The notes under the pieces were generated by a model. The model ran no database searches, was not told the origin of the DNA, and saw only the letters and a program-made list of their open reading frames with translations. Shown one piece after another: positions 1 through 64,000 of a stretch of DNA of 64,000 nt (its first letter is position 1; every line of letters begins with the position of its first letter). The stretch lies in assembly GCF_001447785.1 (NCBI RefSeq), contig NW_015172563.1, positions 614,150-678,149 on the forward strand, given 5' to 3'. Source of the DNA: Gekko japonicus. Its lineage: Eukaryota. Position numbers and translations under genes: made by a program.

Positions 1-1000
1 AAAGGCATCCACTGGAATGTGGAGTGCCCCAAGGGGCAGTACTGTCCCCGATGCTTTTTAACATCTACATGCACCCTCTCGCCCAGATTGCCCGAAGATA
101 TGGGCTGGGTTGTCACCAGTACTCTGATGATACCCAGCTCTGTTGGGTGGTCGGTCCAACTCTAAACCAAAAGATTTAGACTGGGCATTGCAAGCCGTGA
201 CTGGTTGCATTAGGCTGAGCCGGCTGAAATTGAATCCAACAAAGATTAAGGTCCTGTGCCTGAGTCGGGGCGGTCCGGGGTAGGGATCCCACTCCCGGCC
301 TTTGATGGGGCACCATTGGTGCCAGCGCCAGAGGTTAGGAGTTTGAGAGTGCTCCTGGATCTCTCCTTAACAGTGGAGGCCGAGGTAGCAGCCACTGCTT
401 AGTCGGCCTTTTATCATCTCAGGCTGATTAGGCAGTTGGTTCCCTTCCTCGAATGCAACAACTTGGCAACAGTGATCCATGTGATGGTCACCTTGAGCCT
501 GGATTACTGTAATGCCCTCTACATGGGGCTGCCCTTGTCCCAAATCTGGAAGCTGCAGCTAGTGCAGAATGCAGTGGTGAGGCTGTTATTGTGTCTTCCC
601 ATGCGGGAACACATTCAGCCCGCCCTAAAAGCACTGCACTGGCTGCCTATAGTATACGAGATTCGGTTCAAGGTGCTGGTTATTACTTTTAAAGCCCTTT
701 ATGACCAAGGACCTGCATACCTGAAGGACCGCGTTTCCCCATATGTCCCCCAGAGAGCGCTGCGATCGGCGACCCAGAATTGGCTGGTCCTTCCAACTAT
801 CAAGGAGGCCAGGCTAGCGACAATAAGGGCTAGGGCTTTTTCGGTGGCGGCTCCACTCTGGTGGAATGAGCTCCCGGAGGAGATCAGGGCCCTGTGGGAC
901 TTACTACAGTTCCGCAGGGCCTGTAAAACGGAACTCTTCCAACAGGCTTTTGGAGCCGCCACCATCACTGTCACCACTGACATCTGACAGTTATGAAAAG
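1..1000 (+). mobile_element. L2-clade LINE, 3' part of ORF2 (degenerate RT and C-terminus)
   Basis: GVPQG.VLSP.LFNIYM and HQY.DDTQL RT motifs near the start. The ORF at 436-987 has LDYCNALY.GLP...LQLVQN...HI.P.L..LHWLP, typical of the L2 C-terminus. Confidence 0.85.
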
Positions 1001-1234
1001 TGAGTCCTGCCCCCTCGCGTCCCCAATTATAGCCCAACCCGAGCGCCTGGACACCTGAAGGAGATAAGAAACTGACTGTACGCTGAGGAATCAAATGCTA
1101 GGACTTATATTAAAGTTGTTATACTCATGGTTTTTAAATTTGTGATTGATTGGATTTTATACTGTATATTGTATTATTATTGCTGGGAGGGCGGGGTAAA
1201 ATTTTAATTAATAAATATAATAAACAGAAGTTTA

Positions 1235-2125
1235 ATAATGAAAGGATGGAAGTGCTACTGGTGGCCACAAGGTCTGACCTGGAATTTATTGTGTCACTCA
1301 TTCCGGATGGGGTTGCACTCCCCGTGAAGGACTAAGCTTGGGGGTGCTTTTGGACTCAGGCCTACTGCTGGATAAGCAGGTGGCAGTTGTGGCCAAGTGT
1401 GCCTTTTACAAGCTTCAACTGGTTAGCCAGCCATGGCCTTTCCTGGACAGAAAAGCACTGGTCACTGTGGTGCATGCTCTGGTTACATCTACATTCAATT
1501 ACTGCAATGTGTTTTATGTGGGGCTACCCTTGAAAAGTATTTGGTGCAGAATGTTGCAGCCAGGACGTTGACTGGAGTAGGTCATAGGGACTGTATCACT
1601 CCAGTCTTGGGCCATCTGTACTGGTTCCCAATTTGTTTCCAGGCACAATTCAGAGTGGTGGTGTTGATCTTTAAAACGTACATAGTTTGGGACCAACATA
1701 CCTGAAGGAATACCTATACCGTTATGAACCTACCCAATCACTGTGGTCATCTTCCAATGCCTTGCTTCGGGTGTTCTTGCATTCTGAGATTAGGCAGCTG
1801 GCAACCTGGGAGAGTTTCTTCTCGATCATGGCAACAAAACTCTGGAATTCTGTTCCAGGGGAGACTCATCTGTCCCCTTCTGTTGCCTTCTTCCACCAGT
1901 AAGTAAAGACTTTTGGGGGGGGGGGGTTGCATTCCCTCGGTGAGCTGTCCTTACTTCCCTGTGTTTTAATTGTTCTGTTTAAGTTTTTGATTTGTTTTTG
2001 CTTTCTTTTAATGATGTGTTTTTGTTGCTTTTAGTGGTTTACATGTGATTTTATTATGTGTATTTGTAATCTGTAAGCCATCTTGGTGTTCCTTATGAGA
2101 GCAGAAATGTGAGGTATAAATTTTG
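1235..2125 (+). mobile_element. L2-clade LINE 3' fragment
   Basis: Broken frames with LGVLLDS, YCNVFYVGLP, VQNVAAR and LYWFPI, followed by a T-rich 3' UTR and tgtaagcc tail. Confidence 0.8.
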
Positions 2126-4504
2126 TTTTAAAAAACTAGGGAAATGTTTTGCATTCTCAAAAGTGTAGTTTTCTAGTTCTGATACTGCTGTTTGGACAAA
2201 ATTTGAAATCTTTAACTGAGTTCAAGCTTCTGCATGGAGGAGGGATAGGAAGGAAGAAGGATGACATGAGTTCAGTCCTGAGCCATCAAGCCATGTTACA
2301 TCTGAATTGTGTTCACACACAGCTCTGAAACACACAGCAGTTTGGCAGCTTGTGTTGCTTGATAGTGGGGCTACTTTCAATAAATATAGTTCTTGGCTTT
2401 TTTCTCTTTTTCAGTGAGTATGTTTCATTTGGGTTCGATTTACGCTTCGTTAGTTCTAGAATTATTACAGAGTTGTCAAAAATTTTCCTTTGATTTCCCC
2501 ATTATAGTAGGCATGTTTCAAAAGTGGAAATGTATTTATCACAATGCTAAATTAAAAATTAACAGAATATGTGCATTTTGTATTAATGAAACAGAACAGA
2601 AATGGAGCAACTCGGGAGTCTTTCCTATTAAATATGTATTATTTTATGGTATTGTGATCATGCATACTTCAGTGTGTTTTTGCACAATAGATGGAATATT
2701 AAATATATTCATGATTATATGGCTAAATGACTTCTGCATTTTACTGGGAGAAGAGCTACCCAAAAGTGGCTGTCTAGAAAATTAATAATTAAAATGAATG
2801 AAAACAAGCTTAGCAGTAAAATTCTAATAGTGGTGAATTGGTATTGAGAAAGGTTATAGAAAGTTTAAACGTTAAGGGTAAAAGGTTCCTGTTGAAATTT
2901 TTAATGCTGTGATTCTGTTTAATGACTTATTGATTTGGCTTATATAACATTAATTATGGGTGTACAGTAGTAAGGAATATTACTATTATTATTACAATTA
3001 ATACTGAAGTATTACTTTTTAAAATATAAACTTATGATTTGCAGTCTGTTGGCTTAATTCTAGGAAACAAATCGTTTCCTGAAGGCATTTAAATTCTAGC
3101 CCACAGAATCCTGTAAGGTTCCATCTTGTTTCCTATGCTTTAACTCTTTCATGAAACCTCTGGGGGAGATCATCCAGGGATTTGGAGTGAGTTGTCACCA
3201 GTCTGCAGATGACACACAAATCTAACTCCACTTTCTGTCAAAATCCAGGAGGACTGTGCATGAGCTTATCTGGTATATGGAGACTTTAAGGGATAAGGGT
3301 GAAGAAATAGGGAAAAAATCCAGACATAACAGAAGTGCAGGTAAAATGGGAGTTTTGACAGATCATATATTGTTTCTTCAATTTGAATTTACTGGAGAAT
3401 AGTAACAAACGCGGTTCCTGAGTAAACAGTTACACAAGGAAATGAACATCCTTAATGATTTTAGCAGTCATTGATTATGTGTTTTTCAGCCTATCTGAAA
3501 TGGCTTTTTACCTCTCAGCATGTGGCCTCTGTACAGAATCGATCGGAAATAAAAATTTTAATCATTCTTTATTGATCCTTCTGTCCCATTAGTACTGTTG
3601 AACAGGTTTGATTTGTTTTTCGTGGTTACTAGGTTTGAAGTGCAAACAAAAGAGAATTGACTGGTGGGCATATGAACTGCTTTGGTTCCTAAGGTCTACT
3701 GGAAACGTTTCAGTCTGGATACAATCTACAAATTAAATAAAAAATGTCATAGCAAGGAACAGTGTCTTCTCAGTAGCAATGGCCCCGTTCAGGAATTCTT
3801 GTCTTGCAGAAGTCTACTAGAGCCTTACATATTTCATAATGTATAATTTAATCATGTGATACAGTGTTGTAATTGTAGGGTTTTGATGGAGACATCTGTC
3901 CACTGGATTTTATCATATGTTTGTGCTGTTATGTAGTTTTAAACTTTGTTATCCATTTTGAACTGAAAAATGAACTAGAAATTTAACAAAATAAAGAGAT
4001 TCACATGATCGTCATAATTTAAAACAGAATAACTAATTAGTTGGTGAGATACATGATGGATTTAGGCTCCTGAAGAAGCGTTATCTGACCACTGTTGTCC
4101 CAGCTAAGTGTTATTAATGTGTGGTAAAATTTTTGTTCAGGGTTCCATTTGTAAGAAAAAGAAGCAATGAAGCTCCATATATGTTCCAAATAAATCTGGT
4201 CATTTTATATTTGTGGAACAGTGAAGGATCATTTGCAGAGTTGCCTCTTGAGAGGGATCTTTCAGGAAGAACAGTCATTCTTCATACCCTCAACATTATG
4301 TTTAAAGATTTTAGCACTACATATTAGGCCATCCACAAACAGGGAGGGAAACAGATGATCCCCAAGCTTGGAGTAGTATCAGGAGAACATAGTAGCTCCT
4401 CAGAACACAGAATTTAGTCAGCCATAATTTATTTCTTTATTAGACTTTTTAGTCGCGGTTCACGCAAAGGGTCTTATGGTGACTTACATCATTAAAACCA
4501 ATAA

Positions 4505-5010
4505 GGTGGATTGTAAAATTAGTCTGAATGAAGACATTTGGGAGAAAATGTGGGCATCTATGGATTATAATTTTTCTGTCCTTTTAATTGTTGGAAGCAA
4601 TGTGGGCACATTGGATCATATATGCACTGTTGGTTGTATTGCCCCAAAATAAAACAATTCTGGGAAATGATTATGCAAAAAAATGTCTTTGATTACAGGA
4701 TACTCCCTTGAACTAACTCCTGAATCTCTATTTTTGAATTATGATAAACAGAATTCAACATAGGATATTCACATAGGATACTAATTGTTAATTTATTGAC
4801 TATAGCTAAAACAACTATTGGTCATTATTGGAAGAACCCAGCAGCTCCCCCAATATCTTTATGGCATTAAAAACTCTGGGAACACTATACGATGGCAAAG
4901 ATAATGGATTCTTTACAAATGTTTAGGTATACACAACTAAGAGTTTGAAAGTGTTTGGTATCCTATTTTAGACTATTTAGAACAGCAAGGTGAAATTTAT
5001 CTGAATACTT
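4505..5010 (+). mobile_element. L1-clade LINE 3' fragment (C-terminal Cys/His knuckle region)
   Basis: CWKQCGHIGSYMHCW.YCPKIKQFW motif, degraded. Confidence 0.6.
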
Positions 5011-5409
5011 GAAAACTTTTTCGATATTTGTGAATTAGCTATCTAGTACTTACAATTATCCAGGAAAGATGTATGCAAAACTCTAGGAATATTATATGAA
5101 TAGTACATCTTATGTTTTTACCATCCAAGAACTATAGATACTGATATATAGGCTTGGGTAAATGGTAAAGTATGCAGAGGAAAAATGCTGGCTTGTAGTT
5201 TGTAAATTTTTAATGTAACACTTTTTAATGTTATATTTATATTGTATATGTACATGTATACATTTGATATTTTTGGGATTTATTAAAAATTTTAAAAAAC
5301 AATAATGTAAAAACAACATAAAAGAAGTAACAAATAAAATATTAACATTAAAATATTAAAGTATTACAACATTAAAATATGTGGCTGTCACCATACCACT
5401 ATTAAGACA

Positions 5410-5840
5410 GCCCAAACATGTGGTTACTCTCCAAAGGCCAACCTAAATAATTCAGCTTTGCATGCCCTGCAAAAACTTAACAATTCTTGCAGGGTACGGG
5501 TGTCATCTGAGAGTGCATTCCACAGGGTAGTGGCCACAACTGAGAAGGCCCTTCCCCTGGTGACAGTTAACTGAGCCATCCTGGGGCCAGGCACCTGCAA
5601 GAGGCCCCTAAACGATGACCAAAGGGAGCACGGGGGAATTGTAACGGGAAAGGTGGTCCCGTAGGTATGAGGATCCCAGACCATTAAAGATTTTAAAGGT
5701 TAACATTAACACCTTGAATTGGATCCAGAGACTAATTGGTAGCCAGTGCAGCTGCTACAGAATTAAAGTAATATGAGCTGACTGTGAGGTTCTGGGCAGC
5801 AACCCGGCAGCTGCATTCTGGACCACCTGCAGTTTAGACA
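5410..5840 (-). mobile_element. L2-clade LINE 3' fragment
   Basis: Minus ORF RGRAFSVVATTLWNALS...FCRACKAELFRLAF, homologous to the element at 436-987. Confidence 0.8.
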
Positions 5841-7845
5841 TCCAAGATGTTTTCAGCAACAGGAAAGCTCTTAGAAGGCTGTTACAGCTAGCAAAATTAA
5901 TCCTCAATTGTCAAGGATGTATTGTGAGAAAACATTGTGCTTTAGCACAAATCATTGTAACAATTGATATAGGTAAACTCGGATAGTACTGCTTGAGTTA
6001 AAATGTTATTAAAGATAAGTAGATTGATACAACTTTGCTTTCTGTTCTTTCCTAAATAAAATTTTTATTCTCACCATCAAAATCTTCTACAAACGTTTTT
6101 CCCCCATGGTGGTACAGTTTTGCTAAGTGGCTAAAACCAGCCAGGCATTTCCTACAGGAACACCTGCCATTTTGTGACTCTTCCATCACTACAATCCTAC
6201 CTGCTACAGTGTAGGAATGCATATCTCCCATTATCTATTTTTAGAAATGTCTCTGTGCTACCTAGGCCCTGCAAGCAAGGCTAAGCACTGCAGTGGACAC
6301 ATGATATTGTGCCATTGATACATGCTTGTGTACCCTGAAAGGCCCCAGATGACCTATTTTTACTGTAACTAAAACTAGTCTCCCTTATAAATAAAAGCCG
6401 AATGGTGATGGCACTTCTCTAGAACATTCCACATGCTCCAAAATCAGTTCGCTCTCTGATCTGTCATTCAGAGGGTCTCCCTATCCACTGGCTGCTTTGC
6501 CTGAGTCCTGCCTCCAACATTCTAAGCAGTTTGCTCTTCCTCTCCCCCCCACAGCCAGTCAGAACACAGAGGTTATTTGCATATGCAGCCTCATTGGCCT
6601 TTGCCTCGGAACACAGAGGTCGTTTGCATATGTGACTTGATTGGCTTTTGTCTCTAACATTCTAAACAGTTTGCTCTTCTGAAGTAAAATGTGTCCAATC
6701 TCCAGGTGAGGGCTGGAGATCACTCAGAATTCCAACTGCTTTCCAGATGGCAGAGATCAGTTCCCCTGGAGAAAATGGTGGGCTCTGTATCCTTATATGC
6801 TGCTGAGGTGGCCCCCGTATGACAGCCAATGTGACGTAGCAGTCAGGGCTTCAGAGCACGGGAGAGGCTGCAGGTGTGTGGGGGGTGGAAAGCTGAAGAG
6901 TGAGGGGGAAATAAAGGTAGGTTGATGATTGGTTGGGAAGGAGATAGGGTTGCCAACTCCAGGTGGGAAATTCCTGGAGATGTGAGGGATGGAGCCTGGA
7001 GAGGGTGAGGTTTCAGGAGGCGTGGGACCTGGGACAGGTACAAAGCCATAGACTCCACCCTCCAAACCAACTATTCCCTTCTGGGGAACCATCGTTGCCA
7101 ATCTCCAGGTGAGGACTGGAGATCACTCAAAATTACAACTATTCTTTAGGTAGCAGAGATCAGTTCCTCTGGAGAAAATGGTGGACTCAGTGTCATTATA
7201 CCCTGCTGAGGTCGCCACAGCAAATTGACACTGCGTGTCCAAGGCCGGGGCACCCGCACAGAGCCTCTTTCTAGAGGCCGTTGTATTTATTTCCACAACG
7301 GGCCTTTTTCTTAGTAGTAAATAAATGTGAATGACATATCTCATTGACACACTCCATTGACATTTAACATATAGTGATGCTGGTTTCTTTTCTAGTTAAT
7401 TTTGAGATACTGCAAACATTTATTTGAAATAAATTTTTAATATTACAAGCCAAATTTATCTCTATTGTGCCTCTATGAAGGTTAATGAAGTATGCATATA
7501 GCCCATTATCTTTAATGTAGACGCTGTGTAACTGAAAACAATTGCCTGTCATTATTATTACTTTCCTAGGCTGTATGGGCATGAAAGGGAAGCAAACACA
7601 TATTTATTTGAAATAAGTTAATATGGTTAGCTTTGCTTTCTTTGTATCAATGGGATTATTTATTTTTAAAAAACAATCTGATTCTAAAAGCAGGTGGTCA
7701 TCTCCCAAGTCAGTACTTGTCAAGCTTTGTACCCTCAGGGAGCCTTTTCTGCACTGATTTACTGCTGTGGAACCTCAATATATTTGACACAGAATGCCAG
7801 TTTGTTCCATATGATGATGACGTGTATTTTCGGATATCACTAAGT

Positions 7846-8201
7846 CAGGGGTTCTCAGTGTGGTGCCTGTGGATGCTGTGCCCACCCGCACCTTTTCTGG
7901 CACCCACCAAGTGCTTTTGGGAAGTGGGCAGGACATGGGGCATTTGCCCATCAAGGTTTATGATGGGCCATTGGAGATCTGATTGGCTGAGCAGGTTTTT
8001 GAAAACATTGCTTTAGCAGCAGTTGCCATCACAGCACAAGAATATTCTCTGTGTGATTGAATATAAGCTGTGCCAGCCATTTGGTGGCTTGTTCCACCTC
8101 CAACGGCACCTATTTTATGGCAGCCATTTTGTGGTTGCGTCCACAACATAGTGTCAGAATTCCAAAGGTTCTTACAGGCTCAAAAAGGTTGGGGCCCTCT
8201 G
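7846..8201. mobile_element. hAT-type non-autonomous DNA transposon (MITE)
   Basis: CAG...CTG termini with 8-bp TSD cactaagt/cactaggt. A shorter relative lies at about 42078-42277. Confidence 0.75.
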
Positions 8202-9110
8202 CACTAGGTGATGGTCAGTCTCATAGAACCTCATTATTGCTCCACATGAACTGAGAATGAATGCTGGGAAGTGCACTATACTCCCCTGCAGGGGAAAATT
8301 GATAGGGTATTCAGAGACATAGTCAATATGTCATTCTCATCTAAGTTTGGTGTAATGGTTAAGTGTGCGTACTCTAATCTGGGAGAACCATGTTTGATTC
8401 CCCACTCCTCCATAGTTCTGTCAGAGCTGTTCTCTCAAGGACAGTTCTGGAAAGAGCTCTCTCAGTCCCACCTTCCTCACAGGGTGTCTGTTGTGAGGAG
8501 GGGAAGGGAAAGTAGTTTGTAAGCCGCTCTGAGACTCTGAATGAAGGGCGGGGTATAAATCCAGTCTCCTCCTCCTCCTCCTCCTCTCTAAGAACCTGTG
8601 AAGAAAGTAGCAGTAGCCAAAAGGCTTGAGAATAGGGCTCCTCCCCACAAAACCTCTTGGCTGTTGCTCTCTGGGACAAGACCAGAAAAGAGAATGCTAA
8701 AGCTGTCAATGGGGGTTGAGTGAGGAAGGGTTTGTTCTAACTTTGGCTTTTTTTCACCAGCAGGAAGCATGATGGGAGGGGGAAATGTTTAGCTGAATGT
8801 ACATATAGCAGGCCAGGTCAGGGACAAGAGATGTGTACCATGGGGGAGCAAGGTAGAATGCACAGCTGCATTAGTATGGGTCAGCATTACAGTTCCTAGA
8901 AGCATATTCAGCTAAAATCATTTTGTCTTATGTGCACCAAACCTGGACAGACACAAAGTCTGACATGTGGCAAGACAGTTAACTTATGACCGTCTTTTTC
9001 AGCCACTATAGAGCAAAGTTGGTTGGATGGGATGGTATAACAAGATGAACCTGTGAATTTTATGTACTTTGTGTATTAGGTTAATTGCAGTAAGTAATGT
9101 TATGCTTTAG

Positions 9111-9449
<339 letters not shown>

Positions 9450-9689
9450 TAATTGGAGTAAGTCTACATAGCCATACTAGGTTTTAGCTTTTGCAGTGGT
9501 CAGATACAAGAAATACATATGTACTACAGAGAAGTTATATGTTCTTGTTTTGCTGTGTTTTGTTATGGTTTTGATTTATCTCTGAGCCATTTTATTTATT
9601 TGCTCTGGGGAACAGAGAACATATTTTATATCAAGAGTATAAAAGTAAGGGTAAGAACAAGGAAATGGAGTTCAATACTGTAGAGAACA

Positions 9690-10865
9690 TACAAGACTTA
9701 CTGGAGCATACAAGAGAATTTCAGAAGAGAATCATCTTGTGATTCATAGACTACAGCAAAGCGTTTGACCGTGTAGATCATGAAAAGCTACGGTTGATTT
9801 TAAAAGAAATGGGTGTACCATGGTATCTTATTATTTTGATGCACAACCTGTACTCCAAACAAGAGGTTACTGTTAGGACAGTATATGGAGAAACAGAATG
9901 CTTTCCAATTGGCAAAGGTGTCAGACAAGGATGTATTTTATCTCCCTATCTCTTCTAACTGTAAGGAGAACATATCATAAGGAAAACTGGATTAGATTTA
10001 GATGAAGATGTAGTGAAAACTGATGAAGGAACATCAACGATTTGAGATATGCAGATGACACCCCACGTTACTGGCAGAAAATAGTGACTACTGCTGAAGG
10101 TTGAAGCAGACAGTGCCAAAGCAGGATTACAGCAGAACTCAAGAAGACAAAAGTAATGACTACTGGGGAATTACACAACTTTAAGGTCTATGGGGTCATG
10201 AAGAGTTGGACTCGACTGTGCCACTGAACAACAACAAAACAAGGTTGATGATGAAGAAATTGAAATTGACTTTCTATTCCTTGGCTCCATCACCAACCAA
10301 AAGGGAGACTGCAACTAAGAAATCAGAAGGAGATTGAGACTGGAAAAGGCAGCCACAAAGGAGCTAGAAAAGATCCTTAAGTTTAAGGATGTGATGCTGG
10401 CAACCAAGATCAAATTAATTAATGCCATAATATTCCCTATTATTGTGTATGGGTGTGAAAGTTGGACAATAAAGAAAGCTGGCAGAAAGAAAGTTGATTC
10501 CTTTGAAATATGGTGTTGGAGAAGAGTTTTACAGATACTGTGGACTGCCAAAAGGACAAATCGGTGGATTCTAGATCAAACCATCCCTGAACTCCCCCTA
10601 GAAGCTAAAATGATCCAATTGAGGCTATCGTACTTATGGTCACATTATCAGAAGACAAGAGTACCTGGAAAAGACAATAATGCTAGGAAGAGTTGAAGGT
10701 AACAGGAAAAGAGGAGGACCTGACATGAGATGAATGGAGTCAATCAAGGAAAACACAGCACTCAGTTTGCAAGACCTGAGCAAGGCTGTTAGGACTTTTT
10801 GGAGGACATTAATTCTTAGGGTCATCATGAGTTGGAAGCGACTTGATAGCACATAACACACATAC
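9690..10865 (+). mobile_element. RTE/BovB-type LINE, 3' part of RT, degraded
   Basis: FIDYSKAFD.VDH, GVRQGCILSP, LRYADD and YGCESWTIKKA...FEIWCWRR motifs, ending in a CA-rich tail. Confidence 0.88.
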
Positions 10866-13800
10866 ACATGAGCCAAATCTTGAGCAACTGGAGTTCCTTG
10901 AGTCTGAGGTGTGTTTCTTGGCCCATCCCAACTGCCGACTTAGAGACAAAAGAGGAAAGGAAGAGAACCCCTACTGCAATATAACTTGCTAAAATGCCAC
11001 TTGAGGAGGTAGAGTAAAGGTTGTGGTCCCGATCTACTACACCTCTTTCGTTTTTCAGTGACCCCTCAGAGAAGCTCATTGGTTTCTATGTACAATGTAG
11101 AGATACATCCTAGAGTATCCATTTTGATGGCCTTTTAAGAGCCAAACTTGAAATTAAATTTTTCCATGAGTCAGGTATGGGTTCCCCCAACACAAAGCAC
11201 ACCGGGGGCCCAATGACTTCATTTGTAGGGTACACTGCATGTGGAGGCCTCCCCCCCAACAAATAATGCCGTCTGGCTGTTTCAGGTTAGAAAAACAGTG
11301 GGAGGGGGAAGCCCCTGCTATGCCACAGTACAGATTGGAAAGGGGTGCTTTGGGTGCTTGGTTTCCAGCTGCTGCCATCTGACTGTGACAGTATGACACT
11401 TGTACCTTGGGGACCCTGACTGGGCTTGTGGGAAAATGTGAAGTCTTATTTCTGCACAGAATGAATATATGTGTGCCAAAACCAGTCAATAGAATTTCAC
11501 AGAAATATGTTTATTTGCATGTGCATGATGAGCTTTTATACCTTTCCTTCTAAGCCTCATAGAATAAACATGGGCATTTTCTTTTATTGGAGTTGATACA
11601 TGCAACAGCTTTGCCTAATGTGCTTTCAAATGCTTGCACAGATTAAAGCCCATCTGTCAATATTTGTTTATTTAAAATGTTTCTGTGCCACCTTTCCACC
11701 ATGTAAAGGGTACCAAAGCCTTGAATGCCATGAAAACAATTCTTTAAAAATGAAGTTTTGATGAACCATAGATGTAAGATCTATTTCATATGCACCTGAA
11801 AATAATTGTTCCGTTTTCCCTGCCATTAATTACAAAATGTAAATAGAAATTTTATGTAAGGGCCTAGTATGGAGAACTGCTTATGGCTAGAGCATAGGTT
11901 TCTGTAAACCTGGATCCCCCAGCCCGGATTTGCGAGAAATCTTTATTCCTGAATAGAGAAAAACACTTTGAGACAAAAAACCTCTAAAATTGTAGAAGCG
12001 CCTTCCGTATGTATGCAGATATTTTTGTGGGGTGGGGGTGGATAATGACATTCAGGTGGCATTTTGGGTTGGTGAAGGAAGCCAAGGTAGCTGTAGTCAG
12101 AAGGGAGGAGGCCTGGGATTCAGGGAGAGGAGAAAATAGGGGATGGAAAGATAATGGGCAGTGCAGGTGGGAAGGAGAGCTACCAAGGGTTTATCATCTA
12201 TATACTAGTAGCCACATGTGGCCCCCACCTGTGGATAGCTAAATCCATGGATTGGGGGCCACACGAAAGCTAAACAAATTTTTCAGCAAACTTCGAGTTT
12301 TGTCAGGTTTGCAGAAAAATCTAAAAATTAAAAAAAATATATAGGGAGGTTTAAATCCCCTGAAAACACAGAGAATACACTTACCTCAGGTGGGCAGCAG
12401 CAGGACAGATGGGTTCTTATTCTGTTTACCTTGTTTGTTGTCAAAACTCTTTTGACAAAACCAATAAAAACATTATTTTTTAAAAAGTTTCCAATTTGAT
12501 ACTTTTAATAATAATATTATTCCCTACTGTCCTCCCCTTTTTTGCAGCTATGAAGCTGTCTTTCTGCCCATTTCTTTCCAGACCCAGCCTGTAGCCAGAA
12601 AATGTTTATTGGAGGGGCAAATGAGAACAGTGGGGGTCAGCCCATCATAATGTATTTACTTTATTATTTATATATTCATGCTTTATTAGTTATTTACCAG
12701 TTTTCTTCTTGAGACTCAAGGTGGATTACATGGCATAGACTATTGTAATCAAATAGCATATGAGATCTAATAAACAATGCAATGGGACTAGGCTTACAAA
12801 AATTACAAAAATGCAAAAAAAAAAAGTTATGCTATGTCCAGTAATGCAGAAAATGAAATTACAAAAAATGAAAACAATGCTGTAAAAGTGTGATAGAACA
12901 TACAACAAATCAATAATATATAGCATACACTGTGGCATAGACTACAGTCCTGTTTTCTATAAGCTTTTTAAAAATGCCCTCCCAAGCAACTCCATTACAT
13001 AGTTTGCAGAATTAAAGAAGTGTGAGAGTCTTCTTCCAAGACAGGTCCAAAAGAGTCACATACAGCTCTCAACTCAAAACAGTTCAACGCATCATCAGCG
13101 ACTTACAACCTCTACTGCATAATGACAGCTCCCTTTCACATACTTGAAAAAATGAAATATGTAGCTTTCTGGTTCTCTTCTACTAGCCTAGCTGAAAAAA
13201 ATCATGAGCACAGGAAAGCTGTAACAGTATAGGTAACTAAGGGATCACAAGCTTCTAGGTGTGTAAGAGAGAGGGTTGCCAGCTGTGGGTTGAGAAATAC
13301 CTGGAGATTTTTGAGGTGGAGCTTGAGGGCGGGGTTTGGGGAGGGACCTCAGCAGGGGTACAATGCCATAGAGTCTGCTTTCCAACACAGCTATTTTCTC
13401 TGGGGAAACTGATCTTTATGTTCTGACCAAGGTCCATAAAGCATCACCATAAATACTAATTACACTTAAATTAATACCCAAAGCCTCATAATCCTATGGG
13501 AATCTATGGCAAGACTCTCATTCAAGTTACCATTTGGCAGTCAGTGTGAAGAATTTAATCTTTGTGCGGTCTGGCTAGCAGCTCTTGCTATGATCATCAC
13601 TTTATAACTCTAAAATCATTCAGTGCAGTCACTATTTTAAATTCCATACTACAAAGTCTCAAACTCAGTGTAAACTAATAAAAATGCAGTTTCCATAGTG
13701 TCTGATGCTGCAGCTGGTGTAACCTATTATACAGACTCAGAAAGGCAATGGCAAACCACCTCTGCTTCTCACTTGCCTTGCAAGCCCTTAGCGGGGTACC

Positions 13801-14398
13801 TGTCCCCAGAAGTTGTCTGTGACTCCTCTCTCTCTCTTTCTCTCTCTCTGAGCACTCAGAGGCAGCCGGATGGGGTGGGGGCAAGGAGGAAAGGCTGGCT
13901 CGTCGGTCTCCCCTCAGGGAGGGGTGCCCTTTACCTGCTCGCCAGAGCCCCCGCACAAATGAGTCCCATGTCATCCTCGCCTTGGCTGAGGGGCGCGCCT
14001 GGCCATGCGCTCTACCTCTTGGGGATGGGCGGGAGGGCGTGAGGCACCTGGATTGGCTGCCGGGTCAGACGGCTGTGATGTTCCTGCTGCCACCACTTGC
14101 CGAGGAGGGCTGCCGGTCCCCGCAGTCAAAGCCAGAGCCACCACTGGAGGAAGGGGGAGGGGAAGAGCAGGGCTTTTGGTGAGGGAGGGGCGGGGTGGGC
14201 TCGGACGCCAGCCAGAACACTGTTTCAGGGCTTTCTGGCCCAAAAATTGTTCTGAGTATATCTTAATTGTCAACATGACCAGCTGTCTGGATACTTCAAT
14301 CTGGAAACTGGACCCAATGGCAGAAAAAGCAGCTCTTTCGAGGTTAACCTCCAAATAATAAAACAGCACCTATAGCTTTAAGAAAAAGGGGTCCTCAG

Positions 14399-14604
14399 CA
14401 GTGTTCCCTCTAAGCTGAGTTAGTGTGAGCTAGCTCACAGTTTTATAGCCTCCGGCTCACACATTTTTGTCTTAGCTCGGGAAGGATGGCTCCAGAGCAA
14501 ACTAATTTATGCAGCAGCCAAATTGCTTGCTCACAACTTTAATGCCAGTAGCTCACAAAGTAGAATTTTTGCTCACAAGACTCCAAAGCTTAGAGGGAAC
14601 AAGG
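14399..14604. mobile_element. ~206-bp hAT MITE (TIR CAGTGTTCCCTCTAAGCT)
   Basis: Terminal inverted repeats and a perfect 8-bp TSD gtcctcag. Same family at 29084 and 37381. Confidence 0.9.
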
Positions 14605-16904
14605 GTCCTCAGTGGCAGCCACAACAGTGTTGTCAGCCTTCAAGGGTTGCTTTCTGTTGGTAACAAGCAGGGTGGGAGAAGGCAGGTCCCTTTCATAGGG
14701 CCAGACCAAGCAGCAAGAACTGAGTGATTTGTTAATTGTTGTGGCTACTGTATGATGATGCCACACAACTTACCTGGGCCCAACAGCCTTAGCCAAGCCC
14801 AGCAGTGGCCATCACAAATTTCACATGAGTGAATTGCTACTGCACTACTTAGCCAGACTTTTCCCAGGGAGAGGCTGCTGCAGGGAGGGAAGGAGGGAAA
14901 ATTGAGATCCAGTGTTGTGTAGTGATTAGAGAGTTAGAATAGAATCTAGGAGACCCAGTTTCATCCATCCAGCCATCAACATCCATCCATTCATTCCATT
15001 TCAAATCCCTACTCTGCCATGGATGCCTGCTGGGTGACTTTGGGCCAGTCACTCTCTGGCAGCCTAACCTACCTCACATGGTTGTTGTGAGGATAAAATG
15101 GAGGAGAAGAGAATGATGTAAGCCTCTTTGGGGGCCATTGGGAAGGAAAGGAGGTTAAATGAAGTAAATAATTACTAAAGCTGAATACTGGGGTTTGGGT
15201 AGATTAAGGAAAAATTGGTTGATAAGTGGGAAGAAGAAAGCAGGAGAAGGAGGAGAAAAAGAGAAAATCGTATAGGGAAGGAGGTACAGGGTAAAATAAA
15301 GTGACTCCTTTGAAGTCCTTACCTATCTTGTATAAAATGCTCAACCATTAATTTAATTTGTGTCCACCATTCCTGTGTTATATAAACCGCTCAAACACAA
15401 GCTTTGGAGGCTTTGGAGGCCATGGCTGGATGGTTACAGCAGAGCCGGTTGAAACGTAATCCTGTTTAGCCTCGACCAGAGCCAGGGCATTTTTTGCCCT
15501 GGCCCCAGCCTGGTGGAACATGCTCCCACCTAAAATCAGGGCCCTGTGGGATTTGTTATCTTTCCACAGAGCCAGCAAAATGGAGCTTTTCCACCAGGCC
15601 TTTGGCTGAGGCGGTGGGCATCCAATAAAATCTTGGTCTCCCCTGCTGAAGATGAACCTACCACCTCATGTGGCCCAGGTTAAGAAGAAGTTTGATGAAC
15701 CAGTGACGCCAGCTGGAAACCTCTGCATAAGGATGAATAGTGCACTCAGTTTTAATTTATGTTGTTTTACATTGTCTTAATTGTCTACATTTATATCTTT
15801 GACATTTTGATATGTTTTGATATTATGCTGTGATCCTCCCTTGCGGGGAGGGCAGAATATAAATTTGAGTAATAAGGAAATATATATTAAAAATAAACAA
15901 ATTATTAAATTAAATATGTGTTTTAAATTGCAGTTGTCCAGAATATTAATATTTGAAATGTCTCCATAAATGCTTTTAGCTTTGTTTTTCAAAATTTCCC
16001 AACAGTGCTTAGAAAACAGTCTTGACTTGTCTCCTGTATAATAATTTGCCCTTTTATGTTGCATAGCCTTTGTTCTGAAGCAAAATAAGTACACATAAGG
16101 CATCTAAAATTTTATAATTATATTTATTACGTTTTCAGATTATACCAACATTAATTTAGTTGAAAAAACTGTAGAGAAAGTTTATGAAGAACAGAATAAC
16201 AAAAATGAGTAGAAATGGAACAACAAAGTATAACAACTCAGAAAGCCTCCTCATTTGAATAATGTTATTACATTGTTTTAATTTTGAATTAGATTGTTTT
16301 AATTATTATATTCATGTTTTGCTATTGATTTGATTTTAGGTATCCCTCGTATTCTTCCCTTTCAAAGAGTTTCACCAGCTCTCTTCTGCTGTTCCTATAG
16401 AACTTTCCCATTGCCTGGGTTTCCTTAGGATACAAGTCTAGCTGTACTGTTTCTTTCCTGGCTTGATATGTGGAAAACATCAAGATCTCAGTTAGAATAC
16501 AAATACCATCAGGCATTGTTTTCTTACTGTTCTCCCCCTTTCCTCCCAAAAGAGACATCTAAGAGCATAGCGGTGCAGTCCTGAGTCAAGTTATTTTGCT
16601 TAGGACAACAGTGCAAGATTCTTCTGTTCCTCCTTGAGCTAGTTCAGAACCCTGGCTTTTCCCTCCCAGAAATGCAAACATCTAATGGTAGAACCAAGGG
16701 AAATTAACAAACTGAATGATATAAAGGAAGGAAGGGTCATGTCCCATGGAAATACTCCAGTTATGTGATAAAAATATCTCATTATAAACAGATATGTAGC
16801 AACAGTAACAGAAAAGGAACCAAGTTTTTTATACTCCTTAAATATTTGTGCTTTAAACATACACATAGTGAATATCAGATCAGAAAAACATGGAGTCTTA
16901 TGTT

Positions 16905-16910
16905 TTTATT
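16905..16910 (-). terminator. Candidate poly(A) signal for the MSH5 transcript
   Basis: Minus-strand AATAAA about 330 nt after the MSH5 stop, followed by a GT-rich stretch (ATGTGTATGTTT near 16866-16855). Confidence 0.45.
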
Positions 16911-17242
16911 TGGGATGTGGTTTCTTTCTATGAATTGTTTGACATTTTATAACAGATGTGCAGGTGGCTCATCAGGGCTATAGTAAATTCCCTGGTTTGG
17001 CAACATGCTAGGTAGTGAAATAACAGGGAGAAGTGGGATGTCAAACACCTGAGAGGCCACAATATAAGGCTAGTGGACTGTATTCAACTTGGTGGATCAC
17101 AAGTTGCATAAGTCCGATTGACATCTGTAGAAGAATTCACTTGAGAGCAGAGCAGTGTTTCTTTCTAATGTGATTACTAGCGTAACACAAACTTCTTTCT
17201 TTCTGTGTGGCAATTCAATACATTCATTATCTTCTTAATAGG

Positions 17243-19690
17243 TTAAAGAATGGAAGATGCAGATGTCAGCACCTCTTGATTCATAAACTCCTTTAAATCC
17301 AGTTGGGGGTCATCAAGATCTAGGGAAAGGAATTTATCCACTAGAGATTTGCAACTTTCCAACTGTTTCTCTTTAGAAGAATGGTCGGTACGTTTGATAG
17401 GCTTTCCATTGCGGAGCAGCTCTGATACTTCTACTCCTCGGGCAATCACTTTAGGAGGCATGCCAGCCAAAGCTGCAATATTGGCTGCATGGCTGACAGT
17501 GGAGACACCTTCTTTGATCTGATAAAAAAACACAAGCTCATCTCCATCTTGGTGGGTGTCCATGGTCAGGTATTGCACTTGGGAAGCGTCTGGCAGAAGC
17601 CTCAGCTGTATCAAGCTGTGGAAATTAGTGGCAACAAAAATGTGTGGACACTGGGTTGCTTGTCTGATCCAATACCTTAGCACCGCAGCCAGAAGAGAGA
17701 GGCCATCCACTGTGTTTGTACCTTTGCCAAATTCATCTATGAGCACCAAGGACCTTTCAGTGGCATTGTTCACGGCCTTGGCTATTTGGTTAAGATCAAT
17801 CATGAAAGTGGACAGTCCAAGAGATACTGACTCTCTACTGTGGATCCTTGTGTAGATTCCGTCCACTGTCCCTATCTCAGCCTCAGCAGCAGGGACATAG
17901 CTGCCAATCAGAGCCATAAATGTGATGAGGCCTACCTGTTTTAAATATATACTCTTTCCAGATGAATTGGGCCCAGTAAGGATCTTGATCCGGCCAGAGG
18001 TTTCAGTGCTGTCCACTGAATTGGGAACAAAAGTTTTTGCACACAGCTCCATAAGTGGATGCCTTCCATCTTTAATACGGATGATCTGAGAGTGAGAAAA
18101 ATGAGGTCGGGTATATCCATTCTCTCGAGCCATCACTGTCAAGGACAGGAGCACATCCAGCTGTGCTATGCATTCAATCACATCGTTAAGAACAGCTGAC
18201 TTTTCCAGTATCTTAGTCTGTAGCTGGTACATGAGTAGTGTTTCCTGATCTCTTATTTCACAATGCAGGTCACCAAGCATGCTGTCCAGTTCTTTGGTCC
18301 TGGCGCTTCTGTAGTGCAACTTTTCCTCTGATAAGAACATGAAATCTAGACCCTCAATCTCAAAGTCAGTCTTATCCACCATTGTGGGCAGCTGTGGAAT
18401 GGAGAGCAAGAATCCTAACAAGGGGATATAAATAACACTACAAGATGGAATCTGATTATCTAGGTCCTGCAGTTCTTTTCGGGCCACGTCAGTGAGGAAG
18501 TCTGAGAGCCCCATTAGCTTCCGTTTCTTTTCATCAATGATGGGATCTACATTTGGTCTGACAGTGAAGTGATTTTCTGAGATGCTAGCTTCAAAATCCA
18601 CCACTTTGCTGATTAGACTGGCAATGTAGTGCAAATCGTCAGTGAAGACCTGAGAAATAGTCTGGAAAAGTTCAATGATGCTGGGCAAGGAGCGACATGT
18701 ATCTCTGAGGCATATGGCGCTATAAACAGTTTTGTACAGTGCCTGCCAGTCACTTACCTTTGTATTTGAAAGAGCCATTCTTCTAAGAATCATAGGTACA
18801 TTTTTAATATTTTTGAGGCACTCTTGTAAGGTCAGAACTGTTTCATGATTCCGAGCTAACAAGAAGAACTGGATTACATCAAGACGTTTGTTCAGCTCTG
18901 TCACATTGCGGGTGGGCCTCATCAGCCAGAGTCTCATCAGCTTTTCTCCCCACTTGCACCTACAGTGGTTCAGAATTCCATATAAACTGAGTCCTTCTTT
19001 TTTCCCACTAGCATGCTTATAGACAGAAGGATGAACCTCACTTTTAAATACCTGCAGCACGCTGTAAGTGTCTTGATCCACATGTATAGTATCTGTCAAT
19101 ACAAACTTTTTAAATGCCAGAACGGGAACTCCAACACTGCTATCTTCCAGTTCAACTCCAACCCTTCTCCTTTCAATAAACTTTAACAGTCCTCCTAATG
19201 CTCGTATGATCAGTGGGCTCTCAAAAGGTATAATGGAGGACAAATAGACGATTTTCTCAGCTGCCGTCATGTGAGAGGGAATGAAGGGGAATTGCTTAGA
19301 CAGAATCCTTTGCTTGCTTACTTCTAAACAAAAATCCGTATTTGGATAGTAGACAACTTCTGTTTTTCCTCCTTCCTGCTTGTCTCCTACCATGGCACTT
19401 ATATTGTTTAAGAATTTGGCTAAGGTATAATCTTGCTTAGCACTACTTAATATGCATTGGGGAAGTACTTCATCAATTACTTTTTGAAGGAGTTTAAGGT
19501 CTTCACTGTCTGGTGTGTCAGCCATGAAGTAGATTGAGCAGTCTCCAGTGTCATAATAAGTTATTCCCAGGTCTCCAGCAAACCACAGTACACACATGTA
19601 GATCTCAGACTGCCCTTGTTCCTCTTCATATTCAGAGAGAGGCATTGGTGGAGGCTGGCAGTGGGTGGCAACCGTAGCTCTGGCACTCAT
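17243..19690 (-). CDS. MSH5: MutS homolog 5, intact single-exon ORF (probable retrogene) nested antisense in an AKAP7 intron
   Basis: Uninterrupted 815-aa ORF. MSH5-type N-terminus ([43 protein letters not shown]) with no mismatch-binding domain I. Walker A GPNSSGKS, signature STFMIDL, Walker [12 protein letters not shown], and ATNFH. AAAATG start context. Confidence 0.96.
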
Positions 19691-22600
19691 TTTTTTGACA
19701 GCTCTGTGTTGTATGGCTGTGTGAACAAGAATATTTTGTTAGTACTTCATCCTGCGATACCTCTTTCCTTACACATAATTGCCCTCTCCTGGGTTAGTCA
19801 TTTTCTCTCTCCACATCAATGTCATTTCATTAGGTATCCATTCATTCTATAGATTATAGTAGAATTGTATTACTATATGGATTCTCCTCTCACCTTCTCT
19901 ATATTGCTGCACAGTTTCCCAATCCTTTGAGGGGGGAAATATGTAGACAGCCTGTTTCTAACAGGAACTGAGTATATCTGGTTATTAGTAACAAAGGCAA
20001 AACTTCAATTGGAAGCAAATCTACTTCAACTAGAACTTGTCTTGTTTTAAGACAGCTGAGATTTTTACATCCATTGAACTTTTTATGCCACTTGAATTCC
20101 TTCTCATACTGATAGCTTATAGTTTTGCTAATATCACAAAAACACATCTTAAATAAAAATTATAAAAGTAACAATTACACAATTAACTCTTTTCAACATT
20201 CTGTGCTTTCTTTGTATAGTTCATGTGTGAGAGGTAAGATTGTATAAAAAAGGGAATGGTGTGTATACATATTTGTATAAAGAGCAATTATATCTATTCA
20301 CTGATATATCTCCCAGTGGTGGGTGATAAGCACTGATATCTCAGAATATTCCCTCTCCCATTCTTCCTTCTTTGCTACCTACACTGTGGAAAGCAGCTGC
20401 CCTAGCCAATAAAAATAATTTTGAACAACTTTAGAAAAGGGAATGCTTCCAGAGAATCAGAAGGGCAATTGTACTGCATAATTCAAGACGGAAACTAATA
20501 TTCACCAAAATTAAATGGGTCTTCTCTGAAGATGACACTTGTCAAGGAATCCCAAAACAAACTCCGTGGGTCCCCAGGGGAGTTGTGCACAAGTAACCAG
20601 ACTGTTGTTTAATTTTTAAAAGGATTTATAAAGTTTATTTCAATTTCTATCAATATGAAAATTTATTCTGTAGCCAATACATTACTCTAAAATCATGCAG
20701 CAGGAAAACAAGAAAACTAGCTTAACTACCTAACACTGTTTAGAATTTGCTATAAAAATTGATATATTTTTCATAACAAGGGGATAGGATCAGATTTCTG
20801 TATTGCTAATATCACCAGGTATATTATCCCTAAAGGTAATTAAAGCAGCTTTTAAAAAACAGCTTCAGAAATTAAATTAAATCTGTGGAATATTGAGTTG
20901 GACATTAATATGAAACCATATGCTAGAAATTTTAGGTAATGTTTATTTAAAATATTTATGAACCACCTTTACTCAAGTTGTGGGCCCAAGTTGGTGTAGA
21001 AGACACACTTCAGCATGGAGATTATTAAAAACACAAACCATAAAGCACATTGTCCCACTATGATAAAACACATCAATCCAAATCAAACAGCCACAGCATG
21101 GTAATAAAATTAACAGCAAGCCCTTAACAGCTTTACATGCCTTCCTAAATATGGGTAAGGATGAAGAACTTCTCACATCTACTGAAAACCTGTCTTAGAG
21201 CGTTGGAGCCAGCACTGATGAAGCCCTGGGACAGGCTACCACAGACTGAACCTCCCTGTGGAAGGGAACAAAAAAAAAGTTGGTGAGAAGAACATAGTTG
21301 AACACAAACTACTGTTACACCTATGATGTGCTCTGTGTGAAAAGCTAGTCATCTATGAGAATCATAGACCAGTGCTAGAGGAAAAAAACTTAATCCTACT
21401 TTTTAAACTCCCAAAATTATGTTTCTGAATCATTCCTTACTGAGAATTGGATACTTTTATTAAACTTATTTTACTGCCCTGTTCTCTAGTACTGAATAGT
21501 TAACATAATTAAACAGAATATACTTGGCTATAGGTTGCAGTAAGGTAGGGCCAAGGGCTAAAATGAAAACTTCGCTGTTGCAGTATATTAACTGTTGTGC
21601 AGGGTTTCTTTAGAATTGTCACCATTCTAGAATGTATATATATTATTTTAAATTTATTTAGTGCTTTTCTAGTTGTGTCCTTAGACTTATCCAAATATTG
21701 GACTGAATCTTATGACTTCCTTATACTAAGTAAGAAAGCTTCCTCCGACAGAGGAAGGCTTATCACTTAGCAAAAAGCAAATGTAGGATCCAAATCCACG
21801 ATTATTACCAATCACATTAGAAATACAGATAAAAGATACATTGTCAGTTGCAGAAGAAGATCTTCCCATAACTTAGCCTTCCTACAATAGCCCTGGTGAC
21901 ACTCTCCCCTCCGAAGCCATGAGGCCAGGGATTAGGGAACCTGGATGGATGGCTTTATGGCACAAGGGGGTAGTTATTATATGGAATCAAGACATCTGTT
22001 CACTTGTCTGCCAGCTCTGCCTCTGCTGGTAGAAGAGACTTGACTGGTGGTGGTGGTGGGGGAGTTGATTTAATCCAACTCCTCATCCTCACAGTGCTGC
22101 ATGTCTTTTTATTCTCAATGGTCCTCTGAATCAGAGCAGTGCTTCTTGGGAGATCTGAAGGTGGGGAATGTCAACTTCTGTAAGCACCTTTTAAGAAAAG
22201 TTTTTATTGACAAGTTGTCACTCACTTTAACTGCAGACTTAATGATCAAGTACCTATAATGAAAGCAGCAAAAGGCGCAACCTAAATCCAAGGTCAGTGT
22301 TTTGCATACTTAGAGGACCCCAGGTGTGCAGAAAACTATTGCTTTGTCCAGGGGTCATTTCGTAGAAAAAGAGGTGCAGGAGCTCATTAGCATAACTCAT
22401 TAGCATAACTTATTTTCATATGCCACACCCTCTGACATCACCGGAAGTGTGTCAGAAGGCAACATCCACCGCTCAAACTCCACCCAAAAACTCTCCAGGT
22501 ATTTCCCAACTCAGAGCTGGTGAGCCAGCTTTACACTTTGACTAAAGACACTTTAGGTTTCCTTTGCTCTTGCAGGGAAGCTACCCTACAAGAAGCATAA

Positions 22601-23164
22601 AAATACAGATCAAGTTAGTACGCTTTTTCTTTTTCTGCAATAAATCAGGAAAACAAAATATTATTCTGGCAACAACATGCCTGGGAGAGATATTAACTGA
22701 AAGGGCAATGTTTATAGCAGTCTTGAGGAGCATGCGTTCTATTGCACCTTCACACACATTAAGACCAGACAAGGTATAATCCCAAACAGGCATCACACCA
22801 GCAGCCATGTACACAATGCTGCCCATGTTTGCCATCTACCATAAACACATCAAGGCAAGCTATAGCAGGGATAGCCCTACAGTAAGATCAGGTGAGACAT
22901 GATCTGCCTTAATTGGGTGTTATTAAAGATTGGGGAGGGAAAGCAACAGATTTGTTCCAGGGGGCCCAACACACTGGGAAATTCTCTTACTCAAAACTCA
23001 AACAGAGCAAGTGGGAGACATGCAAGACATCAACTTCCAAAGAGTCATGATACCGGACAGCTTCCCAACAGCTCACACCTCATGCCATTTTTTTGGTCTG
23101 AATTTCTTAACACAGCTTGGGTCAGCCCTGAACTAAAATCCAAATACTGACACTAAATACCAGT

Positions 23165-23431
23165 NNNNNNNNNNNNNNNNNNNNNNNNNNNNNNNNNNNN
23201 NNNNNNNNNNNNNNNNNNNNNNNNNNNNNNNNNNNNNNNNNNNNNNNNNNNNNNNNNNNNNNNNNNNNNNNNNNNNNNNNNNNNNNNNNNNNNNNNNNNN
23301 NNNNNNNNNNNNNNNNNNNNNNNNNNNNNNNNNNNNNNNNNNNNNNNNNNNNNNNNNNNNNNNNNNNNNNNNNNNNNNNNNNNNNNNNNNNNNNNNNNNN
23401 NNNNNNNNNNNNNNNNNNNNNNNNNNNNNNN
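23165..23431. other. Assembly gap (other gaps at 26427-26476 and 56672-56817)
   Basis: Runs of N. Confidence 1.
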
Positions 23432-24493
23432 CCCCCCCCCCAATCTTGTTCATGCAGATAGTGGAGAGAGAGAATTAAGTTGTGCAAAGAGATGTATGCC
23501 AGCCTCCAGGTGGGACCTAGGGATCCCCTGTAATTACACCTTATTTCCAGAGTACAGACTACAGAAATCTGTTCCCCTGGGGTGAAATGGCTGGTTTGGA
23601 GGGTGGACTCTATGGCATTGTACCCCACTGTGGTCCCAGTCCTCCCCAGGCTCCACCCCCAAATCTGCAGGAGTTTCCCAGCCTGGATCTGACAACCGTG
23701 CCCTCCCATTCTCTGCCAGTGGCCAGGTCCCCCAATTAGCCACAGATCTTTGCTTATTGACTTACGTTGCATACACTGGAGCAAGGATTCCTATATCTCC
23801 TTGGATCCCCAAACATTGAAGTCTAAATGGAGGGCCTTTTGGAATAACATCTTTCCAAAATGATATGGCAGGTATGGGGTTGGGGTGGGGGTGTCGAGGC
23901 CAGAAAGATGCCTGCCTGCTCTTTTATGTCTCTCTCTCCACTTCCTTCCTTCCATTTCCAAACCACACCGGGATCCTCGCCGCTCACATTGCAAGCCACA
24001 CCTCAACGTCTCATGGGAATCCAGCAGAGCCAAAGAGACCTGCGGAAAGCAAAGAACCAGGCTGGCTTCCCTTCCCTTCCAGTGGGGAACGGGGCGAGAG
24101 AGGGAGGGCAACACAGAAAAGTCCTTCCCTCGCATGCCTCACCTCCTGCTCAACTCTCCATGGACTTTTCTAGGAATTGGCGAGCCAGCCTCACCATCGG
24201 TTTTAACCCTTTCGAAGGGGGAGAGTTAGTGGCCTCCAATCAAGAAGGGGTTTTCTTATGGACACACTGAAAGACCAGACAGATTTCTGGAGGAGGTTGC
24301 TTGCAACAAAATGGTTCGGCAGGTGTCTTGGGGGCATATACACAATGGCTGCTGCAGAAGGCAGAGCCACGTACACACAGAGGAAATCCAAGTGCAGGAG
24401 AGAAGAGGGGTAATTTAAAAGATACACAGGGAAAGAAGAGTGAAAGAGAATACAATCAACACTGTGACAGCTGCTGCTTTTCAGGCTAGCCCC

Positions 24494-24892
24494 GAATTCT
24501 ACATGGCCACTATTGAAAAGGTAGCAGCCAGCCAAACACCTTGGGAAAACTCTCTGGGCGACATGGATGCACCCAGAGGAGAACGGCGCGCAAAAGTGAG
24601 GACTGCCCTCCCCAGCCCAGTTCCCTTACTTTGAGGAGATTGTGTGCTGCCCTGTAGCCGGCCTCTGGTCCACCCCCAACACCAGGAGGCAGCCGAATTC
24701 TAGATGGACACTGTCAGAAAGGTAGCAGCTGGCCAAATGCCTTGGGAAAACTCTCTGGGTGACACGAATGCGCCCAGGGGAGAATGGCATGCAAAAATGA
24801 GGACTACCCCTCGCCCGGTTCCCTTACTTTGAGGAGGTTGTGTGCTGCCCTGTAGCCGGCCTCTGGCCCGCCCCCAGCGCCAGGAGGCAGCC
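24494..24892. repeat. Diverged tandem duplication (~200 bp x2) of the Klotho exon-1 3' end, donor and intron start
   Basis: Units 24494-24694 and 24695-24892 both start GAATTC and end GGAGGCAGCC. Each carries the minus-strand AHNLLK|GTAAGG junction (donor G at 24629 and 24827). Confidence 0.9.
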
Positions 24893-25260
24893 GGCTGGTG
24901 GCGTAGCCATGCCAGGTCACAAGATAGGGGCTGTTGACGGTGAGCCATTAGCGCACGTGGCAGCCGAAGCTCCTGAAGCAGAGCTCGGCATAGTCCGAGA
25001 AGCACTCGACCAGCGCCAGGCTCTCCCAGCCACTGTGGGTGTCCTACAGGGGCTGGGGCAGGTCTCAGTGGCATAGAATGACCACAGGCTCAATGCCGCG
25101 GGCCTTGAGGCTCTCCCAGAGGCTCCCGTAGAACAGAGGGCAGCGGGGTTGATGGGTGCCGTGCCGTGGGGGAGGAGGCATGCCCAGGCCAGCAAGAAGC
25201 AGTAGTGGGAGACGCCCAGGAGCCGGAGCCCGTCACACTCGCACGGTAGCCATCGAGGAA
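24828..25260 (-). pseudogene. KL: Disabled copy of alpha-Klotho exon 1 (KL1 glycosyl hydrolase family 1 domain), splice donor retained
   Basis: Manual translation across frames gives GLRLLGVSHYCFLLAWACLLPHGTAPINPAAL /frameshift near 25135/ [99 protein letters not shown]|gtaagg. This parallels KL (LGVTHYRFSISWARVLP...PVVTLYHWDLPQ.LQD..GGW...DYAELCFRHFG..V.YW.T.DNPY.VAWHGYATGRLAPG...AHNLL). Stops at 25065-67, 25044-46 and 24948-50. DYAELCF and GYATxRL favour KL over KLB. Confidence 0.88.
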
Positions 25261-27331
25261 TGCTACACGTGCTGCTTCGCACTCCTGTTGGGGGTGGGGC
25301 TTGCTGCCTACGCCGCTGCCAGAGCACCGCTCCTGCATGCTCCAGGTCGAAGTGACCCCTGCTTTGTCCATTAAAAGTAGAGTTTTTTTTCCAGAAATGG
25401 CCCAATGAGGGCTGAGCACGCTTATTTCCATTAAGAACAATTCAGAGTCAGTTAAAGGGGAAAAGAAATCAATGAATATGATGACGGAATACAGCTGTTC
25501 AAATTCCTAATAACTTACAGTATTCTAAAAGGGGAGATTTGGGTTACAGGGGAATTACTCCACTTGTGACATCATTTGTCCCTGTTTTATTTTTCTGGCA
25601 CTGAATTTCATGATATATGTGGGCCATGGGGTTGCGAAGAGTCAGACTTGACTGTAAACAACAACAACAAAGTAGGACAGCAAAACACAGCTCCCAAAAG
25701 ACAAGATAAGGGTTTCTATATATTCAGGGAACTTTCTGGGAATGTAGAAAAGTATAATTTTGTAAATTAAAGGAGAGACCACCTTCACCCCACACCCAAA
25801 ACAGCATGATGAGGATTGCCCATTAACTGGCCTGCTCAAGCTCATAATATTTTTAATACTCTGGAGTGGCAAATTTTAGTTAGGGGAAATTTCACAAAAA
25901 CGTCTCTCTCCTCCCCACATCCCCACCACTGACTCCTTGCCATTTTCCAACTGGTACTATATTTTATAGAATTATTCAATACATTCTAAATTTTCTTCAG
26001 ATCTTTCCCATCCAAGTTAATTGCCCCTCAGTTTTCAGGTCTCTGAACACTTCTGAAACTTGAAAAATTGGTTTTACCATGAAGGTTTTTGGTTCTGCCT
26101 GTCACAGGGCTGCTAACCCCAAGTGTTCTAAAACAACTCAGTTTTATCTGTATTTTACTCTGATTTCTGGGCCTCTAGGGAACACTGCTGTCCCATGCTT
26201 ACCTGCTTTAAGCACAAAGTTTTTTAAAAGAAGTAAAGATTTAGCTCTTCTACTTGGCAGTGCAGGAGAGCTCCTGTTTTGTTGATTCCTTCTTTCTCCT
26301 CAAATCTTGTTTCACAATTCTTGACTGATCTTGCCTTCCCTGCCATTACAGATGAGGGGATGTTATTTAAACCCTCACACAGACACATCATTTTTCATTC
26401 CCCCCGCCCACTCACCCACTGTTTCCNNNNNNNNNNNNNNNNNNNNNNNNNNNNNNNNNNNNNNNNNNNNNNNNNNATTGTATGCTGTAGTCTTTTTTCT
26501 TTTAGTTTCCACATCTCCAGGAGATCACACTGAGCTGGGCCTGAGGTACCAGGTTCCCCTTTTTCCTAGGCAGCTCCTCAGCGTTCATCCTGAGAAAGAG
26601 CTTTATTAGCAGGCCACACTAGACGTAGATATAGAGGCTGACAGATCTAAGGAATTGTTTAAGAATGTCTTATAAGTACTTTGGTTTAATCGCCAGTTTA
26701 TGAATGTAATGGATATGGATTGTTGGTCATAAATTAAAAACCTTTTCTATGTTTCTAGGTCAATTAATTTTCTTAGCTAATTTATATAGAATAACGCAGG
26801 GATATAAAAACACCCTTTAAACAGAGCAAAGGACCACTTCACTGATGTGAAGGAGGTTCCCATATGTTCTTCCACAAAACATCCCAGCTCCTCTCCCAAG
26901 CAAACAAAAATTGCCTGAGTAAGTGCTTCCTAGGCAAAAGCAGAACCTCCTCATGAGGTCAGTTGCTGGGTGGTACCATTTCAGATAACTGGGGGGGGGG
27001 ATTGAATATTGAATGCTCCCCCACATAAAATGCTCCCTGTGATGCAAAACCAGCTTGTCAAAGGGTAGAATCAAGGTTTTGACTCAAGAGACTTCATACA
27101 TATATCCTGAAAGCAGTTGCATAATCCTTTCAAATTCAAAAAGGGTTGTGATGCTTGCGATCCTCCTCTGTGGATTAGATGTGTCACATGTCTTAATTTT
27201 TTTCTTAATGGCTCACTGTGTGATCTGGTACTTTGCTGGTATTATTTATATTTTGTCCTCTGTACATTATGTGTGAACACACAGCGAGTGTATACGGGGG
27301 AAAACAGAACACACATCGTTTCAATGACTAA

Positions 27332-27345
27332 CCACTAGATGGCAG
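27332..27345 (+). promoter_or_regulatory. Candidate CTCF core motif
   Basis: CCACTAGATGGCAG matches the CTCF core CCASYAGRKGGCRS, in non-repeat sequence. Confidence 0.45.
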
Positions 27346-27364
27346 TACTATTTCAGTAATTAAA

Positions 27365-27526
27365 TAAAATGTTGAACAATGATGAAATCTGGTCTTTAAA
27401 GTTTTATGACCAAATTCTGTGATTACTGCTTATTCCTTATCCTAGTAAAATGTTGAACAATGATGAAATCTGGTCTTAAAAGTTTTATGACCAAATTCTG
27501 TGATCACTGCTTATTCCTTACCCTAG
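27365..27526. repeat. ~81-bp tandem duplication
   Basis: Two near-identical units TAAAATGTTGAACAATGATG...CCTAG at 27365-27445 and 27446-27526. Confidence 0.9.
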
Positions 27527-28307
27527 TATCCATTAAATTTCCTCAAAGTAAATAAATGTATGATTTTTAAAAACAGTGTGATTATCTGTTACTATTGTTT
27601 GACATATACCATAATGCGACTTTAAAGGAACTGATAATAGCCTCTCTCTGTTGTTACCTTTTATATAAATACTCAAATAAAATTTATCTTCATGTATACC
27701 TAAAATTTGAAGGAAAATACATGTTAAATTGTCAGTCTGCAAAGTATAAAGAATAATTATTGAGCCAGAGTATTATTTAGATTTTGAAGGCTGGCTTGAT
27801 GTCTTATTCTTTCATTTGCTTTTATCATTCAGAAATAGATATTGGCACTACTTTTTGCATATACTATAACAACCATAATATCTTGTTAATAGACACAGTT
27901 AGAAACATTTTATCATAGTAATGTTGAATAGTTCTGCTTGTATGATTTGCTGCTTATATTACACCAGTGAAATTGCACCAATGCTGGCAGTATATGAATG
28001 TGATATACTGGTAGGCATCCATGAAAGCAATCCACAATTTTTAACAGGTTTCCATTCCCGGATCTGCTGTACTATTATCAACAGATACCACAGAACAAAG
28101 GGTTATGACAATGCTGTTTGAGAGCTTACACCACTGCTACAAAAATGGCGTTAGCCAAACAATCAAGCAGTTTTATTTTAAAATGTCACTTTGTTGAAAT
28201 GTTCAGTAGGAACATAGGAAAGAAATATTAAAATCAATACATTTTGATGCACAGTGCAAGTGCTGTACTCCTAAGATTATTACTACTACGGTATTAATAA
28301 TAATTAA

Positions 28308-28511
<204 letters not shown>

Positions 28512-29083
28512 TGAAATAGGAAGTATTTTGTTACCTTCACATGCTCATTTTCTTACTCTTCTTTTGCATGGAACATAGGATGTCAGCTGATTTCTTTGTG
28601 AGTTCTGCTCAGAAATAGTATCCAGGAATGCAGCCTTCAAAAACTAGGCCTCTGGGCTAGGCTTTGAAGATTGTTCACTTAACAAGGCGCATTTCCCAGT
28701 CTTTAGACTAAATGGAAAACAGTGGCCACTATTTGAATTCATAATTACAAGGACTGTAAATTTGAATCAGCTTGATCTGTTGGTTAAACAACTAACACTT
28801 TAATTGCAGACTGAAATGTCAGTTAGATTTATTACGGTTCACGACCAAATTCACAACACAACAAATTCACGACCAAATTTGTGCAGGATATGCCTACATC
28901 CCTCCCTGCTGTGCCAGATGTGGAGGGGAGAAAACCTTGAAGATGGCTCTTACTATTGATATCCATAGCTAGTTCATATTTTGCATTTCATTATAATTTC
29001 CTAGCAACTGGAAATGACAAGGCTCAGTAAAACCAATGGCAATAATTCTTTTAAATCTGGATCTTTATCCCTTTCCCACCAAT

Positions 29084-29289
29084 CAATGTTCCCTCTAAGC
29101 TGAGTTAGTGTGAGCTAGCTCACAGTTTTTTAGCCTCCAGCTCGCACATTCTTGACTTTGCTCAGGAAGGATGGCTCCAGAGCAAACTGATTTATGCAGA
29201 AGCCAAATCGCTCGCTCACAACTTTAATGCCAGTGGCTCACAAAGTAGAATTTTTGCTCACAAGATTCCACAGCTTAGAGGGAACATTG
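29084..29289. mobile_element. ~206-bp hAT MITE, second copy
   Basis: TIRs plus perfect 8-bp TSD ccaccaat. Confidence 0.9.
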
Positions 29290-30439
29290 CCACCAATACT
29301 CTGTGAAGCTCAGAGTTCTGTTTCAGAGTACTACTAAGGTAGAAGAGGTGTTTATCTCGCAAAGATTGGGAACCAGGTCACAGCTGCTAAAACAGCAGTG
29401 GAGCTGTCAAGCTACGTGATATGGGCTGATGCAAGAATACACAGATCTGGTCAGAATGAAGAGTTTAGGCCGCAAAGTCTGGACAGCAGCTAAAAACTTT
29501 AACTGTTGACCCTACAGCTTCACTCCTTCATGGAGTACCAAAGAGATTTATTCTAGTTGGACTCGGGCACCAGGCCTTCCACCACCACCCCAAAGAACCT
29601 GCTACTCAGGCTTGTCAGAGTCTTTCTTCCTATGAGCCGAAGCATAGGATAAAGGACATGCCTCTGGTTATTGGGACTCAGCAGGTCAGTTTGCTATGGC
29701 TCCTTTCTCAGAGTCATCTTCAGGTGATTGTTTCCTTCTAGATGCAATACACACTAGAGCCAGGACATTTTTCTGGGGGAATGCACTGGAACAGAGTTCC
29801 GGAACCTGTTTAACAAAATTCTTTTAAAAATATTTTAAAGTTTATGAATTTGCAGTATACAGATTGAAAACGTCATTTCCCTCTTGAGAGTTCCAGCATG
29901 TCTTCCCTCCCCAAGAAAGCCCTGACAAGAGCCCTGCAGAAGGTCCTTGCTTGGATTCAAAGTTCCTAGTGACTGCGTCTTTGTCAAAGGATAACCCCTT
30001 TCAGTTGAGCTCCGGGACACATGAACATCTTCCAGAGATCTGTGTTCCCATGCATAATGCTTTCATGGGCTTTTGCAGTAGTCTGCACAATTCTGAGAGC
30101 ACAGAAACAAATAAATAGACTTCTGTTATTCTTGTTCTTCTCTAGGTTGGGAGAGTTTGTTCCACTAGAAACAACTGTTCATTGTTTAGCAAGATATATT
30201 TTTCATCAGTATAACAATAAAGAAAAGAGTTAATTAGGAAAAAAAGTAATATGAGAGAAGCAAATTCACCAAATGCATTCACACTAGACGTGAAGTTCTA
30301 ATCCTCAAATTGACTTTGAGGAAGAAAGTTGCTCAACTCAGTGTGGCCACTGCAGAAGTTCTGCACATATTCTCTGTTTAAATCACTGTAAGAGAAGAGC
30401 TTCCTTGGAGTCAGTATCAAAGCCAGCTGTTTGAGAACT

Positions 30440-30880
30440 TAGGCCAAGGAGGACCTGATAGAGGTTTCTAAAATTTTGCATGGGCTGGAGAAAGGGGATC
30501 AAGGGAGCTTTTTCTCCCTCTCCCCTGGGACTTGGGGATACACAATGAAATTGTTGGGAAATACGTTCAGAACAGATAAAGGAAAATACTCTGAGTAATT
30601 AAATTGTGAAATTCACTACTGCAGAGGTAGTGATGACCACGAGCAGGGATAGCTTTAAAAAGGGGTTATACAGATTCATGGAGGAGAGGTCTTTCAGTGG
30701 CTACTAGCCAGGGTGACTGAAGGGAGCCTTCATAATCAGATGTAGCAAACCTCTGAATCCCAGTGCTGGGAGGTGGCAGGGAAGGGCCTTAGCCTCTATG
30801 CCCCGATTGCTCTCTGAGCAGGACAGGATGCCAGACTAGAAGGATCTGATCCAGCAGGGCTATTATGTTCTTATATTCTT
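30440..30880 (+). mobile_element. CR1 LINE 3' end
   Basis: DLIEV.KI.HG-type remnant, ttcagaacagataaag motif and TTATGTTC tail. Confidence 0.75.
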
Positions 30881-30883
30881 TAT

Positions 30884-31470
30884 AAGACAAATGTGGACAA
30901 TCACGACCTAATCAGAGAACAAATGTAAAGAAAACAGTCGTGACGGTCTGACCCACAGATCAAGCAGTCAACAAGACTTGCAAAGAAAATGCTTTCTGTA
31001 TATTATGGTCAAAAGCACTACAACACAATACAAAAAACAAATTCCTTCAAATCATAAGAAAATCCTAGTGTAAAAATACATCATCAATGTCGTCTCTGGA
31101 GACGCCTGGGATCCATTAGAAGCTTAGCAGCATATTTGAGCCTGAATACTTACTGAGATCAGCATCCTATCTGAATGTATTATCTTTCAGGACTTTTTTG
31201 TAAAGCACTTTATGAGCAAGGGAGCTTTTGTACTACTCTATTATTTCCTGAGGAAGATCCAATTTTGAAATGTTGTTATATAATCCAGAGACGATGTTGA
31301 TGATGTATTTTTACACTAGAATTTTCTTATGATTTGAAGGTATTTGTTTATTGTATTGTGTTGTAGTGCTTTTGACCATAATATACAGAAAGCATTTTCT
31401 TTGCAAGTCTTGTTGACTGTTTGATCTGTGGGTCAGACCCTCACGACTGTTTTCTTTACATTTGTTCTCT
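30884..31470. mobile_element. Palindromic Penelope-like remnant (187-bp inverted repeats around a 183-bp spacer)
   Basis: Arms at 30914-31100 and 31284-31470, flanked by the 15-bp direct repeat tcttatattctttat. The spacer has a CTGAGGAAG...GAAA hammerhead-like core. Confidence 0.65.
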
Positions 31471-33245
31471 TATATTCTTTATCACTCTTATTTATTAATT
31501 TAATTTATTTAAAATATTTATAGCTCTCATTTTCTATTATAAATATCCAAGGCTGCTCAGAACATAGTAATTAAAAATACACACGGGTAAAAACCAGACT
31601 TGTATAAAGAAGTTAAAGTATTCAACAACAGCGGGTAGCAAAACACAACATTTGAAATGATAGAAACAGAGCAGAGTATAAACAGCAGTCATATTGAATC
31701 AGTTCTTTAGGAGCTCATGTGATTAGAGACTTGAAATTCGCTGTCTGCATCAGTGGCTTAAAAAATTGAGCCCAAACAAATTACTGTGGCATTTCTAATT
31801 GTATTCATTTGGAATGTTGATATTTTGTTTAGGATTTTAAACATCTGTTTCCAGTTGTTTCAGTCCTAGTATAAGTGCTGGAAATTTCATATAAATATAA
31901 TACAAAATTACAGGTAAGTGGATGTGGAAAAGTGACAGGCTTTTTTTGTAGCAGAGAAAAAAATGCTCCCTGCACACTTGCGAAAGTACAGTTGCCACTA
32001 AGCAGAGAACCTGAAAACTTCCATTGGTTAACATTTTATATGCAAGAATGGCAACAATACCAATTTGTATTTTAGGGAGAATGCCTATGGAATGAAGTTG
32101 AAATTTTCTTTTTTAAATTCATAAATTTGAAAACACAGTCTTTGAAAACATAGTCAATGAAACATTACTAGCAATAGCTTCTAGCTGCATGTGTATTAAC
32201 AGCACAATCCTAAACAGCTTTACAGAAAAGAGTGTAACTCTGTTTAGGATTGCACTGTAAGAATTCCATCTCAAGAAAAAGATTAACAGTTGAACTGAAG
32301 TCTGTCATCCGGATTACAATCTTTGGGAAACAGCCTCCAAAAGCCGATAATCTGTAGGGGTTGGAAGGCTGTACAGAAACAGTAATTCCATTTTTTCAGC
32401 AGTTTACCTAAAACATTCCAAATATTAAGCAACATTTGACTATTAGACCCAGAATGCGAGGAGTGCCAATATGAAAATGGGAACTAGCTAGTTAGAATTC
32501 TTGATGGCATCTAGGAAATTTGTGATGCAGGCATCATTCTCATGAATCAGAATGAGTCTTACGCTTAGATGCTTTTCCTAACTTTTTCATTTTGTAATAA
32601 AACTCTGTTTTAAAGTGAGAAGCAATTTGTATAATGGTAAGTTATTCTATGGTTAATTATCATACTAATAGTAAAAAAATTGAACAATTCTTTATGTACT
32701 GTATAATTTGTCAGATGACCCCATTTAAGGTACCAGAACTGAAGGATAACACTATGTTTGATCAGTTTTATTTACGTGCAAAATTCTGCTGCTTAATCAA
32801 ACCATTAAGAGCAGTTAGCTTGAGCACAAGCATGGACCTTTGTAGGGACTAAGAGCACCATCCTATGCATGTTTACTTGGTGATAAGTCTCATTGAATTA
32901 CTTGGCCAAGTATGTATACATAAGCTTGCTGCCTGTGATTTCTGTTTCATTGTGACACAAAATATATCCCTGAGCAGCTGAAAAAATATTCAAGGCCCGA
33001 ACAGGAAACAGTTGCTTTTGCTGTTCTGCCTGCCCTGTTTGTTTGTTCACTTATTTTATTTTACTTTATTAATACCCCATCTTTCTCCTTAATGGGAACC
33101 TAAAGCAGCTTACATTATTCTGTTCTTCCATTTTAATCTTCACAACAACCATGTGGTGGGGTAGGTTAGGTTGACAGTGTGACTCGCCCAAGGTCACCCA
33201 GCAAGCTTCCATGGGACAAGTGGGGATTCAGACCTGGCTCTTCCA

Positions 33246-33952
33246 CAGGGCCAGCCCCAGCTTATTTTGCACCCTAGGTGAGGATCCCTTCTGGCACCCC
33301 CCCGTGTGCCCACCAATTTTCTCTTCTGCCCCCCCCCCGTGCTGCTGCTCCTCCTCTTGAGAAGTTAGCTGGCCAAAGAGGCGGCGGCGGTCACCTGGTC
33401 AGAGCCAGCGGGGGGACTTTTTGGCGGGGGTGGCGGGTGCAGTTTGCCGCCCCTCATCAGGGTGCCCGGAGAAGAGGCTGACCAGTGTGGCTCTCAAAAG
33501 CCGTCGCTCCCCTGGCCCTGCTGTTCCTCCTCCTCCTCCTCCTCCTGAAAAGTTAGCTGGCCAAAGAGGCAGCGGCGGTTACCCAGTCAGAGCCAGCGAG
33601 GGGGCTTTTTGAGTGGGGGGGCAGGTGCAGTTTGGTGCCCCTCGTCAGGGTGCCCGGAGAAGAGCTGACCGGTGGGGCTCTCAAAAGCCGTTGCTCCCCC
33701 GGCCCTGCTGCTGCTGCTCCTGCTGCAGCTGCCAGTCCCCGGCCGCAAGGAGGAGGAGGAGAAGCATTCACGTTCCGCTGGGAAGGGGGCAGGCAGGGAG
33801 AAGTTAGCCGGCCAAAGAGGCGGTGGATGGCAATGGTGGCGGCAGTCACCTGGTCGCGGAAATGCAATGGCGGGGGGGTGCAGTTTGGCGCCCCTAAGGA
33901 CCGGCACGCTCTAGGCGAATGCTTAGTTTGCCTAGTGAGCGAGCCGGCCCTG
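33246..33952. mobile_element. GC-rich hAT-type non-autonomous element with internal tandem repeats, nested in a SINE
   Basis: Termini CAGGGCC...GGCCCTG and TSD ctcttcca/ctgttcca. GAAGTTAGCYGGCCAAAGAGGC-like motif recurs three times (near 33360, 33548, 33800). It interrupts a SINE spanning about 33060-33995. Confidence 0.8.
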
Positions 33953-36033
33953 CTGTTCCAGATACTAGTCCAGCACGCTAACCAGTACACCACACTAGCT
34001 TTGAAATCTCTTGAAAGGAATGGAACAGCATCTCTTTATGTTGTTTTATGTTCACTGAGTGGAGAGTCAGAGTGGTGGTTCAGCACATCAGCTGTTAAAA
34101 ACAGTCCAGGAAAAGTTTTCGTAATGAAAGTATATAATTGCCAGGCTCCACCAACCTGATTCCTTATACCGCTTTTAATATGAAAGATAATTATGGACAT
34201 TAGTAGCTATTTGTCATGAATTATTTGATATGATACAAGTTGGTTTTTAAAAAATATAAGGACCAAACACATTAGATATAATACTTTAAACAAACTTGGG
34301 AGCCAAAGGATGTTTTCTGCTGTCATGTAAAGTCAGTTTAATCCAGTTGATACCACTCGGAAAAATATGTTTAAATTCAGGTGATGTAGTAGTAATGATA
34401 TGTGAATTGCACTGAAAGTGTAGCACAAAGTTTTTGTGGATATGAGCTGTTATTCCAACATACACTTTTAATGCAGTCGCTACAGTGATGTTCCGTTTGA
34501 CACAGGTCTGGCAAATTCACTTTCCTGTACAGCCTGTCAGTTGCAGTCTACTGATAACTAATCACAGGCACCTGCATATCTGTAGGAACCCCACATATTT
34601 GTTTGGTTTCTGAACTATATATTGGTTTTATGCAGTATTACTTTTTGCCACATGTAGCAACAGATGAAGTGTGTTTCTGCAGTTCAATATGTTCAATTGG
34701 TTTGGAATTCCAGTGTAAAGATCTGCATTGTAATGCTTTCCTTGTACACAACCCTGCCACCTAACCAGTCACAGTTTTTTACTCATGAAACAATCCATAG
34801 TGGGTTGGATTCAACCTACATTTCCACTGGTTAAAAAGGGAAAACCACCCTTCTGATTGCCCAAAATGGCTGTGCTGGGAATCGTGGGACTGTATGAACA
34901 AAAGCCATATGGGAGTGACTGGAGTAAGGAGGAAAATAGGGTGAGATTTAGCAAAAAAGCTGGCTGGATCTAACCCAGTGTTGGGCAATGACTTTGAAAT
35001 ATTAATAAAATGGTTGGAAAAAGTGATCTATTTAAGACATAGGTTTGCTTTGATAGCTGCTTAGAACACATAGTATTAATTACTGAAGGAAATTAATTCA
35101 AATAGACAAACACTAAAAAGGGGAATTGTTTAGTCTATTTCACACTTCTCAAAAAAAAACACAGTGCTGAAGTGCAAGAGTACATAAACATCTGCTTTTT
35201 ACAAAGTTTGAGTCCAGTGGCACCTTTAAGACCAACAAAGTTTAATTCTGGGTATAAGCTTCTGTGTGCATTCATACTTCTTCAGGTACATTGAAATGGA
35301 TTTTGCCAACCGCTACATATAGATACAGAGAAGGTGGGGGGTGGAGTTAGTTGCCAGAAACAGCTAATTGGAGTCAAGATGCATAAGTAACTGAGCACTA
35401 AGTACAGCTAAGATTGGATTAAAGCAGTTGGTAAAGCCTGTGAGTAGCAGCAAATTAGCATACAGATAATAAAAGAGTTAACAAACAGTTGTGAGAACTG
35501 AGTGAGTTAGCATGTGTAGTGTGATAAGAACCCGATACCTCTTTTAAGCGCTGGGGGTTCCATTGTCCTGAGTGTTGTAATAACTTACAGTTCAACAATA
35601 TCCTGTTCTAGTCTGTTTCTGAAATTCCTTTGCAATAAAACAACTCCTTTGAGGTCCCCCATTGAGTGTTCTGGGAGGCTGAAATATTCTCCTACAGGTT
35701 TCTCAATTTTGTGATTCTTGATGTCCATTTATCCTTTGGCATGGGGTTTCACCTGTTTGCCCTATGTAGAGAACCAAAAGGCATTGTTGGCATTTAATGG
35801 CATATACAATGTTAGAAAATGAGCAGGTGAATAAGCCTGAGATGGTGTAGTTGATATTGTTCAGTCTGGTGACCGTGTTGTCTGAGTGTATGTGGCAGCA
35901 AAGTTGGCATCTGGGTTTACTGCAAGCTCTGGTACCAGTGCCCATGTTCAAATTAGATGTTGTATTATTGTGGGTGAGGAGTTGTTTAAGATTGGGGGGG
36001 ATGTCTGTGGGCAGGAAAAGTTTTGTCCCCCCG

Positions 36034-36413
36034 GTACTTTTGAAAGTATTATGGTGCTGGAGAAGACTCTTGAGAGTCCCTTGGACTGCAAGGAGATCAA
36101 ATCAGTCAATCCTAAAAGAAATCAACCCTAACTGTTCCCTAGAAGGCCAGATACTGAAGCTGAAGCTCAAATACTTTGGCCACCAAATGAGAAGGGTGCA
36201 CTCAATGGAGAAGACCCTGATACTAGGAAAGATTAAAGGTCAAAGAAGAAGGGGACGGCAAAGGATGAGATGGTTAGACAGTGTTATCGATGCAATGGAC
36301 ATGAAATTGAGCAAACTCCGGAGGACGATGGAAGACAGGAGGGCCTGGGATGATGTGGTCCATGGGGTTGCGAAGAGTCAGACTCGACTGTGCGACTGAA
36401 CAACAGCAGCAAC
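36034..36413 (+). mobile_element. BovB (RTE) LINE 3' end inserted into the Penelope element
   Basis: WCWRRLLRVPWTARRSNQSILKEINP.CSLEG.ILKLKLKYFGH.MRR...EKTL.LGKI.G.RRRGRQRMRWLD, then a (CAA/CAG) tail. Confidence 0.9.
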
Positions 36414-37380
36414 ACTTGTGAAAGAGAACTGTAATTATTCCATAGAGATTGTAAGTCATTTATGATGTGTTAATCTGTTTTGAGTTGAGAGCTATATGTG
36501 ACCACTAGTGGTGTTCTGTTGTTGTCTCTTTTGGCCCTGTCTTGAAATAGATTTTCTCTGGGTACCATTCTGGCTTTGTTAATCTGTTTCTTGACTTCAT
36601 CAGGTGGACATTTTAGTTCCAAAAAGGTTTGTTGTAGATCCGTCAGGTGAGAATCTCTGCTTGTAGGATTGGAACAGATGTGGCTGTAGCATAGAGCCTG
36701 GCAGTATACAGTGGATTGTTGGGTATGTTTAGGATGGTAGCTGGAGGCACATAGCCGTGGTTGTTGGTCAGTAGGTTTCCGGTATAAGATGGTGTCTATG
36801 CATCCATTGTGCATTTTTACAGTAGTGTCCAGAAAATGTATTTCTTGCATAGATTGGTTCATTGTCAGGTTGATGGTGGTGTGAAAGTCATTGAATGCCT
36901 GATGGAATATGTCCAGGGTTTCTTTACCATGTGTCCAGACAATAAAGATGTCATCAGTGTATCACAGATATATAAGAGGTGTGAGTAGGTAGGAGTTTAG
37001 GAAGCATTGCTCCAAAATGGCCATAAAGATGTTAGCATACTGTGGGGTCATGCGGATGCCCATGGCTGTACCATTGATCTGAAGGAACAAGCTATCACCA
37101 GATTTGAAGTGGTTATGGGTGAGAACACAATGGCATTGTTTGGTGGCAAAGTCAGTTTTGTTGTTGTCAGAAATCATATTCTTTATAGCTTGTAATGCAT
37201 ATTTTGTGGGGGATGTTGGTATACAGAGATTCCATATCCGTGTTAGCTAAAATAGTATTCTCTGGAAGGCTGTTCCAAGATTGTATTTCCCTCAGAAGGT
37301 GTGTGGTGTCGCACACATAACTAGGAGTGTTGATGGCATAGGGTCTTAGAACAGAGTCCGTATATCCAGATACCCCCATG

Positions 37381-37576
37381 CAATGCTCTCTCGAAGCTGT
37401 GGAGTCTTGTGAGCAAAAATTCTACTTTGTGAGCTACTGGCATTAAAGTTGTGAGTGAGCGATTTGGCTACTGCATGAATTAGTTGCATCCTTCCTGAGC
37501 TAAGACAAAAATGTGTGAACCGGAGGCTAAAAATCTGTGAGCTAACTCACACTAACTCAGCTTAGAGGGTACACTG
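37381..37576. mobile_element. hAT MITE, third copy (opposite orientation), inserted in the Penelope element
   Basis: Reverse complement of the 14399 element, with TSD cccccatg/cccccaca. Confidence 0.85.
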
Positions 37577-38748
37577 CCCCCACATTGATAGTGCTTATGC
37601 CTGAGACAATGGGGCATCCTGGTTTGCCAGGTCTGTGTAGTTTGGGTAGAAGATAAAAGGTACATGGTCGAAGTTCCTCTGGGGTGTCTGATAGGGTTTC
37701 TTCTTGAACATTTCTTTTTCCTTTATAATCTTGTCTAGTTCTTTTTTGTATTCCTGTGTAGGATCTGAGTACGGTTGTTTGTAAAAAACAGTATTTGAGA
37801 GTTGTCTTTGAGCCTCCAGGACGTAGTCTGGTCTATGCATGATGACAATAGCTTTGTCTGCCTCTTTAATGATAATATCTGGATTGTTCCTGATACTGTC
37901 TATATGACCTTCCTTTCAGCATGGTTGAGATTCTGTTGTACGCAATGGTGTTTGTTGATCACATCAGTTTGGTCTCTATGGCAAAAGCATTTGATGTAGA
38001 GATCCAGTGTGGCATTGTGACCATCAGGAGGGGTCCATGTGAAGTCTCTTCTTTTGTAGCATTGTTTTGACGGCAGTTGGTGGTCAATTTCTTGTTCATC
38101 GGTGGGTTGGAGGAATGGTAGCTGTTCTACAGTAGATTGTGTGATGGTATGTTGTGAAGATGCTGCCTGTTCTTGTGTATGTTGAAAGTACTCCTTCAGG
38201 CATAGGCGGCAGAAAAAATCTTCCAGGTTCCCGCAGAACTGAATCATCTGTGTGGATTTGGTGGGGCAGAGTGATAGTCCAAATGAAAGAACTGATTCCT
38301 CTGCTGGGCTGAGTCTGTGCTGTGAAAAGTTGATGATATTGTCGGAGGAGTTCTTGTTGTTATGATTGGCCGCCTGCAGGTTAGGGAGTTTTTTGGTTCT
38401 TCAGCAATTCCAGTTGGGAGTGGTAGATGGTTTGTCTTTTCTTTTGGAAAATTTGCCAAGCTGGTTAATTCCTTGTAGAAATGTCCACTTCAGGCCTGGC
38501 AGCAGCAATGAAAGGGGGAATCCCCCATGAGTATTGCAGGCCCCCACTTGTAAGTGTATAACACCACCAATGCTTCTAGCTTTGTCAAAGGGAAAATAAT
38601 ATTAAAATGAAGGTTTCAGACTTCTAATTCAGGGCTTTGTGATATTCTGAAGGTGCCTTCCCACATCCTTTAGTTTTACACACATTCTTATGTATTTTTT
38701 TAAAAAACAGATTCTGTACTCCAGTTTTACAGATAATAGGCCAACATT

Positions 38749-39050
38749 TAGGGTTGCCAGCCCCCAGGTCCAAGTGGGGGATCCCCTGCTTTTGGGGGCT
38801 TCTCATTGCCATGGACCATCATCACATCGGGGACGTTGTGTGGGGATGCTCTGTTTCTGGGGCAAAACTCTATGGTTTGAGGGTGATTTTACCATAGAGT
38901 TTCACTCAAAACCAGAGCGTCACCCCCAGTTTCTCTGAGGTGATGATGTCACTTCCTGGTGATGTCATCATGTCGCGTGACTTCCCTGCCCACCCCTGGA
39001 ATGCCTCCCAAATCCCCCTGTCGGATCCACAAGAGGACATGGCAATCCTA
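38749..39050. mobile_element. MITE with TAGGGTTGCCA termini
   Basis: TIRs and perfect 8-bp TSD ccaacatt. Related copies or fragments near 6945, 13272, 43354, 51831, 58388, 60213 and 63920. Confidence 0.85.
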
Positions 39051-41495
39051 CCAACATTTAAAAATAGCCCAAGGTCCACATCTGATTGAGAAATAGGCAC
39101 ACAGTAAACTCCCCTGACTCTGGCCTGACTACATAGTTGGTGGGTCGGATCCCCACAGTGTGGGCAAAAGGGTCTTACAATTATTTTTAGAAAGTGGATC
39201 TGGGGCAAATATTTTCTAGAATTAAGTGGGTATGCCCCTAGAACTCATCTGTGCTCTTGCCCATAAACAATGCTGTTATCCCTGGCAGGTGAAGCCTTTT
39301 CACAGTTTATGAGAAATATTATTGGAAGACTGTTGCTATTTCAGTTTTTTTTTAAGTCTTTTAATTTGTTCATTATTTCATTTATACCTTTCATTCTTCA
39401 GTTTCAGCATTACCAGCCATTATAAATCTGATAGAAAAAACAGTGATGGTGGGAATTAAGGGTATTCTAGAATGGAATTAGAAGGTCACTGGAAGGATGA
39501 AGGGTATTACGACTTCCACACTTTTCAAAGAAAGTGGTTTAAGGTCATATCAAATATGTTTTCAAGTGCACTACTTGGTCACTGAAGCTAAAGAAAGCCA
39601 GGGCCATAAAGAAAGAGCCTGAGGTTTCAAAATGGAACATGTCATTCCCACTGTTACAAGTAGTCATAAAGTTCTCATTGAGTTACAAATCTTAATTTAC
39701 TGTAATTTTCACAGCGCAGCATATGGGGTGTTCTTTAAAATGGGTTCTTTTGTCCTCAGTTGCTGTATTTCATGAACACATTGAGGATGAATGCAACTTT
39801 TTTTTTGCCAAAAATGTTTCCCTGGTATCTATAAAGTGAACTGATTACAAAATCTGAAGCAGATCTGAGAACATGAGACAACAATATTTATTTTACACAC
39901 GGCAATTAGAAGCTTAATTATTTAGATGACTCAGGGAGACAGGTGTAAAGATAACATTTTCAGCTATTACTTTTAGCTCTAAACAGATTTATGTTATGTT
40001 TAACTCCTGTTCCTCATAACAGGTCATTGGCATTCACACAGAAAGGTAGAAAGCAGGGTGTCTCAGATAACAGGTGTTTGGTGTAGCTGTCAGCTTTCCC
40101 CATACTGTGAGACCAGTTGCTTTTTGGGGCTGCACGCAAAGACTGTTGCAGGTACCTCAAGGTAAGCAATAAGATTCATCCCCAGTTCTCCCTGATTCAC
40201 AGCTATCAGTCAGCATTTATAGGGGGGTGGCTGTTAGGATATGTGGCCCGGATCAATGTCACTTTTGCCATATTATTTAAAGGAAATAATAGCATAACTG
40301 AAAGCTAAGGCATGTTGCAGACTGGGTCTCAAGGAAGGATTTGACAAAAGCATCTATTAAAGCTAATTGTCTAAGTACCTGCTTTCTGAGGTGAAGCTTT
40401 TCAGGGAATGCTGTATCATAAGAACTCCACACAAGAATATCATAATGTTCATATGTAAAATGGCCTTCTTGGCAAGTGACTCCTTGTAACACCCTACTCT
40501 GTAGAAGAGGGGACAGATGCCCCTGAGACTCATGCCTCAAGAGGAACTCTGTTAGGTGATTCTATATGGGTATGGATAGTTTTGGAACTTATTTGATCTC
40601 TAATTTGACTGTGTCTGAACAGTTCAATTTGTTTAGTATGTCACTACTAGTATATTTCTATCCGACTTTTCTCCACAATGGAGATCCGAAGCAGTTTATA
40701 ATCCAGGAAAAAATACAACCAGAAAAGAGGGGAAGGTTTCTGAATAAAGTACAAATCTTTTTCTTCTCTCTCTCTCTTTCTTTCTCTCTCTTTCTCTCTC
40801 TGTGCTAGATCTTCCACTCAGCTCTAGGGTACAACCCTCAGGATAGGAGCCAAAGGCAAGTGTCTTTCAGCTTACATCTCTGGACATGCCCAGGCCTTAA
40901 CTACCTGTGAGCAGAGGAGAACAGACTCAGCCAATCTTGCTTAGTTGCACTTAGCTAGGAGGCTGTTTCCTGCTTCCTCCCCTTCCTTCAACACATTCTT
41001 CCAGGGGAGACATAAATTCTGAATCCTATGGACTGGGCACCTATTCTTGCAGTTTCTCAGTCTCTCCTTTTCTATCTGTTTCCATGAATGATGAATCCTA
41101 AGAGGCTCAAGTAAGGAATTTGTACTCCTACATACTACGTATCTACCTTCCTGTTTCAAGATACTACCACTGATGTTAAGTTCTAGAACTAGTCTGATGT
41201 TTCTGCTACTCCCATGTCTATCTTTGGTCTTCCTTGGTGAACTGTCGCTATCGGTAAATTCACACATACATGTTCATTATTTATTGTCTGCAATAACAGG
41301 TGTACTTGAATGTGTCAAACACCATATATTAATTTTTAAATACATTTCTAGACCACCTTACTTAGAAATGTTGTCCCGAGTGGTATTGTGCCTTAGTGCC
41401 AGTAATATGTGGCAGTGGAATGGAGACAGTACAGCTTAGTTCACCAAAGACTCATGTGTAAGCTTAACAGTCATGGGGTAATAAGTTCTCTTATG

Positions 41496-41894
41496 CAGGG
41501 CTCTTTTTGTAGAAAAAGCCCAGCAGGAACTCATTAGCACAATAGGCCACACCCAACAGCAGAAACTCATTAGCATATTAGGCCACACACACCCTGACAG
41601 CACAGCTCATTAGCACATTAGGCCGCACCCCCATGTTACCAGAAGTGTGGTCATCCAGCCACACCCACCTTTTGCTTCTTATTCTGTTTACCTTGTTTGT
41701 TGTCAAAACCCAGGGCTTCTTTTGTAGCAGGAACTCCTTTGCATGTTAGGCCACACACCCCTAATGTAGCCAATCCTAATGAGTTTCTGCTGTTGGGTGT
41801 GGCCTATTATGTTAATGAGTTCCTGCTGGGCATGGCCAACTCAGGAGCCAGCTGGAACTCCGTTCCTGTGCGTTCCTGCCCAAAAATAGCCCTG
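41496..41894. mobile_element. hAT-type MITE with CTCATTAGCA repeats
   Basis: CAGGGCT...AGCCCTG termini and perfect TSD ctcttatg. Confidence 0.85.
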
Positions 41895-43353
41895 CTCTTA
41901 TGGATTAAAAACTGTTTAAACTACAGGAAGGAAAGAGGGGGAGTAAATGGACGGCTCATGCAATGGGATGAAAATGATACTAGCTAATGGAGTTAATGGA
42001 CAGAGGGAAGTCTTTACTCAGTGAATAATTAAATTGTGGAATGCCAAGGGGACATAGTGGTGGCCATGAGCATAATGCAGGGACCCCCAGCATGGTGCCC
42101 GTGTGTGCCACGGCACCTGCCGCTACTTTTCCTAGTGCCCACCAAATATTTGTAGAGAGTGGGTGGAACCAAGTTGAGCTTACCCCAGCAGGACTCCTAA
42201 TGGGCTATTGGAGATTTGATTGGCAATGCAGATTTTTTAAAAATGTGCCCGCAGGCTCAAAAAGGTTGGGGACCCCAGCATAATGGCTTTAAGAAGGGTT
42301 TAAATAGATTCAAAGAGGATAGGTCCATCAGTGGTTACTGGCCATAGTGACTAAAGGAGACCTCCATATTCAGAGACAATAAACCTAGGGGGCAACATCA
42401 GTGGAAGGCCTGGGCTTCTGAGCCCCATTTGTTGGCTGTCCTGTGCATCTGGTTGGCAGCTGGCATCCTGGAGCCGGGATGCTGGGTTAGATCTTCTCTG
42501 ATCCAGCAGGAGTCTTGTTATATTCTTAAATTCAATGCAGCTGATGCTGATAGGTAGATTTCACATTATACAAGCCAACATATATAATATCATTTCTAGT
42601 ATTTCCTTAGATGTGAATTAATCAAGGGTTCTAAAGCAAGTGGAAAAGAGTTATAGGACATACATTTTTCTTTTCTGTTGAAATGCCAGGATATCTTTTT
42701 GTTCAACATCTGATAACTATCCAAATTCTCCAGAGATTGCAGAAAATGCTACATGATTACACAGAGATTCTGCTCTGCTGGCTGTCAAAGGCCTCTCAGG
42801 TATTCTAAAATAAGACACTCAGTTGTACAGGTCAGTACTTCAGAAATGATATGAGCATTGCTATCTCAATGTTTTTTGGTTTAATACCATAAGTTAGATA
42901 TCATCTCTAGCCAACCGTATCTAGAAGGTAGCAGGGGAAAAAGTTTCTTTAGCTAGCTGTATTATATCTAAGTCTTTTTTATCTTCAAAGCTTAGGAAAG
43001 ATAACATATTTTTAGGACTGGCACATCATTGTTAAAGAAAAAAAATCTTGTGTTCAGTTAACTTAAACCCTACTGTGTTCAATATAGATTCATGAGTTTT
43101 CAGTGAAATTGGCACTATCTCAGTGAGTCATAGCAATATTCAAGGTTCCAAAGTATGAGCATTAAAAAAATATTGTCTTCCCCTAAGATAACACTGAAAG
43201 CCAGCCTAGTATAGTGGTTAGTGTCAGACAGTCAGATGATACTCACGTTCAAATCCCTAGTCTTATCATGAAGCTTTGCCATGAATGACCATGGGCCAGC
43301 CACTCTCAGTCTCATGTACTTCCATTTGCAAAAATTCTCCCCTGAATCCAAAG

Positions 43354-43642
43354 TAGGGTTGCCAGGTCTGCCAGTGGGTGGCTCCTGGTTTAGTCCCAGG
43401 GTCTTCTGGTACACACACAAAGCACACACGCCATGATGATGTCACCCAGAAGTGACATCATCACGCTGGGTATGTTGTACAGGGGATGCTCTAGCATTTG
43501 ACCATAGAGTTTTTAGCCAAATGCTAGAGTGTCCCCCATGTGACGGGGCACTTCGGGGGCAATGCCCCCACACTGGCCAGCGGCAGATTGTGGGCCTCAA
43601 AATCAGGGGAACCCTGCTCCCTTCAGGGGATTGGCAACCCTA
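43354..43642. mobile_element. MITE with TAGGGTTGCCA termini
   Basis: TIRs and TSD atccaaag/attcaaag. Confidence 0.8.
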
Positions 43643-43689
43643 ATTCAAAGATGTTTTCTTCACTAGCCACACAAGAAAAAGAAGAGTAG

Positions 43690-44220
43690 GGCCCCGGTCA
43701 CACGGGCAGGAAACTGCGAGGGAGAAGCGTGGCTGTTTGCCCTGGGGCAAACTACTGCGCAGTTACTCGATCAGACCTCCCGTGGAGGTCCTGTGGAGGT
43801 ACTGTGGAGGTTCCATGGCAAGGGAGAGGTGCTGATCACAGGACAAGCCGGCGCGCAACGAAGAAGCGCGCGCCGCGGCAAACTGTTTTGTTTTTGTGTG
43901 TACACGACGAATGCGCATGCTCCGTTGGGTGCGTGTGCGCATCCACAGAGACGTGGACCAAAAAACCCACCTTATTTGCAAGGGGACATGGGCGGGTGCC
44001 GGCTGCCACCAGAAACGCGATCAGACGCCCGCCCTTGCCCCGCAGTTTCCGGAAACTAGTACCTCCGAGGTACTAGTTTTTTGCCACGCAGTTTTGGCTG
44101 GAAGCCTCGGTTGTGCCACGGGAGTGCTACACTTCCCAGATGTGCTGGTGAGATCGCGCCCGGAAACTCCGCCTGTTTTCCGTCTCACTTGTGTAGCTTC
44201 TGTTCCGTGTGACCGCAGCC
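43690..44220. mobile_element. CpG-rich non-autonomous DNA transposon, PIF/Harbinger-like termini
   Basis: TIRs GGCCCCGGTCACACGG / CCGTGTGACCGCAGCC, flanked by tag/cag, with internal palindromes. Confidence 0.6.
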
Positions 44221-46584
44221 CAGGTTTTTATACCTAACTTTTCTCTACCTCAAGGAGTCTCAAAGTGGGTTACAATCACATTCCTTTCCTCTCGACAGGC
44301 ATGTTGTAAAGTAAGTGGGGCTGAGAGAACTGGGTGATTTGCCCAAGGTCACCCAGCAGGTTTCATATGGAGGAATAGGGAATCTAACCTGATTCTTCAG
44401 ATTAGAGTCCACTGCTCTTAACCTTCTATTGGTGGTAGTCCTCTGTTGTCAAATGAAAAAACATTGTTTGCATAAAACCTCTGTAGGTTCTGTGGTGGAA
44501 CAGTCCTGCTCTGACCTGCAGGTCGTATTCCATTATGCCCTCCAAAGTTTTCCTCCCATATGGAGGGGCAGATCTCTCTAAGTTTAAAGGGCCTTTATAG
44601 GAATTGTCCACTGGGAGGGCTAGGACTGCCTACTTCCCTTCCCAGCTCCGACGCCTCACCTCTGTGTCTCCTTTTTTTTAAAGAGTTTTATTTAAAATAT
44701 TCACATCATCACTGATACTTATATCAGTTACATCTACTTGATTACAATACTGTGAGTCTATTACAATGTTTGTTTTCTAACCAAGTATAACATCTATACC
44801 ATCTATCTCTAAACAAATCTTCTTTTCCTTGTAAAATTAGTGACAATTTATCTGTCTCCGCTATATCCAACCATCTGTGAATTAGTTCTTCCTTTGAAGG
44901 TATTTTCTCTAATTTCCACTATTTGGCAAACACAATACGAGCAGAAGTTAACATATACATCATAACATATTGATCTGTTTTTTTACATCCATCTGGTAAC
45001 ATATTTAACAAGAAGATTTCTGGTATATATGGTAAATCTATATCCAATATTTCTTTTATTAATTTATGTACACCAATAATTTTGTGTTATATTACACCTC
45101 CACCACATATGATAGTAAGTACCTATACTATGTTTACATTTCCAACAGTTTTGGGAGGTGTTTGTATAGCATTTGGCTAATTTATCTGGTGACCAGTGCC
45201 ACCGCTAAAACATTTTATATATGTTTTCTTTATATGAGGTTGCTCGTGTAAATTTTAGCGTTTTCCATGTTTTGGACCAATCATCTATATCAATATTATG
45301 ACCAAAGTCTTACATGCAGGATATCATTGGAGTCTTCACTACTTCATCTTGTAAATATTTGTCAAGGAGAAATTGTATAGTTTCTGTATCATTTTTTCAC
45401 TTGAGGACAACCAAATTTTGTCTAAATCTGTTTTTGTATCATGAAAGCCAATCTTTTTGTCTTTATTGTATCTGGTAATTAGTTCAGTATTTTCCCACCA
45501 GCTCAATTTTATATTTTGTATGCATAATTCCTCCTGAGTTTTCAAAATGTTGTTTCTATCTAATAAAGTTTCATATTTTTCTATTTTGTCTTTTGTGAGT
45601 AATGTTAGTTTTATAAATGCTTCCATCGGTGAAACCTATTTTGGTATTTTATCGTAATACCGCTCTTTTATTTCCTTCCAAACTTTTATTAAAGCTCCGC
45701 ATAACGTATGTTATTGAAAGCTATTATGTATTCTGTCTTTTTCATACCAAATGTACATGTGCCATCCCATTACCAGATTATGTCCTTCTAAGTTTAGCAG
45801 TCTTCTATTTTCTAAAGTCAGCCATTCTTTAATCCAACTCATAGATGTTGCTTTGTAATATAAATTCCAATTTGGTATTCCCATACCACCTCTTTCTTTT
45901 TTTTCTTGAAGCGTTTTCCACTGAATTCGTGCTGTTTTATTTTGCCATACAAATTGTTTACATATTTTGTCCAAATCTTTAAAGAAATTTTTGTTTCTCA
46001 AAATAGGTAAGTTTTGCACTAAAAATAAATATCTGGGTAGAACATTCATCTTTAATGTAGCAATTCTCCCCATGAATGACAGATTCAAATCTTTCCATAT
46101 CTGAAAGTCTTTTTTAATATCCTTCAACAACTTTTCATAATTATCTTCCATTAGTGTATTATTTCTATTAGATATTATAATACCTAGATATTTTACTTTT
46201 TTGACTATTTCCATCATGGAATTTCTGTATTTTTTCCTTTTCATTCTGTGTGCAGTTTTTGGTTATAATATTGGGTTTTTTATAGTTGATTTTTAAACCT
46301 GCCACCTGCCCATATGTTTGTATTGCTTCTATCAGATGAGGTATTGAGGTAATTGGATCTTCTAGAATAAATACCAGGTCATCTGCAAATGCCTGTAATT
46401 TATATTCATCTTCTTTTATCTTTAATCCTTTAATCTGTTTGTTATTGCGAACTAGATCATTTAGCATTTCTAATGTAAATATAAATAACAAAGGCGATAA
46501 CGGGCAGCCTTGTACCTTTTTGTATTTTGATGTTTTGAGTCATGTCTCCATTAACTATTACCTCGGCCCATTGTTCCATATAGA

Positions 46585-46840
46585 TTTTAGATAAACATAT
46601 GGAGCAGAGGTCCATCAGTGGCTATTAGCCACAATGTATAGATAGGGGCTCTGGGGCAAGTGATGCTCTGTCTTCTTGGTGATTGGGGGGTCAACAGTGG
46701 GAGGGCTTCTAATGTCCTGGCCCCACTGGTGGACCTCCTAATGGCACCTGGTATTTCTGGCCACTGTGTGACACAGAGTGTTGGAATGGATAGGCCTTTG
46801 GCCTGATCAACATTGGCGTCTCTTATGTTCTTATGTTCTT
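46585..46840 (+). mobile_element. CR1 3' end inserted in the L1 ORF2
   Basis: Same 3' UTR type as 30660-30880, ending (TTATGTTC)n, and it interrupts the L1 RT region. Confidence 0.75.
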
Positions 46841-49800
46841 ATTGCTTTGAAGTTTGAGTAGAATTGTGAACCACAATCCCATACTGTTAGTTTTTGTAAT
46901 AAGAAATCCCAACTCACATTATCAAAAGCTTTTCCTGCATCAAGAAATACTAATGCCATTTGCTTTTCCGAGTGTAGTTCATAATATTCCAATATGTTAA
47001 GGATATTTCGGATGCTATTTTTTATTTGTCTTTTCAGAAGAAATCCTGCCTGATCTTGGTGAATAATTTGTACCAGTACTTTTTTCATTCTGGTGGCCAT
47101 GATTGTTGCAAATATCTTGTAATCCACATTTAATAGAGATATGGGTCTGTAATTTTTTATTTCTTTTTCTTCTGAATTTGGTTTATGAATTAATGTTATC
47201 AAAGCTTGATTCCAAGTGTCTGGAAGTTTCTGTGTTTTTGTAATATTTTGTAGTACTTCTTTTAAGGGTATTGATATTTGATCTTCAAAAGTTTGATATA
47301 GTTCAGTAGGTATTCCATCTGGGTCTAGGGTTTTATTTTTCTTTTGCTTCTTTATAGCGTCTGTTATTTCACACATTGTAATTTTATCATTTAGAATCAC
47401 TTTTTGCTTTTCATCAAATTTCTTTTTATTCCATTTATGGAGAAAATCTTTTATATCCTGTGTATTTTGTGCATCTTGTTCGTATAGTTTTTTATAAAAA
47501 AATTCTGTTATACTTTTTATGTCTTGAAAATTAAATTGTTCTTCTCCCTTTTCATTTCTTAGTGCTTTAATTATCTTCTTTTCTCTTTCTTTTCTTAGCT
47601 TGTAAGCCAGCCAACGGGAGGGTTTATTTGCATTTTCGAAATAAAACTACTATTTTTTTTGCAATTTTTGTGTCAGTATTAAGTTTAGTTGGTGTTGTAA
47701 TAATTTTAGTTTTAACTTTGTTTCTGCTGAATTATTCCCTTTCTTCATTTTATCTTCTTATTTCTTGATTTGTTTTTCCAAACTGATACATTGAGTTTTC
47801 TTTTGTTTTTTCTTCCAGGCTTCTTGATTAATAAGCCATTTTCTTATTTAAGCTTTGAATGTGTCCCATAATATGTCCATTGAGATTTCTGGTTGTGTGT
47901 TTATTTTAAAGAATTCTTGAATTTTTATTTTGGTGTTTTTTTTACAAATTGCTCATCACGTAATAGATTTTTATTCATAGACCATCGTCTCTTTTTATAT
48001 TAATTCTCATAGTGTTAGTAATATTGGGCTGTGATCTGCAAATGTGTTGGGTAGTATCTCCATTTCTATTATGTCATTAACCATGGTTGTTGAAATGCAC
48101 GCCATGTCTATCTGGGACCATGACTTATGTCTGGCCGAATAATATGTAAAGTCATTCTTATTAAAGTTTCTCACTTTCTATGCATCTATTATGTTTTGTT
48201 CTTCGACTAATTCAAAGAAAGTTTTAGGTAGGCTGTTTCCAAATCTTACTTTTACACTGTTTCTTTCTGTCTGTCTCCGGGTCATGTACTGCGTTGTAAT
48301 CACCCACAGTGCAAATTTCATCAAATGTTAGGGTTGCTAGCATTTCTCTGAGAGATTTGAAGAAAATATCTTGGTTTTGGTTAGGGGCATAAATATTCAC
48401 GATTAAGGTCTTTTTATTTTATCTCACAACCATAATTACTACAATTCTTCCATCATTTGATGCATACCCTAATTCTGGAAATAAATGATCTTCGGCATAT
48501 ATAACAACTCCTTTTTTCTTTTTTGTATCACATGAAGAGAATGCCTTTCCTATTTTTTTTTGAAGTTAAATATTTATCATCTTCTTTCTTTATGTGAGTC
48601 TCTTGTAAACAAGATATATCTGTTTTAAATTTATTTATTTGATGAAATGTCCTTTTTCTTTTTTGTGTCCATTCACATTGACCGATAATATCTTAAGCTT
48701 ATTTCTTGTCTCCATCATTCTTTGTGCTTCTGTTTGTCTTTGCTCTGTATTGATACCTTGTTAATATTTGTGAGGGTGTGAAGTTCGTTCTTTTATTCCT
48801 TTTAGATTTTCATCTCTTATTAGTTTCTTCTGTTTTTCAGTCATTGGTTTCTTCTTCTAATTCACTCTCCTCCTCTTCTTCTCCTTGCCATCCTAGGTTT
48901 TCATTGTGTCTTTCCAAAAAGTCTTTAACTTTAAATATAGAGTCAGTTTTGTACCTTCTACCTTCATATTTAAATATAATGCCTCCTGGGAATAACCACC
49001 TATAAGTAATTTTGTTTGTTTGTAATAAGTTAATTAGTACCATATAGTTCTGATAAATTAATTAGTACCATATAGTTCTGTCTTTTCCCCCGAACTCTCC
49101 AGGGAACATCTTTTAATATTTTTATCTCTTTTTCTTGTATCATGTCTCTAGTATCATTCGATGCTCTTAGGATTTTATCTCTCATGTAACTTCTATTAAA
49201 CTTAATGTGAACCTCCCTAGGTATTTTGTCCCATCTTGCATATAATGAATTTTTCCTGTATATTTCATCTATTTCTTGTTCCAGTTCCTCAGGAGTTCCT
49301 ATATGCAATTGTTCTGTTATTTTTTTATTAAGTCTTCTTTTAAACTTTTCTCTATTGTTTCAGGTACATTTTGATATCTTATAACTAGAGAGGCTTTATC
49401 CATTTCCAAAGACATCAGTGATTCCTCTATCAGTTTTTTGTTTTATATCTTGTATAATTCTTGATCTACTTCTTGTAGTCTATCTTCTATATTATTATGT
49501 ACTTGTGCAATTTTCATTATTTCTTGCTTATTTTCAGTTATCTGTTTCTTTAACTCCTCATTTTCTGATGTGATCTGTTGTGCTATGTTCTCTGTTTTTG
49601 CCTGTATCAGTTGTATTTCCTTTTTGATCATTTCCCCCATTTTAGTTTGAATAGGTTCTACTTCTTTCCTGATTAACTCTGGTAATGTTAATCTACTGTT
49701 GTCTTGATGGTCTGAGCCATACAATATTGAATAAGCACTTTTAAATCTTTGATTGACATTTGAGATACACTCACAGTATTGAGTTTGAGTTGTATTTGTG

Positions 49801-50491
49801 AGCCTGACTGACCTGGAGACGTCAGTGATACTTTTCTGGTGCTTCCAGTACCAGACGCCATTTTTGTCTTAATAAAGTTATTTCTAATTTTGTCACTAAG
49901 TTTATATTCTAATATTATTGTTTGAGAAGTATTTTGCTTAATCTATATCTATATTTCATGGTCTTTCTCTGTGTGAATTTTACCTGAATTCTCTTTGGTA
50001 GCTCTAAGTTCTCTTTTATAATTCTATAGGTCTTCTTTTGTAACTCTATGTTTTCTCTCCACTTCACTTCCATTTTATTTTCTCCCACTCTATTCAGTTC
50101 ACAGCACCTGTGTTTTCCCCTCTCCTCTTTTGTTCTGTTCTGTCACTCGTCCTCCTTCCTCATTCGCCGCGCAGCCACGCCATCCTCCTCTCCTGGCGCG
50201 CCGTCATTTGGTCATGCCCCCATTCTCCGCGTCTCTCTGTCTCTGCATCGCCTCTCTGATCCACTTCCTGATGTTTTCCTGGACGCAAAAAGAAGAGAGA
50301 AAGACTGTAATATTTCTAGCTCCTGGTTTTTTAAACAATATAACACTATCTATTTCTTTACCCTCTTAACCCTCTTTCTTCTGGTTCTTCTAATTCTGAT
50401 TACTCATCCTGCTAATGGCTGCCTTAAAGGGAAAGCCTACCCTTCCCTTCCTTATTTTCAGTTCATATTTCTTGGGGTATTTTCACTATTA

Positions 50492-51217
50492 TTTATTTAT
50501 CATTCGACTTTATATCCCGCTCGAACCCCTTGTCTAGGGGTCTCTGAGCGGCTTACAAGTTGGTGCTAGTCACCATTATTCCCTAACTAGGGCCACAAGG
50601 TATATACGGGGGTGGGACAGCCTACCGGCACCCCTATGGTGGTGGTTGGAGTTGTTCTTTATCGTCGGCTCAGGACTCTAGGTCTTCCATCAGTATTGGC
50701 GGTTTCTGGCGGGGTGTTCTTCTCGGCGTTCGGTGGTAGCTGTCCTCTTTTCCTGAGGCGCATGGCTCCGCCTGCTTCCGACCTCAGCAACGTCCCTTCC
50801 GGCTCCGCTGGGCCGGTGCTCAGCGTCCTCGCACGCCCCTTCTCTTTTTACGACAGCACTCGATGTATTCTCTCTCGGCCACCAGGGATCGCTCGATTGC
50901 GCTCCTCCGATCACGCCCGCTTGCCGCCGCATTGCCGCGACGCCGTCCACACCGGAATCGATGCCTCGCCGCCACCATCGTTGCCGCCATCGCCGCCGCC
51001 GTCTTCAACCAACCACGCAGGGTGCCCCCCACCCCTCTAAGGGTGGGTACCCATTTATCTACTTGCAATTAGGTTGCTTTCGAACCGCTGGGTTGGCGGG
51101 AGCTGGGATGAAGGTCGAGAGCTCACCCCGACTGCGGTGGTACTCGAACAGCCATAGTGGCTGCTTGAATGATGTTACTGAGCAGGCGTTTAACTGCCTG
51201 CACCACCGCTCCCTCCC
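50492..51217 (-). mobile_element. Young chimeric SINE (Sauria-SINE-like head, CpG-rich body, L2-like tail) in the L1 5'UTR
   Basis: Minus-strand head GGGAGCGGTGGTGCAGG...GTTCGAG...GGGGTGAGCTC...GGTTCGAAAGCA...GCAAGTAGATAAATGGGTACC and tail TGTAAGCCGCTCAGAG...GCGGGATATAAA..(TAAA)n. Possible TSD ctatta. Confidence 0.7.
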
Positions 51218-51830
51218 CTATTAGTGGTCTTTTAAAGCTAATATTGTATCCCTTCAAAAGGAATTTCTTTTAACAAGACTTAGCTTTGTTGGAGTTTCCC
51301 TTGTCCAGTAGTTTGTAGACTCTGTCAATCCTAGGGGTTGTCTTGTGCTCGGCATCTAGTCAAGGATCCTTCATCAGTTTCCAGCATAAACTCAGCCTCA
51401 AGTAGTCCAAAAAGTTGCCATTCTTCCTTGGTATTTGTGGATGAGAGTCCTGCTTTCAGTCTCTCCCTCCGAGAGAGCACCTCTAAGGATGTTTAAAATC
51501 CCCTAGAAAACTGTAGGAATGAAGCAGCCGTGGAGCAAGCGCTGCCTGCGACCATTCTCGATGGCCCCCGGAAATCGTTCACCTCCTCTGTGTCTCCTGA
51601 TATCCACCTGATTATCATAGGGACAGTTTACTGCCTTGTGCAGCACTGGGGGCATAGCTATTTGCCAACTAACTGCCCCCCCCGCCTGGGTCTCCTTATT
51701 AAAATAGCCCAGAAGTTAAAATACCCCCCCGGAATGATGGAGGTTTACTGTGGTACAGAGAACCGCTATCAGCATTAAAAGTTATAAAGCACTTGTTAAA
51801 AAGAAAATGTCCACAAGCATTACTTTCAGC

Positions 51831-52136
51831 TAGGGTTGCCAAGTCGAAAATCTTCGGGAGCGGGGGACTCCCGTCCGGCATCCCACGCACGTCACCAGGA
51901 AGTGACATTATGACTCGGGGCACGCTGAGGGCAGGGCCATGACCATCTGAGGGGGAAACAGAGTTTTCCCCTCGGATGGTCATGGCCCCGCCCCCAGTGT
52001 GCCGGGCATCATAACGTCACTTCCTGGTGACGTGCACAGCGGGTTGGGGTTCCCCCAGGGCCTGATCCGCCGGCGGCAGGGAACAGGCCTCTGGGGCGGG
52101 GTTTTCCCCGCCCCCCAGAGGGACTTGGCAGCCCTA
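51831..52136. mobile_element. MITE with TAGGGTTGCCA termini
   Basis: Perfect 8-bp TSD ctttcagc; CpG-rich. Confidence 0.85.
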
Positions 52137-53849
52137 CTTTCAGCACAGCATGAGACTGAGCAAGGGATCCAAAAGAAAAGGATGAAATGCAATTCCTTTG
52201 TCCCTCCCACTGTACATGCCCTAGTAGATGTCAGCCGAAGGCAGGCTGTTTATCTTAAAAGGTCATAGTTGTTCTAAAGGGTTCCCATTACCCTGAAGCC
52301 TCTGCTCAGATATGCAGGTCAGCACATGGCAATGGCCACCTCCTACAAACCTCTGGTAAGAGTTGTCTCTGCCTTGATAGAATCAGCACAAAATAAATCT
52401 TCCTCCTTGCTCCCAGGAGCTTTATCATCTCTCTTTCTCCTTTCACTGACCAGGTCAGGCCTGGTTAAAGAAGTTTTTTCTGAAGTTGCCAGGATTTTTC
52501 CCTCTGAAGTTTTTCTAGCGCTTAATTCCTCCAAATCTATGTTCCCTGATAGATATCACCTGTCTAGTTGGAAGGGGGAGGCTTGGACTTCTCATGGTCT
52601 CTTGCTAGATATATTAGCATTTCTAAAAAGGGTGGCTGAGGTGAGGCTGGAAAACAATTCAATTGATTTCCTCCCCTCCTGCCCATTCTCTCCCAAGAGA
52701 GAGAAGTTAGGGTGAAGATTTTGCTCAGTTCAAACCTCCAAACAAAAATTTGTTTCTTCACAGGCTCCAAACAAAGTAAGCTATTGATTCTTTTAAGTTT
52801 AAACAAGCAACACTTTTCCTGAGAGAACTGGAAATATTATTAAAATTCTAGCAGTTGTGAAGTTTAGCAGTTACTCTTAATAATTAAAACATCGACTACC
52901 CAGTTTGAAGGTCTGTTATTGACATACTGTGTATATACATGATAGAAACAATGGGTTTAAATAATTCACTATAAAGATGTATGACTCATTTCTGTGCATT
53001 TTCCTGTTAAGACGTTCCTTTCCCCCCCATGGTTTTAATTTAAATGGAAAAACAGAAAAAGTGTATGATGGCGGGATTAACAGGTTACTTCTGAGGCCAA
53101 AGAAATGACAGATATACTAAAATGCTAAAATATGCTAGCATATATAAATTAAAACCCGAAATAGATTCGAAATGGTGTGTGGATGTGGGACTATCTTGTT
53201 ACAAAGGACTAGGATAAAGCTGCCTTTGAAGCTAGTGTGAATTACTTAATGTACTTATAAGATATTTTCTTTTAACAGCTTAAAAACATTGTTCTATCTA
53301 GAAGAAATTCTAAGAGCAATTGCTCTTAGAACATCAATTTTGGCACCTGAAAGCACTGTGGCCCTGTTTTGTAAATCTTTTCATTAAAAAACACACAAAC
53401 CCCAGTACACCATATATCAATGAGATGCAATATCAGGCAGGGAACTTCTATGCTAGGATTTTCGTGTTGTTCATAAAAGCCTAGGTGATTCGAGAGCCAA
53501 CCATTGTGAACCTTGGAAGCTTTAAGCTTATTTCTGCATATCAAATAGGACTGAGAAAGAGAGGCGATAGCCCTCTATCTGTGTGTAGAAATGAGAGAGT
53601 GAGAAAAAATTAATTTCTTGAAAACCTCACTGGATTTCATTTTTTTATTATGAAAGTTACCATGTGATGGTTTGATATATAAAAAAGCCAGCCAAAATAT
53701 GTGACTATTTTTTTAAAAAGCTGATACTTGTTTAAACACTAATTCATTAAACTGTTCCTGAGTTGATTTGCAACATCCATTCACACTGTAGAGCAAGCAG
53801 GATTTAGACCTCGCCGTAGTTGTGAAGACCAGCCTACTGCTCATTAATT

Positions 53850-54210
53850 TCATTGAGTGCCCACGAGTTGTATTGTGAGACGGGAGAAAGGTACTTGCTT
53901 TACCTTCTCTATCCCATGCCTTATTTTGTAAACCTCCATCATGTCACCCCTCAATCGTTGTTTCTCCAAGCTAAAGAGCCCTAACCTCTTTAACTTTTCT
54001 TCACAGGGCAAGTGTTCCATCCCCTTAATCATTCTAGTTGCCCTTTTCTGAACTTTTTCCAATGCTATAATACCTTTTTTGAGGTGCAGTGACTAGAACT
54101 GTATGTATTCCAAATGAGGTCGCACCATCAATTTATACAGGGGCACTGTGATACTGGTTGATTTGTTTTCAATTCCCTTCCTAATAATCCCCAGCATAGC
54201 ATTTGCCTTT
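53850..54210 (-). mobile_element. CR1 LINE ORF2 C-terminal fragment
   Basis: EKVQKRATRMIKGMEHL..EEKLKRLGLFSLEK.RLRGDM.EVYKI. Confidence 0.88.
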
Positions 54211-54234
54211 TGTATTGCCATCATACGTGTAAAG

Positions 54235-54465
54235 TGTGGAAGATGGCTAATAGAATACAAGCAGGCTTTGACAGATGTGCAGACCTGTTGTTGAAATGGG
54301 GCAAAATACTAGGACCCACATGCGATTGTGGTGCAGCCCAGCAAACTGTTTTCCATCTGTCACAGGAATGTGAACATCATGCTCTCCAGGGTGATGTGAC
54401 AGAGCTCTTTGAACTCTCCCCAGCTTCAACTGAGTGGATTGAAAATTTAGACCTGGACTTAATCA
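54235..54465 (+). mobile_element. Non-LTR retroelement C-terminal fragment (Vingi/Ingi-like)
   Basis: NRIQAG..RC..LL.KWG....PTCDCG..QQTV.HL..EC pattern. Confidence 0.55.
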
Positions 54466-55021
54466 GACCCTGGATAACTGTGACAAGATCATGACTCTCA
54501 AGGATGATGTACCAGCCAAAATTGGCTAAGGGTACTGCATGCTAGAGAGAAGACCTGTGTCTGCTTTTCAAGATACAGATTTAGCAGTTTACCAAGCTGC
54601 AAATCTGCTCCTTTAGAGCAACTTCATCTAGTCCAGGCTGCATCCACAGTTGAATTTATAATTGATCAATAGTGTCTCAGTCTTATCTGAACTGAGTTTC
54701 AGTTTGCTGGCCCATATATTCTAGCCCATTATTGCCTCTGACACAGGTTCAGCACATCCATTTCCTTGTCCAGCTCAAGCAACAGAGAAAGAGAATGGAG
54801 AGTCATCTGCATACTGTAACACTTTGCTCCAAATCCCAGCAGTTTTACATACATGGTAAATGGCATGGGGAAATAGCATGATACACTATGGGACTCCATA
54901 GCATAAATAGCTCCATCTCCAACTTCTAGAACCAGTCAGCTGTAGGAACAGAACTGTGTGAGCTTGTTGCTTCCCAAATCCCTCTCAGCCAGCCAGTCCA
55001 AATGGCCACTATGGCAGAAAG

Positions 55022-55235
55022 TATCAAAAGTAACAAAGCAGTCCAGAAGAATCAACAGGGTCACATTGCCTTGTCCATTTCCTGACCAAGGCCAGTTTCA
55101 AAACCAGGCTGGAAATCTAATTGAAATTATATCAAAAGTAACAAAGCAATCCAGAAGAATCAACAGGGTCACATTGTCTTGTCCATTTCCTGACAAGGCC
55201 AGTTCCAAAACCAGGCTGGAAATCTAATTGAAATT
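55022..55235. repeat. ~107-bp tandem duplication
   Basis: Two near-identical units TATCAAAAGTAACAAAGCA...CTAATTGAAATT. Confidence 0.9.
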
Positions 55236-58200
55236 TATTAAAGTTAAGGATCTTCAGAAGCAATTTTTTCTTCTTTTCAGTGTCTTTCCAAATGCAGCAT
55301 CTCACATCCTAAACAGGAAGTGCCTGGAGATCTAAGAACAGAAAGAGAACCAGTGGTTTCTCAAAAGACATTAAAACATTTTGGTAATAAAAAGTCATGG
55401 GCACAACTGGAAAAATGCTTTAAAATGTTAGGTGCTGGCCTTCTTTCTATCTTAATGTCTGTTTTTAAGGTCATGATCCTGCGTTTATTTTACAGTAGAT
55501 GGATGGATATTGCAACTATCCATCTTACAGCTATAGGAACAGTCAATATTATTGTCTTTAATAAAAATATGCCATCAGTCTGTGACTTTGGAACAGTATT
55601 TAATTCGCTAATTACAGTATCTGGTCTTTATATTACTAATTCCTCCTTCAGGAGGGTTATTTATGCATTACCTCAGAGAAATATTATTTATGCAGCAAGA
55701 AAATATGGCATTATGAATATCTGGACAAAACTAAAATAGTATTAACAGTGTCAGATGAAGATACAGAAAAATGGCTAGGCCATGAGTAAAAATCAGCATC
55801 TGTATTACACTTAAGATAAATTATTCTTTATGTGGGCTATACAGACCATTACAGGCAATCTACAAATCTTGGGGGGCATTCAGAACTTTAGGAGTATATA
55901 GGGGCATTTGAGGTTTTAGGCAGCTCCTTCTTCCCACTTGCAATGACTTCTGACAGTCAGTGGAAGAGAGTTATTTCTGCTGCTCACCCTGCCCTGAGGA
56001 TAAAATCCCAGGTCTTAGATTTCTCTTCCAGGTCCCTAAGAAAGTGAGACAAAGAAAATAACAATCCCTACATTAAAGAGTTAGCTGATGGCATAAGGGT
56101 CTCACTGCATATATGCCTGAGATCTGCGTATCATATGAATATATTATAAATATACCTATTGTCATAAAGTTGTCTTGTCTGGATGCAGCTTTATTTCCTG
56201 ATTTTATACATGTGGCTTTTGGGGGCATTTATTGCTAATGTTGTGTACTTAAGGGGATGTTGTGTACTTAGTGGAATAAGAACCACTGCTTTAGATTGCT
56301 CACAAGACTTCAGAGACAGTGTCTTAGGAATGGGGGCACTGAGGAAGTAGGAGTAGGGGAACAAAATTCCTGGGGCTGGGGTCACCCAGGGGATCCAAGA
56401 AGCTGGGCAAGTAATTTGGCTTTTCAAATGGTATTTGAGCTTGTTTGTTTGTTTTGTTTGTTTATGTTATTGAAAAATTTATTTCCCACCTTTCTGTCCT
56501 TACAAGAGCCTCCAAGGCAGCTAACAATTCAAAATGTACATGATAAGATACATTATAAAACCATTAAATAACACACACCCCTCACCCCTGTGGGTGATGT
56601 GAAGAAGGGAGCCCAAAGGGAATTTTGGTCTGCGCCCTGTGGTGGCATTCCTGCTGAGGAAACATTTTACANNNNNNNNNNNNNNNNNNNNNNNNNNNNN
56701 NNNNNNNNNNNNNNNNNNNNNNNNNNNNNNNNNNNNNNNNNNNNNNNNNNNNNNNNNNNNNNNNNNNNNNNNNNNNNNNNNNNNNNNNNNNNNNNNNNNN
56801 NNNNNNNNNNNNNNNNNGCCCGCCATTTTTCGCGGGCAATCTTCGGGGGGTTTTTTAACGTTCACTTTAGAGCACTATGGCGCTATAGTGCTATAACACA
56901 ACACTCCAGGCATTCCAATGGGGTTGATATAATGCTGTTTTGTTATAGCGCTATAGCGCTATAAAGCGAACGTTTAAAAAAAGCTGGAGATCACCCACAC
57001 GGGCAAAAAATGGCGGGAAAAAGCACATCAGAACTGGGAGAGGAAACTGAAGACTACTTGGAAGGGGTTGACAGGTAAAACGCTTCAGCCACATTTCCTA
57101 AATGGGACAGAAGCGTTTGTGTGTGAAATTACAAATATATTCCGGTAGGGAACCAGTTCTAAAACGGTTCTGTCTGAAATGACAGACCAGAAACCGTTTG
57201 GGAACTGTTCCTCTTCCGGATTATATCATCTGTCTGAAATTCCTCATTATCTTCATGGTTACAGGGGGAGGCTGGCTTCCCTAAGTCCTCCTAGTGAGTT
57301 CAGGGCACAAGGAGAAATTTGAATTGGGGACTATTAAGCTGAGCTCATAGCTGCTACACCATAGAATACCAACTCACATTATGGACACAAACAAGCAATA
57401 ACTATGGTTAGCCTAGTGAACCAAATGTTTGACTCTCCCACTGAAATCAGTTGGATGTCATGCTTATACATGCTCACAGCAAAGAGCCACTGTTTTCAGC
57501 ATCATATTTGGATTCATTGCTTTTTATTAGACAGTTACAGTGGCACATATATAAATACATTCTTAGCACTTTTTTCCCAGGCAGCTTGCTTTGTATATTA
57601 ATAGGTGCACATGTGCTCCTTGAATGCCCTGAAAAAGATGAATGAAACTAGTTACTGCCAGAAATATTCTCTCGTGATTTAATGGCTGGTTTTTACTTAT
57701 GCCCTCTAGATCTGTGTTAAGCAGTCATGTTTAATTCATTTGTACTTTAGAATATGGGTCATGTGTTTTTCCCTTACTCGTGATTAGACAGGCTGACAGT
57801 TTCTGCTTAGATAAGACATGCTTTGTTACAAAATGGAGATTAATCTGTTAACGTGCCTGCTACAGTTTTACAGTCAATCTTGTCATATCAGGTAATTTAG
57901 GAGGCTGCTGTTGTCTTCCCAGTGTTCTATTTTTAAAAAAAGACAATACCAGTATTTCCATGAAGGCACCATCTGATTTCTGTCCCAGGTTTGGCAGCAC
58001 AATGATAATGGAACAGCCTTCAGTAATACCAAGACATTGTGTTCTGCTCACATTATTTTGAGAAATTAAATATTAAAAAATAGCCCCCTGCTTTTATGTG
58101 TTGATGATACTAAAATGAAGTAATTCCTATAAGAAACAGCACAACTATTGTTAATGGCACTGTTTTTAAAAGAGCAAATGAGAAAATACTGCATATATAC

Positions 58201-59473
58201 CATTGCTATGGCCGTTCCCATTCCAGTTATGAAACCAGAAACATAAAGCAACCCACAGACAAGGTTGGTATCTATGCCTACCCAGGAGACTCCCCAGGTG
58301 TGCAGAAAAATATGATCAAAATGGGAGGGGATTCCACAAAGGTCTAGGGATGCCTGAGCAGGTTCCAGGAAGTGCAGAACATGGAGCTAGGGTTGCCAGG
58401 TCCTCCCTCGGCACTGGCAGGGGGTAGGTTTGGTTGGCAAACTACTGGAGATTTGGGGATGAAGCCTGGGGAGGACAGGGATCACAGTGGGGTACAATGC
58501 CACCGAGTCCACCCTCCAAAACATCCATTTTCTCCAGGGGAACTGATGACTTTGGTCTGGAGATGACCTGTAATTTTGGGGATTCCCCAGGTCCTACCAG
58601 GAGCCTGATATCCCTATGTGGAGAGTCAGTTCAAGGAAAAATGGGGGGATGGGAAATTAGACTGTTCAAGCCTTGGAAAGTTTATGGAGTTTCTGCGAGA
58701 AGCATGAAACTTACTTCCAAGTATAGAATGTTTAGGACCAGGTGGAGGTTCATAAAGTGGTTTCTAATATATTAACACCACAGTGGTTTTAATGTTTTAA
58801 TTGGTATTTTAATTACTTGTATTATTTTATCATTGTTGATTTGTTTCTATGTGTAGTAAGGTGCCTTGAAAACTATGATTTGACCCAATGTAATTTTTTA
58901 AAATAGAAATTGGATTTTTATAGCTGTTTCCCAAGCTCTTCCCTAAACATATCAGAAAATCAGCCCCTTTATCAATGTTCAACTAAGGTTGCAAGATCAT
59001 TCTTTTTCAAAAGCCATTTGCCTGAGTAGGGTGTGTATTAGTTGTTGTTAAGCTTCTGCTTTGCTTTTGTTCATTGTAATTTGTTTTAATTGCATTTTTG
59101 TTTGTTTGCAGACTGCTTTGAGCTAGGCTTGGGAAAGTAGTATAGAAGTATTATAAATGAGTGAGTGAGTGAGCGAGTGAATGAACTGAGTGGACCAAGG
59201 CTGCTATATGATCCCTGTGACATCACGAGCATGGTCTTGCATATCCCTCTGGGTCATCATAGAGGAATTACTATGAAATGGATCATTGATTCATAGTTCA
59301 GCAGAACAACTCGCTGGGAAGGTAGTGGAATATCGTTCCTTTCATTCCCCCCCTCCCCCAGCAAAGGTTCCTCAAACCTGTCTACACTAATGTTTTAAAT
59401 GTAAGTCATCCCGTCTTTGATGAAGATTGAACTGCTTAACCCATAGGCATCCTTTCCACCTCTTAGCACTAAC

Positions 59474-59845
59474 CAGAGGTAATTTCGGAGGGGATCGCGG
59501 GGGATTGCAGTTCCCCCTGGTGAGGTACGGGGCGGGGCACATGACGGAGCCCCACCCCCTGCTTCTGGCCGCCCCACTTCCGGCCCTCATTCAGCCAGGA
59601 GGAGGCAGGAGAAGAGGGAGGGTAAGTTGCTTCCTCCCTGCCTCTCCCCACCCCTGCCTGCAAGCTGCAAGGCCGCCAGCGGCGGCCGGGACCGTTGGGG
59701 GCGGGGTGTGTGGCCTTATGACACACTTCCGGTGATGTCAGGGGTGTGGCCTTATGACACTTCTGGTGATGTCAGGGGGTGTGGCATATGCTAATGAGTT
59801 ATGCTAATGAGTTCCCCTAGCTCTTTTTCTACGAAACGACCCCTG
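59474..59845. mobile_element. hAT-type MITE
   Basis: TIRs CAGAGGTAATTTCG / CGAAACGACCCCTG and perfect TSD gcactaac. A related end lies at about 22349-22450. Confidence 0.85.
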
Positions 59846-60999
59846 GCACTAACTGTTCAATTGATGTCACTGTTGTACTCATGAACTATTTAACAGGATA
59901 CATTTGAGGGCAAGCTCTAATGGGCCTTTCCTTGCTTGTAATTATTTTTTCCTGTAATTAATTACAGAATGACAATGGGGAATCTAATCATTTAATGGTG
60001 ATTGCCAGTCTAACAGGACAGTATACTGTCTCTGAAATTTGGTTTGAGAAAGGAAAGCTATGCAATATGGAACTGTATGTGCCTCTAGAGTGGAGAGAGA
60101 TGCAGGGGTGTAACAGCTAGGGCATAGTGATGCAGCATAGAGATGCAGTGACGGGGAAAGCAGCATCTGACGTCTTCTACCTATAACACTTTTCCAGTCC
60201 TGGGATTTGTTCTAGGGTTGCCTATCTCCAGTTGGAGCCTGGAGATCCCCTGAAATTATAACTGCTATCCGTATGACAGAGATCAGTTTCCCTTTGCGGA
60301 GTGGACTCTGTTGACATAGACCATCAAAGAGATATTAACAGCGTCCCAAACTTCTTGACTCCAGAGAAGCTTATCTCTCTGTCCTGGAGGTACCCAGTCA
60401 ACAGAGAGCTTTCACTTTGGAGAGATGGTGAGTCCTCCCCTCTGCAGTTTTAGAGGGGAGATATAAAAAGACTCCCATGAAGGACAGAATCTGTCAGTGT
60501 GGCACCAAAGAGGTGGAATCAATTGAGCATGTACTCTATTACTGGTGCTTTTATCAGGAAGCTCAGTCAAATATAATTTCACCTCTGTTTAATAATTATC
60601 CAGGATGTTCAGATGTTGATATCTCAAAGAAGCTTTTAATGGGTGTTAACCAACAGGTTACTGTCAGCTGTACTAATTTTTTTTCCAGTAGCTTGCAGAA
60701 TTCGTTGTGAAATTTTATGTATGGATTTTAAATTTGAGAGATTTCTACTATTGGCAATAGGACGGATCAATTTTATTTTTTAATGATTTTTCTGTATAGC
60801 TTTTGCAGTTGATTTGTACTGGTCGTTGGCCGAATGAATAAATTGATTGATTGAGGGTAGACTCTGTGGCATTATAGTCTTCCCCAGGCTATACCCCCAA
60901 ATCTCCAGGAATTTACCAATCCAGAGTTAGCAAACTTAATTGGTAGAAACATTTTAAACTAGTTATTATTCAACTGTGTAGCATGGTGACAGTGCACCA

Positions 61000-61312
61000 T
61001 CAAATGCAGGAAATATATTTGGGAAATTGTGTTACTGTTACCTAGTTCCCATAATAAAAGTGACTTTCCCTTTCTTTCAACTATCAGTGCTAAAGCATTT
61101 ACATGAGGACAAGGAGGTGGAGCCTTTTCTGTTCATCACAGCAAGGCAGCTCGCTTGCTCTCTTTCTCTTTCCCTCCCCTGTGAGTCTCTCTCTCTCTGT
61201 GCCTCTCTCGGAGTAGAATGAACAGTTTTCCTTCAGACTCTAGACCGCTCTCCAGTTTGCAGTTTGGGGTGTACACAGAGAGAACGAGGAAGAAAATAAA
61301 GCAGTAGATGCC
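61000..61312 (+). promoter_or_regulatory. Probable internal promoter / 5'UTR of the short AKAP7 isoform
   Basis: Repeat-free, CT-rich sequence directly upstream of the MGQLCC start exon. Inferred from position only; the TSS is not located. Confidence 0.5.
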
Positions 61313-61361
61313 ATGGGGCAGCTCTGCTGCTATCCTTTCACCAGAGAGGAGGAGAAAATCA
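61313..61361 (+). CDS. AKAP7: AKAP7 short isoform (AKAP18 alpha/beta type) first coding exon with N-terminal lipidation motif
   Basis: GCCATGG Kozak context. Encodes MGQLCCYPFTREEEKI(S), like AKAP18-alpha MGQLCCFPFSRDEGKIS (Gly2 myristoylation, Cys-Cys palmitoylation). The A|GTAAGT donor is phase 1, the same phase as the 28488 donor, so both can join one shared terminal PKA-binding exon beyond the window. Confidence 0.92.
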
Positions 61362-63873
61362 GTAAGTCTGGCTGCTTTTGTGCAGTGCTGGAGTCTTTCT
61401 GAAGCCTGGATTCAGCTGTTTTAGAGTGCCATTTACAGCTGGGAGAGGAAAGATTTATTTCTTTGGGTGTGTTTTTCCCCTCTCTTAGAATTAGATACTG
61501 AGTGTGGGCTGGCAGAAGTTAAATATTGTGTTTGCACTCATATGCATGCATTTTAGTATGTTAGATTTCTCAGTAAACTGAGATAAACTGTATTTGTTAA
61601 CTGATTTTCTCTTGGAATTATGAAAGGTTATTTGTGCTACCATAGATGATTAAAGGTAGCAGTCTACCAGCACATCAGGGCAGTGATGGTGTTTTTTTAA
61701 CTTGTCAGATGGGCAGTATGGGGACAGGGCAGCCTTTCCATGTTAGAGTCTGACATCCATGGAAGGCACTGCTTACTAGCAGTAAGCAGTAGTCATGGAG
61801 GTCTGAATACCTAAGGATTTTGCATTTGTATTTCAAGGATGAGAAAAGCTATCACTAGTATTTTTATCATAATATATGGCAACGTGCTACTTCCCTAGCT
61901 AGCAACTCCAAAAAATAGTATTTCCTTTTTGGAAAACCTGTTAGATATTTTTCCGTTTTAATTCAAATTTAAGCAATTAAGTTGTATCAAAAGAAGGGAG
62001 GGATTGTGTGAACACAGTTTAATTGATTTCACTGGAATGCTGGAACCTTAAAACAAATTATATACTTTAGTGTGATGTTTGCCCCATCCTTGGCCACACA
62101 ATGGAATATTTACATTGGACTTTTTACTCTCTGAAACCTTTTCAGCCTTCCTTTTAGAAAATCAAGCCAGATGCCTGTCATATTGTTTTCAAATTTAGTT
62201 TTAATGAGGTTCATATGGTGAAGTTTATATATTTAGACCTAGAAATCAACTTCGTTTGCATCTTGTTTGTATTTTCTATTCCTAGATGTCTGTCAGGAAG
62301 CTGTCTATGTACAGAAAATTAGCTGCAATTATTTAGCTGATCAAAAAAAATTACTAAACATAGTCTAATTTTGGCAGCCCCCCAAATTATCCACTTCAGC
62401 CTGTCTGTAATCCTAAACCACTTTTAGCTCAGTGAAAGACAAGGAAATTATCTTTGAAATCTGACTTCGAAAGTTTTATTTTTTGATAATGTTATCTAAA
62501 TGGTATACCTATGAGGAACTGAAGCAGGAATACTTTTTGCAGTGTTCATTCAGAGGAGGATGGGGTGGGGAAGGATTTGAGAAAGTGGCCAGAAAGATTA
62601 AGGGTGGAACAACTACACCAGCTGCGGTCTTCAAGCAGTAGTAAGAGTACCCAGATAAAGCAGGGGAGGAACCAATGTGGAATGAGGCTTGGGGAGGAAT
62701 GGAGGGAGGAAGTGTAGAGGGTGGGTTCCTAGCCAGAGCATATTCAAGACTTGGTGAGGCCTGGCAAGATCTTGAAATCAGAAGAGGGGTGGGAAGGCCA
62801 TGGCAGGAGGACGGACAGGGTTTTCAATGCAGATGCCTCATTGTACAAGTAAATCAGCTGGCAGAAAACTCAGAATAATTAGAATAACCAATCAAGGCTC
62901 AGGTCATACTTGGCCAATGAGGAGATACTGGCCTAGGGAATAACAGCTTAACAAGCTGTTATCAGTTCATCATACAGAAGGCAAGGGCTTAGTCATGGTT
63001 GATAGTTACCTCTCTAGGAAGGCAGCTGCCTTGAAGGCTGGGTGGTGTGGTCATGACAACGTAATACTTTGATTTCAGAAAGATGATGTTATGTATTTTT
63101 TCCTACCACACATCACTTCTGTAAGTTCTACAATAGGTGGAGCCAGGCAATAAACATAGTATTCTTCATTTTGTGACAAGGAATATAATTTCCAGCTTTT
63201 GGGTTCATTGTATTCCAAAAGGAGCCAGAGATACAGCTGGACTCTCCTTCCAGCCCTTATTTCCAGCAAACATTACTATGTAGGATATGAAGAACATTGA
63301 AGGATGTGAATAGTAATGGAGAAAGTATTTAGACAAGCTTGCGTCATACAGCTGCCCTAACCGGGATAGCCCAGGCTAGCCCCACAGTTCGAATCCTGAC
63401 TCATGCCATGGAAGCTCACTTCGGGCCAGACACTCTCTCAGCCCAACCAACCTCACAGGTCAAGATGGGTAGCCGTCAATGCTCCCTCTAAGCCGTGTTG
63501 CCAGGTCCCTTTGTTGCTCCAGCAGAGGAATTTGGGGGGGCATTCTGGGGGTGGGCAGGGACACCCAAGCCCTACCCCAAGCCCTGCCTCCAAGAGTGAC
63601 CACCTTGTCTAGCTACCCCTCTCCCTCCCCTCCTGCTTGATTTAAAGGGCTTCAGCTGATCAGCAGGGACCAGCTGGAGGACCCTTTAAACCGAGCAGGA
63701 GGAAGGGAGAAGGGTCTCTTTGCGAGCTGAGTGTGCAGCCCATGATCACCCCCTCCCTCCCTTCTGCTAGTTGTGATGTGGTTGTGATGTGGAGGCAGCC
63801 AATAGCAAACCACCTCTGTTAGTCTCTTGCTTTGAAGACCCCATGGGGTCACCATAAGTCAGCTGTGGCTTGA

Positions 63874-63908
<35 letters not shown>

Positions 63909-63919
63909 TACACACACAC
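63874..63919. repeat. Compound (TC)n(AC)n microsatellite
   Basis: Directly visible. Confidence 0.9.
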
Positions 63920-64000
63920 TAGGGTTGCCAAGTGAAATTTACTCACTGGCGGGGGAGCCTCTCCGCACTCCGGGAGCCGTCCCTCGTTGTGCGTGCCGCC

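What the first reader, a model, noticed from the sequence alone, without database searches (positions are those of the whole stretch)
17243..19690. Intact intronless MSH5 nested antisense inside an AKAP7 intron
Seen: a 2,448-bp uninterrupted ORF with all MutS ATPase motifs, lying between two AKAP7 exons on the opposite strand, with no visible poly(A) remnant or TSD. Known: mammalian MSH5 is a ~25-exon gene in the MHC class III region that works with MSH4 (MutS-gamma) in meiotic crossover. Inferred: this is an old retrocopy kept intact by selection, since neighbouring retroelements are full of stops. It may have replaced the MHC-linked parental gene, which would be a relocation of a core meiosis gene by retroposition.
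Basis: partly seen in the sequence, partly recalled or inferred. Interest (0 to 1): 0.88.

Follow-up and report, generated by a model that had tools for sequence, protein, structure and literature searches.

The report
Reptile-bird MSH5 is an old retrogene
This gecko's meiotic crossover gene MSH5 has an intron-free coding sequence sitting backwards inside an AKAP7 intron; a bird has the same gene in the same intron, so it is a selected retrogene older than the lizard-bird split and apparently the only MSH5 of reptiles and birds.

Summary
Window 17243-19690 (-) is an intact 815-codon ORF with MutS domains III/IV/V and Walker A/B motifs. It is 89-93% identical to annotated gecko MSH5. It lies antisense between two consecutive AKAP7 exons (9256-9368 and 28341-28488, +).

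New here: a 32.6-kb bird genomic contig (L001, from a metagenome) carries an uninterrupted 811-codon MSH5 ORF. It sits in the same AKAP7 intron, also antisense. Only the three coding pieces still align between gecko and bird. Gecko-bird dN/dS is 0.08-0.12, with dS 1.0-1.5.

All sampled sauropsid MSH5 proteins form one clade in species-tree order. A published Anolis sagrei MHC map runs VARS-VWA7-CLIC1-DDAH2 with no MSH5 listed. So this is not a gecko novelty or a pseudogene. It is the sauropsid MSH5 ortholog: a retrogene fixed before the lepidosaur-archosaur split that very probably replaced the MHC-linked parent.

The protein is already in NCBI nr. I found no paper describing its retrogene origin.

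Not shown: gonadal expression (the tissues of the laid RNA runs are unknown and depth was about 0), absence of a parent copy in this genome, and the 5' UTR exons (inferred only).

The parts
17243..19690 (-). MSH5 coding sequence: 815 codons plus stop, no intron
   Evidence: aligns over 100% of its length with MSH5 proteins of other vertebrates
19717..19718 (-). Predicted 3' splice acceptor (AG after a pyrimidine tract). The large exon would start at 19716, 26 nt before the ATG.
   Evidence: Sequence. The Gekko kuhli MSH5 model reads across exactly this junction. Contig cover in run X1 ends at 19718 with none in the next 2.4 kb. Inferred, not proven.
16905..17242 (-). 3' UTR up to the first AATAAA (16910-16905, 333 nt after the stop)
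   Evidence: poly(A) site use not tested
21177..21255 (-). Candidate 5' UTR exon 2 (79 nt), with acceptor CCACAG| and donor |GTGAGA
   Evidence: Homologous to residues 24-50 of the Gekko kuhli model P0152, and splice sites are canonical. No read or contig cover in the four runs laid.
25559..25640 (-). Candidate 5' UTR exon 1. The 5' end is undefined; the donor |GTAATT follows 25559.
   Evidence: Homologous to residues 1-23 of the Gekko kuhli model P0152. It lies outside the stretch laid with reads, so it is untested.
9256..9368 (+). AKAP7 exon upstream of the host intron
   Evidence: (AKAP7_NLS profile 121-157); 80% nt identity to bird L001 16791-16907
28341..28488 (+). AKAP7 exon downstream of the host intron
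   Evidence: (AKAP7_NLS profile 161-207, E 1.9e-9); 78.5% nt identity to bird L001 5590-5763
9369..28340 (+). AKAP7 intron that hosts MSH5 on the opposite strand

Best explanation
The ORF is the functional MSH5 gene of this gecko, the MSH5 subunit of MutS-gamma, which works with MSH4 in meiotic crossover. It descends from a processed mRNA copy that inserted, antisense, into an AKAP7 intron in a stem sauropsid. That happened after the split from mammals and before lepidosaurs and archosaurs/turtles diverged, roughly 320-280 Mya by standard dates. The copy gained transcription, with a small spliced 5' UTR. It took over the gene's role, and the multi-exon parent between VWA7 and CLIC1 in MHC class III was lost. 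Shown here: the intact ORF, the antisense nesting, the same position in a bird, strong purifying selection, and a single sauropsid clade. Inferred: the retroposition mechanism, loss of the parent in this genome, the 5' exons, and meiotic expression.
For: Identity and intactness. Best matches are gecko MSH5 at 89-93%. Identity then falls in species-tree order: other squamates 83-87%, turtles and crocodilians 81%, birds 75-80%, amphibians 72-73%, mammals 65-69%.

Orthologous position: bird contig L001 has an uninterrupted 811-aa MSH5 ORF at 9995-12430. AKAP7 exon homologues lie on the opposite strand at 16906-16784 and 5743-5591. They hit AKAP7_NLS profile 121-158 and 162-208, the same two consecutive exons as in the gecko.

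Constraint: only these three coding pieces align between the two introns. dN 0.13, dS 1.0-1.5, dN/dS 0.08-0.12. Differences by codon position are 123/76/380.

Single lineage: the tree gives one sauropsid clade (SH-aLRT 98), with the crocodilian and turtles nested between gecko and bird. The sauropsid stem is 0.052, against 0.28 for the mammal stem.

Compact bird genes: Tauraco MSH5, 775 aa, sits on a 4,406-bp genomic contig.

Parent locus: the human order is DDAH2-CLIC1-MSH5-C6orf26-C6orf27(VWA7)-VARS2. The Anolis sagrei MHC map lists VARS-VWA7-CLIC1-DDAH2 without MSH5.
Against: No poly(A) tract or target-site duplication survives in the gecko, so retroposition rests on complete intron loss plus the new locus. 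In Anolis, absence rests on a gene list that was cut when stored. Three raw RNA runs of the species label gave about 0 depth on the 5' end of the ORF. Their tissues are unknown. The runs that hold 21-38% of the ORF's words are only guessed to be RNA. Turtles, crocodilians and tuatara are placed by phylogenetic bracketing, not by their DNA.
Confidence: 0.85

Rival explanations
1. The retrogene is old and functional, but the multi-exon parent also survives in this gecko or in some sauropsids. That would be duplication, not replacement.
For: At least one bird (Pithys) carries two MSH5-like genes.
Against: The 120 best database hits show a single sauropsid clade, with one protein per species apart from Pithys. 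The two Pithys copies are sisters inside passerines, so they are a late duplication of the retrogene. The Anolis sagrei class III map has no MSH5 between VWA7 and CLIC1.
Confidence: 0.07
2. It is a young, lineage-specific processed pseudogene or retrocopy that merely has not yet picked up stops.
For: The coding sequence is intronless and lies in an intron among decayed retroelements.
Against: The same copy sits in the same intron in a bird. dS is 1.0-1.5 with dN/dS about 0.1. The flanks are diverged beyond alignment. The protein tracks the species tree.
Confidence: 0.02
3. The gene moved as DNA (segmental transposition) and lost all its coding introns stepwise, without an mRNA intermediate.
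For: No poly(A) or target-site duplication is left to prove an RNA intermediate.
Against: Every coding intron is absent in both gecko and bird, and no flanking parental sequence came along. Simultaneous total intron loss with relocation is the classic signature of retroposition (established knowledge; see PMC5803294).
Confidence: 0.04
4. It is an assembly artefact, with cDNA contamination stitched into the scaffold.
For: None beyond the intronless coding sequence.
Against: An independent bird contig shows the same arrangement. The protein is annotated in at least five other gecko genomes.
Confidence: 0.01

Closest known systems
Vertebrate MSH5 (MutS-gamma subunit; human, mouse and Xenopus gene in MHC class III)
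   Same: It is the orthologous protein. It is full length, with MutS domains III-V, no MutS domain I, and intact ATPase motifs. It is 65-69% identical to mammalian MSH5 and nests in the MSH5 tree.
   Different: The coding sequence has no introns, against about 25 exons in mammals (established knowledge). It sits in an AKAP7 intron instead of between CLIC1 and VWA7. Sauropsid proteins are 811-815 aa, against about 830-835 aa in mammals. A preprint describes a mammal-specific 38-aa C-terminal segment that is absent in non-mammals (10.64898/2026.06.16.731784); I did not check the alignment for it.
Retrogene replacement / 'orphan' retrogenes, e.g. amphioxus SYCP1 (PMC5803294) and orphan retrogenes (PMC3548309)
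   Same: A single-coding-exon copy of an essential meiosis gene sits at a new locus and does the parent's job, while the multi-exon parent is gone. Both have acquired non-coding 5' exons (AmphiSYCP1).
   Different: Here the replacement is shared by a whole amniote class-level clade. It is nested antisense in a host gene's intron, and that nesting has been kept since the lizard-bird split.
Nested intronic genes in vertebrates
   Same: A complete gene lies on the opposite strand inside a host intron, and the host-guest pair is conserved across species.
   Different: The guest's origin by retroposition can be dated by an outgroup state (multi-exon and MHC-linked). No functional link between guest and host is known.

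Membership tests
MSH5 ortholog (MutS-gamma) | MutS core and ATPase domains (III, IV, V) with intact Walker A/B | tested here: met
   Pfam MutS_V 1e-52, MutS_III 1.7e-28, MutS_IV weak; motifs; PDB MutS/MSH3/MSH2 hits at 1e-57 to 1e-43
MSH5 ortholog (MutS-gamma) | No mismatch-binding MutS domain I | tested here: met
   No PF01624 hit at E<=0.001
MSH5 ortholog (MutS-gamma) | Groups with MSH5, not other MSH paralogues, and follows the species tree | tested here: met
   All 120 best hits that carry a name are MSH5. In the tree the window sits inside Gekkota, sister to Heteronotia.
MSH5 ortholog (MutS-gamma) | Pairs with MSH4 and is expressed in meiotic prophase | not tested
   The tissues of the RNA runs are unknown and depth on the ORF's 5' end was about 0. 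No complex was predicted.
Retrogene (processed retrocopy) | All parental coding introns absent | tested here: met
   One ORF covers residues 1-815 of the orthologues. The same holds in bird L001. The multi-exon ancestral state comes from established knowledge of mammalian MSH5.
Retrogene (processed retrocopy) | Located away from the parental locus | tested here: met
   It lies inside an AKAP7 intron. The parental slot is CLIC1-MSH5-VWA7, and no MSH5 is listed there in Anolis sagrei.
Retrogene (processed retrocopy) | Poly(A) remnant and target-site duplications | tested here: inconclusive
   None found in the gecko. The bird has an A-rich patch about 300 nt after the stop. Non-coding sequence no longer aligns between gecko and bird, so absence is expected and says little.
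Retrogene replacement (orphan retrogene) | Retrocopy under purifying selection | tested here: met
   dN/dS 0.08-0.12 between gecko and bird
Retrogene replacement (orphan retrogene) | Parental gene lost | tested here: inconclusive
   The support is indirect: a single sauropsid clade and the Anolis sagrei class III map without MSH5. This genome could not be searched.
Processed pseudogene | Frame disruptions or neutral evolution | tested here: not met
   There is no stop or frameshift in 815 codons, and dN/dS is about 0.1.

The most novel reading that the evidence does not exclude
All living reptiles and birds run MutS-gamma crossover control on a retrogene. A processed MSH5 copy landed antisense in an AKAP7 intron in a stem sauropsid, replaced the MHC class III parent, and has stayed nested in that same intron ever since. 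This would be an unreported clade-wide retrogene replacement of a core meiosis gene, and it unlinked MSH5 from the MHC.
Probability: 0.7. Interest if true: 0.65.

Novelty: new member of a known kind. Interest (0 to 1): 0.58.

Why it matters
Retrogene replacement of an essential single-copy gene is rare. Documented cases are few, and amphioxus SYCP1 is the meiotic example. Here a core crossover gene was swapped for its own retrocopy in the ancestor of all reptiles and birds. It moved out of the MHC and gained a new regulatory setting inside AKAP7. Yet it evolved more slowly than its multi-exon mammalian counterpart.

This gives a natural experiment on how a meiosis-specific expression programme is rebuilt from scratch. 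It explains why MSH5 is missing from sauropsid MHC class III maps. It also offers a compact single-exon target for MSH5 genetics in chicken or lizards. The gene itself is ordinary and already annotated; only its history is new, as far as the searchable literature shows.

Tried and rejected
- Paper searches for MSH5 with retrogene, intronless, AKAP7, single exon, class III/reptile, and chicken/gonad found no description of a sauropsid MSH5 retrogene. A 2026 preprint comparing MSH5 across species, chicken included, does not mention it.
- The genome-contig scan found nothing.
- Read laying on 19450-25449 showed no splice joint into the acceptor. It showed no cover of candidate exon 2 or of the Klotho-like patch. 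The raw RNA runs had about 0 depth on the ORF's 5' end. Candidate exon 1 (25559 and above) lay outside the stretch, and the cap was one call.
- My first reading of the X1 contig as carrying 108 nt of upstream exon was dropped. Those letters most likely run off the low end of the stretch into the ORF.
- A YY1-like motif seen before the bird's candidate donor has no counterpart near the gecko gene.
- tblastx of the gecko Klotho-like patch against the bird CpG island gave only marginal hits. No Klotho-like motif was visible in the bird frames, so homology of the two upstream regions is rejected.
- A search of our findings for VWA7 and CLIC1 windows of this genome found none.
- Supplement part 4 of PMC9679377 held no class III list for Anolis carolinensis.
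- Other vertebrate-like partial metagenome loci (for example L012) were not opened, because a human host could not be excluded.

Full report
**Observation**

The window holds one long ORF at 17243-19690 on the minus strand, 815 codons plus stop. Nothing else above 108 aa lies in 16-21 kb.

- Pfam finds MutS_V (1e-52), MutS_III (1.7e-28) and a weak MutS_IV. There is no MutS domain I.
- Solved MutS, MSH3 and MSH2 chains match at 1e-57 to 1e-43.
- Walker A (GPNSSGKS, 573), Walker B (LVLIDE, 648), STFMID (627) and TNFH (688) are intact.
- On the plus strand, two exons with canonical splice sites flank the ORF: 9256-9368 and 28341-28488.
- These exons hit consecutive parts of Pfam AKAP7_NLS, profile 121-157 and 161-207. 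The ORF therefore lies antisense inside a single 18,972-nt AKAP7 intron.
- I found no A-run of 7 or more within 1.7 kb after the stop and no believable flanking direct repeat.

**What the protein is**

The best database matches are annotated MSH5 proteins, and identity falls in species-tree order:

| Group | Identity to the window protein |
|---|---|
| Geckos (Heteronotia, Euleptes, Eublepharis, Sphaerodactylus) | 93, 92, 91, 89% |
| Other squamates | 83-87% |
| Turtles and alligator | 81% |
| Birds | 75-80% |
| Amphibians | 72-73% |
| Mammals | 65-69% |

The exact protein is already in NCBI nr and UniRef, on a 1.18-Mb contig. So this is the annotated MSH5 of this gecko, not an extra copy.

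**The decisive comparison**

I therefore scanned metagenome contigs with an alignment of 25 sauropsid MSH5 proteins. One hit, L001, comes from contig Ga0065711_1002624 (32.6 kb). It is host DNA of a neognath bird: its MSH5 is 95.7% identical to the penguin and gannet proteins.

- L001 carries an uninterrupted 811-codon MSH5 ORF at 9995-12430.
- On the opposite strand, it has homologues of the same two AKAP7 exons, at 16906-16784 and 5743-5591. They hit AKAP7_NLS profile 121-158 and 162-208.
- The intronless gene is therefore in the same host intron, in the same antisense orientation, in a gecko and a bird.
- Between the two introns, only these three coding pieces still align at the DNA level: 76.7% over 2,385 nt for MSH5, and 78-80% for the AKAP7 exons.

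**Selection**

On 811 aligned codons, dN is 0.13 and dS is 1.0-1.5, giving dN/dS of 0.08-0.12 by four methods. Differences by codon position are 123/76/380. The MutS III-V core is the most constrained, at 0.045-0.066. This excludes a young pseudogene.

**Phylogeny**

I built a maximum-likelihood tree of 41 MSH5 proteins rooted on cartilaginous fishes.

- It recovers the amniote clade (SH-aLRT 99), mammals (100) and one sauropsid clade (98). The amphibian rows sit below the amniotes.
- Inside the sauropsids are squamates (100), turtles (99), and alligator plus birds (97).
- The window sits inside Gekkota, and L001 inside Neoaves.
- The two taxa shown to carry the AKAP7-nested intronless gene bracket crown Sauria. 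Turtles and the crocodilian nest between them, so their proteins descend from the same copy.
- The sauropsid stem branch is short (0.052) against the mammal stem (0.28). There was no burst of change after the relocation.
- Further support for compact bird genes: the Tauraco MSH5 (775 aa) lies on a 4,406-bp genomic contig.

**The parental locus**

In human class III the order is DDAH2-CLIC1-MSH5-C6orf26-C6orf27(VWA7)-VARS2 (table in PMC1309616). The Anolis sagrei MHC gene map lists VARS, VARS, VWA7, CLIC1, DDAH2, MPIG6B and ABHD16A in a row. MSH5 appears in that file only in the human reference list (supplement of PMC9679377). Anolis sagrei nevertheless has an 814-aa MSH5 that is 86% identical to the window protein. 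This fits loss of the MHC-linked parent. Two limits apply: the file was cut when stored, and the gecko's own class III region was not available.

**Mechanism and date**

All coding introns were lost at once, and the gene moved to an unrelated locus. That is the signature of retroposition, and the lack of a poly(A) tail or target-site duplication is expected at this age. The tree keeps amniotes together. The copy therefore arose after the amphibian split and before lepidosaurs and archelosaurs diverged, about 320-280 Mya by standard dates (my knowledge, not computed here). The most likely lineage is the sauropsid stem.

**Gene structure**

The gene is not strictly intronless.

- A pyrimidine tract and AG at 19718-19717 lie 26 nt before the ATG.
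- The bird has an acceptor 1 nt before its ATG, with a candidate donor 141 nt upstream.
- A Gekko kuhli model (P0152, 873 aa; the record is flagged UNVERIFIED_CONTAM) reads across exactly the gecko junction.
- Its two upstream exons have homologues in the window with canonical splice sites, at 21177-21255 and ending at 25559.
- The extra N-terminal residues are not conserved in Paroedura. I therefore read these exons as 5' UTR.
- This is inference. Exon 2 had no cover in the runs laid, and exon 1 was outside the stretch.

**Expression**

Eight runs of the species label, from two studies, hold 21-38% of the ORF's sampled words. Their type is only guessed to be RNA. In run X1 a 380-nt contig covers the ORF's 5' end and stops at 19718. 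There is no cover in the next 2.4 kb of unique intron. That fits an exon edge and a transcript rather than random DNA cover.

Three raw RNA-seq runs of unknown tissue gave about 0 depth on the ORF's 5' end. Gonadal expression therefore remains untested.

**Literature**

Seven full-text searches found no paper describing an intronless or retroposed MSH5 in birds or reptiles. A 2026 preprint on MSH5 domain evolution that aligns chicken does not mention it. The concept itself is known as retrogene replacement or orphan retrogenes. Amphioxus SYCP1 is a meiotic precedent (PMC5803294).

**Verdict**

The interest lies in its history: a clade-wide, roughly 300-My-old retrogene replacement of a core meiosis gene, with conserved antisense nesting in AKAP7. 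It is a new member of a known kind.

Other vertebrate-like metagenome loci (for example L012) were left unopened because a human host could not be excluded.

Noticed in passing
window 24800-25300 (-): A Klotho exon-1-like pseudo-exon lies on the MSH5 strand in the only CpG-rich patch of the intron (GC 0.65, CpG o/e 0.54). Glyco_hydro_1 scores E 6.7e-5. It has in-frame stops, and a motif of about 25 aa appears twice about 200 nt apart. It would lie in MSH5 intron 1, about 250 nt downstream of candidate exon 1. It had no read or contig cover, and no clear counterpart in the bird.
   Followed up: partly
window 22250-22650 and 23450-23850: Very high RNA and contig depth, mostly from reads that fit only partly and carry many variant letters. 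This is the behaviour of an abundant interspersed repeat (SINE-like), not of a local transcript.
   Followed up: no
window 1-1000, 1278-1900, 9743-10693, 35851-36396 (+): Reverse-transcriptase-like ORF fragments broken across frames.
   Followed up: no
L001 8500-9500 and 9790-9994: The bird has a strong CpG island (GC 0.70-0.77, o/e 0.65-0.71) 0.5-1.5 kb upstream of MSH5. A YY1-like AAGATGGCGGC motif sits just before a candidate donor CAG|GTAACA, and an acceptor lies 1 nt before the ATG.
   Followed up: partly
L001 12726-12755: An A-rich patch (ATTAAAAAAA, then a run of 10 A) about 300 nt after the bird stop codon, at a distance similar to the gecko's AATAAA (333 nt). It could be the present poly(A) site context or a relic of the retrocopy tail.
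   Followed up: no
P0046 and P0057 (Pithys albifrons): This antbird has two MSH5-like proteins on different large contigs. They are sisters in the tree, and one is on a longer branch (0.057 against 0.010). This looks like a late duplication of the retrogene.
   Followed up: no
L002 68-1339: A 2.7-kb metagenome contig encodes the C-terminal half of an MSH5 (residues 388-812, 53% identity) without interruption. The organism is unknown, and the contig could be a transcript or another intron-poor MSH5.
   Followed up: no
window 19562, 19588, 19679: The X1 contig differs from the window at 4 of 269 positions, of which three are listed. Two of those are synonymous and one gives R4S. That is high for one species label, so the run may be from another population or a close relative.
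   Followed up: partly
window 13700-14350, 33200-34150, 50000-51200: GC-rich stretches with long open frames of low-complexity (G/R/P/A-rich) translation. They were not examined.
   Followed up: no

Follow-up and report, generated by a model that had tools for sequence, protein, structure and literature searches.

An alpha-Klotho exon-1 fragment within an AKAP7 intron of Gekko japonicus as the probable cargo of a multicopy hAT-like transposon family

In the gecko Gekko japonicus, an intron of AKAP7 contains a decayed copy of exon 1 of the alpha-Klotho gene (KL), which is very probably the cargo of a non-autonomous element of 3.0 kb bounded by terminal inverted repeats (TIRs), likely captured in a single microhomology-guided template-switch event, likely spread by cut and paste through a hAT transposase encoded elsewhere, and likely inert. 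The analysed window is a stretch of 64,000 nucleotides (contig NW_015172563.1, positions 614,150 to 678,149). The ends of the element, its target duplications, donors on other contigs, several KL-bearing sites and the decay of the cargo are directly visible in the assembly. An initial annotation of this DNA had recognised the KL fragment and named DNA-level duplication or transposon capture as its origin; the TIRs, the target duplications and the dispersed copies decide for capture. The fragment was taken there as a one-off event, which it is not, as it represents one member of a cargo-carrying family.

On the minus strand of the window, positions 25130-24828 read as 101 codons interrupted by exactly three stops (TGA at 25067-25065, TAG at 25046-25044 and TAA at 24950-24948), and in the PDB this stretch is matched best by Klotho (E 2.6e-44), followed by beta-Klotho (6.5e-37) and GBA3 (4e-21). 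This is the protein comparison with KL and KLB that the initial annotation had proposed, and it bears out the reading as a minus-strand alpha-Klotho exon-1 pseudogene fragment. Against the parent gene on contig C12312 one 1-bp deletion is found near 25134, so that the three stops and at least one frameshift noted before become three stops and one frameshift. The KL homology ends at 25234; the exon part (24828-25234, minus strand, 407 bp) corresponds to the last ~136 of 239 exon-1 codons and the first ~103 codons are absent. The interval 24828-25330 with about 140 codons reported earlier therefore holds as KL up to 25234, while 25236-25330 belongs to a transposon end. At 24828 the exon stops at the AAA|GTAAGG donor that had been described (GT at 24827), followed by the start of KL intron 1 (24693-24827), and in a DNA search of the gecko's own genome the similarity to the parent extends over the donor and ~170 bp of intron 1, in line with the DNA-level origin without retroposition. 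The DNA identity to the parent is 81% over 25234-24695 and 75% over 24695-24477. A 201-bp tandem duplication (24492-24893, two units 86% identical) doubles the donor region and extends to the end of the KL homology, resulting in a second copy of the exon end, donor (GT at 24629) and intron start at 24477-24692 on the minus strand; this duplication is present in the window copy only.

Judged by these sequence comparisons, the fragment is a copy of alpha-Klotho exon 1, closer to KL than to KLB or GBA3 and with an intact parent in the same genome. Its CpG observed/expected ratio is 0.51 compared to 0.88 in the parent, and 36 of the 84 substitutions separating the two are CpG transitions, as would be expected of an unmethylated island copied into methylated DNA. 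A functional KL gene duplicate was rejected as a candidate, given the missing ~103 start-side codons, the frameshift and the three stops. Processed pseudogenes are dead gene copies that may lie in a foreign intron, that have lost their introns and that carry a poly-A tail. The KL fragment resembles them as a dead copy in a foreign intron; a retrocopy reading was nevertheless discarded, as the donor and intron-1 start are kept, no poly-A tail was seen and TIRs bound the copy. No signs of function were detected in the KL fragment of the window, which likely is an inert passenger.

The genome search for the parental KL locus that the initial annotation had suggested returned an intact parent (G000:C12312) and KL pieces on nine non-parent contigs. 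The 717-nt coding exon 1 of the parent ends AAG|GTAAGG at the same junction as the window fragment, and exon 2 (AHAKVWHLY) begins about 13 kb downstream. The C12312 exon scores Klotho over beta-Klotho; a separate locus, C1127, scores beta-Klotho best. The search with the parental exon yielded 13 matches, namely the parent itself, a 263-bp contig (C148543) that is 100% identical to the parental exon and was excluded as an assembly duplicate, and 11 matches on the nine other contigs, the window's contig included. A further 360-bp contig (C116227:1-360) contains part of a derived KL version. No ends of the transposon family were found within 10 kb of parent KL exon 1, and capture by end-bypass is therefore not indicated. 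A 137-bp unit is tandemly repeated just 5' of the parental exon 1 (L022:765-1012), and half of it recurs in intron 1 (1976-2040). Some of the KL copies (lineage B, see below) join intron 1 to the other half of this upstream unit, which prompted a circular-DNA origin to be considered; the idea was dropped because the parental intron also holds half of the unit.

The element that carries the fragment spans 22349-25361 (3,013 bp), possesses short TIRs at both ends (~14 bp, imperfect, with 13-bp subterminal repeats) and is flanked by an identical 7-mer (22342-22348 and 25362-25368), for which the chance of occurring at this spacing is about 3e-5. From the left it is composed of the left end (22349-22500, plus strand), which is common to short family members of 340-730 bp; the family body (22501-23494, enclosing the assembly gap 23165-23431), which is found at 87-95% identity in at least 40 other places, with 40 of 258 candidates scored; a second cargo (23496-24329, minus strand) derived from contig C3394; a ~150-bp fragment of an unrelated high-copy repeat with ~25 bp of filler (24330-24478); the KL piece; and the right end with its TIR (25236-25361, plus strand). 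The own-genome DNA search identified a high-copy repeat in the 125 bp that adjoin the KL piece on its 5' side, and in 7 of 12 loci examined this right-end repeat, with its orientation unchanged, follows a second repeat that matches window 22349-22500; on this sequence arrangement the two repeats are the two ends of one family. Runs X1 and X2 each contain one contig that crosses the right junction of the element without a single difference. Two short elements, whose ends are of this type or a related one, lie elsewhere in the window (41496-41894, 399 bp; 59474-59845, 372 bp), each with an exact 8-bp duplication.

The second cargo is 87% identical to its donor (G000:C3394:~955874-956960) and 92% identical to the corresponding piece of a KL-bearing element on contig C4956. 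The donor locus has a CpG observed/expected ratio of 0.8 in its core and a donor-like site (AAG|GTGAGC) whose window counterpart has decayed at 23987, and downstream on the same strand a SCAN exon lies 7.8 kb and a KRAB exon 16 kb away. This piece thus likely represents the promoter or first exon and the intron start of a SCAN-KRAB zinc-finger gene. Just 3' of the KRAB exon, a 360-codon unbroken frame (L151:8701-9780, plus strand) shows matches to PLA2-inhibitor and uPAR/Ly6 domains. In a plain count, the cargo junctions of the element show microhomologies of 7, 2 and 4 bp at three of four and short filler at the fourth; the 7-bp microhomology, between KL and the right end, only counts as such if CpG decay is allowed for.

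Four of the nine KL-bearing contigs (the window's, C4956, C9063 and C6762) contain complete elements with distinct target duplications, although the left TIR of the C9063 element is damaged. The C4956 element (2,575 bp, L050:730-3304) is colinear with the window element from end to end, has different flanks and its own 7-bp repeat, and is the closest body match to the window that was found (94%). The remaining five lack one or both ends: C15139 and C6708 show the right end only, the left end being absent from their examined stretches, C5659 preserves a 125-bp remnant where the contig ends, and C9067 and C5528, having flanks in common, may represent one event. The copies would fall into two lineages, A (window, C4956, C5659) and B (C9063, C15139, C6762, C6708 and C9067/C5528). 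In a CpG-masked tree the lineage-A copies group with a support of 94, and supports within lineage B are 23-67. Both complete lineage-A elements have 7-bp duplications, or 8-bp duplications if the terminal G is counted as target, and the KL-bearing C9063 and C6762 elements of lineage B have 8-bp duplications. Lineage B carries other extra cargo, including ~950 bp from contig C3412 (93% identity). The KL piece is interrupted by a GC-rich insert of ~490 bp in three copies (C6762:194283-194774, C6708:2220594-2221094 and C116227:1-360); for the insert of C6762 and C6708 no Pfam match was obtained, and the donor search gave family copies or repeats only.

All six copies that cover parent position 724340 have S in place of the R found in the parent and in human Klotho, a shared change that is in favour of KL having been captured only once. 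At the shared site 724379 the derived state is found in the parent and not in the copies; together with the low lineage-B supports of 23-67 this makes two near-simultaneous captures possible. The TAA stop is common to the KL copies of the window and C4956, so that the KL cargo was dead, i.e., non-coding, before the last jump. Non-CpG divergence of the KL copies from the parent amounts to 6-12%, and to 16% for the window tandem duplicate. The pN/pS values of the copies against the parent range from 0.45 to 1.06, are uncorrected, include the parent branch and are not a clean 1.

Among the loci examined, 26 elements possess both ends together with a flanking direct repeat. The duplications are 8 bp long in 24 of them (exact in 17, with one mismatch in 7) and 7 bp long in 2; as the filter demanded a direct repeat, the length split alone is informative, and 2 of the 26 are of a related end type. 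The elements measure 342 to 4,501 bp, and family members share their ends and often the left 0.8-1.3 kb, their right-hand interiors being different and, in the 12 elements profiled, GC-rich near the right end. The short TIRs with subterminal repeats are of a type that we take to be hAT-like. An 8-nt target duplication is given as a hAT signature in the consulted part of a paper on plant Pack-TYPE elements (Gisby and Catoni, 2022, PMC8903248). From its TIRs and the length of its duplications, the family would be classified as hAT-like. Remnants of hAT transposases are abundant in the genome (at least 150 scored matches), and no autonomous element with the family ends as its own termini was found within +/-1.5 kb of 30 hAT dimerisation-domain loci, which were drawn from 150 scored of 1,509 candidates.

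KL is not the only gene start in this family. A Pfam scan of 149 of the 229 stop-free stretches of 12 other family elements gave two matches, an F-box and a GH1 domain. The F-box cargo originates from an intact CpG-island first exon on G000:C16281 (~302450-303000; exon 3 at 286621-286808; minus strand), presumably of an FBXO33-like gene. Five family elements carry this exon 1 (L085:2309-4754; L182-L186), in the same orientation as the KL cargo, and in the four of them that were added to the first the family right TIR is located 71-346 bp upstream. Two of the F-box elements have kept both ends, each with an 8-bp duplication of its own; left ends are absent from the examined stretches of the copies on C3392, C15676 and C2803. 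In four of five copies exon 1 is joined to the middle of exon 3 via a 4-bp microhomology, the fifth being deleted there. As the two exons are 15.7 kb apart in the gene and ~350 nt apart in the mRNA, the join hints at a spliced template; no exon-exon junction is kept in the cargo. KL, the F-box exon and the C3394 piece all point sense-inward from the right end (3/3, not significant). No family ends adjoin the C3412 and C16281 donors. The C3412 donor is not GC-rich (GC 0.40, CpG observed/expected 0.13), which counts against a strict bias for gene starts, and no gene could be assigned to it from six stretches scanned. For the cargos of the elements L078 and L084 the searches gave other family copies or repeats and no single-copy donor.

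The host of the window element is a single AKAP7 intron (9369-28340) between exons at 9255-9368 and 28341-28488 on the plus strand, which match AKAP7 residues 124-158 and 160-207. The KL cargo is antisense to AKAP7, so that its donor does not permit splicing into AKAP7. The same intron contains an intact intronless 815-codon MutS-family ORF (17243-19690, minus strand) with MutS III, IV and V domains, which we take to be MSH5. It is the only full-length match in a strict own-genome protein search and may be a retrogene that replaced its parent. The earlier statement that the intron holds two foreign gene copies made by different mechanisms is upheld, but the MutS copy is not a dead one.

These observations are consistent with a sequence of events that began with a break in a family element, whose repair used the unspliced exon-1/intron-1 region of KL as template, in the form of DNA or possibly of nascent RNA. 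Further template switches would have added the C3394 piece and exchanged ends, giving rise to lineages A and B. A lineage-A element with the KL stop already present would then have inserted in the AKAP7 intron in antisense orientation relative to the host gene, where it presumably gained the 201-bp tandem duplication and lost CpGs. Mobilisation would have occurred in trans.

Several other explanations were weighed against this scenario. It is unlikely that a resident cargo-free family member in the AKAP7 intron had its interior replaced later by gap repair from a KL-carrying copy. Such conversion is described as the usual route of single-copy animal Pack-TIRs in the sections of the animal survey used here (PMC8277862), the family clearly swaps interiors and ends, and the window body is only slightly nearer to C4956 (94%) than to other members (89-93%). 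However, the window and C4956 elements are colinear throughout, C4956 is the nearest body match found, both share the odd 7-bp duplication that is absent from the 24 other elements, and four KL-bearing elements have distinct duplications. The abundance of short family elements, two more of which lie in the window, could speak for KL exon 1 having simply been duplicated at the DNA level (segmentally or during repair), its proximity to transposon ends being accidental. This explanation is highly improbable, as the KL homology stops exactly at the right-end sequence and a direct repeat flanks the outer TIRs, and it is contradicted by the second complete copy on C4956, which shows the same composite with new flanks. 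We give next to no credence to an assembly artefact. Mis-scaffolding of the 3-kb contig between the gaps 23165-23431 and 26427-26476, which the initial annotation had considered, would fit a fragmented assembly in which a 263-bp contig is identical to the parental exon, but the ends and the matching target duplication straddle the 23165 gap, family members are colinear over it (5 of 9 other body-family loci examined, on both sides), the identity of the fragment to the parent is no more than 81%, and contigs of two other runs contain the right junction as well.

The inert state of the cargo has its own alternative, namely that the cargo was co-opted as a promoter or 5' exon of the same-strand MSH5-like gene, or as a regulatory antisense RNA. 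The KL cargo lies 5' of the MutS ORF on the same strand (the element being 2.7 kb away), it offers donor sites at 24827 and 24629, and an acceptor-like pyrimidine tract with AG precedes the ATG (19690) by ~27 nt; immediately 5' of the MutS ORF no CpG island is present, and Pack-TIRs often make chimeric transcripts, as far as the survey is drawn on here (PMC8277862). The CpG loss of the cargo (0.88 to 0.51), which suggests methylation, the decayed C3394-derived donor site and a GC/CpG-rich region at ~33-34 kb as an alternative promoter candidate argue against this role, which is accordingly judged quite improbable. An inert passenger thus remains the preferred reading.

By its sequence features, i.e., host sequence inside TIRs, an unlinked parent, multiple copies, distinct duplications and microhomology at breakpoints, the element has the makeup of a Pack-TIR, and can be described as a multicopy Pack-hAT-like element, a known but rarely documented kind of animal gene capture. 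Capture of gene fragments with subsequent transposition is common in plants. In the portions of the broad animal survey considered here it was rare: 370 animal Pack-TIRs are given, 208 of them hAT; of the 370, 13.4% are exonic and only four families (1.4%) are multicopy, and the lizard genome listed there, for which no more than 77 DNA-TE entries were annotated, has 0 Pack-TIRs (Tan et al., 2021, PMC8277862). Pack-hAT-N8_XT of Xenopus tropicalis, which carries the CAPSL 5' UTR, is likewise a non-autonomous TIR element with a host-derived interior and a distant parent, and multicopy animal Pack-TIRs also show distinct duplications per copy, junction microhomology and GC-rich cargo (4 of 5 of their multicopy cases). 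Compared to the animal Pack-TIRs in these portions of the survey, the KL cargo is larger (~580 bp against a median of 224 bp) and comprises a protein-coding first exon with its donor and intron; moreover, the gecko element holds pieces of two loci and its family carries several gene starts (PMC8277862). Ssk-FB4 of Drosophila melanogaster is likewise a coding host sequence multiplied by transposition after capture, but it is described there as a young gene, nearly complete and translated, whose element has long TIRs, whereas the KL piece is truncated, multiply broken and older (PMC8277862).

Plant Pack-MULE and Pack-hAT elements are similar in their heterogeneous interiors between shared ends and, for hAT, 8-nt duplications, and plant Pack-TYPE elements in combining several loci per element and in being often multicopy, according to the consulted part of Gisby and Catoni (2022, PMC8903248); plant Pack elements also draw on GC-rich parental genes, as stated in an excerpt of a further source (PMC5861414). 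In contrast to plant Pack-TYPE elements, the host here is an animal and the gecko family is known from DNA sequence alone, and mobilisation of DNA between two neighbouring elements is not indicated since the gecko donors lack a flanking pair of family ends. A literature search, with subscription journals and repeat databases outside its range, found nothing on Klotho pseudogene duplication in reptiles, a KL element, a squamate Pack-hAT family or an MSH5 retrogene in AKAP7.

The family-level pattern of capture is the part worth following. The gecko family made at least two multicopy captures of coding exons, with intact donors, junctions and target duplications that are still readable, which opens a direct way to test capture bias, polarity and the nature of the template (DNA or RNA). 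A tentative and rather doubtful idea in this respect is that the hAT-like family behaves like Pack-MULEs with polarity, repeatedly harvesting GC-rich gene starts (KL, F-box exon 1 and likely the SCAN-KRAB promoter exon), setting them sense-inward from the same end and shuffling and multiplying them, with some captures perhaps being RNA-templated. In practical terms, the about nine diverged copies of KL exon 1 can confuse Klotho annotation, PCR and read mapping in Gekko japonicus.

Further features were noted around the host gene. Positions 33001-34200 of the window form a GC/CpG-rich island within AKAP7, 3' of the exon at 28341, that is a candidate internal promoter. A decayed stretch on the minus strand at ~45300-51000, which we take to be a LINE, contains reverse-transcriptase-like and ORF1-like frames and is CpG-rich in its 5' region (observed/expected ratio of 0.95 at 50001-51000). 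Finally, a second multi-exon locus with AKAP7_NLS-domain matches is located at G000:C3942:157244-172877.
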